Part shown: positions 1-64,000 of the stretch, in pieces
Position numbering within the stretch: position 1 is the first letter of the stretch
How the letters are laid out: every line of letters starts with the position of its first letter
From: Mytilus edulis
Taxonomy: Eukaryota
Direction: 5' to 3'
Assembly (NCBI RefSeq): GCF_963676685.1
Contig: NC_092349.1
Location: 2,046,001-2,110,000 of the forward strand
Length of the DNA stretch: 64,000 nucleotides
The notes under the pieces: model-generated
The model's input: only the letters and a program-made list of their open reading frames with translations
What the model was told of the DNA's origin: nothing
The model's database searches: none
Position numbers and translations under genes: made by a program

Positions 1-1434
1 TGATACAACTTAAAAAATAATTTGTTATACCTATTAGTTAATTATTATTGTTTGTTTTTGTAACAAACGACGCGAAGAACAGAGTGCATGATCCGGTAAT
101 GAGCATAAACAAAAACGTTTTATGATATTTGTTTTACATCTTTTAAATACTGTTCAACCGATTACTTAAGGAGACCTAGTCTTGTAATTAGCCCAATCCC
201 AACTTGACTAACTCAACAAAAAGAAAAATCGCATTACTTTTTGAATTCCAAATGTGCAGCCATCTCTTTATGTGTAATTGACTCTGCTTTCGGTTGATTA
301 AAACAAGCACCTATGTTATAGAAAAGTATCTAATAGAACATAATACTAAATACGGCTCTTACATGTCTAAATAGATATAAGAGTGTCAATGAAAAACTCT
401 TCAATGACATCCACGTTGCAATTTTTGATACAAATAATCATTATAGGTCAAACACGAATTTTTTACTCAAACCGAACAGTAAGCTATAAAGGTCACCAAA
501 ATGACCCGTGTAAAGCTATTCAAAAAAGAAAAAAAAGGTATAATCTATAATTAAAAACGAAAAGCGAGAAAACTCATGAATCACTGACTTTGTACATGAG
601 CAAACCAATGCAGTGGGTTCAAACGTTTTAACAGTCGCCAACATTCAATCTATTCTGCAAACAGTAGTACAACCTTACACCATAGAAAGAAATACTATAA
701 ACATTCAATTAAAGTGGCTAAACTCGATAAAAAAATAAAATATTAAGAAAACCAAGTAAACATACACTGCACAAAAAGATTTGACATATGACACATATAA
801 ATACAATATGAATACATTGTCAAGAAGACAACTATAACCTTAAACAAAATGGCGTTGAATAAAATAACGTCCACAGGTAACTTTAGATATATATTAAACT
901 TGTTGTTCTTAGTACGAGACCAGAAGTTACAATTTATCTCAATACTACACACTTATCAAAGATGGTACATATAAAAAAGGGAAACGAGATATAACACAAA
1001 ACAAGCAGACATTGATTAACAAAAAAACATAATTAATCTCGTCAACAGGTCAAATCATCACAAGCGTACGATTTGAGAGTACTCGCTGTATAGAAGGATT
1101 GTCGAAGTCAAAACATATGCGTTGGTATTTAGATGTGTACCACCAAAACAAGAACATATTACGACAAATCCGGTTTCTTGCTAGTAAGAAAATGAAAACA
1201 TGTATTTCAGTTTATTTTTAAAAAAATCAGTTTTTTCGTCTAGCCAGTTCAATTTCATGACAAATGGGGAAAAATATGTGCTATTGGGATGTTTAAATTC
1301 TCAGAGTAACCTTTGTATAATATTCAAATGATTTATGCTGATGAAAAGAACGTTTGATCATTTTCATGCGGCGTGATTTGGCGTTTTCGAAGAAATTCTT
1401 CTCAAAACGTTTTCATGGTAATGTCGTCTGATAT

Positions 1435-1693
1435 GAGCTGCGTCGGATATAAATCGACCTTATGCAAACGAATATTAGTCATTATCAATGCATCTACGAA
1501 CTTATTTCAGTTTGAAAAAGTCTGTATGCAAAATCTGTAACTGTATTGAAATCGAATTGCTGTAGAAACCATATCAAACAGACCAACATTCATCTTTAAT
1601 ATTGTATTTTGATGTTCCAAAACCAATCAAAGTGTTTTACATGTACATGTTGATATGCACTTGCATAAGGTTGATTTTTATCCGAAGCAGCTC
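1435..1693. mobile_element. MITE with ~33-bp imperfect TIRs (GAG...CTC termini, ATAT flanks; Sola-like)
   Basis: gagctgcgtcggatataaatcgaccttatgcaa (1435-1467) is the imperfect reverse complement of ttgcataaggttgatttttatccgaagcagctc (1661-1693); ATAT on both flanks. Confidence 0.65.
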
Positions 1694-2169
1694 ATATTAT
1701 ACTGATTTATCTTAAACTATTGAACTGAGATTGACAATATTGGACACTATGTTTGAAATAACTAGTAAATCTAATTAAAAAACAAAACAAGATCGAATGC
1801 AGTTTATTAAAGATTTGTGATAAGTGTAATACCACCTAAATATAGTACGTAATCCGGTTTCTTGTTTTAAAGGGATCGGAAAAAATCTGTTTACTCTCAC
1901 AGTTGTAAGCATTTCAATATTGCAAAAAAACTTATTTGAATCAATAGCATATGTCTTTAAAGCATTAACGCATTGTTTTATCTGGTGCCACTATAAAAGG
2001 TTTTGGAAACTTTGATAACTAAAGTTTGTAAACAGGTAAAATGAGGTAAAACTTCTGGTTATGGTTATTATTTTTCTATACAAAGCAATGTAATGGTGTG
2101 CATGTTGTGTGTGACATTCCAACTCTAGTACTCGACATGATTGTTGTGTTTACACTTTGGTGTTGATAG

Positions 2170-2438
2170 GAATATCAATATAATGTAGTCATTTTTATAA
2201 ATTTCCTGTTTACAAAACTTTGAATTTTTTGGAAAAACTAAGGATTTTCTTATCCCAGGCACATATTACCTTAGCCGTATTTGGCACAACATTTTGGAAT
2301 TTTGGACCCTCAATGCTTTCAACTTTGTCCTTGTTCGGCTTTATACATATTTTGATATGAGCGTCTCTGATGAGTCTTATGCAGACGAAACGCGCCTCTG
2401 GCGTACTAAATTATAATCCTGGTACCTTTGATAACTAT
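2170..2438 (+). mobile_element. Hammerhead-containing dispersed repeat (retrozyme / Penelope-associated)
   Basis: Carries an HHR core; related, more degenerate copies near 16640, 34420, 41860, 48760 and a cleaner copy at 62221; boundaries approximate. Confidence 0.7.
2362..2403 (+). ncRNA. Minimal type I hammerhead ribozyme (stem III mutated)
   Basis: cgtct-CTGATGA-gtc ttatgca gac-GAAA-cgcgcc-TC-tggcg; core boxes intact, but C at 2396 (G in the 62221 copy) breaks the stem III pair. Confidence 0.75.
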
Positions 2439-2869
2439 TCAAACTTATCAAGGCAACACATAGAACTTAACTAAAATGTTATAAACTACGAAGATTCTAT
2501 TTAAACATATATGTATAAGTATATTTTGTGTTTCGTGTTTGTTATACTAATCAATCAACAGTAATTAAAAAAGCACAAATGGATAACTATGGACAGTGTA
2601 TTATACAAAGAAATAATTTGAAAATATTCGACGGTTAAAATTATGAATTTCAATTGTCGTTTGCATTTGATAGATCTGCTGACAAGTCATTTTATGTTTA
2701 TTGATTACAATAAACAATAAAATAGATGTTTGCACACAAGTTTGATTGTGTTAATATATGATTTATGATATTAAAGTAAGACATTATTGAAATTTCATGC
2801 ACTCAACTTCTACTTTGCTCGACAACAAGGCCGTCCAATGAGTAAACGAGTTGATACTTTTATTTATTT

Positions 2870-4783
2870 CTAACATGATTGTAATTTATATAGTCTTATT
2901 AACTCTGTTTTATCTATTACAGACAACAGATTTCGACCAACGACTAAACTATTTCCGTCACCGAAGTAATTAGGAATTTTTAATGTTGACACTGGTTTCA
3001 AATCACCATCAACCGACAGAACACGCACTGCTTTTGATTCACGTAAGAATACATATATTTTACCATCATCAAAACAAACGCCTTCTGGGGTGTCATTTAA
3101 ATCGTATGTCCATTTGACGCGTGCATTTTGATTGAAACAAGAAATAAAACTGTTGGTTTTAGTTTCAATGCTAACTACTATATTCCCATTTGGAAGACAA
3201 CATATGCTTTTTAGAGGCATGATAAAAGGATCTCCAAACTCGTTTGGTTCGCAAAGAAAATTTTCACTAAAATGTTTAAGAACATTTCCATCGACGTCGA
3301 TGATGTCAATATGCGATGTTACACCACGTGACCAATCAAAGTTAACTCTTTTCTTTGAAGCACCACTGGGACTTGAATGACTAATGACTGCAAAAGTACA
3401 ATCCGGCAACTGAGAGATACTAAAGTACGCATTTTCAGTTACTTTTTCGGATATAATACTCAAACTGTTATAAGTTGATAAACGGATAAGACGCGATTGT
3501 TTCCCAGGGGAAGTAACTAAGACATCGTCGTTTTCATGGATATTGGTGATGTCGTATATACCTTGAATCAGAACTTCATCAATGAATTGATTTTCAATAG
3601 TGTCTCTGAATCTTTGTACCTTAAAGTTTGCATTATCTATAGCAATTATGGAATGTCCATGAATAATTACACCTGTAAATCTTGCAGTTATTTTATTTTC
3701 TGATTCACTCGGATCACGTTGAATTGCTAGAAACGGGTCAAGTTCTAATGCACGAAGAGGTAAAACGTCTGATGAAAATTTGATGCGCTTGCTGCATACT
3801 GTGGCTTCTGTGTCCTCGAAGTCGACTGCATCAGCAGGAACAACATGAACCGTTCCTATCGGTTGATCAATCAGTGTTTCACATAAATTCAGAAACTTTT
3901 CGTTTAGTTCCAGTTTAAGCTCAATTGGATTATCTGATACCGCAAGCGAATAAAGCAGATCCGTATTTTTCTGCAGACTTTCCGGAATTTTTGACAACAC
4001 GGTCAAAATGTCTTTAGTTGAAGTCAGGGATTTTGATAATTCTACTTCATCACGGATTCGTTTTAAATCTTTAACAATTCCTTCTGTTCTTTTCTTCAAT
4101 TCTTCTACGTTTGTAACGCTATCAACTTTGCTCAATATGTCTAAACATTTTCGATTTATCATTTTCTCAAAATCTTGAACAATTGTCTTCAATTTGTAAA
4201 TAGTACTTCTTATCTGCTGCCTTGATTGCACCAATAATTGATCTTTGTCGATCTCTTTAAAGACAATATCCTGTCCGGTGATTATTAAATTTTCTATTTC
4301 GTCATACGCATCTCTCAATTTTTCCCTTGCTAAGTCGGCACACTTTTTGAAATTTTTGCAATTACATTCGGTACCCCTATGATTCTCAACAGCACATTCG
4401 GAACATATAATTTTATAACACCCAAAACAGAAAAAGTCACACAAGTTTTGTGGGTGATCGGAACATAGTATACCATCTTTAGGTTTTGTTTCCGTTTTTG
4501 TATCACCTGATATAGCCTGGAGTAGCAGTAGAGATAACTCGTCTGTTGGAAAGGAACTAGCCCATTGTTCTGCTGATATGGTATAAGATGACGCTGTAAT
4601 CTCGCGTCTATCCACAGGACACGAGAATTTGTTAAAACGTCTAGTTGATTCTATCAATTGGGTTAAACATTCAAAGCATATCGAATGGTCACATGGTAAT
4701 AGTTTCGGATCTTTTAAAGTGTCCCGACATATAGGACAGGATAAATGATCAGATGTTATATTATCTGCTAGTCTTCTCTGCAT
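2870..4783 (-). CDS. TRIM E3 ubiquitin ligase (RING, B-box, coiled coil, NHL-like beta-propeller), paralog 1, 637 aa
   Basis: RING CPIC..LPCDHSICFEC..CPVDR; B-box CSDH..FCFGC..ICSEC..H; helical region; C-terminal propeller-like repeats. ATG 4783 (MQRRLAD) follows acceptor ttttatAG (4786-4785), so the ORF-track start at 4801 is intronic. Confidence 0.92.
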   Translation of the reverse strand: MQRRLADNITSDHLSCPICRDTLKDPKLLPCDHSICFECLTQLIESTRRFNKFSCPVDRREITASSYTISAEQWASSFPTDELSLLLLQAISGDTKTETKPKDGILCSDHPQNLCDFFCFGCYKIICSECAVENHRGTECNCKNFKKCADLAREKLRDAYDEIENLIITGQDIVFKEIDKDQLLVQSRQQIRSTIYKLKTIVQDFEKMINRKCLDILSKVDSVTNVEELKKRTEGIVKDLKRIRDEVELSKSLTSTKDILTVLSKIPESLQKNTDLLYSLAVSDNPIELKLELNEKFLNLCETLIDQPIGTVHVVPADAVDFEDTEATVCSKRIKFSSDVLPLRALELDPFLAIQRDPSESENKITARFTGVIIHGHSIIAIDNANFKVQRFRDTIENQFIDEVLIQGIYDITNIHENDDVLVTSPGKQSRLIRLSTYNSLSIISEKVTENAYFSISQLPDCTFAVISHSSPSGASKKRVNFDWSRGVTSHIDIIDVDGNVLKHFSENFLCEPNEFGDPFIMPLKSICCLPNGNIVVSIETKTNSFISCFNQNARVKWTYDLNDTPEGVCFDDGKIYVFLRESKAVRVLSVDGDLKPVSTLKIPNYFGDGNSLVVGRNLLSVIDKTELIRLYKLQSC

Positions 4784-4845
4784 TCTATAAAAGGAATACA
4801 AATCTATATGTTAATTTAGAAATATTCTCAGGCATAATATTATTA

Positions 4846-5437
4846 GTTACATAGTGTGCTAGTGACCTAATACGGTATATATGGGGTCAGTAAATTCCAT
4901 ATGGGGTGAGAGCGAAGAAGCTCGAATCCCCATATGGAATTTACTGACCCCATATATACCGTATTAGGTCACTAGCACACTATGTAACGAATTTATCTTA
5001 CCGACTATCTTAACTTGTGAAATTTAGACTAGTGTCCTATCAAAATGAGCAAGTCTTCAATACTTTTAGCATTAAGAAACTACTTCCATTGATCCTACAA
5101 AAACAGATACCAACAATAACAACTTGTTAGGTTTAAATGTGTTTTATGAATTTATTTCAATCTTAATCATCACTTTCTTCGTCTGTTGAAACCTTTAAGA
5201 TTTTTTCTCAGTACCGTTTTGTTTTTAGAAAGGGACGTAACACCACTACTAACCGTGTATGAAATAAGCCCCGCCTCCCTACTACCTTATAAGGAATATT
5301 AACGGACATAACTCCACTACTAACCGTGTATGAGATAAGCCCCGCCTCCCTACTAACCTAATATCAAATATACACGGTCTCCACGAGGGCGCTTTTAACC
5401 AATCACATTCCTAGAAATGTATAGGAGGTAAGATAAA
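4846..5437. mobile_element. Non-autonomous element with a 61-bp-arm perfect terminal palindrome, in the TRIM1 intron
   Basis: Arms 4846-4906 and 4928-4988; 11-bp inverted repeat 4992-5002/5427-5437; internal 42-bp direct repeat 5243-5284/5314-5355; diverged left-arm remnant at ~12665-12735. Confidence 0.65.
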
Positions 5438-5914
5438 GTAAGATCTGATGCTCTAACAATGTTGTAGAGAGTTTAAAGTTATTGCTTGACAATAACAAAA
5501 CAAAGATAGTTCATACCAGTAGAATAACTTTTTAGAATCAAACATTTGTTAATGTTCATGGCCGGACTGAATATGTGTGAAATGTATGCCACTGGACGTA
5601 AACAACGTGTTTTGTGATTGGAAGATCAATCATTTATCGAATATAAAATAACAATAAACAAAAGAGAAACTAAAAGAATGAAAAATAATCGGCCGCAATT
5701 AACTTTTTTATTTTTAATTTAGAAAAAACAGTTAGAGAAGATTTGGTATTGACAGTCTTTTTTGACCGACAAAGACAACACAGATGAAATTAAATATACT
5801 GTAAGAATTCGATACAGATTCGAAACCAATGACTTTTGTATGTTACTTTTTCATTAATATTATTGCCAATATAATACACAGAAATACACACAACTATATA
5901 ATGTCTTTTGATTT

Positions 5915-6390
5915 ACTTACATTTTGCTCAATTACATTCAGGTAATGAGTATCACTCGAACTCTGCAGAATAAAAACTAAATTATATTATTTCTTTAAGG
6001 TAGAGATCAATTTCCGACAATGAAATATACAAAAAGTGTGTATTTTGATTTTATACTTACATTTTACTCTTTCAGCGTAAAGAACAGTGAGGAATCAAAT
6101 AGAAATGTATAATGATATTATTTCTTTACGATTAAAATGAGCAACTTTTTACATGAACATAAATACAATGTACATGCAATGCACTTTTAATATTTACTCA
6201 CATTTTCAATGCAGAATCGAAACTAAGTATTGTTGAATATTGTTTAAATTTAGAAAAATCATATGATTATATGACGTACATATACCACTTAAACTATGAC
6301 ACCAGGATTGTGTTAACATGGTTAAAAAGTATATACAAAGTTAGGAAGTTTTACTTCAGTGATTTAATTATGAACATAGGGAAATTTGCC
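5915..6390 (-). promoter_or_regulatory. TRIM upstream module copy 1 (5'UTR exon donors plus putative promoter)
   Basis: Minus-strand donors GTAAGT 5920, GTAAGT 6060, GTGAGT 6201; on the + strand GAATCGAAACT 6214-6224, TGACGTA 6272-6278, GGGAAATTTGCC 6379-6390; homologous to three other copies. Confidence 0.65.
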
Positions 6391-8428
6391 AGTATATACA
6401 ATATATACATGTATATTAAATAACGTTTTACGGATTGTTTTAATACGAATTATATGCTAATTGAATGTATAAGGAGAGACAATCCTTAATTAAAAATGTT
6501 GAAGTATATGACATTATGTTGTTAATTAATAACTCTGTTTACTACATATTTTGGTATTTATATTCATTCACTCATATGGTCTATGCATCAGGAATAAACA
6601 TTTTAGTTTTTATTATAAAACAAGTTGTTGGCAAGATTTGGGTAATGTTCTGCTCATATATTGTATTATGATATGACACTAAAGTCCTAACGAGAGGAAT
6701 TGTGCTTGATTTTCATATGCTGCAGACATAAGCTTTAACCGACGTTGTTTTTTTAGAAACACTTCCGGGTGCTGAATTTCCCCGCTGCGTCCATTTATTT
6801 GAGTTTTATGTCACATTTTGATAATCTTTATTTATCTTTCATTACATTTTACTGTCATTATTGAGGTTGTACTGTAGTTAAACATATACCCTCGGTATTT
6901 ACCGTCTTTGGGTGGGTTAACTTTATGTTCGTTTCTAAAAAAATATACCCTTGAATGGAAAGTTCACACATGTGTATTTATACTATTAACATTCCCAAAA
7001 CAGGCATGGTTTGTGAAACAGCTGTATTTACAAAGTGCAACCTACACAATTCGTTTTTCGTTGTTGTTGTTGAAATGTTTTCTTTTCCCTTCTCTTTTAT
7101 TGGGGAGAGGAAAAGGGAGTTCGCACTTAACTTACACATTCTTTTGTGGTAGGGATCAGCAGCTGAGAAAATTATTAAAATTTTCATGTTTTCCAAATTC
7201 AGAAAACTGCATAAGCTTTCATTTATAATTTACAATTTATATTTTATTACCAACGCCATTTCATTGAGAGCATACATAGATTTGTCAAATTATATCTAAC
7301 TTTAAGGCAGTTTAGAATGCTTGTTTAAATGCAGCGAACATGCGGGAAAATATGACAAAATCAGCAATCTTATAGTCAATCAAAGTTTCAAAACTCCATC
7401 TTAGATTATGAAGCATGGACATTACCTATTCCAGCGTCTCACAATTACCACTGATAACTTCATAAGTGACATTAAAGTTTGTTTTGTTTGTAGTTTTTAT
7501 TTATCTTAATCTTTTATTAATTTGTTTGACAAAAAGACTCTCAATTTTATTACGTCATTTCATTGAGAGCAAAAACAGATTTGTCACAAAATGGTCATTA
7601 TTTATCAGACCATATATTTATTGCACCCAGATGCGGCGGAAATCTTATATATCTAATTAAATTAAATTGCTTGTGTATAGTGTGGTATTTAGAAAATAAG
7701 GATTTTAGAGGGTGTACTACGTCGCTGCTAAACAAAGTGATAAGTTATTGATGTTCAGTCCGTCTGTATCTCCCCGCTCAGATTATAATAAAATTGCATA
7801 TTACGGCTTTGCGACGTCTAATACGTTAACTCCGTCTTTTGACCGGACCATATGCCTATATAACCCTGCTCAGTCGCTATGTTATTCTCGTTTCACGGCC
7901 TTGAGACGAGAGCAGGCATTATCTGCGACGTCACAATGGTTTTCGTCGTATAGATATCGTAAAATATCAGCCGCTCGACACAATGTATAAAGCTCACTCG
8001 CTTATAGGTTTCACATTGTGCCTCGCGGCTGATGTTTAACGATATCAATGTGTAGAAAATCCGATAATCTGTGCACTTGTGAAACATAACAAATGTACTA
8101 GATAAAACATTGTTGACATATTTATATTGTAAAATATCCAATATACTGATAACATTATAATCGATACATAGATAATGCCGAACTCAGAAACAGCGGTTAC
8201 TGTCCTCTTTACTACGCTACGTTGACATGATAGTTTAGTGAAGCAACGTCACCACTGTTTCGGAGTTTGATCTGATGCAATTTCTGTTTATCCCATTCGA
8301 CACATATTTTTAACTTATTGATTGAGTAAAAATATCTTTTAAAGAAATGAACCAAAACTGTATGTTCCCGCTTCTTGAAGTATATGCTTAATTTTCTCTA
8401 TAAAAATAGACTAAATGTTTTGTATTTT

Positions 8429-8759
8429 CTTACATTTTACTTATTGACATTCATGTAAAACAGTGAGGAATGCAATACTGTATTAAAATGTATGTAACTA
8501 TGTGTATGTTATTATTTCTAATATAATTATAATCAATTTTCTAGATATAAATTGACAAACCATGTGTATTTTGACATACTCACATGTTCAATACAGAATC
8601 GAAACTAATTTGTTTTTTTCTGAATACAGTTATTACGTACATGTACACAAAACATAAACAATCAACACTATGGACACAGGATTGTGTGGCAGTCTATATA
8701 TAAAGTTGGAAAGTTTATTTCTGAATAAGTGATTTATTACGCATAAAGGGGAATTTGCC
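8429..8759 (-). promoter_or_regulatory. TRIM upstream module copy 2 (no coding exon of its own)
   Basis: Donors at 8433 and 8583; GAATCGAAACT 8596-8606; TTACGTA 8633-8639; GGGGAATTTGCC 8748-8759; colinear with 6055-6390. Confidence 0.6.
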
Positions 8760-9261
8760 AATATCTATATATAGCATGTAATATTTAACTGGTTTATTTT
8801 TAAATCTGAAATTTATGTTAACCAGAGACATATATATGTATATATTGTCTCTTTGACACATTCCCCATATCCATTCTCAATTTTATAGTACAGTAAATAG
8901 ATAAAATTAGGACCTACATGTAATTACTAAACAATTCAGTAAATACTTGTAATTACTTATCAATTTAGTAATTACATATAATATTTACTGATTGGTACAG
9001 TGATGATATTAATTTAATTTACTGATTTTTTTTGTAATTTTTACAGCTTTTGACTGTCTTAACATTTTTCTTTTAATATTTTGGACATAATTCAAGAAAC
9101 CTTATTGAAAAGTGAAAACAACATATTATACATTTCATGCATATTGACCGCTTTTCTTGATAAACCTTCATGTAGAACACTCATAAGCGAATATTTGAAA
9201 GCCAAGGATTTATAAGGACGCAAAACGTTATAGAGCTATTATAATAAAAAAAAAAATTAAC

Positions 9262-9400
9262 TTTTATAGCTGACTATGCGGTATGGGCTTTGGTCATTGT
9301 TGAAGGCAGTACGGTGACCTATAGTTGTTTATTTCTTTGTCATTTTGGTGTCTTGAGGAGAGTCGTCTCATTGGCAATTATACCACATCTTTTTTTTTAT
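9262..9400 (+). repeat. 5'-truncated copy of an abundant non-LTR/SINE-like 3' end
   Basis: Same sequence at ~10590-10725, 34611-34818, 46990-47090 and reverse-complemented from 36068. Confidence 0.75.
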
Positions 9401-9827
9401 GAATAGACTAGCCCAACCATCTAAGGTCAACTTTGCCTGTGGGAGTTGACAGTAAAGGGGTACAGTTTGTAAGGTTTACTTGATGGTTAAGAAATCAAAG
9501 GTCCTTTTTTGTACAGTGTGTGTATTGAAACTGAAATCCTCAAATTTGACAACAATAAACCAAACTACCGAAAAAACCTGGCATTTTGTTAGATCAAAAT
9601 ATATCTCAGATAGTTGTATCAAAATCCAAGTTAATTTGAAAAAGTTATAGAAATAATTTAAGATGAATACTAGTATCTGGATTTAATCAATTCTTTTTTA
9701 CCTTTTAATTAAATTCTTTTATTTCACAGCAACGAACCAACACTACCAAATATCCTGGAATTTTGTAAGACCTATATTTAATTTAGTTAAATGGGCTGAT
9801 TCAAACCAGTCAAGACTAAATTCAAAG

Positions 9828-10915
9828 GTCAAGACTAGTCGAGACAGGTCGAGACAGGTCGATACTGATCATGCTAAGTCAAAACTTGTCAAAACATGTC
9901 GAGACTATTCAAGCCTTGGTCAAGACCATTTCAGACTACACCGAGATAATCAAATACTGAATCAGACCTATTAAGTAAAGTCGAGTACAGTTAAGAAAGT
10001 ACTGCCGAGATAACGTCAAGACTAGTCGAGTAAAATCTGTGATTTTACTGGTCGAGCACAAACTATGGTCTATTCAGACTCTGAGCAGTTTGTAGTGCAT
10101 TATGTAACCCTGTTTTAGGTCTGTACTATGATAGACTATGGTACAGATATATGGTAATGTGAACTGCAGTCACACAAGATAGCCAATAAAACTGATAAAT
10201 ATCAGTAAGACCTTCAGGCACCTATGATTGTCTATGGTACAAAGTTGTATGACTTCAAGTTACCTATAAACTATGAAACAGATAGACGCTATGGGAGCTG
10301 CAGGCACATATACATCTTATCGCTTATCTCGGCTGACCCGGCCGCTTGAACTTTTGACGCATGCAACAATCACTTTTCCGTTGTGGAAACCTGCAGTCAT
10401 CTATAATGAGCTACGGTACATACAGATAGCAGTGTGACCTGCAGGTACTTTTATAGCCTGAGGTACAGATAAGTATCATCTATGTCCCGCAGGCTCATAG
10501 TATAGGCTATAGTGCATATATAAGGTGAGGTGACCTAAAGGCTCCTATGATGGGCTATGGAACAGAGTTCATTATTTTGCACATAAATTAGACCGTTAAT
10601 TTTTTGGGCTTTGCTCATTATTATCACCGTAAGGGGACTTTCAGTTGTTTTGTTAATTTCTGTGTCATTGTGTCTATTGTGGAGAGCTGTCTCATTGACA
10701 ATAATATCACATCTTCGCTTTATATAGATGTACATGTATATGGGGCAGATATTTGGAGATGTGACCTGCAGGCACATATTACGGTCTATGGTACATATAA
10801 TTAGCAGTGTGACCTACAGAATCAAATGATAGGCGATGTTACATATCTTAATTGATGTAATTTTCAGGCACATTTGCTACAGATAAATTTTGATACGACA
10901 TGCATGCACCTGTAG
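9828..10915. repeat. Degenerate minisatellites (~10-bp gtcgagacta-like units, then ~40-45-bp units with acctgcagg..ctatggtaca)
   Basis: Recurrent gtc(a/g)agac in 9828-10080; recurrent ctatggtaca and ctgcaggca in 10130-10915, interrupted by a SINE-like end at ~10590-10725. Confidence 0.55.
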
Positions 10916-12738
10916 TATTGTTTATTATTGTACACGTAGGTTTGATAAGTGGTGTCTAGCAGTAATTCTTCACATAAGCCTTTATCACCGTTCAAAACAT
11001 AAACATGAACTAAAATTAAAAATCATACAAGACTAACAATGGAAAGAGGCTCCTGACTTGGGACATTCTCAAAATGGAGCGGAGTTAAGATGTTTGTGAG
11101 ATCTCAACCCTCCCCTTTACCTCTAAGAGACAACAACCCGACAAGAGAAGAAAACAGTCCTAGGTCACCAACGGGTCCTCTACTCAGCGAGAACATATCG
11201 CACCCGGATCTTATATTATTCATGTTATATGTTTGCATATTTTCAACATTCCCTGAAACGTTTCCTTGTTTTTTTCAAAAGAATAATTAATAGTATTTAA
11301 AAATCAAATACTACTATAATTTATTAATAATGTCAGTATACTAAAAGATATAAAAGCAAGAGGTATTCACCTGTGCATTTTACACTATTCTAAAATATGC
11401 TTCCCGTTAATTTAAACACCTCAAAATACGTTTTATATATAGTAATCAATGTCATAGTTGTGATCAGTGTATATTACATTACAATACAATATGACATAAT
11501 ACCATTAGACGCTTTACAATTCACACATATGTAAAAGAAGGTAAACAACTATCGTCTTACTTCTGAGAAGATCAAGTTATTTTTTTTTCTCGAAGAAACA
11601 AATATCGTTCGAATAAATAGGAACATAACATATTCACAGTCCTTTAATTAAACTTGACCAACGTGTTGATTTTTAGCTGTTGTTAATGTATTTTAATCTC
11701 AAATTTCAATGTCCAATAACTATCTGCAATAATTATTTGGGTAAACACTAACGAAGGGTGTTAATAGAAATATATATATGTGGTATGATGACTAGAGCGA
11801 ATAAGACATCTATCCATCCAAGTAATAATGTGTAAATTTATTCTAAAAAGTAAACAATTATAGGTCAACGAATAGCTTTCAACATGGAATTTCGACTCAC
11901 ACCCAAAATCAATCTATAACGGGCGCCAGTATAAAACAATCAAACAGTAAGACCAATGGTATAATCTATATAAAAAAAAAGAGAAACGAGAAAAACTTAT
12001 GAACCACATCAATAAACAAAACCCACTGAAGAAAGATCGGTTTAAACGTTCAAACAGGAGCTAACAATCACCATTTACTGACACAGTTGACTGTAGTGAA
12101 ACATAGAAAGACGCACTAAAAAATACTAATCAAAACGGTTATCCGCGATAAAAAAATGTTCCCCTTGTATCTTATATTTACAAAAAAATAAATAAAAAAT
12201 AAACATACACTTCACGAGTAAATTTGATCTCTAACAAAATGTACATACATTATTAATATAAAAAGAGAGACGTAAAACAATGTCCAATAAATAACATATC
12301 TTGAAGTACCTTCATAAACTCATCATTGTACCGTGATACAATGTTTATATGCCAAATGCGTATACACACATTAATTCAAAATGCATTTAAACAAAACGCA
12401 CATGGGGATGATAGAAACATTAATATCTTGGTTAATACCCTTATCAATTTACAGAAATGGACTCTTTTATATTTGCAAAATGATAGTTTACTGAAACCGT
12501 AAAACAAATTTTGAATTTGCTTATATATTTGGAAAACAGATAGTACTGTATTATTGCCAGCCGTTGTAGAAATAACCCATTTTATATTGATATGAATGAT
12601 TCATTATCAACATGTTCAAAATTGAGTATTTTGTATCATTAATAATTGTTATAGCATAATAATAGTAACATGGTGTGTAAGTGACATAATACGAGGAATT
12701 TGGGATTAGTAAATTCAACATTGGGTGAGAGCGAATGC

Positions 12739-12955
12739 ACTACTACTACTATGATAACTATAAGTTTTACTACAAATACTACTACAACTACTACTACTAC
12801 CACAACACTATTACTACAACTATAACTTATAGTTTTACTACTACTACGTCGTACTACTACTACTACTACTACTACGTCGTACTACTACTACTACGTACTA
12901 CTATTACTACTACTACTACTACGTACTTCTACTACTACGTACTACTATTACTACG

Positions 12956-12997
<42 letters not shown>

Positions 12998-13029
12998 GTA
13001 CTACTACTAATACGTACTACTACGTACTA
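12739..13029. repeat. (TAC)n microsatellite running into an assembly gap
   Basis: tactactac tracts with tacg interruptions; resumes briefly after the Ns. Confidence 0.95.
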
Positions 13030-13543
13030 NNNNNNNNNNNNNNNNNNNNNNNNNNNNNNNNNNNNNNNNNNNNNNNNNNNNNNNNNNNNNNNNNNNNNNN
13101 NNNNNNNNNNNNNNNNNNNNNNNNNNNNNNNNNNNNNNNNNNNNNNNNNNNNNNNNNNNNNNNNNNNNNNNNNNNNNNNNNNNNNNNNNNNNNNNNNNNN
13201 NNNNNNNNNNNNNNNNNNNNNNNNNNNNNNNNNNNNNNNNNNNNNNNNNNNNNNNNNNNNNNNNNNNNNNNNNNNNNNNNNNNNNNNNNNNNNNNNNNNN
13301 NNNNNNNNNNNNNNNNNNNNNNNNNNNNNNNNNNNNNNNNNNNNNNNNNNNNNNNNNNNNNNNNNNNNNNNNNNNNNNNNNNNNNNNNNNNNNNNNNNNN
13401 NNNNNNNNNNNNNNNNNNNNNNNNNNNNNNNNNNNNNNNNNNNNNNNNNNNNNNNNNNNNNNNNNNNNNNNNNNNNNNNNNNNNNNNNNNNNNNNNNNNN
13501 NNNNNNNNNNNNNNNNNNNNNNNNNNNNNNNNNNNNNNNNNNN
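13030..13543. other. Assembly gap (514 N)
   Basis: Run of N. Confidence 0.99.
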
Positions 13544-13786
13544 ACTACTTCTACTATTATTTCGTTTAAGTTCATGAACATTTCTTAATATATTTGTATA
13601 TACATACATGTATATATAAACAATTTATTTACAAAAACGTTTATAAATATGAAAAGTTTTCTAAATAATTGATTTATGTACGAGGTCCTAAATTATGTGG
13701 AGCAAACCTTTTTAAAATCAACGACTCTTTTACAAACGTACAATGCCTTCCCATCCACAAATCATATACACATTGGTTCAATTTTA

Positions 13787-15866
13787 TCATCGCAACTTAT
13801 ATATTTTAATTAAATCAGTTTTGTCTATCACAGTCAAAAGATTTCTGCAAACAATTAAATTATTCCCGTCACCGAAGTAGTTAGAAAGTCTTAACGTTGA
13901 CACTGGTTTCAAATCTCCCTCAACTGATAAAACACGCACTACTTTCGATTCGCGTAAGAATACATATATTCTGCCATCATAAAAACAAACACCTTCTGGG
14001 GTGTCATTTAAATTGTATGTCCATTTGACGCGTCCGCTTTGATTAATGCAAGAAATAAAGTTGTTTGTTTTTGATTCAATGCTAACCACTATAGCCCCAT
14101 TTGGAAGACAACACACATTATGTAGAGGCATTATAAAAGGATTACCGAATTCGGATGGTTCACAAATACAAGACTCACTTAAATGTGTTAAAACATTTCC
14201 CTCGACGTTGATAATATCAATATGTGACGTTACCCCACGTGACCATTCAAAATTAATCCTCTTGTTTGAAACGCCACAGGGACTTGAATGACAAATCACT
14301 GCGTACAGATGATCTGGTAATCGTGATATATCATAATACGCCTGATCAGTTACAGTCTTTGAAACTATGCCCAAACATTTGTAAGTTGACAAACGGAAGA
14401 GACACGACTGTTTCCCAGGGGCAGTAACTAGGACATTGTCGTCGTCTTGAATATTTGCAATAGCGTATACACCTTGAATTGAAATTTCATCAATAAACTG
14501 TTCTTTCACATTGATCCGGAATCTTTGTACCTTAAAATTGGCATTGTCTATCACAATTATCGCATGTCCATAAAGAATTAGACCTGTAAATCTTGCGGTT
14601 ATTTTGTTCTCTAGTCCAATTGGGTCAACTTTATCACTGTACTATTGTGCATATTTTAGGGGCCAGCTGAAGGACACCTACGGGTGCGGGAATTCTCGCT
14701 ACATTGAAGACCCATTGGTTGCCTTCGGCTGTTGTTTGCTCTATGGTCGGGTGGTTGTCGCTTTGACATATTCACCATTTCCTTTCTCAATTTTATTTAA
14801 TCTCGAGAAAAGGTTCCAGTTCAAGTGCTCGAGAAGGTAATACGTCTGAAGAAAATTTGACTCTCTGACTGCAAACTGTGGCCTCCGTATCTTCAAAATC
14901 TAAGGAATCAGCAGGCAGAACGTGAACTGTTCCAATTGGTTGATCAACAAGTAAGTCACACAATTCAAGAAACGTTTCATTTAGTTCAAGTTTTATCCCA
15001 ATTGGATCATCTGATACTGCAAGGGAATTTAGCAGATCAGTATTTTTCTGTATACTGTCGGGAATTTTCGATAAAACAGTCAACATATCCTCGGTTGAAG
15101 TTTGAGATTTGGAATGTTCTATGTCACCACGGACTCTTTCTAATTCTTTAACGATTCCTTCCGTTTTTTTCTGCAGTTGTTCAACGTTTACAACGCTTTC
15201 AACTTTGTTCAAAATGTCTAAACTCTTTCGATTTACCCTTTTCTCGAAATCATGAACGATGCTCTTTAATTTAAAAATAGTAGTTTTAATTTGCTGTCTT
15301 GATTGCATTAGGAGTTGATCTTTTCCAATCTCTTTATAATTAGTAACGATGTCCCGTCCGTAGCTAATTATATTTTCTATTTCGTCAATCGAATTTTTCA
15401 ATTTCTCTCTTGCTAAGTCGGCACATATTTTGAAATTCTTGCAATCACAGTCGAAACTGCTATGTTTGTCAACAGCACACTCGGAACATATTATCTGATA
15501 ACACCCGAAACAGAAAAAGTCACAAAATTTCTGAGGATGTTCGGAACAAGGTATATCATTTTTATAGTTTTCTTGCGTTTTAACACCACCCGAGATAGCT
15601 TGTAATAACACTACAGCTAAATCGTCTGTTGGAAAAGATTTAGCCCATTCTTCTGCTGATATTGTGTAAGATGGCATTGTTATCTCACGTCGGTCCACGG
15701 GGCACGTGACTTTGTTAAAACGTCTTGTTGAGTTTATCAACTGGGTCAAACATTCACAACATAAAGTATGGTCACATGGTAATAATTTTGGGTTTTTTAA
15801 TGTGTCTCTACATATAGGACAAGATAAATGATCAGATGCTATGTTATCTGCAAGTCTTCTCTGCAT
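13787..15866 (-). pseudogene. TRIM paralog 2, disrupted by a 166-bp insertion (or a truncated RING-B-box-coiled-coil allele)
   Basis: ATG 15866 after acceptor AG 15869-15868. Removing 14630-14795 restores ...LEIK|VDPIGLENKITARFTG... and a 1914-nt (637 aa) frame colinear with the paralogs. Confidence 0.85.
14630..14795 (+). mobile_element. 5'-truncated 3' end of a Penelope-like retroelement family
   Basis: Absent at the equivalent site of paralogs 1 and 3; its reverse complement matches 54445-54611, the 3' end of the RT-bearing element. Confidence 0.85.
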
Positions 15867-18123
15867 TCTGTAAAAGAATAAATGTTTTATGATCTGCTTA
15901 TATCTCTGAAACAGTAGAGGAAACACCTCAACTTATAATGTATAAAAACAGAATTTCTATAAGAGTCAGCCACCAATCGTATGCAGGAGAAACCATTCCC
16001 TTAACCAAGTGTAATATATATTAATATCAAATATCGTCATCGATACCTAAACCTTTAAACATGTATACAAGTTCTGGAAGTAATTGTGCTGGAAAATTAT
16101 TTTTATCCGTATACAATTTTAGCTGCATGCATATGTTAACGGAATAGAAGCATGATAGAGATTATTAGTGTTTAAGCTAAAACGACTAATTTATTAAATA
16201 ACCAATGTTCTTTCTTTTGAGTATTATTATTTAGTGATTTATTCGGCGAATTTACACATCAATAAATTTCTAAGAGACTACAATATTTCTCATCCAAAAC
16301 CAAGTTATGTGAATCCATTTTTATACTAATTGAATTAATCATTTAAGTATGACGTGTCTTTACCTAAAAAGGTTAAAGAGCAAAAACAAAAATAAAAAAA
16401 AATACGGAGGTTGCCAATTATTTTCGCAATGATCTTCTAAGACCATGTGCTTTTCAGAGTAAAGCATCATCGTATCGTCCACCGCTACTTATGTTTCTAG
16501 AGCGTAAATTATAATATTAATTTCAGAATTTTTTTTTTTTAAATGATATTCTATCATCACGTACTTATACCTACATTATATTATTTGACATTGGACTAGT
16601 TTTTTGTATTTGATGTAGCCTTGCAATTGTTTCTATTCGATCGCCACTGAGAAGTCTTCTGAAATCTAAACAGTGTCTTTCATACCAAATTATAACTCTG
16701 ATATCTGTTTTGAATTATTTTGCAACCAATGGGTTGAAGACAATACGGATCGACGTTCGGTCACCTTGTGTATCAAAAACGCAGTAATCAGCATTTAAGT
16801 GTTGAAAAAAAATAACATTGATACCACCATACCGTTTCATCAGGTAATAATCTTCTACAGTAGTTCGTACATATACATATATATCTTATATTGTGTGTTT
16901 TAAGTAAATTGATGAAAATCCTGAATGATACTGATGTATAAGTTTAGCATGGTATCAATATCAGTTTATAATGTAATGACATACATAGAATTGTCTTATA
17001 ACTTGTTGTTACATGCATCGTTATTTCATTTATATGTTGTTTAATATTATAATTATCTGAATTTGGATCACGCCTCTATTGTGCTCTTTCCAATAAAATA
17101 TTGAATTGAATTGAATTGATATAATAATTATCTGTATATATGTCATGTATGTACTGTTTATAAAATGTTGATTTTTTCGAGAGAAGGCACACCTATTCGG
17201 CGTTTCGGTTTGTTATGCTCTTCGAATCCTAATTAATTTGCATTCGATATAGAAGGACCGAGCAATTTGATTATTAAATGATAAGCCTAGTATCTTTGAT
17301 AATTTCGAAATTTGTTCCGTGACTGCGAGTAAACGTAGCTTGTAACTTCATGTTTTGTCTCCCTAGTTTGCTGTTTGTTTTGCTTCGTGTCGGTCTTATG
17401 AGTCAAACTATTTCCATCTGGTTTTTATAGTTTGTTCTTGAATTGTGCTGTGCATGGTTAGGGAGATTTATGCTTGTGACAAGATTGACCATGTTGCGTT
17501 CTCTTTATTCCGGTTATGTTTCGGGCGCCCTTGATGTAATGGTTGTCGTGTGTTGCTTTGTGTGATCCTTTTATCTTTTATCATAAATCAGGATGATCAT
17601 TTTAATTCATTTGAATTATTACACAATACCATGACTAACGCCATGTAAATCCATGGCATATAGTTATAATATGTAGATTCAGTTAGGAGGGTTAAGAGAA
17701 TTGAGTTTGATTAGGTAGCCTTTTCTACAGGACACAATCGAGCATAGGTCAAACACCATGTATATAGCCATTCTATGAACTCGACTTGTTCAACATAGAA
17801 CATGCTTTTGAGTTTGCATGTGGGTGGGGAGATGGTTGAAACAACATTAATATAGAAAAGTCTCTTATTAGATACCACTAATATGATACATTTTAAGTGA
17901 GAATAACTTTGTAATTTACTAACTTATATCCAATCATTTTATTGTTGTTTAGAACGCATTTTTCTCCTAGCAGTACTGAAGAGTCTACTTGGCTCTCTTT
18001 ATAATGGACTTTCATTATCCGAATAAAAAAAAATAATACAATACATAACTATATTGTAAATCGTCAACATATGAATATTTCTTGAATATAACAATAATGT
18101 ATGAACTTTGATATACAAGATAT

Positions 18124-18317
18124 ACTTACATTTACTTATTCGGTTTATTCACAAGCAATCAGGTTAAGCACATAAATGCAATGCAGAAACGAAAGTAATG
18201 TCTTGTTGAATAGTTTAAATATAGAACATAACATGACATTACGGTTACCACATGATTGTGTTCAAATCAATGACAATGACTTCAGTAATTTAATATGTAC
18301 TGCTAAGGAAGCCTGCC
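18124..18317 (-). promoter_or_regulatory. TRIM upstream module copy 3
   Basis: Donor GTAAGT at 18129; GAAACGAAAGT 18186-18196; acttcagtaattt block; degenerate GGAAGCCTGCC 18307-18317. Confidence 0.6.
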
Positions 18318-20737
18318 AATGCTTATATCATATTCTACCCTAATTTCAGTTTATCGGTATGTGGGTCATTTAAAAAAATGTAGAATGTTATGTATACACC
18401 CGAATATGCTATTTTTTTTTTATCTTAAAGGCAAATACAGTTGTCAGTGCTTAACTGAAAGTGTATAGAATTTTTCCATCAGATAATAAAAAAAAAAATA
18501 CGATTTAGATCTATTTTGATAAGATTGAAATATATGTAAGTCCAATTTTTGCGTGAAAAGTTAGAACTAAAACTACTGACAGATCAGAAAAAACGGTTTC
18601 GATGAATGATTCAGCCAAATAAAGATTGTATACAGGATTACGACAGACTCTGTAACATCGTCAATACTTGTCCCAGCTAACGCTTATTACGGTTTACGAA
18701 CTTAGAGTCTTTGTTATTCTATGCATAGTGTGTTTATGCATGTGTACATGTGTACATATCACGACAAAAAAAAAAAAGAAAATCGACAAACAACTAAAAA
18801 CATAACATATCACAAAAACTAAAGAAAGTGAAATACTAAACTCATGACAGTTGTTGTGTTCTACATGTAATCTCTTGTTTAAATAGATCGCACACGGCAT
18901 TTAGGAGTCATAACAAAGACAGGTTTGCTCGGAGTCGGAATATTGTGTTCGAGTAAGGTGACATGTCTTCCTGCAAACTGTAAGCTTCTAAGTTAGCACC
19001 TTCTAAAGCCGTCTCAGCGTGTTGGTCTAGTACAAAGAAGGGCACATATTCATATAACATGCGTTTTCGATAAAATATTATGCAATTACTAAAGTGGTAT
19101 TTATGAGACTTTATCTACTTTGATTATATGATGGAATTTTATCATTAAGTAAAAGCGAGTCAGAATTCTTTACGGAATGAGTGTCGGGTTCAGTTTTAAG
19201 ATCACAATTGCTTGTAAAATGTCTTATTACTTTTAAGTCACTGCTTAACAATAAATAATCATAACCAAAATCTTCCTTTTTCTAGAATGTAACCTAACGA
19301 ATCAAACTTACAGGGTTTGTTCTTGTATAAACCACACGACACCAGCAACATGTGAAGGTCACCTCCGTGATAGGGTTCGTCTTTTTTTGCCACGGTGTTG
19401 TCAGTTTATTTTCGACTTACAAGTTTGAACGTCCATTTGGTATCCTTCGCTTCTCTTTCTTTAAGTCGTCACAACGAAAGTTTAACAGTCTTCATAATTG
19501 ATTGATCGTAATGAAATCTCAGCGTCACAGATGATAACTGATGTGTTTAAATTGTTTTAGTCATATGAACACTGAGTATGTTTATATCATTAATAACATT
19601 GCCATGTGTAGAGTAGAAAATGTGTAGATTAAAGGAGCACATATTATCACCCGCTTATTTTTTTCAATTTATCCACACTGTTATTTCTAGTTAGTGTTTT
19701 GTAGACGGATACTTGTTTCATCGTCATTTGAATTACCATGATATTGTCAATCTTTCTTTCGACTTATTGATACGAGATTTGATGTACCCTCGGCAGCTTC
19801 CGCCTCTTTATTTTTTAAAACATTTGTGTGTGATATGTCTTGGAAAACGTTCAAGTTGGAGCGTCACTAATGGGGATGTATTTAAACATGACAATTATGC
19901 CGAGAAAAAAAAATCTAAACTCAAATATTGCAGAGTTTTGACATGCCACTGCATGTATTTTTAACAGCTTCTATGTAATCTAAGATCTTCTAAATCTCAC
20001 ATTTTGTGGCGCCTGTTCCAATTAATGATCCTGTTTCAATGTTTCAGGCATTTGGGCAATTTGCTGTTGCTCATCTATGAATAAGTTTAAAAGGACAAGG
20101 TCAGAATGACTTCTCATCAAATTCGAAACTTTAAAAATAAATAGAAAATATTTGTGTATAATAAAAACTTATAGACAACTTTTCTGTGAAGAGGTACATG
20201 AGGTATGAGACTTATTTTTATGATTCGCGGGGTTTGCCATACTAATGTTTACTTTCAAAAGTATTGATGCAGAGATTCCTTGATAACGTCCAGTGACAAA
20301 TAGTTGATCCGTATTCAGGAGAAAAACTTTTAAACTGTTTATACTATAGGTAGGTTATGCAAGATGGGACGAACAGGAACGGAATGCCATGAAATATACC
20401 CGTGGAAAACACTTGTATCTTAATGGAGGAAAACATTTGCCTTACAAACAACCAACAACGGACCTTAGATGTTTTTGATTAATGTAGACAACATCACGCC
20501 TACTGCTAGATCTTCCCTACACGAGAAATCAGATTGAACGCTAACCCCCGCACATATACATGTGTTCAGAAATCATATTAAGTTAAGCTTTATTCTTCAA
20601 TTCTAAACAGATGCCAATGAGACAACTCTCCACAAGAGACCAAAATGACATAAAAATTTATATATAAGTTTAGTAGTAATATATATATATATCAAAGTCA
20701 TTTTAACTGTGTCACTAATTTACTTTACTAACATATA

Positions 20738-22027
20738 CACATGGAAAAAAGTATTGCAACACCTTGATTTTTTAAAACTTGAAAAATCAGCTTTTTTATT
20801 TAGGATGGAATATGATCAAATATTTGTAAAATAATATTGAAACGTAGTTAATGATAACATTGGCATTAAAACGACTATAAAATGTATGAAAAAACAGTTC
20901 TATCTAACCAAAATTTTTATAACAAAATGAAGTGTTTTTTGTACAAAAAAAATGCATTTTGCAACTTTTACTGTGGTCGAACTTTACAATGTCAGATATT
21001 TCAAAATTAATCTTTAGATGATTGTTCACATCATTGTTGATCGTTATACGCCAAAGAATTAGTACTTTGTGCGAAGCCTCCATTCAAAGTGATAACCGCA
21101 TCTTAACGTCTTCTGATTACTTCCATAAGTCGACTAATTTGTTGCTAAGGTAGCAGCAACCATTATTGACGAAGGGTATTGTTTATTTCATGACGTGTGT
21201 GAACTACGGTGTCCTTTCGTGCATTTTACGCCCAATAGTGTCCTATATATGCTCGATATGGTTCAAAGTCGGGCTACAATCGGGCCAAGGAAGATAAACC
21301 GTATTCCATTGGGACAATGGATCTTCCTCTACGATGCTAATTTCCAACTTTGGTGAGCTCTGCACTATATTGGATACGGGCAACTGTGTGTCTGTTCGGA
21401 GGCAAAGGCCTCCAAAATGGTCTTATCGCACGATAACCAGTAGCAATGAGCCGATCCCGAACAGTTCTTGTTTAAGGGCTCATAATTATATGGTCATCAC
21501 TCTCTTTTCAGGATTGTATCGTTTTCAACGGGTTTTCTTCTGACCAACCTCCATTATGCTTAATTTTCCCTAGCAGATGTTATAGAGAGTCTTCTTAATC
21601 TCTTTAACATCGTTTGTTGCCTAATTTGTATTCTCAAAACGACTTATAGAGGAATGGTGATGACCAACAATACGTGCAATTGTCACAGCGACATACCTGC
21701 TTCTCTCATGCTGATTATCTGCTATCTCGCTGCAGTTATGAGTTGTGGATGACCAATTACAAGGTGTCAATCACATAACTTTATAAACTTGGTTATTCAA
21801 ATTGTTGAAAACAATGAGGATAAAAACATATGTCTTATTGTTTACGAGTACAGTAGCTGCATATGTAGTTAAAAACTTATCGAGTCGATATTTATTTATT
21901 TAACTCAGGTGATATTTAAATAATGTTTAACTAGTTCTATTTCCACAAATTATATGACAAAAAAATAAAGAGTGTTTTTTTTTTAATTTGAATTTCAATT
22001 TGGTGTTGCAATACTTTTTTCCATGTG
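20738..22027 (-). mobile_element. Tc1/mariner element with decayed transposase
   Basis: Perfect 26-bp TIR cacatggaaaaaagtattgcaacacc (20738-20763 / 22002-22027); TA duplication; minus-strand remnants PWPDCSPTLNHIEHI* (~21245-21290, WPxxSPDLNPIE motif) and an HTH-like segment near 21660-21730. Confidence 0.9.
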
Positions 22028-22069
22028 TATATAAACAATACGTCTGTATAAAACATTTATTCATTTCTA

Positions 22070-23977
22070 TCATTGTAATTTATAAAGTTTTATAGAACTA
22101 GTTTTGTCTACCACTGTCAAAAGATTTCTGACTACGAGTAAACTACTGCCATCACCAATATAATGAGGAAGTTTAAAGGTGGACGTTGGTTTCAAACCAC
22201 CCTCAATCGACAGGACACGCACTACCTGAGATTCCCGTAGGAACACATATATTTTTCCATCATAAAAACTAACGCCTTCTGAAGTATCATTTAAATTATA
22301 AGTCCATTTGACGCGTCCGTTTTGTTTAATGCAAGAAATAAAACTGTTGGTTTTAGTTTCAATGCTAACTACTATAGTCCCATTAGGAAGGCAGCACATA
22401 CTTTTTAGAGGCATAATAAAGGGATCACCGAATTCGGTTGGTTCACAAAGAAAGGATTCACTAAAATGTTTCAAAACATTTCCATCGACGTTGATGATAT
22501 CAATATGTGACGTAACCCCACGTGACCAATCAAAATTAGCTCTCTTTTTGAATGCACTGCTAGGTCTTGAGTGACAAATGACTGCGAACGCAGAATCTGG
22601 CAAACGCGAAATATCATAATAGGCCTTATCAGTAACTGTCTCTGACATTATGCTCAAACTCTTGTAAGTTGATAATCGAAAAAGACGCGATTGTGTCCCA
22701 GGGGAAGTAACTAATAAATCGTCGTTGTCATGGATATTGGTGATATCGTATGCACCTGGTATTGCAATTGCATCGATGAAACTATCTTTAATTGTGTCTC
22801 GGAATCTTTTTACTTTAAAGTTTGAATTGTCAACGGCAATTATTGAATGTCCGTGAAGTGTTAAACCTGTAAATCTTGCAGAATTGTTTTTCTCTAGTCC
22901 ACTTGGTTCATCTTTAATCTGGAGAAATGGTTCAAGTTCAAGTGCACGAGAAGGTAAAACATTTGATGAAAATTTGATTCGCTGGTTGCACACTGTAGCC
23001 TCCGTGTCTTCGAAATATAATTTATCCGCACGAACGACATGAACTGATCCTATTGGTTGATCCACAAGTTTGTCACACAAATTCAAAAACGTTTCATTTA
23101 GTTCAAGTTTTATCTCAATTGGGTCATCTGACACTCCAAGTGAATTGAACCGATCAGTATTTTTCTGTAGATTTTCAGGAACATTTGATAAAACGGTTAG
23201 CATATCCTTGGTTGAAGTTTGTGATTTTACATATTCTATTTCATCACGGACTCGTTTCAAATCTTTAACAATTTCTTCTGTTTTTTTCTGTAGTTCTTCT
23301 ACGTTTACAACGCTTTCAACTTTGCTTAATATGTCCAGACATTTTCTATTTACCATTTTCTCAAAATTATAAACGATGGACTTCAATCTTAGAACGGTAT
23401 CTTTAATCTGCTGTCTGGATTGCGACAAGAGTTGATCTTTTTCAATCTCTTTAGTGACGATTTCCTGTCCGTGACAAATTAGGCTTTCTATTTCGTCAGA
23501 TGCATCTCCTAATTTCTCTCTTGCTAAGTCGGCACAGTTTTTGAACTTTTTGCAATTGCATTCGGTACTTCTGTGATGCTCAACAGCACATTCTGAACAT
23601 ATAATATGATAACACCAAAAACAGAAAAAGTCACAAACATTATGAGGGTGTTCGGAACAAAGTATCGCATTTTTAGATTTTCCTTGCGTTGTCACATCAC
23701 CTGCAACAGCCTGAAGCAAAACTATAGCTAACTCGTCTGTTGGAAAGGAATTAGCCCATTCTTCTGCTGATATATTATAAGAAGGCGCTGTTATCTCTCG
23801 TCGGTCTACTGGGCATGAAAATTTGTTGTAACGTCTTGACGAATGTATCAGCTGGGTTAAACATTCACAACATAAAGTATGGTCACATGGTAGTAGTTTC
23901 GGATCTTGAAAAGGGTCTTGACATATAGGACAAGACAAATGGTCAGATGCTATATTATCCGCAAGTCGTCTCTGCAT
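22070..23977 (-). CDS. TRIM E3 ubiquitin ligase paralog 3, 635 aa
   Basis: Same architecture; 39 of the first 50 aa identical to paralog 1; acceptor ttttcAG 23980-23979 one base before the ATG. Confidence 0.92.
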   Translation of the reverse strand: MQRRLADNIASDHLSCPICQDPFQDPKLLPCDHTLCCECLTQLIHSSRRYNKFSCPVDRREITAPSYNISAEEWANSFPTDELAIVLLQAVAGDVTTQGKSKNAILCSEHPHNVCDFFCFWCYHIICSECAVEHHRSTECNCKKFKNCADLAREKLGDASDEIESLICHGQEIVTKEIEKDQLLSQSRQQIKDTVLRLKSIVYNFEKMVNRKCLDILSKVESVVNVEELQKKTEEIVKDLKRVRDEIEYVKSQTSTKDMLTVLSNVPENLQKNTDRFNSLGVSDDPIEIKLELNETFLNLCDKLVDQPIGSVHVVRADKLYFEDTEATVCNQRIKFSSNVLPSRALELEPFLQIKDEPSGLEKNNSARFTGLTLHGHSIIAVDNSNFKVKRFRDTIKDSFIDAIAIPGAYDITNIHDNDDLLVTSPGTQSRLFRLSTYKSLSIMSETVTDKAYYDISRLPDSAFAVICHSRPSSAFKKRANFDWSRGVTSHIDIINVDGNVLKHFSESFLCEPTEFGDPFIMPLKSMCCLPNGTIVVSIETKTNSFISCIKQNGRVKWTYNLNDTSEGVSFYDGKIYVFLRESQVVRVLSIEGGLKPTSTFKLPHYIGDGSSLLVVRNLLTVVDKTSSIKLYKLQ

Positions 23978-26523
23978 TCTGAAAAAGAATATATAGATAT
24001 TGTAAGATGTGGTATAATTGTCAATGAGATAACTCTCTATCTAAGTCATAATTCAAAACACTTAAACCACTACAGGTAAAGAAACGGTCTTCAACACGGA
24101 GCTTTGGCTCACACCAAACAGCAAGCTATAAAGTGCCACCAAAAATTACAAGTGTAAAACCATTCAAACGGGAATTATAACCAACAGTATAATCTATATA
24201 GGAAATGTGTGATGTGTTTTTCCAGGCATGCTGGTTTTTTTTTGTATCATCGTCCTCTTTGTTAAACAACCGATCAAAACATTATTGTAGCTACAATTGC
24301 TCATTTACCAACATGAACCGGATTGAACTTTTAAGATAACTTGGGAATATAATTATGGTCGTATTTCAGATCGGAAATAACGCTTGCTAAAAAAAGGCGT
24401 TAATTTCCTATGCGGGATTAACAAGTACACAGCCACGTCCGGTAAGAATGAGTATGTTTAGTCCGTTTCCTCGTTTAGAGAGTGCGCCACTACCTGTACG
24501 TTAAGAGCCCTCGAATAGCTGTTTTGGGAATTGACTATATGTGGTCTGCTACAAGTTAAAATGTATTTCCAGTATATATATATATATCCTCATTTTCCGC
24601 TGACAGTCAAGATTTCCCGACTTTCTATTCATCCCAGGCGGCCTATTACTACAGGAACAGCCTCTACATGGGTAACTATCGTATTTATCTCATTTTGTTT
24701 AAATTAAATATTTGCCTCTAGACATTAAGCAACTAATAATCAATCATCAATCAGTCAGCACCACAGGCAATCACATGTTATTCTGTATGTTGAATCTTAT
24801 TTATTTATTGCTTGCGCAAACACACTTTCTACAGAAAGATAAGGCTTAAATTGAAAATAAAAAAACTGCATGTTTAGACTAATTGTTTACAATCAAAAAT
24901 TGGACTTCAACTGCCTCTAAAACTACCTTTACCGAAAACTTCAATCAACAACTTTTAACCCTGAAGCCGGATAGACGGACAAAGGACGAAGGAACGGATG
25001 TACAGACCAAAAAACATAATGCCCCTTTCTGGGGTATGAAAGTGTTAGAAAGAGTATTATGCTTTTGTTAGAGATGATGATTTTTTTAGCTCTTTTTTAA
25101 CGTCGTCAGTGTCAAATATTTTAAACAAATCTAGGAAAACAAATTAACAATTAAACTTAATAGTTGTATGGCCTTATATAGTAGCCAATTGAACTGCAGA
25201 CGGTGAGGCACTTACTACCTGTACATGGCCTAGGATTTTGCATTCCAAATCAAACACTTTCAGGGCTCTGGAATACTAAATTTATAGAGGGGGATGACGT
25301 TTAGATTATGTTAATATATCTGTTGGCTGTTATATTTGTGACTGTTTTGAATTAAAGGAGATCAGGTATGAACACCGACACTAAGTCAAGTAAATAGTTT
25401 GAGAATAAATACATATATAATGTAATTTTATAGTTCTTTTATTTACAAAGAAAAATTAACTAAATATATTTAGGAATGGGAACTATAAATCCCTGTGCAT
25501 CATCGCCACCGGAAATGGTTACCTACGAAGCGGCTAGCATTGGAAAAATATAAACAATGTAAGAATTCCTTTAAAATTAACCATTTCTACAGATAAAGTA
25601 AACGCTTTCGAAAGTATTTTAAAAAGTTCATTTTTTTTTTATGTCACATGTAGCAAAGAAAGAGAAGATTTTTTGTTGTACTCTTTGGTACGAGAAAAAT
25701 CATTATATTTCAAGACAAAGTTTTTGTTTATGATTCTGTGATCATTTTATATTTACTGAAATTCATTATCCAAAAGATGCATTTTTTTGTGCATATATCT
25801 GTGTGTTTCTTTATTCTACATTGGCTAAAGGTATTGGGGGAGGGGTTGAGATCTCAGAAAACATTTGTCTGCTAATTGTTGGCAAATAAAAAATAAAAGC
25901 TTCATATATCAGAAAATCGTTTCAAAAAACGGTAACCTCATCGAAACGGTAGAAATGGTTAAACATAAAGGAATCATTACTCGTTTTCATTTTTTTTTTA
26001 CTTTCTCTCCAAAAACCAATTTCAGATGATGACACAAAAAGTTCATTGGAGTTCATTGAACTTTAAGCATTATATATTCCTGGTAGTTTTTCCCACCTAT
26101 TAAAATATTTGCAAGCTGGAAAATATTACCTATTTCAGCAAAACATCCTATCCTCATATTTATCATTTGTATCTATTGAAATGGCTATACAATCATTCTA
26201 AGGTTGTCATTTTTGGAAAATAAAGTGGTTAGAAAACGAAAGTAGAATGTTCAAAATTGTTATGTATGACCTTAGATTGGTTCTTACAGGAAGTTTTCAT
26301 AATATTCGACCATATACACATTTCTAATTTTATCGAGCTGCAGTGAAAATTCTGCTTCGTTTCGCAACACATGAATTTTCAACATCCACAACAGTAACCA
26401 AGGTTCGCCTAGTACATATATGACATTTTGTACATTTGTTAACATATCAATATTTTCTTGATTGATATGATAAATTTTTATCATGAAAGTATATATTAAC
26501 TACGTAATGGTATTTACTATATT

Positions 26524-26745
26524 ACTTACATTTTACTCATTTGGTTTATTTACAATGAATTAATGTTACATAAATTACACATGCAGAATCGAAAGTAGAA
26601 TTATGTAGAATTATATTCCTGTAGAGTGTATGACGTATGTACATACGAATAATCACCAAACCATATCATAGATTTTGTGACAGATTGTGTCTATAAGTAC
26701 ATTTACTTCAGTGATTAAAATTTGTTGCAGAAATACATTCTACCA
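26524..26745 (-). promoter_or_regulatory. TRIM upstream module copy 4 (first exon may add MSKI in frame)
   Basis: Donor GTAAGT at 26529 preceded by ATGAGTAAAAT; GAATCGAAAGT 26586-26596; TGACGTA 26631-26637; ttacttcagtgatt 26703-26716. Confidence 0.6.
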
Positions 26746-26910
26746 ACACGAGTCATGCATATGTTATACGTGGATGCTTTTTTACTGGTTTTACAAAATG
26801 AATGTATAACAACGGATTAAAAAGAGGGTGGGGGGGGGATTTTTTCAATTATTTTTTTTTCATCTTAATTCACTTGCTATACTTAACTTTTGTTTGGCAA
26901 TATGACTTTT

Positions 26911-27107
26911 CAATTTGCTCTTTCGAAGTAAATAGACGCAGATATATTAAAGATATGAGACGACTGGATGCAAAGCAATACTAAATAAATGCTCAGTAGG
27001 AATTAAAACGAATTAAAATAAAACATTTAATTTTGGCAAATTATTACAATTTCATATGAAAAAACAATAATAGACGTTAAAGTTAATCCAATCAATGTTC
27101 AGCACCA
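26911..27107 (-). repeat. Split direct repeat B2 (197 bp)
   Basis: No differences seen against 27594-27790. Confidence 0.95.
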
Positions 27108-27376
27108 CCATTCATCAACAACACTTTGACCACACGTCTGTATTCAGCAGGCAACGATAAATCGGACATCTACACCATTGTGAATTAATCCGTATCCAAA
27201 TTATCGGTTATAAACTCTATTGCTCCTTTATTGTCCTTTAATCAGTCGATTATATTGTAAATTCGTATATCCACAGTAACACCGTCAAGGAACATACACT
27301 GAAAAATAAAACTTCCACAGAAAATGAGACTGAAACTACTGATTATAAATATTGGGTGGGATAAATAATGGGAGGG

Positions 27377-27790
27377 TTAGTTTTCGGCTATTGACGGCAG
27401 AATGAAAAACTTAAAATTCTTTAAATCACAAGTATATAAAGGAACCAATCAGAATGCATTGTTATGTTATAAAATTCATAACAAGTTGTATCATTAGCTG
27501 TATGTAAAGAACCGAAATAATTCGAACAGTATAAAGTCTATTTCTTTTATCTCTAGTCGCCAATTATATATTTTTAATTAATTAAAAATAGCACAATTTG
27601 CTCTTTCGAAGTAAATAGACGCAGATATATTAAAGATATGAGACGACTGGATGCAAAGCAATACTAAATAAATGCTCAGTAGGAATTAAAACGAATTAAA
27701 ATAAAACATTTAATTTTGGCAAATTATTACAATTTCATATGAAAAAACAATAATAGACGTTAAAGTTAATCCAATCAATGTTCAGCACCA
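27377..27790 (-). repeat. Internal B1-A2 repeat junction
   Basis: 27377-27595 matches 33174-33392; 27594-27790 matches 26911-27107; the two overlap by CA. Confidence 0.95.
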
Positions 27791-27884
27791 AAACCCCAAC
27801 GGCCAAACAGTAACTACAGCACATTGATTGATATTAAACAAAATTTAAAAGCTATTTAAGTTACAAGCAAAAATAATGAAAATA

Positions 27885-28068
27885 CTGACATGAGTGGTCA
27901 GAAATCACAAAATATCACTGACATGAATGGTCAGAAATCAAAAAATATCACTGACATGATTGGTCAGATATTTCTAACAAATACATATAATAATACCGAC
28001 ATGAATGGTCAGATATCAAACAATACCACTGACATGAATGGTCAGATCTTTCTGACAAGATTGGCCAG
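27885..28068. repeat. Array of six 17-bp palindromic units CTGAC-N7-GTCAG in the element's 3' UTR
   Basis: Units start at 27885, 27918, 27951, 27996, 28029, 28052. Confidence 0.9.
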
Positions 28069-28197
28069 AAAACAAAATGTTCCCTTAAGGATATATACAA
28101 TCACCCACTACTGTAAGCACAATTAGACAAAAAAGGCACAGAATAAGATTGCTCCTTCTGTTTAACAGTAACAAGATGAGACTTAACATCCTCTTGT

Positions 28198-28722
28198 TTA
28201 ACAATGAGACAATACTTGAACAAAAAAATTTGTCAATTTCAAATTACCAAAATAATTCAAATGTAACTTACAGATGGGTGAATAAAGTTCACAAACTGGC
28301 ATCCCAAACTTTAAAAAAGGTTTATAAGTAGCTACAAACTGAACACCACGTTTAAAGCATAAACTTCTTAATCTAGAATTAATAGTAGTGACAAAATAAC
28401 TTGTATTCTGAAAATCAAGTAAGCGTGGAATAATTGCTGACATAACTATGACAGTATGTGGCTTAACTAATTTCTCAATTGTAGAGATAAGCACATTATA
28501 GCCTATATCAAAATCAGCAATCTCATAGGTACCAACATTGTTGGTTCCTACATGCATCAGAATTATATCATAATTTACCTGAATTGTTCCACAATTAAGC
28601 AAATTGATCATATCCCAAATATTTGCTCCAGGAAAGGCTTGCAAGTGACACCTTCTAATTGTTTTAACATGCTTGGCTATGGAATCGCACACCAGAGTAG
28701 ACCTAAAATCTATAAAGAGCAA
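28198..28722 (-). CDS. SGNH/GDSL hydrolase-like ORF of the Ngaro element
   Basis: Block I CDS(I), block II PGA, block III HVGTNN, block V CKLHLN; true start unresolved. Confidence 0.8.
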   Translation of the reverse strand: MLFIDFRSTLVCDSIAKHVKTIRRCHLQAFPGANIWDMINLLNCGTIQVNYDIILMHVGTNNVGTYEIADFDIGYNVLISTIEKLVKPHTVIVMSAIIPRLLDFQNTSYFVTTINSRLRSLCFKRGVQFVATYKPFLKFGMPVCELYSPICKLHLNYFGNLKLTNFFVQVLSHC

Positions 28723-28725
28723 AAT

Positions 28726-29718
28726 TTATTTTAAAACAAAGTCTTTAATTTGTTCCGCTACATTGATTTTATCAGACAAAGAACTGACAATATATTTAGT
28801 ATAGCAATTGCTTTTCCAATCACCCATCAATTGAATAGAACTAGGAGAAACCCCTGCTTTCGATGCCAACGTTGCTCCACCTCTTCGGAAACTATGGGAA
28901 GAAAATAAATTTGGATTTAATCCAATTTTACAAAGTAATTCTCTCAGTTTATTCTGAAACTGGTTATAAGTAATTGGTATGCATTTCCCCTTTTTTTTAT
29001 AAGAAAAAGCGGCATCATCTGACGTGCAAGGATTTAAAGAACACATCCTTTTATATGCATTTACTGGGCAAAATTTAGATAGAGGATATGCAAGCAAAGG
29101 TATCCTTAAAATACGATTACCCAACTGAATTGTTTTTGTCCATTTGAATGCAACTATTATAAGAGACGGAAAGACTGTAACATCACCTCTGCACAGCTGT
29201 TTATTTTTGTCAAATTTCTTGGTTGATACTGGAACTAAATTAGACTTCCTGCTTAAAAGTAATAAAGCAAAAAGAAATAAACACCAATATGTCGCATCTA
29301 GCGGCGTATTCAAATTCAAATGTTCACGAATTTTTCCTAAAATTTCTAAAGTAATAGGAAATGCCTGTTTAGGTAAATGTTTTAATTTCCTATCTAACCC
29401 TTTCATAGTCAACTTCAATTCGTAAGACGAAAAAACATCCACATGTAATCCTAACAACAGGAAAAGAACTTTAACTCCGTTTAAATAATTGCGAATAGAT
29501 TGAGCTGATCTGAAACTTCTACTGAGAAACTCGGAATAAGTGCATAATAATTCAGAATCAATATCAAACGGTTCTAAATAAAAGTAATTACAAAACAATA
29601 AATAAGCTCTCCACTGCGTTTTAAAATTAACCAAAGTACCTTTCGCGAAAGCCGAAATCCTAGTCACAAACATATCTCGTCTTAGCACTTGCAAATCTAC
29701 AAAAACACGAATAAACAA
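28726..29718 (-). CDS. Tyrosine recombinase (YR)
   Basis: LSRKSNL (R), KWTKT (K), HSFRRGGAT (HxxR), GDW..YTKYI (W, Y); first ATG at codon 16. Confidence 0.95.
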   Translation of the reverse strand: MFIRVFVDLQVLRRDMFVTRISAFAKGTLVNFKTQWRAYLLFCNYFYLEPFDIDSELLCTYSEFLSRSFRSAQSIRNYLNGVKVLFLLLGLHVDVFSSYELKLTMKGLDRKLKHLPKQAFPITLEILGKIREHLNLNTPLDATYWCLFLFALLLLSRKSNLVPVSTKKFDKNKQLCRGDVTVFPSLIIVAFKWTKTIQLGNRILRIPLLAYPLSKFCPVNAYKRMCSLNPCTSDDAAFSYKKKGKCIPITYNQFQNKLRELLCKIGLNPNLFSSHSFRRGGATLASKAGVSPSSIQLMGDWKSNCYTKYIVSSLSDKINVAEQIKDFVLK

Positions 29719-31491
29719 TTACCAAATATGTTCAAACTGAAACAATTCTTTAGAAATCAAATCTCTAAATAGGGACATGCCTTTTGTCCTCTCGTAAAAG
29801 TCTAACTGAAATTTATAATCTAAATTCCATCTAGACAAAAGATCTGGTAAACGGTTATCGCAACCTGAAATATGTTTAGCTTTTAACTCAAAATTATTTA
29901 CAGCTGCAATCCAACAAACTTCCCTCAAACACGACTGCAGGAACTCATTTCTGGTGGCGCCTGTATTCAAAACACGTACTGATACCATATTATCGCAATA
30001 AATAATCACCTTTAAATTTGTGAAATGTTTTCCCCATAATTTCAAGGCTACTACAATCGTCAACATCTCTAATAAATTTATATGCAAGTTTTGATCTAAA
30101 ATAAACTCTGGAAATGAACAGTGAAAGTATCTTCCGTCCATCCATCCGCCACATCCTGTCAAACATGCATCAACAGAAAACAATTGATCAGGGTTTGAGA
30201 ATTCATCAGATAAAATCATAGAAATCCCATTATAACTAGGCAAAAATTCCTGCCACCAGAATAAATCACGTTTAAAATCAGTTGGAATTACTATTTTCAC
30301 ATTATCAGGAAAATCTCTTAACCAATTTAACAGCCTTGACACAAAAATTCGGCCAGAGCGCACACATTGAGATACAAAATTTAATTTTCCCAGCAATGAT
30401 TGTAATTCTCTCTTTGTACAATTTGTGCTACAGAGCCAATTAGAAACTAACTGCAGAATCTCTGACAATCTTTGAGTGTCAATAGAAATTGTCATGTTCT
30501 CAGAATCAAATAAAATGCCAATAAACATCATTTTAGTAGTAGGCGGACAAGCCTTCTCAATTGATTCTTCAATGCCACAATTCTGTAAAATAAGACCCAA
30601 TTTAGCATAAGCATCATCACTGCTGGAAGGAATATCACATCCAGCCAAATCATCTAAATAGTTCAAAATATCTATACCCATGTTTTGACATATAAATGCA
30701 ATAGCATTTGTTGTTCGCATACATATATATGCAGCAGATCTCAACCCCATTGTTAATACACGATCGTAATACAAGTGTCCTCTCCATTTGTAACCTAAGA
30801 GATGGATGTCACCGGGGTCAACGACTAATTGTCTATAAGCCCGTTTCAGGTCCCTCTTAAACATTCTGCAACCTTGACCTTTACTCTTAATTAACATAAT
30901 AAAATTATCAACCGTGGGATACGAAACTGAAATTTCATCGCCTAAATAACGATCTTTGAAAATACCAGAATTAACCGCCTCGCCCTCTGGAAAGCTCAAA
31001 TCAACAATAACTCTGCGTTCTGTTGAATCCTTTTTAGGAACGGAATTTAAAGGAGATAAAGCTGAAGGACAGCTGAACGGATTTGCCTTAAATGGTCCAA
31101 CAATTGCTTTATAAGAACTTTCTTTTTTCAAATATTTGGCAATATCATCTGGAAAATCAGTAGCCCCCGAATGATTACGGGAAAAAGATGACCTGAACGG
31201 GCTCCCATCGTGACCCACCGGCCATCCATACTCTAAGAAGTCACAAACCTGAGCGTCACTGTAATTCTGTAACAAACTTCTTAAAAAAAAAATATTGATT
31301 TTAGAGTAAATTGGAATTTTACAACCCTGAAAATTGTACAATCCAGATTTTTTAACAATGTTATGAATAGATACAAAATTTTGCATATCATCTAAACCCA
31401 AATAACTGTTACAACAAAGACTGCATTTAAGTGAATGTCTAGAACCCCATAATGTCTTTTGAAAATCAAGTAACTGAACATGTTGATTTAG
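29719..31491 (-). CDS. Reverse transcriptase-RNase H (DIRS/Ngaro type)
   Basis: RVIVDLS, DLKRAYRQ, MGLRSA, YLDD; RNase H VDAC..HINLLEM..YCDN..DLLSR. Frame is open from 31491, directly after the gag stop; first ATG at 31386. Confidence 0.95.
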   Translation of the reverse strand, partial: LNQHVQLLDFQKTLWGSRHSLKCSLCCNSYLGLDDMQNFVSIHNIVKKSGLYNFQGCKIPIYSKINIFFLRSLLQNYSDAQVCDFLEYGWPVGHDGSPFRSSFSRNHSGATDFPDDIAKYLKKESSYKAIVGPFKANPFSCPSALSPLNSVPKKDSTERRVIVDLSFPEGEAVNSGIFKDRYLGDEISVSYPTVDNFIMLIKSKGQGCRMFKRDLKRAYRQLVVDPGDIHLLGYKWRGHLYYDRVLTMGLRSAAYICMRTTNAIAFICQNMGIDILNYLDDLAGCDIPSSSDDAYAKLGLILQNCGIEESIEKACPPTTKMMFIGILFDSENMTISIDTQRLSEILQLVSNWLCSTNCTKRELQSLLGKLNFVSQCVRSGRIFVSRLLNWLRDFPDNVKIVIPTDFKRDLFWWQEFLPSYNGISMILSDEFSNPDQLFSVDACLTGCGGWMDGRYFHCSFPEFILDQNLHINLLEMLTIVVALKLWGKHFTNLKVIIYCDNMVSVRVLNTGATRNEFLQSCLREVCWIAAVNNFELKAKHISGCDNRLPDLLSRWNLDYKFQLDFYERTKGMSLFRDLISKELFQFEHIW

Positions 31492-32958
31492 TCATTCATT
31501 ATGATGAGGACATGCAGACGAACATTCAGGATGATGACTTTTAAGTTTGTCTAATCTATAACAAGTGGCACAAAAATGATTAACCTCACGTTCAACACCT
31601 CTAATCAGAATTTTATGCGGTGATGTTTTTGAACATTTATTTTTCTGAAATAACGAACAATACCATAAAGTATGTGTCTTGGTCTCTTTTTTAGCCCCAA
31701 AAGAATGCTTCTTATCGAACTCTTGTTTGACATATTTAGACAAAAGAGGAACTTCCAAATTATCAGGAGTATCTTTCCAGGTTTTAGCACCCGTTTCAAT
31801 TTGTCTCAAAAAGGCAGCATAGAAGTCAAGTAAAGATTTCCACTGATAAATGGAACTGTAATATACAATTTTCTTCAAAAGGGACAATCGAGTATTTCTC
31901 TCGATAGCTTTAATTTTACTTGATCCAATTATTTCTAATTCCCCTGCAACAAACAGCTTTAAATCTAAATCTTGAAATGAAACAGATTTATTTATATATT
32001 CGTACTGAAGTGTAGTATGGGGCCAAGTTTGTGGATTCTGCACGTCATCGCTTGCTTTAGCAACCATACCCGATTTAACCTTTCGCTTTTTAAGTGATTT
32101 CTTTTTACAGGACGAATCTGTACCTGATGTACTTGAAGTATCATCATCAGTACTAGACTCGAATGAATCATAGTCAGAACTATCAGATGACTCTGATATT
32201 ACTCTTGACTTGTGTTTTGTCACCCTGGAGCTACCCGACTTTTTAAACTTTTTGGCCTTAGCCGATTTAACCTTCGGGACATGAATACTGTCGTCCGAAT
32301 CGGAATCAGAATATTGTAAAGGAACTTTTGAACTCTTCTTTTTCAAAGATTTGTTTTTACGTTTGCGTAAATGCGAAGAAAAATCATGCTCACTAGTAGA
32401 ACTACCATGAGGACTTTCACTAGAATCAACTAAATCTATTAAATTATTCTTTTTTAAAATATCTGATAATTGTTTCTCTACTAATTTAGTCAACACTTTC
32501 TTTTTTCTTAATTTGTCTAAATTGATCTCACCCTTCCTTTTAACACTTTTGGAGTCGCTGGTGTCTTTTCTTTTCGCTGATTTGGTCTTTTTACCGGCTA
32601 TTTCAGTTGATTTCACTTTAGGAGCACTCGACTGTGGCTTGTGCGGATTGTTCGACTTCTCAACTACACCTTTCTCCTTGACCGGATCAATAAGTTTACT
32701 CGACTCCCCATTTTTCAAACGAGTTTTTGGGATAGCCCCCTGTTTTTCAAAATCGGATTTTTCAAGTTTCCTTTCTTTTTCGGAAATGCTTAACTCTAAA
32801 TTGTGGATCCTATGTTCCAACCTATCCACTTCATCAGGTGAAGTCTCATGATCAAAAATGTCAGAAGTAGGGTCCGAAACATCGAGAACGTCCTGATCAA
32901 AACCAAATTCACTTAATAGTTTATAATTTTTTCTAGCTTTATTTCGGGTTACAGGCAT
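31492..32958 (-). CDS. Gag-like ORF1, 488 aa
   Basis: ACCATG at 32958; coiled coil, Lys/Ser-rich region, C-terminal Cys/His cluster (C..C..H..HFCATC..H..C). Confidence 0.85.
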   Translation of the reverse strand: MPVTRNKARKNYKLLSEFGFDQDVLDVSDPTSDIFDHETSPDEVDRLEHRIHNLELSISEKERKLEKSDFEKQGAIPKTRLKNGESSKLIDPVKEKGVVEKSNNPHKPQSSAPKVKSTEIAGKKTKSAKRKDTSDSKSVKRKGEINLDKLRKKKVLTKLVEKQLSDILKKNNLIDLVDSSESPHGSSTSEHDFSSHLRKRKNKSLKKKSSKVPLQYSDSDSDDSIHVPKVKSAKAKKFKKSGSSRVTKHKSRVISESSDSSDYDSFESSTDDDTSSTSGTDSSCKKKSLKKRKVKSGMVAKASDDVQNPQTWPHTTLQYEYINKSVSFQDLDLKLFVAGELEIIGSSKIKAIERNTRLSLLKKIVYYSSIYQWKSLLDFYAAFLRQIETGAKTWKDTPDNLEVPLLSKYVKQEFDKKHSFGAKKETKTHTLWYCSLFQKNKCSKTSPHKILIRGVEREVNHFCATCYRLDKLKSHHPECSSACPHHNE

Positions 32959-33173
32959 GGTAAGCCTCCTGTGTAAGACAGGGCAACTTGAAAAAGTAAT
33001 TATTTTTTTTGCAACAAATGACTTGATAAAAAATTTAAAAGACAAAAAGAAAAAGAAAATTAAACACCAAAAAAGTACTTACGAAAAATAAAGATACAAA
33101 AGTTTCACAGCTCAAATAAATCAAAAGTAGTTGCCATGCCTCACAGGATGAACTTTCAACGGAAAACACAACA

Positions 33174-33392
33174 TTAGTTTTCGGCTATCGACGGCAGAAT
33201 GAAAAACTTAAAATTCTTTAAATCACAAGTATATAAAGGAACCAATCAGAATGCATTGTTATGTTATAAAATTCATAACAAGTTGTATCATTAGCTGTAT
33301 GTAAAGAACCGAAATAATTCGAACAGTATAAAGTCTATTTCTTTTATCTCTAGTCGCCAATTATATATTTTTAATTAATTAAAAATAGCACA
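33174..33392 (-). repeat. Split direct repeat A1 (219 bp)
   Basis: One mismatch seen against 27377-27595 (ctatcg vs ctattg). Confidence 0.95.
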
Positions 33393-35472
33393 CTTAAAAT
33401 AATGGATCGAATAGTTGATTTATCTTACATTTTTATTTGTGTTACTTTTCACAAAAAAAAAAATGGATCAAATAGTTGATTTATTAGATACATTTTTAAT
33501 TTGTTTTGTGATTTCGTAAACTTCAATGTGTTTGTGTATTCCAAACTGCTACAGTCATGTTGTCTACACTGTTCTTAAATTTTGAGTGAAGGGGTCAAAA
33601 CACAAAATCAAATTTTTAACCACTTATTGCACATGGTCTAATTAAATAAAATGCACACACATTGCATCTATAAAGACAACGTTGATTGTATATGAACAGA
33701 AACTAACAATTTTCTCTCAACATTTCATGGAACATATCGAAGAGCAGCCCGCCCCCTCTCTTTTGTAAAATTAATATAGTTCCTCTTTTGGTATCGTGTA
33801 GTTTGCAATCAGCGAGAATTACTTCAGGAAAAAAGTTACTGTGATGCTTATTAATCGTCCATAGTGGTTAAACTGACAAATTCAACACTAGTCTAGGATA
33901 AATATATAATCACTTGAATATTTAAATGCAGATATAATTTTTGATGTTTTAATTTTTTCGGGATATTGAATTTCACACTTTTTTCGTTCACTAAAAGAAT
34001 AATATGATTTGTTTAATTTGGTATTTGATATAGGAACAATAAATTACCACGAATATCCGGATTATAAATGTCTCCTGAAATAAATTTTGTACATTTTGTT
34101 TTGCTTTGAAATACAGAAAAAACACATTTATTGTATCCCCCCCGCTCTAAATTCCTATGAGGCCTCCGTAGTAATATTAAAAAAACGACAACCAGCTGAT
34201 GATCTGGTGATCTGTACGCCGAAAAAATCCGAAAAAAAACTTGCATTGTCAACACTAATACAAAGTTAATAATTATTTGTTACATGTATAACATAACAAC
34301 TAATTTTAGCAGTAAAAAGAAATAACAAAACAATGCCCGATATAATATACAATAGTGTTTGTTTGAATTTTTAGTCCTCAATGCTCTTCAACTTAGTGGC
34401 TTTATAACTATTTTGATCTGAGTGTCACTGATGAGTCTTATGACGTTACGTTACGTACGGCAATGCGTTCGAATTAAAATACATTATATTATTGCATAGC
34501 AATATAATATCTCCCATAGAAAGTAACCAAAAGTTAGCGTGCGATAAATTATTATTTTAGAACCAGCAACTATTCGCCTATGCAAAATAAATACACCAAC
34601 ATGCATATCTTTTTTTACATAAATAAGGCCGTTAATTTTCTCGTTTAAATGTTTTACGTTGTCTTATCGGGGCCTTTTATAGCTGACTATGCGGTATAGG
34701 CTTTGCTCATTGTTGAAGGCCGTACGGTGACCTATAGTTGTTTTAATGTCTGTGTCATTTTGGTCTTTTGTTGCTAGTTGTCTCATTGGCAATAATGCCA
34801 CATCTTCTTTTTTATATATATCTACAGAAAGGCCTTGACAGGTTTTTCTTATTTTAAATAGCCGTTTTTTTGGCGTTGGGTGAAATTTGAAGGAAGTCCT
34901 CAACGAAGTATTCAGCAGAGGAACCGGTCTTTATGCGCTATAAAGAAACTTAATCAAATTTCGAAATGTATTATAATCACTAACTTATATATAATCCAAT
35001 CATATTAAACTATACTCAATAGAAAGTTCTGAAAACGATAACCAATTTCAAAGTTTAAATGTAAATAAAAACTTTTACGTAGAAATGGAAAATTGTTTTG
35101 AACTGTTATGAGGTTACATGGAATGAGTTTCGTGATACATGTAGTCTCTACAGATCCATGCGCCTATATTATTCTATAATCAGCTGACGAAAGTTTCTTT
35201 TTATGTAAAAGTATTAACTCTGAAATATTTGTCACATAGGCTGTTTCTGCATGTCAGTGATTTGTAAACTCAGACTCATCATTCTGAGTTAGGTTTATTA
35301 TAAATGTTATAGACAACCTCAAATGCATACCCTGCAACATTTAAAAATACAATAAGATACTATACACACGTACGAACAACGATAACGCTAATTATATATA
35401 TTTCTACTATCAACGCATCCATGCCAAGAAATTGCCTCCGTTGAAATCTTGCAAACATCCCATAGAGCAAAT

Positions 35473-35643
35473 CAGGGGCGGATCCAGCCATTTTAAAAGG
35501 GGGGGGGGGGGTTCCTAACCCAGGACAAAGGGGGGGGGGGGGGGTTCCAATTACATGTCCCCATTCAAATGCATTGATCGTCCAAAAAAAAGTGGGGGGG
35601 GGGGGGTTCCAACCCCCGGAACCCCCCTCTGGATCCGCGCCTG
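35473..35643. mobile_element. MITE, 171 bp, with 5-bp TSD
   Basis: TIR caggggcggatccag / ctggatccgcgcctg; CAAAT at 35468-35472 and 35644-35648; empty site visible at ~38241. Confidence 0.9.
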
Positions 35644-36067
35644 CAAATTACATGGATGATTAATGTTGACCATTTGGTATATGGTCGTGTTCTAAGCGAC
35701 ACGTACATGCAGGTCATGCATGTACATTAATTTGTTGAATGAAATCGAATCTTTAACTACTAATACTACTAGTAATAGGTGCCGTAGGAAGTCAACAGGA
35801 ATTTTTAGCGAGAATTTCTTGGCATGTAACAGATTGAAAACTCAGGGTCAGATTATAAAACAGACAGGGGGCAGTGGCAAATATTTCATGTATATTATAA
35901 ACACAGAAAAGGTTACCCCGTCACCCTTTGCCAAAAAGAAAACCCTCCTTCTTTTTTTTCCATGTGACTTCGGACTTTATGTTTTGAATTGTAGTTTCAC
36001 TTTCCATATTCGGTATTCATTCTAATGTAAGCTCCATGTGGTGCACGAATATTGTATCTTTGAGTTA

Positions 36068-36472
36068 ATATAAAAAAGAAGATGTGGTATGATTGCCAAT
36101 GAGACAACTATCCACAAAAGACCAAAATGACACAGACATTTTCAAATACAGGTCACCGTACGGCCTTCAACAATGAGCAAAGCCCATACCGCATAGTCAG
36201 CTATAAAAGTCCCCGATAAGACAATGTAAAACAATTCAAACGAGAAAACTAACGGCCTTATTTATGTAAAAAAAAAAACGAAAAACAAATATGTAACACA
36301 TAAACAAACGACAACCACTGAATTACAGGCTCCTGACTTGGGACAGGCACATATATAATAAAAAACCCTCCCCCAAACCTGGCACAGTGGTATAACAGTA
36401 CAATATAAGAACGAACTATAAAATTCAATTGAAAAAGGCTTAACTCATCAGATGGATATAATACAGGTGGAC
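36068..36472 (-). mobile_element. 5'-truncated non-LTR/SINE-like insertion
   Basis: Absent from the duplicate unit (ggagtta|ggctat at ~38660); flanked by GTTA; same family as 9262 and 34611. Confidence 0.85.
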
Positions 36473-39400
36473 GTTAGGCTATTGCTATCAGTTCGGGCGA
36501 AGACTCCAAACAGACAACATGCATGTTTAATAACGCAACTGTGTATTTTCTAATTAAATGAAAAAAGTTGCCGTTCCGGTACATGAATAGATCGGTTAGA
36601 AAGCAAGGTTTAAATTTTAATTATTTTGGAAAGCTTAATTTGAGGGTTGAAATCGGAGAGCACGTAAAAAGGGGGACGGGTTTTTCAACAGGGAATATTT
36701 GTTTCTAATGAACTCTACATTCGGAGGGTTATTTTTTTTTAATTTGATTAAAAATGGGAAAAACAAATGTAAGGTAAATTGTGAACGGTCTTTTTTCCTT
36801 TCTCCCGAGGGGAAATTAGCTTATAAATCTGGTTTACTGTCAAACCCGAGCACATGTCTTTCTGTTGTGTCTGTCATTAGGTGGCTGTATTATTGACGTT
36901 TTCCCATAATTTCTGATTGAAGCACAATGCACACGTACAAATTGTTTTAGAACATGACATTAAAGTTTTATGTCATGCATAATAAAGTAAAGAAAAGCAA
37001 AAAAGAGACTCAAAGAACTAAATACAAAAAGACCAAATGATCTGATTTTCTGTACCTGTAATTTCTTAACTGAAAAAAATGTTTTCACTGGGAATGCTCG
37101 AGCTGAAACCTACACTTTTCAGTTTGGCAAGGGCAATACTCTGTTTTTAATTTTGTAATTTTTGCGCATTGATCGTTAAAGACCCTGTCAGTGGTTCAAG
37201 GTATTGCTTGCCAAAGACAAGTCTACTAAGTTAACGAATGGTGCATTCGAATAGGGACTGCTGCATTCCTTCTCAGAAATTTTGCAATCTTTCGACATAG
37301 AAAACACCCTTTTCTGTTTAAAATAGATATTTTACATTATAAGGTGTCGACTGTAAGTTAGTAATGGAACTTGAACAACTTTGAAAAGTTAAATTTGTTA
37401 TATTACAGATAATAAAAGTTTATAAATGTTATGAGATTTAAACAAAAGGTTGCCACATATGATACCATATGATGGACACACTAACCTTGAAAGTTAGTCC
37501 CCTTCTATATGTTGCCTTATCATTGGAAATCTTAAATATCTTCTCATGATTTAATGCTTTCCCCTAAAATATCCGACAAAATTTTTAAATAGTTTTTTTT
37601 AAATTATCCTTTTCTTCTAGTTATTCAAAATTATTAGAGGTTAAGCTTTTTCATGTCCAGTGGCACATATTACACTGTTATCCGAAATAATCGTTGTACG
37701 ATGCTGGAAAATTACTATTGTCAGATTAAATTTCAAATAAATGGATTCGTGTTTAACAAAACTAAGATCGATCTGTGTGTGAAACGTCTAAGATGTACAA
37801 TGATTGATGTAGTCATTGTTGGTCTTTAAGCCACATTCCTCATTATTTGCTATGTCATAGCGCCCAGCTTTTTTTCACTGTAGAAAATTGGAACGGCCGG
37901 AGAGAACCACTGACCTTCGGCAAGAAAATTGTCAATCCTAGTCAATTAAGATTGGAGTCGAACCAAGCTACCACGTGTTGGGTTCCAACTCTGAAATAAT
38001 CAATGAAGCAGTACATTTTACTAATAAAAAAACTTGTTTCTCACTTTATCCAGTTTGATTTGATATATAGTTTTGTTTTCTATTATTCAAATTGAAGAAA
38101 TCAAGACGTTTTTAAAACGAAATGAAGAAAAAAGGTAGCCGAGTGCATAGTTCTTTCAAACATATTCTTTTATCGCTGGGATGCTGTCTCGTCATGCCAA
38201 GAAATTGCCTCCGTTGACATCTTGCAAACATCCCATAGAGCAAATTACATGGATGATTAATGTTGACATTTGGTATATGATCGTGTTCTAAGCGACACAT
38301 ACATGCAGGTCATCAATTAATTTGTTGAATGAAATCAAATCTTTAACTACTAATAGGTGCCGTTGGAGGTCAACCGCAATTTTTTAGAGAGGATTTCTTG
38401 GCATGTAACAGATTGAAAATTCAGAGTAAAAAATTATAAAACAGACAAGGGGCAGTGGCAAATATTTCATGTATATCATAAACACAGAGAAGGTTACCCC
38501 GTCACCCTTTGCCAAAAAAAAAAACTCCTTCCTTTTTTCCATGTGACTTCGGACTTTATGTTTTGAATTGTAATTTCACTTTCCATATTCGGTATTCATT
38601 CTAATGTAAGCTCCACGTGGCAAATATCACGTGGTGCATGAATATTGTATCTTGGAGTTAGGCTATGTCTTTCAGTTCGGGTGGGGACTCCAGGCAGACA
38701 ACATACATGTTTTATAACGCAACTGTATATTGTCTAATTAAATGAAGCAAGTTTCCGGTCCGGTACATGAATAGATCGGTTAGAAAGCAGGGTTTTATTT
38801 TTAATTTGATTGGAAAGCTTAATTTTAGGGTTGAAATCGGAGAGCACGAAAAAAGGGGGACGGGATCTTCCACAGGGAATATTTGTATCTAATGAACTCT
38901 ACATTTGAAAGGTTATTTTTTTTTTAATTTGAATAAAAATGGGAAAAACAAATGTAAGGCAAAGTGTGAATGGTCTTTCTTCCTTTCTCCCGTGGGGAAA
39001 TTAGCTTATATCTGGTTTACCGTGAAACCCGAGCACAGGTCGTTCTGTTGTTTCTGTCATTAGATGGCTGTATTATTGACGTCTACCCCATAATTTCAGA
39101 TTGAAGCACAATAAACACGTTCAAATGGTTGTAGAACATTAAGTTAAAGTTTTATGTCATGCATAATAAAGTAAAGAAAAGCAAAAACGAGACTCGAAGA
39201 ACTAAATAGAAAAAGACGAAATGATCTGATTTTCTGTACCTCTAATTTTTTAACTGAAAAAAAAATGTCTTCACTGGGAACGCTCGAGTTGAAACCTACA
39301 CTTTTTTAGGTTGGCAGGGGCAATACTCTGTTTTTAATTTTGTAATTTTTGCGCATTGGATCGTTAAAGACCCTGTCAGTGGTTCAAGGAATTGCTTGTC

Positions 39401-41080
39401 AAAGGCATGTCTACTAAGTTAACGAATGCTGCATTCGAATTGGGACCGCTGCATTCCTTCTCAGAAATTTTGCAATACTTTGACATAGAAAACACCCTTT
39501 TCTGTTTAAAAAAGATATTTTACATTATAAGGCGTCGACTTTAATTTAGTAGTGGAACTTGAATAACTTTGAAAAGTTAAATATGTTATAAAATTTAAAC
39601 AAAATTTTGCTACATATGATACCAAATGATGGACACACCGACCTTAAAAGTTAGTCCCCTTCTACATGTTGTCTTATCATTGACAATCTTAAATATCTTC
39701 TTAAATGACATGACTTATTGCTTTACCCTAAAATATCCAAAAAATGTTTTTAAAAATAGTTCTCTTTTAAAATTATCCTATTAGTCTTCTAGTAATTCAA
39801 AATTAATGCAGGTTAAGCTTTTTCATGTTCAGTGGCACATATTACATTGTTATCCGAAATAATCGTGTTAACAAAACTAAGATCGATCTGTGTGTGAAAC
39901 GTCTAAGATATACAATGATTGATGTATTTATTGTTGATCTTTAATGCCACTTTCATCATTATTTGCTATGTCATGGCGCCCAGCATTTATTTTAATGTAG
40001 AAGCTGGAACGCCCGGAGAGAACCACTGACCTTCGGCAAGGAAACTGTCAATCCTAGTCAATTAAGATTGGAGTCGAACCAAGCTATCACGTGTTGATTT
40101 CCAACTCTGAAATAATCAATGAAGCAGTAATTTTTTACTAATAAAATAAACTTTATCCAATTTAATTTGATTGATAGTTTTGTTTTTCTATTATTCAAAT
40201 TGAAGAAACCAAGACTTTTTAAAAACGAAGATGAAAATGAAGAAATAAAGGTAGCCCAGTGCATAGTTATTTCAAACATATTCTTTTATCGCTTGGATGC
40301 TGTCTCGTCATGCCAAGACATAGCCTCCGTTGAAATCTTGCAAACATCCCATAGAGCAATTTCCATGGATGATTAATGTTGACCATTTGGTATATGGTCG
40401 TGTTCTAAGCGACACGTACATGCAGGTCATAAATTAATTTGTTGAATGAAATCAAATCTTTAACTACTAATAAGTGCCGTTGGAGGTCAACTGGAATTTG
40501 TAACAAGGATTTCCTGGCATGGTAGTAACTTTTTAAGAAATTTTAACATTAACTGGAACAATAAGCAGTAAAAATAGATCATTCATTTGCAAATAACGAC
40601 CAAAAATATATTTGTCTGAACATTCCACGTATGAAAATCAGTAGAAGTTAAAGCTGTCACAGAGAGGTAATAAATTGATTAAAACTAGAGCAGGTGGGTA
40701 TGTTGCATGTGTTGTATAGGGGCAAAGTTTTACTTTAAAACAGGCTAGGTTGTCATGCACTTAATTTCGAGCAAAAAAAAAAAACAGAATTTCTAGGCGG
40801 AACTGCGTATTTTATAAAATGCAAAAGAACACAAAGTCCGGAAAATAACAATTTAGTTTGCATATGTAATAAACATGATAAACACAGATTTGCCTTAGTT
40901 ATATTTCTGCCCAGAGCAAGTAACCGGCCTGCACAGGTACCACCATTTGCATATTGAAATTCAACAAGATTTGATTAACCAATCGTTCGTTAGTAATAAC
41001 ACAAACGTTAGAAGATAATGTTAAAAAGCATAATTCAACGGAAATCTTTTGATGCAAGAACTAATCAAAGACATTAACAT

Positions 41081-41676
41081 TGTTATGATATTGTAATTAT
41101 TGTATTTATTTATGTTGGCCTGATTTGTGTTGTGTGGCCTGATAGTTGTTTGCAGAATAATCTTAGAACTGTGCAGTTTAGAAATCACTGGAACAATAAC
41201 AGAATGATTGGAACTTTCCAGAATGATACTAATAAAAGATGCGTTATATAAACTTCTACATTTTACTAGAAACTTCAGTTGTAACTTTCTTGGATGTTCC
41301 AGTATAGACTGTTCTAGAATTTTCCTGACAACTATATATATATACAGGCACTCAAGTTAAACTCTCAGCTAACACTTAGACTTAGACATCGATATACATT
41401 AGTATTCACAGCATTTGGATTGACACTTTTATTCTACAAACAACATCATACTGGATTGTGACCGTAGTAGTGAACGTAATATTCAGATTGGATTCCGAAA
41501 GATATCCGGATACAGATAAAGATAAAGATTGGACTCATATTTTGACAGTTAAGTTGACAGTAATATTGGTGTAATACTTCTTCTTGTTAACTTTTGTATA
41601 ATAAATATTGTTAAATTTTACTATTGATTTGTGTCTTTTGTTGGCTACAATTTAAAGGTAATTTCTGGCCGTAACA
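41081..41676 (+). mobile_element. Solo LTR (596 bp, probably Gypsy-like)
   Basis: TGTTA...TAACA termini; 4-bp TSD ACAT (41077-41080, 41677-41680); TATA tract at ~41333; AATAAA at 41600. Confidence 0.85.
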
Positions 41677-42151
41677 ACATTGTCAATCAAGAAAAGTGCT
41701 TCGGACGCATAAAATCTAAAACGTGATGTTTTCATTTTTAAACAATTAACTAGCATTTTTCATGATTGATTAATTAGCTGCTATTTGCAACAAATTTTGG
41801 AACTTGGGGTCCTCACTGCTTGTCAACATCGTACTTTATTCGGCTCTTGCAACTTTGTAGATTCGATCGTCACAGGTGAATCTTTTGTAGACGAAATACG
41901 CGTCCTGGTACCAATGATGTCTCAATTCCTTATACCATTATAACAAATTTAACTACCTGCTGATAGTCATTATTTGTTTCTTTGTTTTATTTAACAACAA
42001 CAAATGGTTAGGTATACAAATAGGTCAAACAAATTGTGAATGTTAAACGAAAAAACAAAAACAAACCAAAACTCCTTTCTTTCCCCTTAAATATAGTTCA
42101 GTGTACAACAAAGCATTTAGCTTTTTGTTATCATTGTTAAAACTTTGCTCT

Positions 42152-45100
42152 TTAATTTTTCTGTTGTCTGTTGACGCTTTGATTTACTTGCTGTTCTGAT
42201 CCAGGCTGCATATGCCATGGTTGCTGACTTGAGTTAGCATTTGACATTCCGCTATGTTGTTGACTTTCAGGTTCATGCAACACTTGACCAGGAAACTTCC
42301 ATGGCATCATTTGTCCTTGCGAATTTGTCATATAATATTGCTGCTGGTATCCTTGTGGGTATAATACTCCGTGTTGATTAACATTTGGTCCTTGTAAATG
42401 TGTGACGGTATGGATTACGCGTTCTTGTACTGGGTTAAATATTACCACAGTTTGCTGCAAAAAAGTTTCTTTAATGAATTTCCCGAATTTGTATTACAGT
42501 ACATGAAGGTTAGAATTGTGTTACAAAACAATGTAGAGGTATATCCTGCCAAATTGACTTTAACTATTTAGCTAATACTGAAAATGAACACTGCCCTTTC
42601 CTGGATCTTGATATCTATATCTTTAACGGGAAGCTTAATACCATAATTTATGATAAAAGAGATGATTTTTCATTTCCTATTGTTAATTATCCATTTTTAG
42701 ATGGTGACGTTCCTTGTCACCATCTTATGATGTTTATATATCTGAACCTGTTCTTTGGCTCGTATATGTAACAACGTATTTGATTTCAACAAATGAAATC
42801 TCTGTATTACTGATAAATTTTACACCAGGGTTTTCGCTATGATTAACTGGTCCAAACATTTACTGAGTTATATCATCAGTACAAAGACATCATTCGTAAC
42901 TATAAATAAACATGCATATATCTTATACGTTCCGGTATTTTACATTCAATATTGCATGGTAATATTCTTTATAAAGCACAAAATGTCAGCACTCACCTCA
43001 AAAGCTAACCAAACTTTTATTCGGAAGGGACATAGTTACGATACTGTTGTTAGGTCATTCAGGATATTATGACTTATTGAATGACATATTTAAGGAAGCT
43101 TGCGTTATTATGTCTTTTTATTGAGTCAAGCCATTTCAATTTATATCTTATTGTGTGCCTTTCTATGTTGTGATGTTACACAATTGTTTCAGAGAAGGAT
43201 GAATGTTTTCCTATTAATAAGTTTAAATCCGCAGCATTTGTTTGCACCTGTCCTAAATCAGGAAACTGATGTTCAGTAAATGTCGTTTGTTGATGTGGTT
43301 CATGAGTGTTTTCGTATCTTGTTTTTTTTTATAGATTAGGCCGTTGGTTTTCCGGTTAATGGTTATACACTTGTCATTTTGGAATCCTTTATAGCTGATG
43401 TTCGGGGTGAGCCAATGCTCCGTGTCGAATACCCTATTTTCACCTATAATGGTTAACTTTTACAAATTGTGACTTGGATGGAGAGTTGTTTCATTGGCAC
43501 TCATACCAAATCTTCTTATAGTTACTAGTATTTTATATCTGGAGCTTTTACATGTTATATGAAATTGAGGTATAAGAGAAATAAAACTTCACTGACTTGA
43601 TTGTTTGGTAACATTTGTGAGCAGCAACAACAATAGGTGGCCGAAGTAATGGCTACTATCATTTCAATAGCAGCACATGTGTCGATGATTGCTGAAACTG
43701 CTACTATATATCCATTGTCTCCCACCTAAAGGAACAAACACAAACTACACTGAAATTAAGTATGTAAAAGAAACAGGCAATACGGAAAGAGGAAAACTAG
43801 ATTTCACGCGTTGTAGCTGAAGCATACAGACACTAGTAATTCAAGATATCGTGAAACAAGAATTATATGAATGACAGATCGGATGACTGCTAACACACTT
43901 TAGCTTATCATTTAACACATTGCAACAAATCAATTTGAAAGTATTTCCAATGCCGCTGTCTTCAAGATCTGAACAGTGTTTATTCGTTGCAGACCATCAC
44001 TGTTAACTACAGGAAAATATGAAGTAATTATTTGCACATGTTGCAGTGGTTTTTGTAGTGTTTGTTAGAAAAATGGACGAACACAATGACGTCATTGTTG
44101 TGGTATGGGATACTGTGGATAATTAACCATGAAAATCCAAACTTTATCTGCCTTTATGTGTACTAAAAATACCAATTTGGAGGTTTGAATTAAATTTACT
44201 GTTGTTTATATCATTTAATGAATTAGTAAAAGTTATTGTGTTATTGTGGTTAAAATAAATTTGCAAATGTTTTTAATCATTCCCATATAAACAATCCTTC
44301 AGTGGCATAACGATGTATCTTCATTTATTCCATTTGATCCTCTCCTGCTTGCCACGTGATCAAGATAGTCGTCATACAGGCTATTAAGTTTTCCCGATGT
44401 AAAACCATAGTTCAAAAACAAAAGTAGACTATCTGCAATTAAATTTGTTTGTGGGTATCGTGTTGCTTAGACTTTAGTTTTCTATTATGTGTTTAGTGAA
44501 CTATTGTTTGTCTGTTTGTCTTTTTCCTTTTTAGTCAAGTGGTTGTCTTTTATTTTCAAATTATTATTTTAAATGTCGCTCTGGTATCTACCGCTTCTAA
44601 CATTTGCTTAGAAAAGTATCGAATATAATCGGTCCAATGTATCGTCGTTATGTGTAGTGGTAAGTGAACACGTTTTTTGTGGTGGTGGTGGTTGTGGGGG
44701 GGGGGGGGGTTGTTTTCATTGAATTAGCGATCATTGTTAATGTTTGCAAAACAGTCAGCATTCAATGTACTTGAACAAAACTCACTGAATACCGTTTAGC
44801 GGGTTATTCTCGCGGATAGAACAAAATCGCCAAAATAAATTCCGCCAATTTAAAACAGTTCATGCAAAGGTATTGATAACAGTTTTGAATCCGCCAAAAT
44901 AATTATCACCAAAATATTCCGTATACCTTATTCAATGAAAATCGCGAAATTTTACAACCGCGAAAATAACCCACTGTACGGCTTATGTATTAACATTACG
45001 TTACTTACATCGACAATAAACACACTGAGAAGTCCAATACTCAACATCGCTGGACAAAATACTACTGCGGAAATAATACTTAACACCAAGAACGTTATTT

Positions 45101-45821
45101 TCTAGAAAATAGAAAAATCTTGTCTAGGTAGTAAGAAGTTCATCGCATATATTTCGTATGCCAATGTAGATCAATTCAACACATCTACATTCAATACCAC
45201 TAACTTGATTGTTTGCGAAGTGTTTTGAAATAAAAATAAATTAGTTGAAAATGATTTTTTTCTGAATTAGGTCCTTAAAGTATTAACGGAGGTTTATTGA
45301 CTCGAAAATCTTGACGGAATGTTAAGAAAGCTTTTCATGATCATTGATAAAGTTCTTATCTGGCGATAAATGACCCTGGAGTTATTCACTTGTAGAACCA
45401 CAATGACATTCCCGTTATTCTCAAAGTCCATCTGCAAGGTGTCCATATTCAACTACAAATAGACGTTCAACTCAAACTGTAGACATTTTCAGGAAGGTTG
45501 ACAATAAAGTAATGCAATTGAACAGAGTACCATTAAACGTTATTTCCTATAACCTATATGACTATATGTAATAATAACATAACACTGGTATTTATTCAAT
45601 TTTTGAAAAAAAAACATGTAAAAGTGTAATGGTTGCTCCTTGACTAATTGAGCCGACATGTTATGTTAAAAAAGATACGCGAAGAAACATACCAATGTTA
45701 ACAATATTTTAAAAGTGTCAGCATGTGCTCTAAATTTAAGACACTCTATATTTACCAAACATTTCCATCTGAGTTTCTGGGAATCTGTCATACAAAGTGG
45801 AAATATCCCAGTTAACAAATA
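42152..45821 (-). CDS. MS4A/CD20-like membrane protein, last four exons (5' end unresolved)
   Basis: Phase-0 GT-AG exons 45821-45756 (YLLTGIFPLCMTDSQKLRWKCL), 45101-45009 (KITFLVLSIISAVVFCPAMLSIGLLSVFIVD), 43725-43597 (VGDNG..IEMIVAITSATYCCCCS..NQ), 42454-42152 (Gln/Pro-rich tail) join in frame; candidate ATG exon at 46956/46949 and UTR donor at 47936. Confidence 0.8.
42535..43520 (+). mobile_element. Decayed Penelope-like RT 3' fragment in an MS4A intron
   Basis: HCPFLDLDIYIFNGKLNTIIYDKRDDFSFPIVNYPFLDGDVP, nearly the same as 55427-55711; frameshifted. Confidence 0.8.
44792..44981. mobile_element. MITE
   Basis: Imperfect TIR ccgtttagcgggttattctcgcgg / ccgcgaaaataacccactgtacgg. Confidence 0.65.
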
Positions 45822-48800
45822 CTGAAAAATATCACGATTTATGTGCTTCATTATGCATGTAGATATAAGAGTTGATCATAAACCGACATGTAGTGCATAT
45901 AGTGGGACAGTTTAATTCGTTTGTAATTATACTTTATTGTCTACGTTGGGTTTCCGTTGTGTCGTTTGTTTTCTTTTATTTTTGTGTGTGAATTGACATT
46001 ACTATAAGACGTGTCACGGTACTTATCTATCCCAAATTCATGTATTTGGTTTTGATGCTATATTTGTTATTCTCAAAGGATTTTGTCTAATGCTTCGTCC
46101 GTTTCTGTGTGTGTGTGTGTGTGTTACATTTTAATGTTGTGTCGTTGTTCTCTTATATTTCCCTCAGTTTTAGTTTGTTACCCCGATTTTGTTTTTTGTC
46201 AATGGATTTATGAGTTTTGAACAGCGGCATACTACTGTTACCACTGTTTGAGATTTGGCGGTTTTCAATAGGGGTTAAAATTCCTACGGTTTTGTCTGTT
46301 CAATGGCGGAATTATGGATTTCAGTGGCTATCTTTGGTTGTAGTCTAACATATTTGGTATTTACTTAAATGTTGTAAGCCGTCTTTCATTATTGCTTGGC
46401 ATATAGTTATGACGATGTATTTTATAGGTTACTAACGGGTGTGGACATATCTATTTTAAAGGTGTTACAATACCCTGTTATTGTCGACATCATTATCATT
46501 TGGTATGTTGCAATCATAGCACGTCTCCTTTCGTAATACTTTTATCGATGTTGAGTATGCTAACCATCAGCTACAGTTGGAGCGGAGCCATTGTATTTAA
46601 ATTAGGTGAAATTGCGATCACGTTTGATAGGGAATAATTATCATGTTTAATGTTGCTCCTTTTAAAATTTCGTTGTCTTCTATAAAATCAAGGCAACAAC
46701 TTCATAAATACAAACAGCGCAACATATGCTTTTAAAGAATTTGTATATCCGGATGTAAGTTTGAGATCATGTATACAATTGTACTGTTTCTATCTATTCA
46801 TTTTTGATTGAACATGATGAAGCAAAACAAAAATAAAAAACATAAAAAACATAGTTTTTGTTGTTTATATGATAAACTTTTCGGTTAGCAGCTTTCTTTC
46901 TTGTAAGTTGCATCGTTGAAGTAGAATCAGTTTGCTCATTTGGATTCATATTTACTCTACAGATGATATGAAAAGTATATAAATATTTGCTTTGCTCATT
47001 GTTGAAGGCCTTACGGCTAACTATAATTGTTTATTCTGTGTCATTTTGGTCTCATGTCGAGAGTTGTCTCATTGGAAATCATACAACGTTTTTTGATATG
47101 TAGCAACATTCTTAACGTTTTAAGAAAACGCGAGTCAGGAGCACACAATTCTAAGATGACATTTTTGACTACTCTTGTTTAAATTTATCATACATAAACA
47201 TATGGTCTATCGATTGTTGTCCATAGTATCTACTACCTATAGAGATATATTAAAGAATGTTGTTCCGAACATTGGTTGTCAATGCATCTGTATTTCGAAA
47301 ATTCTACTTTGATGTTAGTAAAATTAAATATAGAAAGGCACAATCACTAAACAATAATATTCATCCTTCAATTTGTATTATATTTTCGATACTTCAGCAG
47401 CGACATCAGCGAAAAACTGTAGCTTGCAATAAGTGGTTGTGATTGGATTCGGTCAAAACAAGTATTTAGTATTCAAACTAACACTCAAATTAACATGCTT
47501 GTCTCACTTATTTTGATTCAAAACGTATTCAACATTACCATTTGTTTATTTATATATAAAATAATATATTTGGTAGAATTATTCATTACATTTTAAATAT
47601 TTTATCCAATGTATCAAATGAAATGATGACCTGAGCGACCATTACATATGCTTTAAAAATTGGATTCGTCCGTGCTGGTCCATTCGACTGACGTGTTTTA
47701 GCTTTTGATTTTGACCTTTAATTAGGGAATTTTTCGCGGAGTTCGGCTTTTTTTAAACTTTAACCTTTTTCATTGTTTTATTGTTTTTGGCATCTTTGTA
47801 TTGTTTTATTCGAGCGCCCTTAATGAGTCCTGTATTGCCTTCACACTTGTAATTATTGTATCCATGATGAGTATAAACATATACTCAACTTTTTGATTTT
47901 TAATTGAAGTAAACATTAATTTCTATTTATGCTTACCTGATGACATAAACTGCATAAACAACTTTTCTTTTAATCATGTGAAGTCCAAAAGGAATAGTTT
48001 TTTCGTCAAGTTTGAATTATAAATATCTTCTGTTAATATGTATATTTAAAAATGCTTATATTCGAAGTCCAATGTGTGTGGCCAAAATCAAGAGTACTTT
48101 AAAAAAAAACTTTTCTTTTTCCCGCGAGTGTACACTAAGAGATATCCTTAGTTATTGATGAATATTTTAAATTTCAAATCGGCACAACTGTTTTTTTTTG
48201 TCAATTCCTCAAAAGCTGACACTGTATACTTATAGTTGAGGTTGATCAAACAATTTAGATAACGAACTATTATATATAATTGTACATTTACAAACACACA
48301 AGAAATTCAATTTGTTTATTAGACAATAAAGATTTTCATCTATGATCAGTTACAATATCAATTTAAGATTATCTATGTAGAAAATATGATGTTAAAGGAA
48401 TAAAGATGCATACTAGTTTAGGTTTGTTGGGATTTAAACTATGATTGTCTTTGTATTGAATTTCTATATGGCAGGTACAATTTGAAAAAAATGTAACTGT
48501 GTTTATAATCAAGTTGTTGTGATACATTAATATTGTCAAGGACAAGGAGTGTCAGAAATAATATAATAGCCCAATAGTCAGTACTTCATTGTTAACATTA
48601 AATAGCATTGCTATGGTTATTGAATTTTTGAAATATAAGGCTTTTCTACTCCAGGATAGATAAACTTAGCAGTATTTAGCAAAACCTTTAGAAATTTTAG
48701 GTCATTAATGTTATTAAACGTCGTACGTTTTTTTTGGCCATTTAACTTATTTTTTATTCGAGTGTCACTGATTAGTGTTTTGTAGACGCAAATACAAAAT

Positions 48801-50879
48801 TTCTATCCTGGTATTCATGATGTGTTTATTTGTAATTCTTTCAAACTATAAGTAGATTTTTTCAGTCAGTACATGCCATTGGTCAAACATATGCAAGATC
48901 CAAAATTGAACACAAAAAAACTGTACTGATTTCGTAAATGAAAAACCATACCATGTAAGCTTTGTCCTGGTTATGTTTCTTTTTCTAACAATTGCGACAT
49001 GACGTTCGTATAAACTATATAATGCATACTAAGGACTCAGTTATATTCGTTGGATACACATTCTTATGGATTTGGTGAATACAAGTGAATCATGAATCTA
49101 ACTATGCAACTAATCAGATATTTTTTAATTGGTTGTATGCAGACTTTTGAAGAAAAAAAACCCCACGAAATCAATTTTCTCACTTCACGAAAATTGATAC
49201 CGACGAAAATAATTGAATCCACAGTATATTACTACTGAAAAGCCGAGCCATGATAAATTGCAGTTTGCTTTACGGACAATGCTATTCTTATCTAATTTAT
49301 TTCCAAAAGAGTAGAAAATGTATTTATCAATGGTAAATAACCTTATATATACAAAAGATGGATATACGAAGGAGGCAAATTGTGGATTATCCTTTGAAAA
49401 ATATTGTTTTGGAAATAAATGCGATTTAACCTTATAATACGATATCTGTGGATATCTATAACAATTGTTTGACAAGCTGAAATACTAGGCGATCACGCAC
49501 GTGCACTACTTCAATGCAAAATCAGAATAGGAACGTTACCGATATTGTTTCAATTATCGATTGAAGATTGATAAAAATTGATAGAGAAATAGTTAAAGGG
49601 TCCACCTCTTAAATTGATAAGGTACATTTGTAACTTCTCTGTCACTCTTTATTGAAGTCTAGGCTGTCAAAGTATTATTGCTTTTTAATTTAGAAATAGT
49701 TTTATTATTTGGCAATTCTGCCCATTCACAGCGGGACCTCCTTCACGAATGTAAAGGGTATTCCCTATTTGGTTGTATATGTTGTCACTTATGCCCGGAT
49801 CCTCCATATGCAAAAAATAATGATGCATTCAGCAGCACAACTACTAATTATCAAGATGTAAAGTATGTCTCTTATTATTAATTTGACACATATTAGGTCA
49901 CAAGACAATTTGCCATTGACAAGATTTAGATTAGGATGCCGTATTTATCATAGATTTTGAATCTGTCATAGATCTGGAACCCACCATGGCTGTGAGTTAT
50001 ACATATATACAATCAAAATTTCTTTTTAGGGAAGATTGTTGGCAGACACCTTGTAGTAATTGGTTGTGGTCCTCGTATTAATCCTATAATACCAGCTGCC
50101 ATGTTTGTAAGATTTATTTTGCAGATTTAAGCCAGGTTGATTATTATCTGCAAAATCAATATCAAAAACAAACATTACTAGAACTATTCTTTTCAGATGT
50201 TTAGCTGTTTAATCAAACTTGAGAATTATTTTCAAAGGATTAAGCTAAATGTATCCAGCAATGATAAATCTCTTGTCCGTGTCATTATAATTATTTACAC
50301 ATTTTTTTTGCGTCTCTGAATGCAAGGCTGAACTTCTTAGGTCTATCAGCATAAGTAAATTAACTTACTGACTCATACTGAGCCAATCACATAAAATATT
50401 CCATTGACAACCTAATATTTGCCCTTTATTTGTTCTGTCCATCAAACTTCTAAGATGTTGACTGTTACCGATGTCAATGTCCCAATTTATAACATAAGAA
50501 ACTAGACTATATGTGTTTGAAGGACGAGCAACTGGAATCGGTGGTTTAATTTTTTAAAAAATATTATAGGATAAATTACTGTTCCTTTATTATCTAGGTT
50601 TTTTGTATGAAAGCCTTAATTTCAGATGAAAAAATGGAAAATGTGTACATTATGTAATACAAAGTAAAGTCTAGGCTCCATATCTTGTGCTCTCGAGGTC
50701 TGCATTCGATTGACATCTTTCGTACAAATAATAATGAAGACTATCGTGCCTACGTGTTTGATCAAAATTGTACTCTAGTTATTTGTTCTCAAGGAAGGAT
50801 TGCACGAATGTCAATTGTGCGAAATTATCTCCTATAAAAGAAAGGCAAAGGATAGCAGAGGGACATTCAAACTCTCATG

Positions 50880-51560
50880 ACGAAAATAACATAACAACGC
50901 TATACCTATAAAGTCACATTCGGGAAAAGGGAACTTGATTGTATTCACTAAATTAGGATCATATCATCTGTTACACGGGTACTCCATAGCTCGTGATAAA
51001 TCCTCAAAATTCACTAAGGGACGATTTCAACTTCACCCCTTGGACATTTTGGTTAATATCTTTCTTGTAAGCAGCAACCCTCTGTCAACAAAATGCATGA
51101 TAAAAAAAAGTAACCCTTGAAAATCGTTTCGACTTGGAAATATACACTCTGTGTGTAGGCGCTGCTGGAATGTTACTACATAGAAATTGAAAGTCCTTCA
51201 CTTCGAAGCGGAAATTATCTCTTTTGTCGTAAAGTTTCAACCGACCTTCATTGTCAATTATAGATTATAATAGATTAAGGCAATACAAGAGGCGATATTT
51301 TGTATCTACTTTTAATGGGATAGATGCATTAAACATAGTAACAAAACGATATGAAGCAAGAAAACATCATCTATATAGCAGATTGTAAAGTTAAAAAAAT
51401 CCAAAGAAAAAAATTATAAAGTCAGTCTCATATGAAGAAGTCGAGAAAAAAGAGACGCTCAGTTCCAACGGGAATGCAGATTGTTCGTTGAATAACACAT
51501 CTTCCAAACGTTACACGTATGTTGTGAGTGAAAGAATCAAACATCTTGATATTGTCAATT
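50880..51560 (-). mobile_element. Highly decayed Penelope-like RT fragment
   Basis: Minus-strand remnants IPVGT (~51465-51478) and IDNEGRLKLYDKRD (~51218-51260); boundaries approximate. Confidence 0.55.
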
Positions 51561-52906
51561 TTCAAAAAAAAATTGTTTGATTCAGGGATATTTTTTTTTT
51601 ACAAACTTATGATTTATCCCTTTCTAACATTTTGGTATCTACTTGGTCGTTAGTTTTTTCTGAAACAAAGCAGGAATATTTTTTCAATTTTATCTTTCGT
51701 TTGCGTGCGTTTTTTTTTTGTTGGTTGGTTTTGCAAAATAAAAGAGTCTTAGAATGTCTGTACGATAATTTAAAAAATGTTTTGGCATCTGATTTCGGGT
51801 ACCTAGATAAATTGTAGTTTCACAATCATTGTGAAGCACAGGTTTGATAGCTGTTAAAATGAATATTAATAATTGAAAACAACACGTTTATTAGTTTTTT
51901 GAAAGTGTTTTCGTGACGCATTTCGAAGACCACACAATATACCGTGTTTTGTAAGGACACTTATGTAATTTTGGCAGCCAAAACAGTGATTGAAGATCCA
52001 GTTCTTCATCTTTAATTGTAATTACAAAAGAAACATAAAACAGAAAATTTAGGATTTCCTCTTTAGTATGCGTATATCAAGTACATGTATATGGAGTTTC
52101 CATGTCATTTGTTAATACCTATTTCATTTATCAACAGTTTAATGTTATATGACTTACACACAAACACGATGTTGTTTGGGGATTATCTGCTGAGATAACA
52201 TTATAAATCGAGCACCATTGTATACAAAAAAAGGAAAGTCTTGTCTAATCTGTTAATATGAATTTTTGGTATATTGGTTTATTTGACAACTTAAATTTAA
52301 CCATGTTTATATAAAACATCCTTTTACCAGCTGTTTTATACACCCCTATCTAGGAGATGATCATTTGATTCTGTTTCGGGTAAGAAAAATATTGATTTTC
52401 CTTTATGAATTATCTATTTTTACGTGTTGCAAGACTGCCTTTTTAAAACTAAAAAAACAAGCATTTTCACACGTGGAAACATATTTGTCTGTATATTTTG
52501 TGGAATAAATACTAAGTTGTATTGTGTCTTTGGGAATATGTTATCATTTTTTTTCCAATCATTGTTATACGTCCTCACCAATGTCGGCAGGAAATCAAAG
52601 GTAAATACAGGCATACAGATATAAGGTGTTGGATCGATGCTCTGTTAATTTGCTGGTGACATTGTATTCAGTATTGCAGACACTACAGCACTTACAATTG
52701 CTTATTTTGTATTCTTTGTAACACTATAAGGTAGAGTACTGTTATCTATTTTTACTTTAGATGTAAAGTACATCTATAAAAAATGTTTAGTCTGTGATAA
52801 TGTATAACAGGAGATAATTGAAACATTAATTTTGAGGAAGATTCATTTTCAATAAGACGCCAGTACTTGCCGATAGTAGATGAAATATTTGTTAGATCGT
52901 GATGTA

Positions 52907-53117
52907 CTGTGAAATCATTATAATTATTCGTTGGATATCAATTTTCGTGGATTTCATGGGTAAAGTTGAACCACGAATTCATATGTTCAACAATATACGA
53001 ATGTTATATAGGCTTGTATGCAGACTTTGGCAAAACCACGAAATTAAATATCCACGAAAATGAAATGATTACAGAATCCACGAAAATTGATACCCACGAA
53101 AAAAAATGAATCCACAG
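52907..53117. mobile_element. MITE (ctgtg...cacag; internal ccacgaaaa repeats); related copy at ~49035-49225
   Basis: Imperfect TIRs with ttcgtgg / ccacgaa motifs. Confidence 0.65.
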
Positions 53118-53529
53118 AATATACATTCAATACGAAAATTGACACTTAATGTTTTTATACTAAAATAAGTGAACACATACACTAATCCCTTACTGCTTTA
53201 GACTAATTTAGATAATGGTTGTACCACAAATAAGATTAATTTCTCACGAATACCACTTAGGAAGAGTTTCGGTTTCCTTTAAAGTACATTTGTTAAGTGT
53301 TTATCACTTATGATACGAATATTTTTGATCGTAATCTTAGAATACCAGCAAATGATATTTATCAGAGCAAAAAGTTTAACATCCTCGTCAAAGAAGTTAT
53401 TTCTGTCTATTTTATATTTTCTATTTATATTATTTTCAATAGTCCATGGGAAAAGACTTCATTGTTGTAGTATAATAACGCATTTTGTTTCTTTTTCTTT
53501 TTAGTTATTCCATATTTTGTAATACCGTC

Positions 53530-56095
53530 GATTTTAAATTAATTAATTCCCCTCACTTAGAAGCAATATACCAACTTCACCTGCATATGGGATATACATT
53601 TCTAAATTTATTCGGTATTCAAGAGCGTGCAGCTCCTACTCAGACTTTGTAATATGTCACCAGTGTCTGATCAGAAAATTAATGAACTAGTAGTATGTCA
53701 CTGAACGTATCGTCCTTTTTCAAAAAAATGTTCATCGGAAGGTACTAAGACCTTTTTAATCAATATTCTGTATCAACTCCACCAATAATACATGATGGTC
53801 TTGAAGTATAGAATCTGGGTACTGACGTTGTTTATCATCTTAATAACGTCTTATAATGTTATTTTAATTTCTTTATTAATATAACTTTAACTGTTTGGTC
53901 TGTACTTTGTGATATACAATTGACGTCGCTCTGTACTTGTGCATTCCGCCATTGTGTTGTTTGTATTATCTTTCATTTTTACTTGTATGCCTTGTCCGTG
54001 CGATGTTTTGTTATGTTTTTTTTTAAAGGAACATTTGACGTAGCTTTGTACTTCAAACATCCCGTCATTGTGTTATTGTTCTTTTGTATCTCTACCTGCG
54101 TGACGTTTTTATCATAATATCAAACACGCGATTCTACACCAGAGTCAATCTAACGATTAGGTCCATGTAATTAAAATCTATCAGTCCATTGTCGTTGAAT
54201 TTACAAACATCAATAAAATACAAAATTAAGTAAGAAAAAATAAGGTTGTTGAATGTGATATACGCTTTATTGTGCTTCTTTGTTAAATTCTTGTTTGTTT
54301 TTGTTATGATTCAGATTGTAACATGGTATTGACTACTGTATCAACAATATTACATTTTATATCTGTTTCTTTTCTTCCCGCATCGTTGTAAATATAATGG
54401 AAGTTGATGCGACTGTCATACAAGTGGGTGGTTTACCGCTATAATAAAATTGAGAATGGAAATCGGGAATGTGCCAAAGAGACAACAACCCGACCATAGA
54501 AAAAACAACAACAGAAGGTCACCAACAGGTTTTCAATGTAGCGAGAAATTTCCGCACCCGGAGGCGTCCTTCAGCTTGCCCCTAAACAAATATATACTAG
54601 TTCAGTGATAATGAACGCCATACTAATTTCCAAATTGTACACAATAAACTAAAATTAAAATAATACAAGACTAACAAAGGCCAGAGGCTCCTGACATGGG
54701 ACAGTTGCAAAAATGCGGCGGGGTTAAACATGTTTGTGAGATCTCAACCCTCCCCCTATACTTCTAGCCAATGTAGAAAAGTAAACGCATAACAATACGC
54801 ACATTAAAATTCAATTCAAGAGAAGTCCGAGTCTGATGTCAGAAGATGTAACCAAAGAAAATAAACAAAATGACAATAATACATAAATAACAACAGACTA
54901 CTAGCAGTTAACTAACATGCCAGCTCCAGACTCAGATTAAACTGACTGAAAGATTATGCTTTCACCATATGAACATCAGGCACAATCCTTCCCGTTAGGG
55001 GTTTAGTATCATACCATCATAACATATATGAGAAGAACATATCCGTGTCATGCCAACAACTGGTTTTTAATAAATGTGTTTCCGATGCAAAGACCCAATA
55101 AGTGAATCAATATTAACGCCAAAATAAGCAATCTTTAATGACCTGACAACAGTATCGTAACTATATCCCTTCTAAATAAGTCTATTCAAAGGTTTTGTTA
55201 GTTTTTTGAGGTGAATACTGACACCTTTGTGCTTGATAAAGAATATTTCCATAAAACATTGGATGTGAAATACCTGAACGTATAAGAAGTCTGCATGTTG
55301 AGCTATATTTACGAATGATGTCCTTATACCGATGATAAATTTAGTAAATGTTTTGACTAGTTTGTGATATCGAAAACCCTGGTGTAATAATTTTTCAGTA
55401 ATACATAAATGTCTCTCGTTAAAATCTTAAACATTGTTACATACACGAGCGAATCGTACAAGTTGAGACACATAAACACCGTAAGATGGTGACAAGGGAA
55501 CGTCACCATCTAAAAATGGATAATTAACGATAGGAAACGAAAAATCCTCTCTTTTATCATAAATTTTAGTATTCAGCTTTCCGTTAGTGATATAGATATC
55601 AAGATCGAGGAAAGGGCAGTGGTTATTGTTAGTATTAGCTTCATTTAAAGTAAGTTCAACAGGATAAATTTCTTTAATATACATACTGAAGTCGTCATTA
55701 TTGAGAGCCAAAATATCATCGAAATATCGAAAAGTATTATTAAATTTGTTTATCAGATATTTGTTTCGATGGGTCTTTGCTTATTTTTGTCATACATTGT
55801 AACTCATAGCAATACAAAAACAGGTCCGCAATAAGGGGTGCACAGTTAGTCCCCATTGGAATACGGAATCCCCAAAGCGAAAAAAAATGTTATCTAGTAA
55901 AAATTCAAGGGCATATATACTATCAAAGCATTTCCAATTGACATAGTTTTTTTTATAAAAACTAGGTTAAATCCAACATTTTAATAAAACGCCTTTACCA
56001 AGTCAGGAATATAATACTTCATGTTCATTCGTTTGATGTGTTTGTGCGTTTGATTTTGACATTAAGTAAATTACTTTCCGTTTTCAATTTTCCCC
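53530..56095 (+). mobile_element. Decayed Penelope-like element (second family), split by a nested insertion
   Basis: SNIPTSPAYGIYISKFIRYSRACSS at ~53563-53637; its 3' region gtttaccgctataa continues as aaactaggttaaatcc after ~55955. Confidence 0.65.
54445..55954 (-). mobile_element. 5'-truncated Penelope-like retroelement (RT core plus 3' region)
   Basis: IPMGTNCAPLIADLFLYCYE, FRYFDD, FLDLDI..IYDKREDFSFPIVNYP..SYGVYVSQLVRFARVC; contains stops and frameshifts; no GIY-YIG seen after the RT. Confidence 0.85.
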
Positions 56096-56887
56096 CGTGT
56101 TCAGTTTTTTTTTGAGATTTTACTTTAAACAATAGCAATTTTTGGGGCCTTTTGTAGCGTGCTGTTCTGTGTGAGTCAAGACTCCGCGTTGAAGACCGTA
56201 CTTTGATCTTTAATGGTTTACTTTGAAAAAAATAGACCTTCGATGGAGAGTTGTCACGTCGGCACTCATACTACATCTTCTTATATCTATGTATTAGATA
56301 CATTGAACAGAATATCATAACACTTAGAAATTTTCTGAATTAGATGTATTAAATAATATTGAAAAAAATAAAAAATCACAAAAAAAACTGAACTCCGAGG
56401 AAAATTTAAAAAGGAAAGTCCGTAATCAAATAGCGAAATAAAAAACTAAAACACATTAGACGAATGGATAACAACTGTCATACTTCTGACTTATTTAGGC
56501 ATTTGTTTTATAGAAAATTGTTGATTAAATCTAGTTTTTTAGCTAGCTAAAGCTCTCGCTGGTATTACAAAAACATTAAATTCCATATATATATATAGCG
56601 ATGTGTGAACGATACAAACAGACATAATAGGTAAAAATGTCAAATTTAAAAGGATTTAAAATTTTGTCCTGCATTTTTCTTTATAGTTGTAATATCATCA
56701 TTATTGTCCTGCATTTTTTATTTTTCATTTTTTACGGACCTGCAATTTTCATTAGTTTACTGAAATTGTTTTCGTAAATTGTCATTCTGCTTGTTATGCC
56801 AAATTACTGATCCTGCCTTTGTTTGTTCAAAAGCCTTTCTTGCCTTTTTTTCAAATAGCATCCAAGCCCCCCTCCTCAGGCTCAAAT

Positions 56888-57086
56888 GAGGGTGGATAGA
56901 ACCTTTATCGGGACTCCGGGATCGAGTGTTTTTAAGGTAGGGATTTAGGGATTGACACTTTCGAGATCCGAAAATTCTTTTTTCGAATCTTGGGATGTCG
57001 GGATTTAAATTTCTTTAAATTCGGGACCTCGGGATTTCATGTTTTTAAGCCGGGTTTTCGGGATCAGGACCCCTCCTACCCCCCTC
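56888..57086. mobile_element. MITE-like insertion with 6-bp TSD
   Basis: GAGGG...CCCTC termini; TCAAAT at 56882-56887 and 57087-57092; internal cgggat repeats. Confidence 0.6.
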
Positions 57087-58290
57087 TCAAATTTTAACCA
57101 AAAAAATAAGAATCCCTGGACAATTACACAATGCTTATGTTCGTAGATCTTCTTATCAAATTGATTAAATCAAAACTGAATTGACTCCACATTACTTTTT
57201 TTTAAACGAAACATGTAGTTTTTAAAGAAATTCGCCATGGCTTTAGAAATACATGTAAGTTAGTAATGTAAAAAAGATTACGATTAATTCATAATTTTAT
57301 AATTGCTGTCATATTTTTTTAAAGTGCAATTTAATATTTTATCATGTTTATTGCATGATTTATATTTCATGTAAAAAGTTAGACGATACCCATAGGGATA
57401 ATCAACCACCAGTGCATCATTTACATGTCACGGAACAAGGCAAAAATAAGAAAAAAACGTCCGATTTAGTCCAAAAAACACTACACATATTTTTGCTTTC
57501 TTAATTCATCTGAATAAAAAAAAAGTATATCTTTCTAGTATGTTTTTCCAACCTATCCTGACAGGTGTAGAAGATTAACGGGTGTCTTCTATTCCGTCCG
57601 CAATTTTAGGGAAAGTAAAGTCTATATTTAGAATCATAGTTGAAACTGAAACTACACATGTATGATATAAATAGAACATGCCATTTTCGCATTATCAAAT
57701 TTAAATTTCGAAGGGATAGCAAAATTTGTTATTGTCTTTTGTTGTGCTTTTGTTATGTTAACTTGTGTATCTTTCCGAATTTATCAAATGTAATTTTGAA
57801 ATAAATATAAAAAAGGAAGTGTGGTGTCATTGCAAGTGACAAGTGAAAATGTTTCTTCTCAAGTCTCAATTCAAGATTATTACTGAATAGAGTAATCATT
57901 CTCTATAATAATAAGGGGCCCCAAAAATAATGTGAAACTTGTAACTTCCGTGCTTTTAACTAAACACCAGTTGTATCTAATTTTTATAACCTCTGCAGAA
58001 ATGCTAAAAAAAATCTATGTTTAACGAACTTGATTAAACAGTATAAGGATTTTGCACAGTCAGCTCTATTTCATCTCTCATGAGCCGTGGTTCTTTGCAC
58101 CAATGGTTTTGTCGTTAAGTTTTGAATTGTATATTTTTGAATCTGGCCAAAAGACCAATAAATTGAAAATCTTGGTCATGTAAAGCATCTGCCAACTTTA
58201 AAGCTGTTCCCTATGTATCATGTGTATTTTTGGCGTGTCATGCTTTTAATTTCAACAGCTCGTTTCTCAAATCAAAAATCAGTTACATCC

Positions 58291-58960
58291 TTTTTTTGCC
58301 CCTGCAACTGAAAGTCGGGCGGGTATTGTTTTACCCCTGTCCGTTTGTCCTTCCGTCCTTTCCATTATTGGTATATAGTTATTTGGCATAACTCCTCCTA
58401 CCGTTTGATTCCTAGGAAGTTTTCACTTTGAAGTCTGTTGAGTAGTTAAGTACGTACACTGCGCCTCAATAGAAACGATTCCCTTTTCAAACAATTTTAT
58501 GTGACTACATGTCCATTATGTATTCCGTGTGCTTTGAATGGGTTGACATGTCATAAATGTGTCTATATTGTTGTATGGTCGATTAAAGCTTGTGTAATAT
58601 AATTTTAAAATAAATATGAATTCATAACTACATAAAAGTCATGGCCCGTACAAGTGTTTCTTACCAAAAACCACAATTATTAACCTTGAGGTCAAAGTTC
58701 AAGGTCACATGAAGGTCAAAATTTAAGAAGGCACACCACCTCAGGATGATACATCCACATGCCAAAGATGTACGGCCTAGGTCAAAAGGCAAGGAAGTTA
58801 TGGCCTACATAGTTGTTTTCACGGGAAAAAACCCATAAAGTTGACCTTGATGTCACCTTTGAAGGTCATCCAAAGGTCATCATGATGCAAGACACTTAAC
58901 CCTGTGATGATACATCCATATGCCAAACAGCTAAGGCCTAGTTAAAAAGACGGACAAAAA
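58291..58960 (+). mobile_element. Helentron-associated non-autonomous element (HINE-like) fragment
   Basis: T-run start, short palindrome, gtcc-type microsatellite, then accttgaggtcaa/aaggtca repeats; similar end in reverse at ~24950-25030. Confidence 0.5.
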
Positions 58961-60054
58961 TATGGCCATTATGTACTTTTTTTAATAAATTGCTCTTATT
59001 TAATGAACCAATTTGAGGGTGGGGCGTAATTTAAACTTTAATACCAAAAAATCTAACGGTTAAATTTAAAAAAAAATTTGCAAGAACAACCGACTAGTAT
59101 AGCACTCCAAATGCTTAGTTTTATGAAAAAATTAAACGACACATTTTTTTTCAAAATAAAAATTCTTCTTCAAATACTAGAAGCACAGCATTCACTTTTC
59201 GGGGCTGATTCTGATACCCCCTATTAAAGTTCTGGCAAAATTTTAAATCCGGAATAAAAAACTTACAAGAAAGGGGTATCAGTGAACTAATATTCACCTC
59301 AGCTATCATTATTAGCTATGCTATTGTCAATTTAGGATCAAATTATTTTTTTTTAACAAATTCAACCCTATACCCATATTTCAGAAACTTCCAAATTTGG
59401 CCGATACTAGTATGTAAAAGATGCCATATTTGAGTTGCCAAATCTTTTAAACCTATGGTTCAAATCTTTTAAAATTTTTACAAGATGTTTAGGTTGGCCT
59501 AGTTTATCAATGAAAAAAAATTAAGAAAAATTAAACGACAGGATTTTTTTAGGGTATAGTGTTGGGTACCCCCTTAAACAAATCACATTAGCAAAAACGA
59601 AAGACGTGTCGGAAAATACGCGAAATACAAACATTACGCTAAGGTAACGTTGTTACCATAACGCTATACTGTGTGACGTTATATTGTATATGCATTAGCT
59701 ATCACGACGATTAAACGTAAAGAAAACACAACGTTTTCATTAAGAATATTTAACAATACAAGAATATAAAAATGTACAATATTAGTAGTACAATGAATTA
59801 TTTATGAATTAGATGCATTGATTTAAATATTATTAAATGATATCTTCAAAATGTACGCTTAAAATGCATAGAACATATAATCATATGACAACTAGAAAAT
59901 AAATGTATTCGATGTATTTGACATGTTATCATTTTCATACTGACAAATGTATGTAATTACATTGCGCCTGTCCATAGTCAGGAGTCTCTGGCCTTTTTGG
60001 TGTGTCTTGTATGATTTTTGATTTTAGTTAATTAATGTTGTCGAGTTTAGTATG

Positions 60055-60399
60055 GAATAACCGTTTCACAAATGATATCGGATATGTTCCTTACGTCGTA
60101 ACTACAATCCCCTTCCCTTTCATGAATGTGACCTACCGAATTAGACTATTTACCGGATTTGTAATCACATAAGCAACACGACGGGTGCCACATGTGGAGC
60201 AGGATCTGCTTACCCTTCCGGAGCACCTGAGATCACGCCTAGATTTTGGTGGGGTTCGTGTTGTTTATTCTTTAGTTTTCTATGTTGTGTCATGTGTACT
60301 ATTGTTTTTCTGTTTGTCTTTTTCATTTTTAGCCATGGCGTTGTCAGTTTGTTTTAGATTTATGAGTTTGACTGTCCCTTTGGTATCTTTCGTCCCTCT
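60055..60399 (+). mobile_element. 5'-truncated retroelement 3' end nested in another repeat (~59965-60585)
   Basis: 9-bp TSD TTTAGTATG at 60046-60054 and 60400-60408; host repeat matches the 54445/14630 family. Confidence 0.8.
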
Positions 60400-61226
60400 T
60401 TTAGTATGATGTCCATTTCCACTGAATAATTACACATTTTAATTAAGGGGCTAACTGAGGCCCAACACTAGAAGCTCGAATTTCTCGCTACATTGAAGAC
60501 ACATGGGTTGTTCTCTGTCGTTTATTGCTCTTTGGTGCGTTCGTTGTCGCTTTAACATCTTCCCTATGCCAATTCTAAATTTTATGACAAATCACATAAG
60601 GTTTCGAATTATGATTCACTTACGTAGTGTTTCGATGTCCGTGAAATCTTATTTATACAAGTGTTTTACACTTACTTAATGATCGCCCATCCTTGTATTG
60701 ATCATAAATCCGATAGCCTCAGTACGATCTTTATAATGTATCATCAGGAAGTTTTTCTCCATTCGTTTCAGCTTTCCTAAACTTCTATTTTTAATCAGTC
60801 AGTCAAGTAAAATCGTGAAGCAACAAGACTAGTGTATATCTAGCGGCCTAGTGAAACGAGGTAAAATATGTATCTTTGTTAAGTCATGCACAGCAAGATA
60901 CGCACCTGGTTTTGCCCCTATTTGGTATTGAAGTGGTTATCTCGTGATTTATGTGTTTCCTTTTTTGTGTATTCGTACTGCATTTAGGAGAATATAACAT
61001 AATAATTTCTTTATTAAACCTGCAAGAAAAATAAATTCAGATAATTACAGGCAAGTAACTGGCAATTCAATTTAAAGATCTGTACATACGTACGTAGTAA
61101 TCAATGTTTATTTACATAAATCGATAATGAATTATAAAAACGGTCATAAAACTAAAATAAGTTAATGAATAAAAAATAAAAAATTACATGAAGTACTTTA
61201 AGTACTAGTAATCACATGCATTCATG

Positions 61227-61330
61227 TTTAGCCAAATTTGGACAACGTTTCGGGGTTTGCGGTCGTTATGTAAAAAATATAAGATAAATAACGACCGCAA
61301 ACCACGAAACGTTGTCCAAATTTGGCTAAA
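61227..61330. repeat. 43-bp-arm inverted repeat
   Basis: 61227-61269 vs 61288-61330, one mismatch, 18-nt loop. Confidence 0.9.
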
Positions 61331-62220
61331 ACGAATTCTACATTCAATAATGCACAGGGAATAGACTGAAATCTTTTCATTATGTCGTGAAGTATATAAG
61401 TAATTGATTAATTTGTAGAAAACCAAACCAACCTGAAACAGATGTAACTATGTATATAACATTAACATACATTCTTTTTAATGGCTTCCTGTTTATCACC
61501 CATACTATTCTAAGTTAGGCCAACAAGGCATACGTCAAATAAAGGTATTAATATATAATTATACACTATTTTACCCCTTTATATTAGTATATGCTATTTC
61601 TCTGACATGTCTGATTTTTTATTTATTTATTTTGGTTTTTAACCAGCTGTCAGTCACATACTCTCAAATCGTTCTTAAAATGTATTGTAAAATGTATGTA
61701 ATAAAAATAATGACTAAAGTAAGGTTTCGAATTATAATTCATAGTGTTTCGATTTCCTTGCAGTCTGATCTATATAAGTGTTTTACACTTCACTAAGTGA
61801 CCTCCCATCCTTGTTTTGATAATAAATCAGATATCCGCAGTACACGTACTTACACTGTATCATGAGGAACGGTTTATTATTTTCCAGCTTCCCTAAACTC
61901 CTACGTTTAATCAGTCAAGTAATATCGTGAAGCAACAAGTGAATATCAAGCGTCCAAGAAAAAAAGGTAAAATATACATCGTATAATATAAGTCATGCAC
62001 AACAGGAGAAGCTCAGCAAGCCGACACACATAGTTCTGCTTCTTTGTGCGATTAGTTGATTATATAAGGCTACATTAGTGTTTTGATTACTATTCACTTG
62101 TGTAGTGTTTCGATTTCCCTGCTTTCTTATTAAATAGATAAATAGATAGATACTTGATTCTTTAAAAACTAAATACAAGTTTACAGAGAAAGATACAATA
62201 TAAACATTTTTTGATTCGAC

Positions 62221-62262
62221 CGTCTCTGATGAGTCTTTTGTAGACGAAACGCGCGTCTGGCG
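62221..62262 (+). ncRNA. Minimal type I hammerhead ribozyme
   Basis: cgtct-CTGATGA-gtc ttttgta gac-GAAA-cgcgcG-TC|tggcg; intact core, GUC cleavage triplet, palindromic stem III. Confidence 0.85.
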
Positions 62263-63600
62263 TAAATATAAAATTTTAATCCTGGTATCTATGATCAGTT
62301 TATATAGATACAGATATTTAAACAACTCTTTAACACTATTACTTAGTGACTGCCCAGTCATGTGTAAATACGAACAAAATCAGTTAGCCTCAGTACTTTC
62401 AATGTATTATTAGCAAGTTTTCTTTATTTCTTTCAGCTTCCCTAAACTCCTACGTTTAATCAGTCGAGTAATATCGTAAAGTAACAAGTGTATATCCAGG
62501 GGCCCATCGAAAAAAGGTAAGATATACATCTTTGTAAGGTCATGTACAACAGGAGACGCTCATCAAGTCGCCACACTCAGTTCCGCTTCTTTTTGAGTTT
62601 AGGTGATTGTCTAAGCCTAGAGTAATGTTTCTGAATATTAATTACTTACGAAGTGTGTCAATTTCCTTGAATTTGGAGTCGTTTTTATACAAGCGTTTTA
62701 CACTTTTGCTAAGTGACCGCTCACCATTGATCTGAAAGAACAAAATCAGATATTCTCAGTACATGATTTTATAATGTATCATTTGGAAGTTTATAACAAG
62801 TGTATATCCAGCGTCTCAGTGGTAAAAGGTAAACTTTTCATCTGTGTTTAGGCATGCAGAAAAAAGACACGCATTGTTTTGCTGTTTGTTTGCGTTATAT
62901 TGAATATTTCAGGGTTTGTGCGTCACCTAGTTTCGTCTATTTATACTCAATTAACGAGATTTGAATACACTTTTGTCTTAACTTATCATACAAGAAAGAT
63001 ACACCCATGCTATAATCGGCTATAATTCTTATATAATTTGCAAATTAGGAAATACGATTATGTGATTAGTTGAGAGGCTGTCATTTAATGGCTCTGGACG
63101 TTATCTTTTTCTCTTGTTTAACAACGTTGACCGAACAACTTTTTGTAACCGACGTTTTCAAGATGGTGGTAATGGTTACATTCATTTGAATGATAAAAAC
63201 ATAATTTTGTAGTGTACTTATTATCATAAATCAAATTTCATGGAATACATATTTTTGCGTTAAATCATCAAATAAATTCATGCGCCAAACCATTTCAATA
63301 ACACAAAAAAAAAAAGTTTACCTGTGACAGAGGATACGGATGAGGAAAAGTAAATATTTTATCTAAAACATTTGAGAATTATAGTTACATTTCAGCTACA
63401 TTGTTCTTCCAGGTGTGATCTAAGCCGGATCATCCCTTCCCTACCAGATCACCACAGGTTGAGTTTCTTTCTTTGCATGCTTTCCTTTGCTTTTCTTTGA
63501 AACATTTTGGCGGGAATGCCCAATCCACAATAAAACTTAGAATAATTATTGAGAGAAAGACACACTTTCAAAATTTAAGATGAAAAAATCCATTGTCTAG

Positions 63601-63650
63601 GCTGGGAATCGAACTCAAGACCTTTCGTATACCAACCCACGACACATACC
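63601..63650 (-). repeat. tRNA-derived SINE head remnant
   Basis: Minus strand reads gagttcgattcccagc (B-box-like); no complete cloverleaf. Confidence 0.4.
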
Positions 63651-64000
63651 TCTTAAGTAGGGACAGTTAGTAGACCTTTATTCAGTGGATTTTAATCCTG
63701 TTTCATAAATAAGGCGAGTTATCACATTGTTCGATGGGATTTTACCCTTTTTCAAAAGTGGGACGAGTTGGTAAACAAGAGTGGAGCGAATTTTTTAGAA
63801 ATTGACGATTTAGTATGGGCCGACTGGCCAGTTGTGCGAGTTAATATGGTGTCATAATTAAACATATGTTCGGGGGTCATAAAGGGTATATATTATATAG
63901 TAGATAAGATAAATAACGACCGCAAACCCCGAAACGTTGTCCAAATTTGGCTAAACAATTTTCATCGAATTCTACATTCAATAATGCACAGGGAATTGAC

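Follow-up and report, generated by a model that had tools for sequence, protein, structure and literature searches.

A duplicated, probable promoter-and-first-exon unit carrying an IRF-like site in a mussel TRIM cluster

We analysed a 64,000-nucleotide window of the Mytilus edulis genome in which a first-pass annotation had placed a regulatory module upstream of every paralog in a TRIM cluster. Four copies of this module are indeed present, but they serve three genes rather than four, because gene 1 has two of them (Table 1). A fourth TRIM gene to pair with the fourth copy was rejected, as only three loci exceed 70% identity. Our preferred account, which on sequence grounds we hold at roughly even confidence, is that the four blocks represent a duplicated promoter-and-first-exon unit of three tandem TRIM genes whose best-kept element is of IRF type and would boost expression in antiviral responses. 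Of its parts, the anatomy of the unit is highly likely, and an IRF-driven immune function is, on present sequence evidence, slightly favoured.

Table 1. Features of the TRIM cluster and of the repeated unit (window coordinates)
Feature	Position	Strand	Details
TRIM gene 1 coding exon, 637 aa	2870..4783	-	splice acceptor 4784/4785 directly before ATG
Non-coding exon of gene 1, 42 nt	5921..5962	-	acceptor-like TTCTGCAG, donor GTAAGT
Copy 1	6061..6391	-	upstream of gene 1; TGGCA/kappaB-like 6391-6379, AATCACTGAAGT 6364-6353, TATA-like 6335, ACACAATC 6313-6306, CATAGT 6298 (candidate start), ACGTCA 6277, then IRF-like site
Copy 1 donors	after 6202 and after 6061	-	
IRF half-site-like 14-mer, copy 1	6212..6225	+	GAAA on strand opposite gene
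Copy 2	8434..8760	-	second promoter/first-exon unit of gene 1; kappaB-like 8760-8748, AATCACT 8734, TATATA 8702, ACACAATC 8687, CATAGT 8672, ACGTAA 8638, IRF-like site, donor after 8584
IRF half-site-like 14-mer, copy 2	8594..8607	+	within annotated exon and its in-frame extension
TRIM gene 2	13787..15866	-	interrupted in this haplotype by dispersed repeat
Copy 3	18130..18318	-	upstream of gene 2; TGGCAG 18318, AATTACTGAAGT 18290, ACACAATC 18261, degenerate CCGTAA 18244, IRF-like 18197-18184, donor after 18130
TRIM gene 3 coding exon, 635 aa	22070..23977	-	acceptor directly before ATG
Fifth, partial IRF-block copy	26232..26250	+	gene 3 intron 1
Copy 4	26530..26745	-	upstream of gene 3; TGGTAG 26745, AATCACTGAAGT 26716, ACACAATC 26690, ACGTCA 26636, IRF-like 26597-26584, ATG 26540, donor after 26530

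TRIM genes, unit layout and first exons

The three Mytilus genes, all on the minus strand, encode TRIM proteins with a RING, a B-box and a coiled coil. A RING was found in all three; the gene 1 B-box match (E 3e-4) falls below Pfam's cut-off. A TRIM3 match covers residues 16–141, and a predicted model places long helices at 149–282, the coiled-coil region. The C-terminal domain is modelled as an NHL-like propeller: its top Foldseek matches are NHL domains, with other propellers scoring nearly equally and a mean pLDDT of 50, and the Pfam NHL domain gave no match in these proteins. The dispersed repeat in gene 2 (around 166 bp, at 14631–14797) carries an in-frame stop, and intact 637-aa versions of the gene are present in other records (P0005 cluster). 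TRIM-like matches number 66 in this genome; a literature search for the identifiers of the cluster genes returned no paper naming them.

As the first-pass annotation had described, the motif order is identical in all four copies, and every copy ends at a splice donor. The IRF-like site lies upstream of a GT(G/A)AGT donor by 10 nt in copies 1 and 2 and by 54 nt in copies 3 and 4. Its distance from ACACAATC is 88, 80, 64 and 93 nt in copies 1–4, and from TGGYA 166, 153, 121 and 148 nt; gaps between sites vary by 20–45 nt among copies, and the sites are spread over 120–170 nt.

Copies 1, 2 and 4 fall at first exons according to annotated isoforms and RNA contigs. Gene 1 was seen to be spliced from this part of the window: run X2 contains a joint at 4784–5921 (CT..AC, side 42, depth 43), spliced RNA contigs of runs X2 and X7 stop at 4784, the gene 1 acceptor, and run X7 has depth only in bin 6160–6403 (copy 1), together with a gene 1 contig that has 56 unplaced 5' letters. 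The copy 1 IRF-like site probably also lies within an exon, as it does in copy 2, where the annotated exon contains both the IRF-like and the CRE-like sites. In the gene models, copy 2 is a first exon of gene 1 and copy 4 is one of gene 3. All 19 residues of the N-terminal extension of isoform P0004 map to 8642–8586 in copy 2 and are followed by the donor, and the P0017 extension runs to 8655; a Mytilus trossulus isoform, P0020, read from its protein only, seems to use copy 2 minus the IRF-bearing segment. Depth at the copy 2 donor was zero in all four runs. For copy 4, gene 3 records from four Mytilus species carry an MSKI extension that fits 26540–26530 plus the donor, and homology suggests that copy 3 belongs to gene 2. 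With IRF and CRE sites in or at the first exon, the upstream placement proposed earlier does not hold.

The IRF-like block and its neighbours

Conservation within the unit is strongest in the IRF-like 14-mer. The word GAA(T/A)CGAAA(C/G)T was recovered at all four positions first reported (6214, 8596, 18186 and 26586), and it also matches once inside the gene 2 coding region. Twelve of the 14 positions are invariant across copies, and variation is confined to an N of AANNGAAA and to the G/C that follows it. The 14-mer CAGAAWCGAAASTA occurs four times in the window against 0.17 expected, and in none of 100 shuffles, a post hoc count because the pattern was derived from the copies themselves. All four copies contain the AANNGAAA core; by itself, this core turns up in random DNA 2.45 times per kb. 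In the available text of PMC5861432, AANNGAAA is the half-site consensus and GAAANNGAAA the dimer site of IRF elements/ISREs, and AATCGAAACT agrees at nine of ten letters with the core of an IRF3 monomer EMSA probe. The two-half-site GAAANNGAAA was found in none of the four copies; the only canonical dimer site is GAAAACGAAAGT, in the partial fifth copy at 26232. Reading this block as an IRF site, as the first pass did, is reasonable at the level of a half-site.

The other blocks fared unevenly. ACACAATC, overlooked in the first pass, shows no variation among the four copies and, like the donor context, is kept as well as the IRF block; ACTTCAGTRATTWA is found in copies 1, 3 and 4 (three observed, 0.31 expected). 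The words T(G/T)ACGTA lie at 6272, 8633 and 26631 as described, but the CRE label is weak: the heptamer is at chance level in the window (12 against 17.5 expected) and is broken in copy 3. Similarly, GGG(A/G)AATTTGCC is present at 6379 and 8748 and degenerate in copies 3 and 4, as reported, but is not canonical kappaB. The canonical consensus, GGGRNNYYCC, is matched in no copy (2, 1, 2 and 4 mismatches in copies 1–4), and sites with one mismatch occur at random 1.27 times per kb. The originally proposed kappaB pattern, allowing up to two mismatches, gives five matches against 2.5 expected, including copies 1 and 2 and neither 3 nor 4; non-canonical kappaB-like sites are kept at the gene 1 copies only. 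The AATCACT block may be a candidate Gfi1-like or Pbx-Hox-like site, and TGGCA may be a candidate NFI half-site. A plus-strand acceptor at tgcag/aatcg was rejected, as copies 3 and 4 have no pyrimidine tract.

It is possible, though we consider it unlikely, that conservation here marks core-promoter or 5'UTR elements and that the promoter is constitutive or tissue-specific. The resemblance to an IRF site would then be incidental, and the IRF-like block could be an initiator or a downstream promoter element, or could act in splicing or translation close to the donor. The proximity of the IRF-like site to the donor, its likely position in exon 1 and the equal conservation of ACACAATC and the donor context are consistent with this explanation, as is the presence of the gene 1 coding region in 14 RNA or probable-RNA runs from several studies. 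However, the variation within the block sits at positions that are free in IRF sites, and exon 1 has no RNA structure shared among copies (0 pairs). The initiator proposed earlier at TTAGTT is disfavoured, because that word is present in copies 1 and 2 only and the copy 2 gene models reach 35–48 nt upstream of the IRF-like site. Two raw-read runs, with 8.25 million reads apiece, gave zero coding depth for gene 1, which argues that the gene is not ubiquitous, although absence of the tissue or of the gene could also explain it.

Conservation and genomic distribution of the unit

A DNA search with copy 1, which can miss diverged copies, matched only copy 1 itself, and none of the 31 other genomic 14-mer sites examined was accompanied by two further blocks. 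Being confined to the cluster, the unit is a paralog footprint rather than a genome-wide cassette. A transposon-borne origin was rejected because no dispersed copy was found elsewhere in the genome (with the same limit of the search), and a genome-wide regulatory word was rejected with 54 matches against 68 for the reversed control.

Three of the six pairwise alignments of the module are far above shuffles and a fourth is marginal; copy 2 does not align above shuffles with copy 3 or copy 4. These failures, the chance-level CRE word and the single ancestor of all copies would fit homology left over from tandem duplication or gene conversion, with motifs that are not separately selected, an explanation we judge improbable. 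In a neutral simulation without indels, with divergence set by fourfold sites (which differ by 33–42% in the TRIM genes), a 12-of-14 block arose in 24%, 4.7% and 0.8% of runs at p=0.33, 0.38 and 0.42. Requiring an 8-nt run as well reduced this to 14%, 2.7% and 0.4%, and several collinear blocks persist together although indels separate them, both of which argue against residual homology, as does the failure of all ten intron segment pairs to align, the homology of these segments being uncertain.

Candidate antiviral regulation and known systems

TSS-proximal IRF-responsive promoters are the most likely interpretation of the locus. One ancestral promoter-and-first-exon unit would have been duplicated, with gene 1 keeping two copies. 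Transcription may start near CATAGT, a word that in copies 1 and 2 precedes the IRF site by around 70 nt; such a start would put the half-site just downstream of the start and inside the transcript. A mussel IRF at this half-site would boost the three TRIM genes during antiviral signalling; ACACAATC and AATCACT may act as core or proximal promoter elements, and the non-canonical kappaB-like sites could bring Rel input to gene 1 alone. IRF domains are encoded at four loci in this genome, and its viperin gene carries a perfect GAAAGTGAAAGT 329 nt before the ATG, with GAAAGTGAAAGTA in the same orientation as in the TRIM copies. Strict ISREs number nine in 157.5 kb before ISG-like genes against three in 200 kb of random sequence (p=0.03). 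The exact module motif occurred in none of 16 regions before ISG-like genes (among which the CARD loci are candidate RIG-I-like receptors with putative starts) and in one of 20 other TRIM upstream regions; a genome search for an NMI locus gave no match. According to the portion of PMC7773633 available, a TRIM56-labelled contig, not tied to any one of the genome's TRIM-like loci, rises 3.61-fold with poly(I:C). An antiviral IRF-responsive arrangement would be plausible and fairly ordinary, and the locus gives no sign of a new type of system.

A more elaborate version, to which we give only a small chance, is an antiviral promoter unit native to bivalves, with an IRF site in exon 1 and, upstream, a Rel site. 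Its duplication would have given gene 1 two inducible starts, one of which would run through the IRF site and add 20 residues at the N terminus, and loss of Rel input in genes 2 and 3 would have led the paralogs to divide immune triggers. If true, this would provide a test case for interferon-stimulated-like gene wiring in an interferon-less animal. The four natural variants, differing in the kappaB-like site, would form a compact native IRF/Rel test set in mussels.

The vertebrate IFN-beta enhanceosome has ATF, IRF and kappaB sites upstream of the start in a compact arrangement with fixed spacing. Least probable of all is the original proposal of a similar upstream module conferring cooperative virus induction on every paralog: ATF-like, IRF-like and kappaB-like words do share one region and, in copies 1 and 2, the same order, with kappaB-like sites kept at gene 1 only, but the likeness breaks down on the wide and variable spacing, the single IRF half-site, the chance-level CRE-like word, kappaB sites with 1–4 mismatches and an arrangement that straddles the likely start, with the copy 2 IRF and CRE sites inside an exon.

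The proteins themselves resemble TRIM-NHL or TRIM2/3/56-like E3 ligases, with a RING and B-box closest to TRIM3, TRIM2 and TRIM56 and a C-terminal fold closest, by Foldseek on a low-confidence model, to the NHL domains of Brat and Mei-P26; they differ in that the mussel clade was found only as 11 close relatives, with a predicted E3 function. For the promoters, a close parallel to the preferred IRF-responsive reading is the IRF element/ISRE of interferon-stimulated genes (PMC5861432, accessible part). The mussel copies share its AANNGAAA core with a (G/C)T tail, which lies close to where a candidate immune gene is inferred to start and is oriented like the viperin ISRE, but they have (the partial fifth excepted) a single half-site, likely downstream of the start, with putative binding. 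In Nematostella, poly(I:C)-induced genes have IRF, NF-kB and STAT motifs in a stretch that takes in the first exon and intron (PMC8476169, available text); that is a genome-wide enrichment in induced genes, whereas the mussel case is one locus known from sequence. In molluscs, IRF–ISRE binding is already known: the available text of PMC5557890 and PMC13524488 reports that bivalve IRFs (oyster CgIRF1/2/8 and scallop CfIRF1/2) bind or activate ISREs, including oyster activation of ISRE reporters (PMC5557890), and respond to poly(I:C). That action was established mostly through mammalian ISRE reporters or the CgIFNLP promoter, whereas the mussel site is native and comes from paralog footprinting.

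Three TRIM genes and their upstream units

The three TRIM genes encode proteins sharing 70–76% identity and differ from one another at 33–42% of fourfold sites; against database records labelled Mytilus, the encoded proteins reach identities of up to 100%. Among 66 matches in the 1.37-Gb source genome, no locus besides these three genes exceeded 50% identity, the match at that level being 48 aa long, and the M. californianus annotation holds three counterparts. All three genes have a RING domain, their closest N-terminal matches are TRIM3, TRIM2 and TRIM56, and a weak structure model (mean pLDDT 50) combines long helices with a propeller at the C-terminus, for which NHL domains are the best matches. 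Gene 2 is broken in this haplotype by a dispersed repeat; because it is intact (637 aa) in other records, the interruption is likely to be a polymorphic loss-of-function allele. Of 24 runs listed, 14 that are RNA or probably RNA contain gene 1; two raw-read runs, each with 8.25 million reads, gave no coding depth for it (conditions not given).

Features of the TRIM cluster and its surroundings (window positions)
Feature	Position	Strand	Remarks
TRIM gene 1	2870-4783	minus	single coding exon
Palindromic element	4842-4992		near-perfect, 150 bp; gene 1 intron, about 60 nt from acceptor
Copy 1	6061-6391	minus	upstream of gene 1
Copy 2	8434-8760	minus	upstream of gene 1
TRIM gene 2	13787-15866	minus	single coding exon
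Dispersed repeat	14631-14797		~166 bp, in gene 2
Copy 3	18130-18318	minus	upstream of gene 2
TRIM gene 3	22070-23977	minus	single coding exon
Partial fifth IRF block	26232-26250		gene 3 intron 1; canonical GAAANNGAAA
Copy 4	26530-26745	minus	upstream of gene 3
Tyrosine-recombinase retrotransposon	26911-33395	minus	ORFs: gag-like, RT, recombinase, SGNH-hydrolase
Its split direct repeats (99-100% identity)	A1 33174-33395; B1 27594-27790; A2 27377-27598; B2 26911-27107		
Tandem duplication	35420-40521		about 2-2.8 kb; 85% identity (36468-38405 vs 38653-40521)
Short G-rich repeats	near 35506-35627		with the tandem duplication
Dispersed repeat, second copy	54443-54611		

The first-pass annotation placed a module of IRF-like, CRE-like and kappaB-like motifs upstream of every TRIM paralog. 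All of its motif positions were recovered and a module precedes each gene, but the three genes have four copies between them, two of these before gene 1. On the gene strand the blocks run TGGYA, AAT(C/T)ACT, ACACAATC, ACGT-like, IRF-like and splice donor; ACACAATC, which that annotation lacked, is identical in all four copies. Four instances of the IRF-like 14-mer CAGAAWCGAAASTA were counted where chance predicts 0.17, and three of ACTTCAGTRATTWA where it predicts 0.31; both patterns had been built from the copies being counted. The end of the retrotransposon lies some 165 bp upstream of copy 4; we take the element's layout to be Ngaro-like, and it looks recent.

Probable promoter and first-exon anatomy

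An acceptor precedes the ATG in each gene, and every copy terminates in a GT(G/A)AGT donor, 10 or 54 nt past the IRF-like site. In the copy 1 region, a contig from RNA run X2 joins 4784 by splicing to 5921, the end of a 42-nt exon. A contig from X7, a long-read RNA run, spans the gene 1 coding exon plus 56 additional letters, and X7 depth was 3.17 in bin 6160-6403 versus 0.07 in bin 5916-6159, the former amounting to 94 nt at the depth of the gene 1 contig. These data fit a copy 1 exon that ends at donor 6202 and extends to at least 6257, beyond the IRF-like site; the joint to this donor is inferred. TATA-like words ~30–37 nt before CATAGT suggest that transcription may start near 6297 (copy 1) and 8671 (copy 2), positions on which the contigs carry no information; both words are missing from copy 3, and CATAGT from copy 4.

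At copy 2, the 20-residue N-terminal extension of annotated isoform P0004, possibly predicted from this very sequence, matches 19 of 19 residues at 8642-8586, immediately before the donor, and P0017 extends to 8655. According to these gene models, the CRE-like and IRF-like words of copy 2 sit within an exon; depth at its donor was zero in all four runs examined. The M. trossulus isoform P0020, compared as protein sequence with 8357-8655, appears to span the start of this exon to about 8390 but to skip the segment that bears the IRF-like site, which suggests a deletion or an extra splice removing the site in that species. In copy 4, the MSKI extension found in gene 3 records of four species agrees with an ATG at 26540 and a donor following 26530; the tripeptide used for this placement has five further matches in the region, and a donor follows only at copy 4. 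Copy 3 is a putative first-exon unit by homology alone.

Taken together, the copies are a real paralog footprint, very probably of duplicated promoter/first-exon units. An ancestral unit of promoter plus non-coding first exon would have been duplicated together with the TRIM gene, followed by a further duplication of the unit upstream of gene 1.

A candidate IRF half-site and its rivals

The best-kept block, the IRF-like 14-mer, fits AANNGAAA, its two variable letters being an N and the G/C after GAAA. The IRF-like label suits a half-site but not a dimer ISRE, and dimer-type GAAANNGAAA is limited to the partial fifth copy at 26232. In PMC5861432, the core of an IRF3 monomer probe is one letter away from AATCGAAACT. 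Four loci of the genome carry IRF domains (two genes in tandem at G000:C9:21139892-21150828, others on C5 and C11). Viperin carries GAAAGTGAAAGTA, with a perfect GAAAGTGAAAGT, 329 nt upstream of its ATG; like the module site, it is oriented opposite to the gene. The viperin site (L005:9284-9354, G000:C12) is followed at about 60 nt by a donor-like GTATGA, an arrangement resembling copies 3 and 4. Upstream of 16 ISG-like loci, 157.5 kb of sequence holds 9 strict ISREs; random DNA holds 3 in 200 kb (p=0.03, one-sided), and the regions preceding 20 other TRIMs hold 4 in 120 kb. Two results speak against an IRF site: the exact module word is absent from all 16 ISG-like upstream regions, and AANNGAAA turns up 2.45 times per kb in random DNA.

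An IRF half-site within these units is a plausible candidate, and we lean slightly towards a putative IRF-driven function; for anatomy and function jointly, the chances are about even. Most likely, a mussel IRF would bind the half-site, which would lie about 70 nt past the transcription start, and would raise transcription in dsRNA or virus signalling. ACACAATC and AATCACT are likely basal elements, and a candidate Rel site of non-canonical form is retained at gene 1 only.

That the blocks are core promoter or UTR elements unrelated to IRF is unlikely, although this is the strongest rival; a search for RNA structure common to the copies found none. Residual homology is improbable. In an indel-free neutral simulation at fourfold-site divergence, a 12-of-14 block survived in 24%, 4.7% or 0.8% of runs according to the divergence chosen, so a single block is no proof of selection; because several collinear blocks persist amid indels, selection on them is nonetheless likely. 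Alignments of module pairs 1-2, 1-3 and 3-4 score far above shuffles and that of 1-4 marginally so; pairs 2-3 and 2-4 do not, nor does any of the 10 intron pairs. The unit is private to the TRIM cluster: a DNA search of the genome with copy 1 returned only itself, the 14-mer has 54 matches genome-wide versus 68 for a reversed control, and of the 35 inspected, 31 lie outside the cluster; two of the other blocks accompany none of these 31, and a donor-like word accompanies one. Least probable is the enhanceosome proposed in the first-pass annotation, which we judge this not to be: the distances from the IRF site to ACACAATC (88, 80, 64 and 93 nt in copies 1–4) and to TGGYA (166, 153, 121 and 148 nt) vary, the CRE-like heptamer is at chance level (12 occurrences versus 17.5 expected) and broken in copy 3, and the kappaB-like sites are 2, 1, 2 and 4 letters off the kappaB consensus GGGRNNYYCC.

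Comparison with known systems

Our literature search, which covered few subscription journals, turned up no publication that treats this cluster or its promoter. In the accessible part of a mussel poly(I:C) study, one TRIM56-labelled contig, which is given there without sequence and is not assignable among dozens of TRIMs, rose 3.61-fold (PMC7773633). Other reports describe activation of ISRE reporters by oyster IRF2 and IRF8 (PMC5557890), ISRE binding by oyster and scallop IRFs (PMC13524488, citing earlier work) and, in Nematostella, IRF and NF-kB motifs at poly(I:C)-induced genes, the first exon being part of the regions concerned (PMC8476169).

Follow-up and report, generated by a model that had tools for sequence, protein, structure and literature searches.

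Why should four genes of a transposable element lie in one and the same reading frame, separated from each other by nothing but single stop codons? This question is raised by an Ngaro element on the minus strand of the window, i.e. of the whole stretch of 64,000 nucleotides from Mytilus edulis that was analysed. A stop-to-stop frame scan confirmed one translation with three internal stops that comprises gag (31492-33078), RT/RNase H (29719-31491, 590 aa), the tyrosine recombinase YR (28726-29718, 330 aa) and an SGNH hydrolase (28198-28725, 175 aa). A sequence-only reading had described this arrangement: the ORF ends 31492, 29719, 28726 and 28198 are indeed congruent, all being 1 mod 3, and the junction letters that it quoted match the sequence. 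Its interpretation as a whole is nevertheless only partly supported. The suggested involvement of readthrough and/or splicing agrees with our data, with readthrough probably acting at the first junction and splicing at the second and third, but the idea that the shared frame itself is the feature is not supported, as the RT|YR and YR|SGNH offsets vary among relatives.

The identity as Ngaro, likewise claimed before, is borne out by the split direct repeats and the domain set. The element is bounded by direct and not by inverted repeats, and it therefore differs from DIRS1-like elements with their inverted terminal repeats and internal complementary region. The gag-like, RT/RNase H and YR ORFs come without a DDE integrase or a protease, no protease domain being found in a Pfam scan of the element ORFs, and the SGNH ORF that optionally follows YR in Ngaro elements is present. 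Pfam matches were obtained for RVT_1 (E 3e-4), Phage_integrase (1.2e-5) and Lipase_GDSL_2 (PF13472, 3.3e-6), each under the curated cut-off; gag has no Pfam match, and its label rests on its position and the Cys/His box. After RNase H, the Pfam scan revealed no adenine methyltransferase family, a search with the DPPY/NPPF-type methyltransferase motif gave no such pattern, and pol ends about 35 residues past the last RNase H motif. PAT-like elements, which the accessible text of PMC7192593 defines by a methyltransferase domain in addition to split direct repeats, are thus not matched. The repeat order A1-[ORFs]-B1-A2-B2 is the one by which Ngaro elements are defined in the accessible texts of PMC9210276 and PMC8547959. 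Ngaro ORFs are usually described as overlapping, whereas they adjoin without overlap here, but as the YR of fungal elements may be in frame or frameshifted (PMC3783388), overlap is not strictly defining.

Table 1. Features of the Ngaro element, in positions of the window
Feature	Position	Strand	Basis or detail
Split direct repeat A1, element 5' end	33174..33395	-	99% identity with A2
gag ORF from first ATG (32958), 488 aa	31492..32958	-	N-terminal basic motif; middle Ser/Lys-rich; Cys/His box C-terminal
5' splice donor AGG/GTGAGA	32526..32534	-	exon end 32532, phase 1, gag codon 143
gag stop with putative readthrough signal TGA CTA	31489..31494	-	TGA-C conservation across families
pol ORF (RT + RNase H), 590 codons	29719..31491	-	YLDD and RNase H acidic motifs intact
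YR pyrimidine tract and AG acceptor	29697..29718	-	exon start 29696, phase 1
Tyrosine recombinase exon	28726..29696	-	R, HxxR, W and Y motifs all found
Second phase-1 donor within YR, AAG/GTACTT	29634..29642	-	exon end 29640; 57-nt exon in some gene models
SGNH pyrimidine tract and AG acceptor	28710..28725	-	exon start 28709, phase 1
SGNH hydrolase exon	28198..28709	-	block I Ser without any preceding Met
Short imperfect tandem repeats, 3' untranslated region	27873..28058	.	repeat family D19
Split direct repeat B1	27594..27790	-	100% identity with B2
Split direct repeat A2	27377..27598	-	repeat comparison with A1
Split direct repeat B2, element 3' end	26911..27107	-	repeat comparison with B1

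Relatives were compared in family tables that combine 17 representatives from this genome, taken from 80 stretches, with the best 80 of 144 metagenome matches; the families are related, and their counts are therefore not independent events. The RT tree covers the families of this genome except F9, with L069 and L070 placed outside its main clade, and there was no relative among 71 pattern matches in viral contigs. The sequence-only reading had named random frame offsets in close relatives as refuting it, and the conservation of the frame that it proposed to test at all three junctions was found at gag|pol and at neither of the other two: with the metagenome part being the best 80 of 144 matches, RT|YR offsets of 0, 1 and 2 occur in 19, 18 and 24 of 61 families, YR|SGNH offsets in 5, 13 and 7 of 25 families, and full agreement of the frames is seen in 3 of 22 families against an expectation of 2.4. 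As the latter two junctions are at chance level, full congruence has odds of about 1 in 9 and not, as estimated before, of about 1 in 27, and gag|pol alone is beyond chance. Given that readthrough and splicing are likely, the occurrence of four genes in one frame is thus likely to be partly a matter of chance.

What distinguishes the gag|pol junction? Gag directly adjoins pol in frame in 49 of the 63 testable RT clusters (12 of 75 were untestable because of contig ends or a missing RT start), the gag stop is TGA in all 49 abutting families, and it is followed by C in 47, by CTA in 25 and by CTAG in 16 of them, the metagenome part here also being the best 80 of 144 matches. As controls, TGA-C was counted at pol terminators, where it makes up 3 of 69, and at off-frame stops, where it makes up 446 of 5618 (Fisher p 1e-26). 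The 14 non-abutting clusters comprise four distant families of this genome with overlapping ORFs and ten metagenome loci that we read as broken or truncated. UGA followed by CUA, as found in this element, is a type II readthrough hexamer (UGA, then CUA or CGG), and TAA followed by T or A, as found at its second and third stops, is a poor readthrough context, both according to the accessible text of PMC13517186. A conserved stem-loop was not detected at +7 to +96 nt from the gag stop (mean z +0.37 vs +0.06 in controls); one of the 49 families was below z -2, and this element has a z of 0.09 in that range. The stop context makes it likely that the gag stop is read through to give RT.

For the two downstream genes, the frame is variable, and what is conserved instead, as judged from splice-site scoring, is a phase-1 acceptor. 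With the metagenome part limited to the best 80 of 144 matches, the best acceptor is in phase 1 in 49 of 58 YR gaps and 23 of 24 SGNH gaps, compared to 55 of 173 other YAG sites within the YR gaps; 3 YR rows and 1 SGNH row were left out for want of a motif or acceptor, the pooled YR counts omit L163 (same family as F2), and a few rows in which the YR motif pattern was misplaced were kept. The best gag donor is in phase 1 in 37 of 39 families vs 25 of 39 pol controls (p 0.001), ten of the 49 families being too short for this test; GGT codons push donors toward phase 1, which is visible in the pol control, and donors and acceptors were scored with generic weights.

Joined sequences agree with these sites. 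A GT-AG joint from 32532 to 28709 is contained in contigs of X1 and X2, two probable RNA runs whose RNA nature is a guess, with depths of 27 and 39, the skipped part being mostly at depths of 12 and 14. The two declared RNA runs (37 and 112 reads) have no joint at the gag donor, the four runs together show no joint at the YR acceptor and no use of the second YR donor, and a full Gag-N-YR RNA was not seen in the runs examined. In the genome, the intron-less copy L076 lacks exactly the 3822 nt between 32532 and 28709; it is the only GT-AG case in 43 junctions scored, and intron-less gag-YR copies were found neither in these nor in 13 matches to the YR acceptor region. At the level of gene models, the 312-aa RefSeq model P0002 of Mytilus trossulus consists of gag residues 1-142, a D and SGNH with 3 mismatches, and P0003 of M. 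californianus has the identical join. The YR acceptor 29696 and the second YR donor 29640 are both used in P0127, P0130, P0132 and P0133, with the gag donor 32532 joined to the YR acceptor in the former two, and as these mussel models exit YR after 57 nt, they encode no recombinase. Models of 462-475 aa from Pecten, Mizuhopecten and Argopecten carry a gag-like N-terminal motif ahead of YR. Two other candidate introns were rejected: an RT|YR mini-intron of 26 or 22 nt that starts from the GT in TGG TAA has no joint in the four runs, and its GT is missing in families that end in TGG TGA or TAG; a leader intron ahead of the gag ATG (GTAAGT at about 33082 to AG at about 32969) is contradicted by contig 7 of X1, which is continuous there.

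Taken together, we consider it probable that one transcript gives rise to four proteins. Gag would be made from unspliced RNA, and a predicted Gag-Pol of 1079 aa would likely be produced by ribosomes that read through the conserved UGA-CUA; since the Pfam scan gave no protease domain, this product would likely remain a fusion. The gag-internal donor is likely spliced to either of the two downstream acceptors, and the predicted products Gag-N(142)-YR (465 aa) and Gag-N(142)-SGNH (312 aa) would owe to their common Gag N-terminus both a start codon and, we infer, a tag for particle loading. The short gaps before the acceptors would then be intron sequence of free length, so that YR and SGNH fall in frame in this element by chance.

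What alternatives exist for this scheme? If all three stops were read through serially to give graded polyproteins, the shared frame would be functional after all, which agrees with the four in-frame ORFs present here and in most copies of the family and with two metagenome families that have the offsets 0,0,0. Both of the latter contain extra stops, though, and the number of fully in-frame families is close to expectation. Moreover, the second and third stops are in poor contexts, the YR|SGNH gap is 1 nt shorter in two older copies, and in the RT|YR gap 5 of 5 reads of run X23 lack 2 nt at 29705, so that serial readthrough is very improbable and largely refuted by the frame offsets. Single in-frame stops also resemble nonsense mutations in a formerly continuous ORF, and a conserved stop that is UGA every time could be read as selenocysteine, but either idea is hardly credible. 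The sequence-only reading had named sense codons at these sites in other copies as the sign of inactivation; instead, the stops are kept in nearly all of them and are thus genuine, TGA CTA being retained in 4 of 5 other aligned loci (the fifth, L012, is decayed and carries deletions at this site), the RT TAA in 9 of 10 copies (the exception, L003, has a 27-nt deletion) and the YR TAA in 9 of 9. The stops are also common to families at about 50% RT identity, the linker of 2-229 codons that contains the gag stop is not conserved, and the +4 C and the CTA bias suit near-cognate readthrough.

Pol could furthermore be reached by another bypass of the gag stop, be it reinitiation at Met36, a Tca2-like route or an acceptor behind the stop, without any change to the splicing of YR and SGNH. 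There is a Met at codon 36 of the pol frame here, ahead of the RT similarity, and in 15 of 29 families with a motif found a Met precedes the first motif; TGA CTAG carries a phase-1 AG in its 16 of 49 families, in 24 of 49 the best YAG up to 70 nt from the gag stop is in phase 1, and Candida Tca2, whose in-frame gag UGA is not read through from local context according to the accessible text of PMC2194720, is a precedent for a non-canonical bypass. Against this, 14 of the 29 families have no Met ahead of the first motif, and 27 of 49 have none from the stop up to where the RT similarity begins. No pyrimidine tract precedes the CTAG sites (mean 5.0/12, most YR acceptors reaching 8-11), this element has CTAA and not CTAG, and the contigs of X1 and X2 are continuous over the gag stop. 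As reinitiation or splicing needs neither an in-frame stop nor TGA-C, yet both hold, and as spliced junctions have free frames, such a bypass appears unlikely. It is quite improbable, too, that leaky scanning or reinitiation gives a YR of 315 aa that starts at its own ATG (29673), in which case the spliced forms would be by-products or would serve silencing, by removing pol and reducing the activity of the element. The 315-aa model P0007 does begin at that Met, the gag-to-YR joint is absent from the four runs, and the mussel models that splice to the YR acceptor do not yield YR. But a Met between acceptor and first motif occurs in just 11 of 50 phase-1 YR rows and 2 of 23 SGNH rows, the acceptor phase is conserved between families that share about 50% RT identity, as would not be expected of junk splicing, and full models of a gag-N-like part plus YR exist in three scallop species.

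The proposed readthrough and splicing can be compared to known systems. The SGNH domain has its best solved-structure match in PDB 4c1b, the zebrafish ZfL2-1 ORF1p (E 0.002). Across 6 families, its Ser, Gly, Asn and His do not vary, and the Asp of block V, usually D-x-x-H, is missing in this element (CKLHLN). ZfL2-1 ORF1p consists of a coiled coil, a linker and an SGNH esterase in about 300 aa (accessible text of PMC3905857), and the predicted spliced product of 312 aa is alike in that it has a basic N-terminus, a likely coiled coil (by eye), a linker and SGNH. In contrast to the LINE protein, which is one ORF, the counterpart would here be built by splicing from gag. Among Ngaro elements, DIRS-53_XT and DIRS-54_XT of Xenopus tropicalis have the same A1-ORFs-B1-A2-B2 structure, the same order of gag, RT/RH, YR and SGNH, and no methyltransferase. 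In the accessible text of PMC9210276, all reading frames of these elements overlap, the Ngaro SGNH ORF is without proven function, and a word search found splicing, introns and stop codons never mentioned; here, there is no overlap, one TGA in frame separates gag from pol, and both YR and SGNH are placed as likely 3' exons. Precedents for readthrough of a gag-pol stop, as given in the accessible text of PMC2194720, are Moloney MLV (UAG plus pseudoknot), Candida Tca2 (UGA) and SIRE1, which likewise have gag and pol in one frame with a single stop and an expected low Pol:Gag ratio. All of these belong to retroviruses or LTR elements, which have a protease and an integrase, whereas this element has no detected protease, and its UGA-C lacks a detectable downstream structure (+7 to +96 nt). 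The hexamer is identical to that of alphavirus type II UGA-CUA/CGG sites and mammalian UGA-CUAG genes; alphaviruses often add an extended stem-loop (accessible text of PMC13517186), and none is found within 90 nt here.

For an animal Ngaro branch in general, we propose a four-product programme with somewhat less than even confidence. UGA-C readthrough would set the Gag:Pol ratio, and alternative 3' splicing would load the recombinase and the esterase into the particle through one Gag N-terminal tag. The RNA for Gag-N-esterase is the more abundant form in the two probable RNA runs X1 and X2, and this fusion may be an env-like, membrane-binding component of the particle, its architecture being that of the lipid-binding LINE ORF1p.

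For Ngaro/DIRS elements, neither readthrough nor gag-fusion splicing turned up in the main texts of the searchable literature. The abstract of Goodwin and Poulter 2004 reportedly mentions spliceosomal introns in some YR elements, and the splicing part may thus be partly anticipated. The scheme assigns exact products to downstream ORFs that often have no start of their own, and a set of “uncharacterized” bivalve RefSeq genes is accounted for as spliced transposon products. If it is true, ORF-finder annotations of Ngaro YR and SGNH miss the real N-termini, dozens of natural UGA-C contexts would be supplied, and DIRS-order elements would join the retroelements that use stop-codon readthrough.

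A single minus-strand translation of the window spans all four ORFs of the Ngaro element with only three internal stops, which confirms the sequence-only reading that gag, RT/RNase H, tyrosine recombinase (YR) and SGNH hydrolase share one frame. The element is 6.5 kb long (26911-33395) and bounded by split direct repeats in the order A1-ORFs-B1-A2-B2, the layout described for Ngaro (PMC8547959, PMC9210276), and by the features tested it is an ordinary member of this group. Near-identical proteins were found in Mytilus species, which makes the host a mussel, and the genome contains 72 element matches, including several copies at 98-99% identity. Sister copies retain the junction stops, and these are therefore genuine and not inactivating mutations.

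Reading frames of the Ngaro element (stop-to-stop, window positions)
Feature	Position	Strand	Remark
gag-like frame	31492-33078	minus	ATG at 32958, 488 aa
RT/RNase H frame	29719-31491	minus	
tyrosine recombinase frame	28726-29718	minus	
SGNH hydrolase frame	28198-28725	minus	

Relatives were sampled by own-genome protein searches (129 YR and 78 RT matches; 80 stretches taken; RT identity among families 27-64%) and by a scan of metagenome contigs, in which 144 related loci were recognised and the best 80 of them added. At 75% RT identity, 17 own-genome representatives and the 80 metagenome loci together formed 75 clusters. Frame congruence, which the sequence-only reading proposed to test at all three junctions, held across relatives at gag|pol, where gag adjoins pol directly and in frame in 49 of 63 testable clusters, and failed at the other two. 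Frame offsets 0/1/2 were 19/18/24 at RT|YR (61 families; not different from even, p 0.60) and 5/13/7 at YR|SGNH (25 families; p 0.12, likewise not different from even), and the offsets 0,0,0 occurred in 3 of the 22 families having all junctions, with 2.4 expected. Judged by these counts, two of the three junctions owe their shared frame to chance. What is conserved there instead is a pyrimidine tract with a YAG, located after the upstream stop and ahead of the first conserved motif, giving a phase-1 acceptor in 49/58 families for YR and 23/24 for SGNH; of the remaining YAG sites in YR gaps, 55/173 are in phase 1. In most downstream exons no Met precedes this motif, and the first Met of the window SGNH frame lies past the block I Ser. 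In most hydrolase-clade families, pol terminates in Trp-stop (TGG followed by TAA, TGA or TAG; window 29719-29724), this Trp being a conserved C-terminal residue of RNase H.

At gag|pol, the stop is TGA in all 49 in-frame abutting clusters and is followed by C in 47, the next codon being CTA in 25 and CTG in 8; in comparison, 3 of the 69 true terminators of pol are TGA-C, as are 446 of 5618 off-frame stops. Between the gag stop and the onset of RT similarity lies a linker of 2 to 229 codons, which despite this variation is open throughout and lacks Met in 27 of the 49 clusters. UGACUA is the type II readthrough hexamer, and readthrough at UAA is weak (PMC13517186). The conservation of TGA-C suggests programmed readthrough at the gag|pol stop. 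Against this counts the Candida element Tca2, in which local context is insufficient for gag-stop readthrough (PMC2194720), and no RNA structure was detected from +7 to +96 nt downstream of the gag stop. Of the 14 exceptions, four are distant families whose gag and pol overlap. The other ten are metagenome loci, apparently broken or truncated; several of these still have a stop and then Leu just past the gag Cys/His box. Because two TGA-CTA families (L069, L070) fall outside the main clade, amid overlap-type families in a tree with midpoint root only, the putative signal would be either old or of two origins. Among the intact own-genome families, F10 (L051-L054) alone has TGA TGT in place of TGA C where gag ends; its pol linker is long (776-aa ORF), and it gave no SGNH match.

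The top-scoring donor in the window gag is AGG|GTGAGA (32532), in phase 1 at codon 143. The best donor in gag is likewise in phase 1 in 37 of 39 families (25/39 in pol controls), but its distance from the stop ranges from 152 to 490 codons, and with such variation individual donor predictions are weak. The only joint across the four sequencing runs compared leads from 32532 to the SGNH acceptor 28709, with GT-AG ends and 3822 nt skipped, in contigs of X1 and X2, whose RNA status is guessed; its depth is 27 and 39, whereas most of the skipped sequence is covered at 12 and 14. Independently of the runs, the genomic copy L076 is missing precisely these 3822 nt, as expected for reverse-transcribed spliced RNA, and of the 43 junctions scored it alone has GT-AG ends. 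The fusion predicted from this joint, 312 aa long with the first 142 Gag residues (Gag-N) ahead of SGNH, matches RefSeq model P0002 (M. trossulus) except for 3 mismatches; in P0003 (M. californianus), whose gag part is 80% identical, the join is the same. In X23, 11 reads depart from the element at 28710, the SGNH acceptor, and continue into sequence outside the stretch compared, which may be a host exon joined by splicing to the SGNH exon. Five old fragments (L078, L079, L080, L082, L084; G000:C8 78.5-79.4 Mb; 81-95% identical) end at or just past the gag donor and continue into unrelated sequence; L078-L080 have common flanks and resemble segmental duplicates, and the gag piece of L078 contains stops.

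In case of YR, four mussel RefSeq isoforms (P0127, P0130, P0132, P0133) join the gag donor to the predicted acceptor 29696 and exit after 57 nt via a second donor (29640); they support use of the acceptor, not a recombinase product. Two phase-1 donors inside YR (29640, about 29119) are spliced to the SGNH acceptor in P0127 and P0015, the micro-exon form having 331 aa and the half-YR form 354 aa. Scallop models from three species (P0025, 475 aa; P0057, 462 aa; P0090, 463 aa) contain a complete YR domain behind some 140 residues that include a basic N-terminal motif; this motif occurs in 18/33 gag proteins versus 20/147 control windows, and its profile matches these models at E 3e-6 to 3e-4 (8 test sequences); the predicted Gag-N-YR of the window has 465 aa. 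The four runs contain no joint at 29696 (the declared RNA runs X20 and X23 have only 37 and 112 reads), and neither the 43 junctions scored nor 13 matches to the YR acceptor region included a gag-YR copy without the intron, so that the full Gag-N-YR product is a prediction. Of the proposed readthrough and/or splicing, splicing has thus gained support at YR|SGNH from the X1/X2 joint, L076 and P0002, and acceptor use at RT|YR from the isoforms.

In many copies of several families (L002, L003, L006, L013, L031, L098, L103, L107, L111, L115, L041, L126 and others), all or the first part of A1 is retained and is followed directly by sequence from inside the element; the internal breakpoint varies, the two sides share a few letters, and GT-AG ends are absent. 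Such copies look like 5'-truncated cDNA that still gained A1, a clue to Ngaro replication; similar Ngaros without ORF1 are described from Cafeteria (PMC8547959). Elsewhere, the window contains three copies of at least 1.7 kb (2859-4556, 13770-15639, 22053-23750; 77-84% identical, spaced 8-11 kb), probably a tandem gene family, further repeat pairs about 2.1-2.2 kb apart (36473-40430), and a long TAC-rich simple repeat adjoining a run of N (12749-13041).

Beneath the shared frame there is a conserved expression plan that is apparently undescribed. The founding paper (Goodwin and Poulter 2004) reportedly notes that some YR elements have spliceosomal introns. ORFs of the Ngaro/DIRS order are described as overlapping (PMC9210276, PMC6681497, PMC5633606) and YR as either sharing the RT frame or shifted from it (PMC3783388); the portions of the literature searched on this order contain no account of readthrough or gag-fusion splicing, and a word search of the available text of PMC8547959, PMC7192593, PMC4157794 and PMC8226300 gave no mention. 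One transcript would likely yield Gag, a minority of Gag-Pol via readthrough, and two spliced mRNAs that would take the gag start codon and the Gag-N residues. Since the donor and both acceptors are in phase 1, either acceptor yields an in-frame fusion at any gap length. The Gag-N-SGNH product resembles ORF1p of the LINE ZfL2-1, the best PDB match, which combines a coiled coil with an esterase and binds phospholipids (PMC3905857), and the common Gag N-terminus would likely serve as a multimerising, RNA- or particle-binding tag.

Follow-up and report, generated by a model that had tools for sequence, protein, structure and literature searches.

Closest described systems

Two Ngaro-like elements of Xenopus, DIRS-53_XT and DIRS-54_XT, have split repeats in the arrangement A1...B1 A2 B2 and encode gag, RT/RNase H, a tyrosine recombinase (YR) and an SGNH hydrolase in this order, with no methyltransferase, in four separate overlapping ORFs (PMC9210276). 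Their hydrolase is without proven function according to the accessible part of that paper, in which 'splic', 'intron' and 'stop codon' occur nowhere (PMC9210276). ORF1p of the non-LTR element ZfL2-1 (PDB 4c1b) is encoded whole in one ORF and consists of a coiled coil, a basic linker and an SGNH esterase; lipid binding has been demonstrated only for ZfL2-1, as far as the accessible text goes (PMC3905857). Gammaretroviruses produce Gag and, by suppression of a UAG stop accompanied by a pseudoknot, Gag-RT from unspliced RNA (PMC13517186). PAT-like YR retrotransposons are defined by a methyltransferase domain (PMC7192593, PMC4157794), and the six virus families that use reverse transcription, in the accessible section of PMC12440569, do not include DIRS-order elements. 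The YR-retrotransposon literature covered here, which leaves aside the founding Ngaro papers, does not state the route by which the recombinase and the hydrolase are translated, and no publication on the expression scheme was found in it.

The window, a 64,000-nt stretch of Mytilus edulis DNA, contains an element that shares with the two Xenopus elements the split repeats, the gene order and the lack of a methyltransferase. Its ORFs abut, whereas theirs overlap, and it further differs in a 269-nt A2-B2 spacer, in a gag stop with a readthrough context, and in the predicted use of the YR and hydrolase frames as exons joined to Gag 1-142. The spliced hydrolase product, with its predicted coiled coil, would have its parts in the same order as ZfL2-1 ORF1p, although it would be assembled through splicing. 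In retroviruses, env is translated from a spliced subgenomic RNA, and the downstream genes of the window element would likewise be expressed from spliced RNAs. Unlike in the retroviral scheme, the donor is located within gag, after 142 codons, and the products would therefore be Gag fusions; the integrating enzyme, too, is encoded outside Pol. The production of Gag and Gag-RT is predicted to resemble that of gammaretroviruses, with a UGA-C stop (type II, as in alphaviruses) and no conserved downstream structure in place of UAG and a pseudoknot (PMC13517186).

We consider it quite probable that the gag donor is spliced to the hydrolase exon, and likely also to the YR exon, with RT predicted to arise on unspliced RNA by readthrough of UGA-CUA. 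Unspliced RNA would yield Gag and, through the leaky stop, a Gag-RT/RNase H protein of 1079 aa; joining of the gag donor at 32531 to the hydrolase acceptor would yield Gag(1-142)-hydrolase (312 aa), and joining to the YR acceptor Gag(1-142)-YR (465 aa). The shared first exon would supply the start codon and a coiled coil and, by analogy, may attach both recombinase and esterase to assemblies of Gag. Splicing combined with readthrough would thus allow one transcript to specify four proteins in a sparsely studied group of elements.

A young Ngaro-type element

The repeats of the element and the adjoining features are as follows.

33174..33395, minus strand: A1, 5' split direct repeat, 222 nt, 99% identity with A2
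27884..28076, no strand assigned: degenerate repeats with a period of ~33 nt, within the 3' untranslated part
27594..27790, minus strand: B1 repeat, 197 nt, 100% identity with B2
27377..27598, minus strand: A2 repeat, partner of A1
27108..27376, minus strand: A2-B2 spacer, 269 nt, containing the AG at 27300-27299
26911..27107, minus strand: B2, 3' terminal repeat, partner of B1

By its repeats, its ORF order and its absent methyltransferase, the element is classed as a young Ngaro-type YR retrotransposon, a class that methyltransferase loss can imitate (PMC4157794). Its split direct repeats place A1 at the 5' end and B1 A2 B2 at the 3' end, and its frames run in the order gag-like, RT/RNase H and tyrosine recombinase, with an SGNH hydrolase, an optional Ngaro-like feature, 3' of the YR. 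Pfam matches to RVT_1 (E = 3e-4) and Phage_integrase (E = 1e-5) were both under Pfam's curated cut-offs, and the YR motif columns were invariant in the alignment. The name gag reflects where the frame lies and how it is conserved; searches against Pfam and for its fold gave no match. After RNase H, neither a Pfam match to a methyltransferase nor a methyltransferase motif was found, and a PAT-like identity was rejected for lack of this domain; a DIRS-like (DIRS1) identity was rejected because the long repeats are direct, not inverted terminal plus internal complementary. No relative was found among the viral contigs searched. The AG at 27300-27299 serves as the last acceptor in two public gene models. 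All four frames are in register in the window copy, which is likely a matter of chance: in relatives, the RT-YR offsets (15/11/20) and the YR-hydrolase offsets (10/10/7) occupy all three frames, and readthrough at these two stops was rejected because of this scatter.

Splice motifs and the Gag-hydrolase junction

The features below concern the shared exon and the hydrolase.

32526..32531, minus strand: gag splice donor, used, GT at 32531; joint in three of four runs and in gene models
32532..32958, minus strand: coding portion of the first exon common to the products, Gag 1-142 and one further base, phase 1
31492..32958, minus strand: gag ORF, 488 aa, with a predicted coiled coil at about aa 44-71, a basic Ser-rich linker and a conserved helical and Cys/His C-terminal domain
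28710..28711, minus strand: hydrolase 3' acceptor, phase 1, which also accepts foreign donors
28198..28709, minus strand: exon of the SGNH hydrolase, giving a 312-aa Gag(1-142)-hydrolase product

All six splice motifs named in the sequence-only reading exist at their claimed minus-strand places, namely the GTs at 33082 (leader donor) and 32531 (gag donor) and the AGs at 32970-32969 (before gag), 31407-31406 (RT), 29698-29697 (YR) and 28711-28710 (hydrolase). Its phase-1 gag donor candidate at ~32531 was borne out, with a gag exon of 427 nt; the YR and hydrolase AGs are both in phase 1, as it had said, and their joining to this donor is in frame (465 and 312 aa), while the phase-2 RT AG gives no in-frame join. 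The hydrolase's first in-frame ATG (28611) indeed follows the catalytic Ser codon, which starts at 28683, by 24 codons. With crude matrices, the four AGs ranked 1 (before gag), 105 (RT), 24 (YR) and 140 (hydrolase) among 348 AGs, and among 360 GTs the gag donor ranked third and the leader donor fell outside the top 15. Judged from sequence alone, most of these motifs are within chance expectation; it is RNA, gene-model and cross-family evidence that raises the gag donor, the YR acceptor and the hydrolase acceptor above it, a backing that the leader intron and the RT acceptor lack. Within codons 60-200, 17 of 19 held-out elements had a best gag donor of phase 1, a phase that is frequent by chance (0.55 in the null), and two of nine own families had a phase-0 donor. 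The clusters are related to one another, so that the P values overstate.

The Gag(1-142)-hydrolase junction was demonstrated at the family level. The joint 32532/28709, with GT..AG ends and 3822 nt skipped, is present in assembled contigs of X1, X2 and X13, that is, in three of four probable RNA runs from three studies, the RNA nature of the runs being guessed, as none of the listed runs that contain the element is recorded as RNA; the short side of the joint in these contigs comprises 29 letters. Variant letters in the contigs agree with sister copies and not with the window copy, and the RNA evidence holds for the family, not for the window copy. The 253 raw reads aligned from four runs contained no joint within the element. 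Eleven raw RNA reads of X23 exit the element at the hydrolase acceptor into a foreign exon whose end is a GTAAGT donor belonging to a multicopy IS1595-type DNA transposon, and foreign sequence was also joined at 28709/28710 in X10 and X13 contigs. The predicted junction is contained in the public models P0121, P0128 and P0122, and the best AG at the start of hydrolase homology was in phase 1 in all nine own-genome families (null 0.48) and all 25 held-out clusters (null 0.46).

The best match of the hydrolase among solved structures is PDB 4c1b (ZfL2-1 ORF1p, E = 0.002). The window hydrolase has the Ser, Gly, Asn and His with no Asp before the His, which other families have, and in P0122 the catalytic Ser is substituted; judging by these residues, esterase activity of the window hydrolase is not assured. 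The linker within Gag(1-142) is basic (12 K/R in 33 residues). The Gag C-terminal domain has a predicted fold (mean pLDDT 89) for which Foldseek and profile searches gave no match in the PDB.

The probable Gag-YR junction

29697..29698, minus strand: YR 3' acceptor, phase 1, in gene models P0011, P0124, P0126, P0127, P0129 and P0130
28726..29696, minus strand: exon of the tyrosine recombinase, for a predicted 465-aa Gag(1-142)-YR product
29640..29696, minus strand: YR mini-exon, 57 nt, of three-exon gene models; donor GT at 29639, phase 1

Gene models and comparison among families strongly suggest a junction of Gag(1-142) with YR and a fusion protein of 465 aa at full length. The best AG at the start of YR homology was in phase 1 in 15 of 15 own-genome families (null 0.48) and 42 of 48 held-out clusters (null 0.46), and six public models (P0124, P0126, P0127, P0129, P0130 and P0011) contain the predicted junction. 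Alternatively, only the hydrolase splice would matter, and translation of YR would begin, internally or by reinitiation, at its own ATG (29673), which lies eight codons past the acceptor, the acceptor itself serving the mini-exon or being incidental. This we regard as improbable, although no gag-YR joint was found in any of the eight runs aligned, X1 and X2 contigs cross the acceptor unbroken, and P0001 is annotated as starting at the internal ATG; the family's Mytilus RefSeq-type models, moreover, exit YR after 19 codons, and only P0011 and the scallop models continue. Against it, a Met within 18 codons of the anchor is absent from 27 of the 48 held-out YRs (and present in 21), the YR acceptor is retained in all six own families without a hydrolase match, and in two scallop models, 462 and 463 aa long, an N-terminus resembling Gag precedes a whole YR. 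Five X23 reads that cross the acceptor unspliced show a 2-nt gap at 29705, which is a variant and not a junction.

Predicted readthrough of the gag stop into RT

31489..31494, minus strand: gag stop TGA with CTA next to it, in the RT frame, where readthrough is predicted
29719..31491, minus strand: RT/RNase H frame, 590 codons from stop to stop, without a methyltransferase motif
31406..31407, minus strand: AG at the RT start, phase 2

A splice acceptor had also been proposed for RT. Its phase test was at the null level (5/14 own families, 13/35 held-out clusters), the AG is likely a chance occurrence, and RT is better accounted for by a predicted readthrough of the gag stop, a route that the sequence-only reading did not put forward for gag-RT. 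TGA-C is the stop in 30 of 30 held-out elements (4 of 119 among control stops) and in 8 of the 9 own families that could be scored; the gag frame is open and in frame into RT in 28 of the 30. Among the own families, one has TGA-TGT, and one copy of family 1 is offset. UGA-CUA is a known readthrough context (PMC4132726; PMC13517186), and here this type II (UGA-C) context is conserved and in frame with the next domain. In some relatives (L215; P0137, P0141), gag and RT share one open frame. P0134 and P0135 were rejected as natural gag-RT fusions: they have Trp at the gag stop, probably from a caller reading TGA as Trp. No stimulatory structure was found 3' of the stop: the mean z was -0.5 (window +1.3), with z < -2 in 3/30 elements and 2/30 controls. 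Conservation thus points to a Gag-RT/RNase H protein of 1079 aa made by readthrough.

Decoding of UGA-C as selenocysteine, or reinitiation of RT at its own ATG, would fit a stop that is invariably UGA and the Met found soon after it in several families. Either is unlikely to replace near-cognate readthrough: an Rfam scan of 26800-33600, SECIS included, gave no match, although divergent SECIS elements can be missed, and the in-frame open linker and the C at +4 are kept, though reinitiation requires neither.

The candidate leader intron and the joined genomic copy

32969..33082, minus strand: candidate leader intron, 114 nt, GT..AG; motifs present, splicing not seen

The sequence-only reading had the leader donor at 33082 joined to acceptors ahead of all four ORFs, as in a complex retrovirus; each ORF would then use its own start. 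The leader interval is, as described, 114 nt long and U-rich (51% T), contains no ATG, and is followed by the gag ATG (32958) 10 nt past its AG. All motifs for this scheme are present: the acceptor before gag ranks first of the 348 AGs, the leader donor is kept in all six other copies covering the site, down to 72% identity, and an in-frame ATG lies 19 nt past the RT AG. Such a scheme is nevertheless very improbable. The leader interval is read through in X1, X13 and X2 contigs, the X13 contig with the gag-hydrolase joint being one that retains it; a leader-to-hydrolase RNA would have no start ahead of the Ser; the acceptor and donor occur as a pair in 1 of 26 families; and the RT acceptor, as above, does no better than the null. 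An X2 contig starts exactly at 33083, and this edge was rejected as splice evidence because the depths, lower on the exon side (12.4 vs 21.3), match a variant better than a splice. Raw reads have zero depth at 32889-33095 and therefore do not address the leader intron. Alternatively spliced subgenomic mRNAs are thus upheld in part, for the gag donor joined to the hydrolase (contigs) and to YR or hydrolase (gene models), but not for the leader donor or the RT acceptor. Likewise, conservation of the AGs in relatives held for YR and hydrolase in phase 1 and not for RT or the leader. A major donor upstream of gag that serves each ORF, as in complex retroviruses, was not found in the element, and the leader intron would be no more than a minor event, specific to the family.

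One genomic copy (L093/L095, 93-96% identity), the only joined one among 14 hydrolase matches, has gag fused to the hydrolase at the spliced length, with two mismatches among the first five bases; no copy with a gag-YR or leader-spliced joint occurred among the loci examined. Since a joined copy is present in DNA, young intronless copies may exist in the run animals. It is nonetheless barely credible that the joined form is a transcribed DNA deletion derivative with incidental splice signals, for although many sister copies have internal deletions, the joint ends exactly at GT..AG, the same acceptor accepts unrelated donors, the phase is conserved across distant families, and the joined copy is old, 5'-truncated, interrupted and without the variant at 27894 common to the contigs and the young copies.

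Implications for the family

The described junctions are already contained in Mytilus and scallop gene models (among them XP_063439984.1, XP_063439983.1, XP_052062920.1, XP_021350861.1 and XP_069136376.1), which are named 'uncharacterized protein' and whose displayed names give no link to a retrotransposon. Tentatively, and at rather less than even confidence, these findings may reflect an expression code of animal Ngaro elements in which a Gag exon tags the recombinase and the esterase, readthrough at UGA-C gives RT, and the Gag-esterase RNA is the principal product. The spliced coiled-coil-plus-esterase protein would then recreate the membrane-binding protein of non-LTR elements and might be matrix- or envelope-like, and the spliced RNA, which has all four repeats, might itself be copied as a non-autonomous element.

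YR retrotransposons are depicted with their ORFs, three or four in number, as separate units. The scheme proposed here has exact junctions and would hold in more than 60 families or clusters, so that the proteins to express and study would be Gag fusions rather than bare ORFs. It also supplies many candidate sites of UGA-C readthrough, and it suggests a retrotransposon origin, as isoforms, for a group of bivalve gene models named 'uncharacterized'. The hydrolase acceptor is strong and captures upstream donors, and new insertions can therefore rewire host transcripts.

Structure and surroundings of the element

The element matches Ngaro-type tyrosine-recombinase (YR) retrotransposons in its split direct repeats, its lack of a methyltransferase and its hydrolase, a class assigned by published description (PMC9210276, PMC7192593 and PMC4157794). 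Proteins nearly identical to its own carry Mytilus names, which points to a mussel host. Its parts are as follows:

33395-33174, minus strand: A1 repeat
32958-31492, minus strand: gag, from the ATG (32958) to the end of the stop codon (31492)
31491-29719, minus strand: RT/RNase H
29718-28726, minus strand: YR
28725-28198, minus strand: SGNH hydrolase
ending at 26911, minus strand: B1, A2, a 269-nt spacer and B2, in that order

Identity of 99-100% between the repeats marks a young insertion. Pfam matches to RVT_1, Phage_integrase and Lipase_GDSL_2 (all three under curated cut-offs) were found on the element and none in gag, where a conserved C-terminal domain (31495-32094) has invariant Cys and His residues and a high-confidence predicted fold with no Foldseek match in the PDB. 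At least 129 genomic matches were obtained with the YR protein. The closest full-length sister copy (L039/L040, 99%) carries an insertion of ~10.6 kb that splits RT at window position ~29990. In many sister copies (L041, L042, L043, L045, L091, L092, L105-L107) the A repeat is fused directly to the interior of gag, RT, YR or the hydrolase; the fusion points (window positions 32583, 30252, 32393, 32608, 28985 and 28636) include no splice site and look as if early-halted reverse transcription had jumped to A2. Upstream, long inverted repeats (34610-34817 and 36068-36274; 93-95% complementary, ~1.3-1.6 kb apart) probably represent another mobile element. Downstream on the same strand, with the nearest gene ~2.9 kb past the element end, lie clustered RING/B-box/coiled-coil genes that finish in a beta-propeller-like part (2870-4810, 13787-15932 and 22070-24040, minus strand) and that we take to be TRIM-like.

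Splicing from gag to the hydrolase

All splice motifs listed by the sequence-only reading were found in place. Ranked among 348 AGs with crude matrices, the AG before gag (32970-32969) came first and was the sole standout acceptor, followed by those of YR (29698-29697; rank 24), RT (31407-31406; 105) and hydrolase (28711-28710; 140). The exon ending at the gag donor (GT at 32531) is in phase 1; its reading frame continues into YR, giving 465 aa, and into the hydrolase, giving 312 aa, but is lost at the RT AG.

Contigs were examined from four sequencing runs of four studies, probably RNA by a guess at their type. The sole GT..AG joint, 28709/32532, was present in three of the four runs and connects the hydrolase acceptor to the phase-1 gag donor that had been put forward as a candidate. 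Depths at the joint were 27.3, 38.7 and 12.7, versus ~12, 14 and 6-9 for the skipped part, a hint that spliced hydrolase RNA may be a major product, given that contig depth gauges expression poorly. In the fourth run, position 28709 was joined to foreign sequence. The leader, RT and YR sites showed no joint in these contigs, from which rare forms drop out, and the proposed leader intron (33082-32969) was retained in the contigs of runs X1, X2 and X13. One contig of run X10 fused the A end (33174) to the B start (27790) without the 269-nt spacer, which points to either a variant form of the 3′ end or a product of replication. The variant letters of the contigs agreed with sister copies and not with the private letters of the window copy, so the evidence for splicing applies to the family and not to this copy.

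Among 253 raw reads from four RNA runs, no joint inside the element was found. In run X23, 11 raw reads depart from the element at 28710 and continue in a foreign exon, whose motif occurs at five genomic places, each followed by GTAAGT and located downstream of an IS1595-type transposase; the hydrolase AG therefore functions as an acceptor even for an unrelated donor. The exon comes from a young DNA transposon of the IS1595/Merlin type, which has five or more near-identical copies (L059-L063; L061:445-1524) and a strong splice donor just past the transposase stop.

Because the joined form can also occur as DNA, the contig evidence is somewhat weaker. The hydrolase start has 14 matches in the genome, and two of these, L093 and L095, belong to a single old copy whose gag runs into the hydrolase at the spliced length, two of the first five bases being mismatched; this copy is best explained as retrotransposed spliced RNA. 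No joined copies for YR or the leader were present among the genomic loci examined.

Junctions in public gene models

A search for longer relatives of the hydrolase returned four proteins. P0121 (312 aa) consists of Gag 1-142 and the hydrolase, joined where predicted; P0122, from another Mytilus species, shares that junction. In the ten-member P0121 cluster, five run from Gag residue 142 to the YR acceptor, through 19 codons to a phase-1 donor at 29639 and on to the hydrolase; two have the direct gag-hydrolase join and three are fragments. P0011 contains the gag-YR junction followed by 192 YR residues, and two scallop models (462 and 463 aa), known as proteins, combine a Gag-like N-terminal motif with a whole YR. 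The RT AG was used by none of 14 mapped proteins. Different junctions in P0002, P0005, P0014, P0084 and P0133 look like weaker predictions. Alternative isoforms in such gene models usually require transcript support.

Conservation of acceptors and donor

Clustering at 75% YR identity sorted 34 own-genome loci into 15 families, in which we took the best AG in a 90-nt window at the homology start, a rule fixed after these alignments were viewed. The best AG was in phase 1 for YR in 15/15 families, hydrolase in 9/9 (six families without a hydrolase match left out) and RT in 5/14, against a null of 0.48 from 875 internal windows; in one family the best YR AG precedes a stop, and another phase-1 AG sits at the anchor. 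The same rule was applied to 80 held-out metagenome loci, forming 56 new clusters after four loci of own-genome families were removed. Phase 1 was found for YR in 42/48, hydrolase in 25/25 and RT in 13/35 (8, 31 and 21 skipped, the hydrolase cases mostly for want of a match; null 0.46 of 1077 windows), counts whose P values are inexact, since a small number of assemblies supplied these related loci. Mean acceptor scores were 5.6, 6.3 and -0.5, respectively, versus -0.2 for the null. Within gag codons 60-200, the highest-scoring donor fell in phase 1 in 17/19 held-out clusters and 7/9 own families (null 0.55). Only the window's own family, 1 of 26, combined a leader donor with a strong acceptor upstream of the gag ATG. 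These counts speak against both the leader intron and the RT acceptor of the sequence-only reading.

Predicted readthrough of the gag stop

The gag stop of the window copy is TGA-CTA, in frame with RT. Among nine scoreable own families (six were unscoreable), eight have TGA-C (CTA in seven, CTG in one) and one has TGA-TGT. Matches to both gag and RT were present in 34 held-out clusters, of which two reached the end of the contig with no stop, one had an internal stop and one (L215) had gag and RT in a single open frame; the remaining gag stops were TGA-C in 30/30, versus 4/119 among RT, YR and hydrolase stops. Gag continues into RT in frame and open in 28/30 held-out elements; the RT-YR and YR-hydrolase frame offsets are unconstrained. 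UGA-CUA alone gives ~1.5% readthrough in human cells (PMC4132726), and PMC13517186, in whose passages "retrotransposon" and "DIRS" do not appear, describes it as the type II viral readthrough context. Searches found no conserved structure 3′ of the gag stop and no SECIS match. From this conserved stop context and frame, we infer that RT is likely made by readthrough. Within 25 codons past the gag stop, L047, L049, L052, L076 and L162 (four own-genome families) carry a PAM2-like motif; it occurs in 1/29 held-out elements and is absent from the window's family.

Proposed expression scheme

Literature searches, and term searches in passages of PMC9210276, PMC7192593, PMC6681497, PMC3783388, PMC3266345, PMC4157794, PMC9341512, PMC9940879 and PMC13465315, turned up no description of Ngaro or DIRS elements being natively spliced or read through. 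Unspliced RNA would serve as template and be translated into Gag (488 aa) and, through the predicted readthrough, small amounts of a 1079-aa Gag-RT/RNase H. A Gag(1-142)-hydrolase RNA from the gag donor has been demonstrated for the family, a Gag(1-142)-YR RNA is strongly inferred, and gene models suggest a three-exon form. The spliced subgenomic mRNAs first envisaged thus stand for the hydrolase, but with the donor inside gag, not in the leader, and with RT predicted to arise by readthrough. As had been noted, the hydrolase has no start codon before its catalytic Ser; the shared first exon would provide one, as it would for the 27 of 48 YRs that lack one near their start. This exon contains a predicted coiled coil and a basic stretch and does not include the conserved Gag C-terminal domain. 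The closest solved relative of the hydrolase is the ZfL2-1 ORF1p esterase, which lies after a coiled coil and has affinity for acidic lipids (PMC3905857); purely by analogy, the hydrolase of this element may have a similar role.
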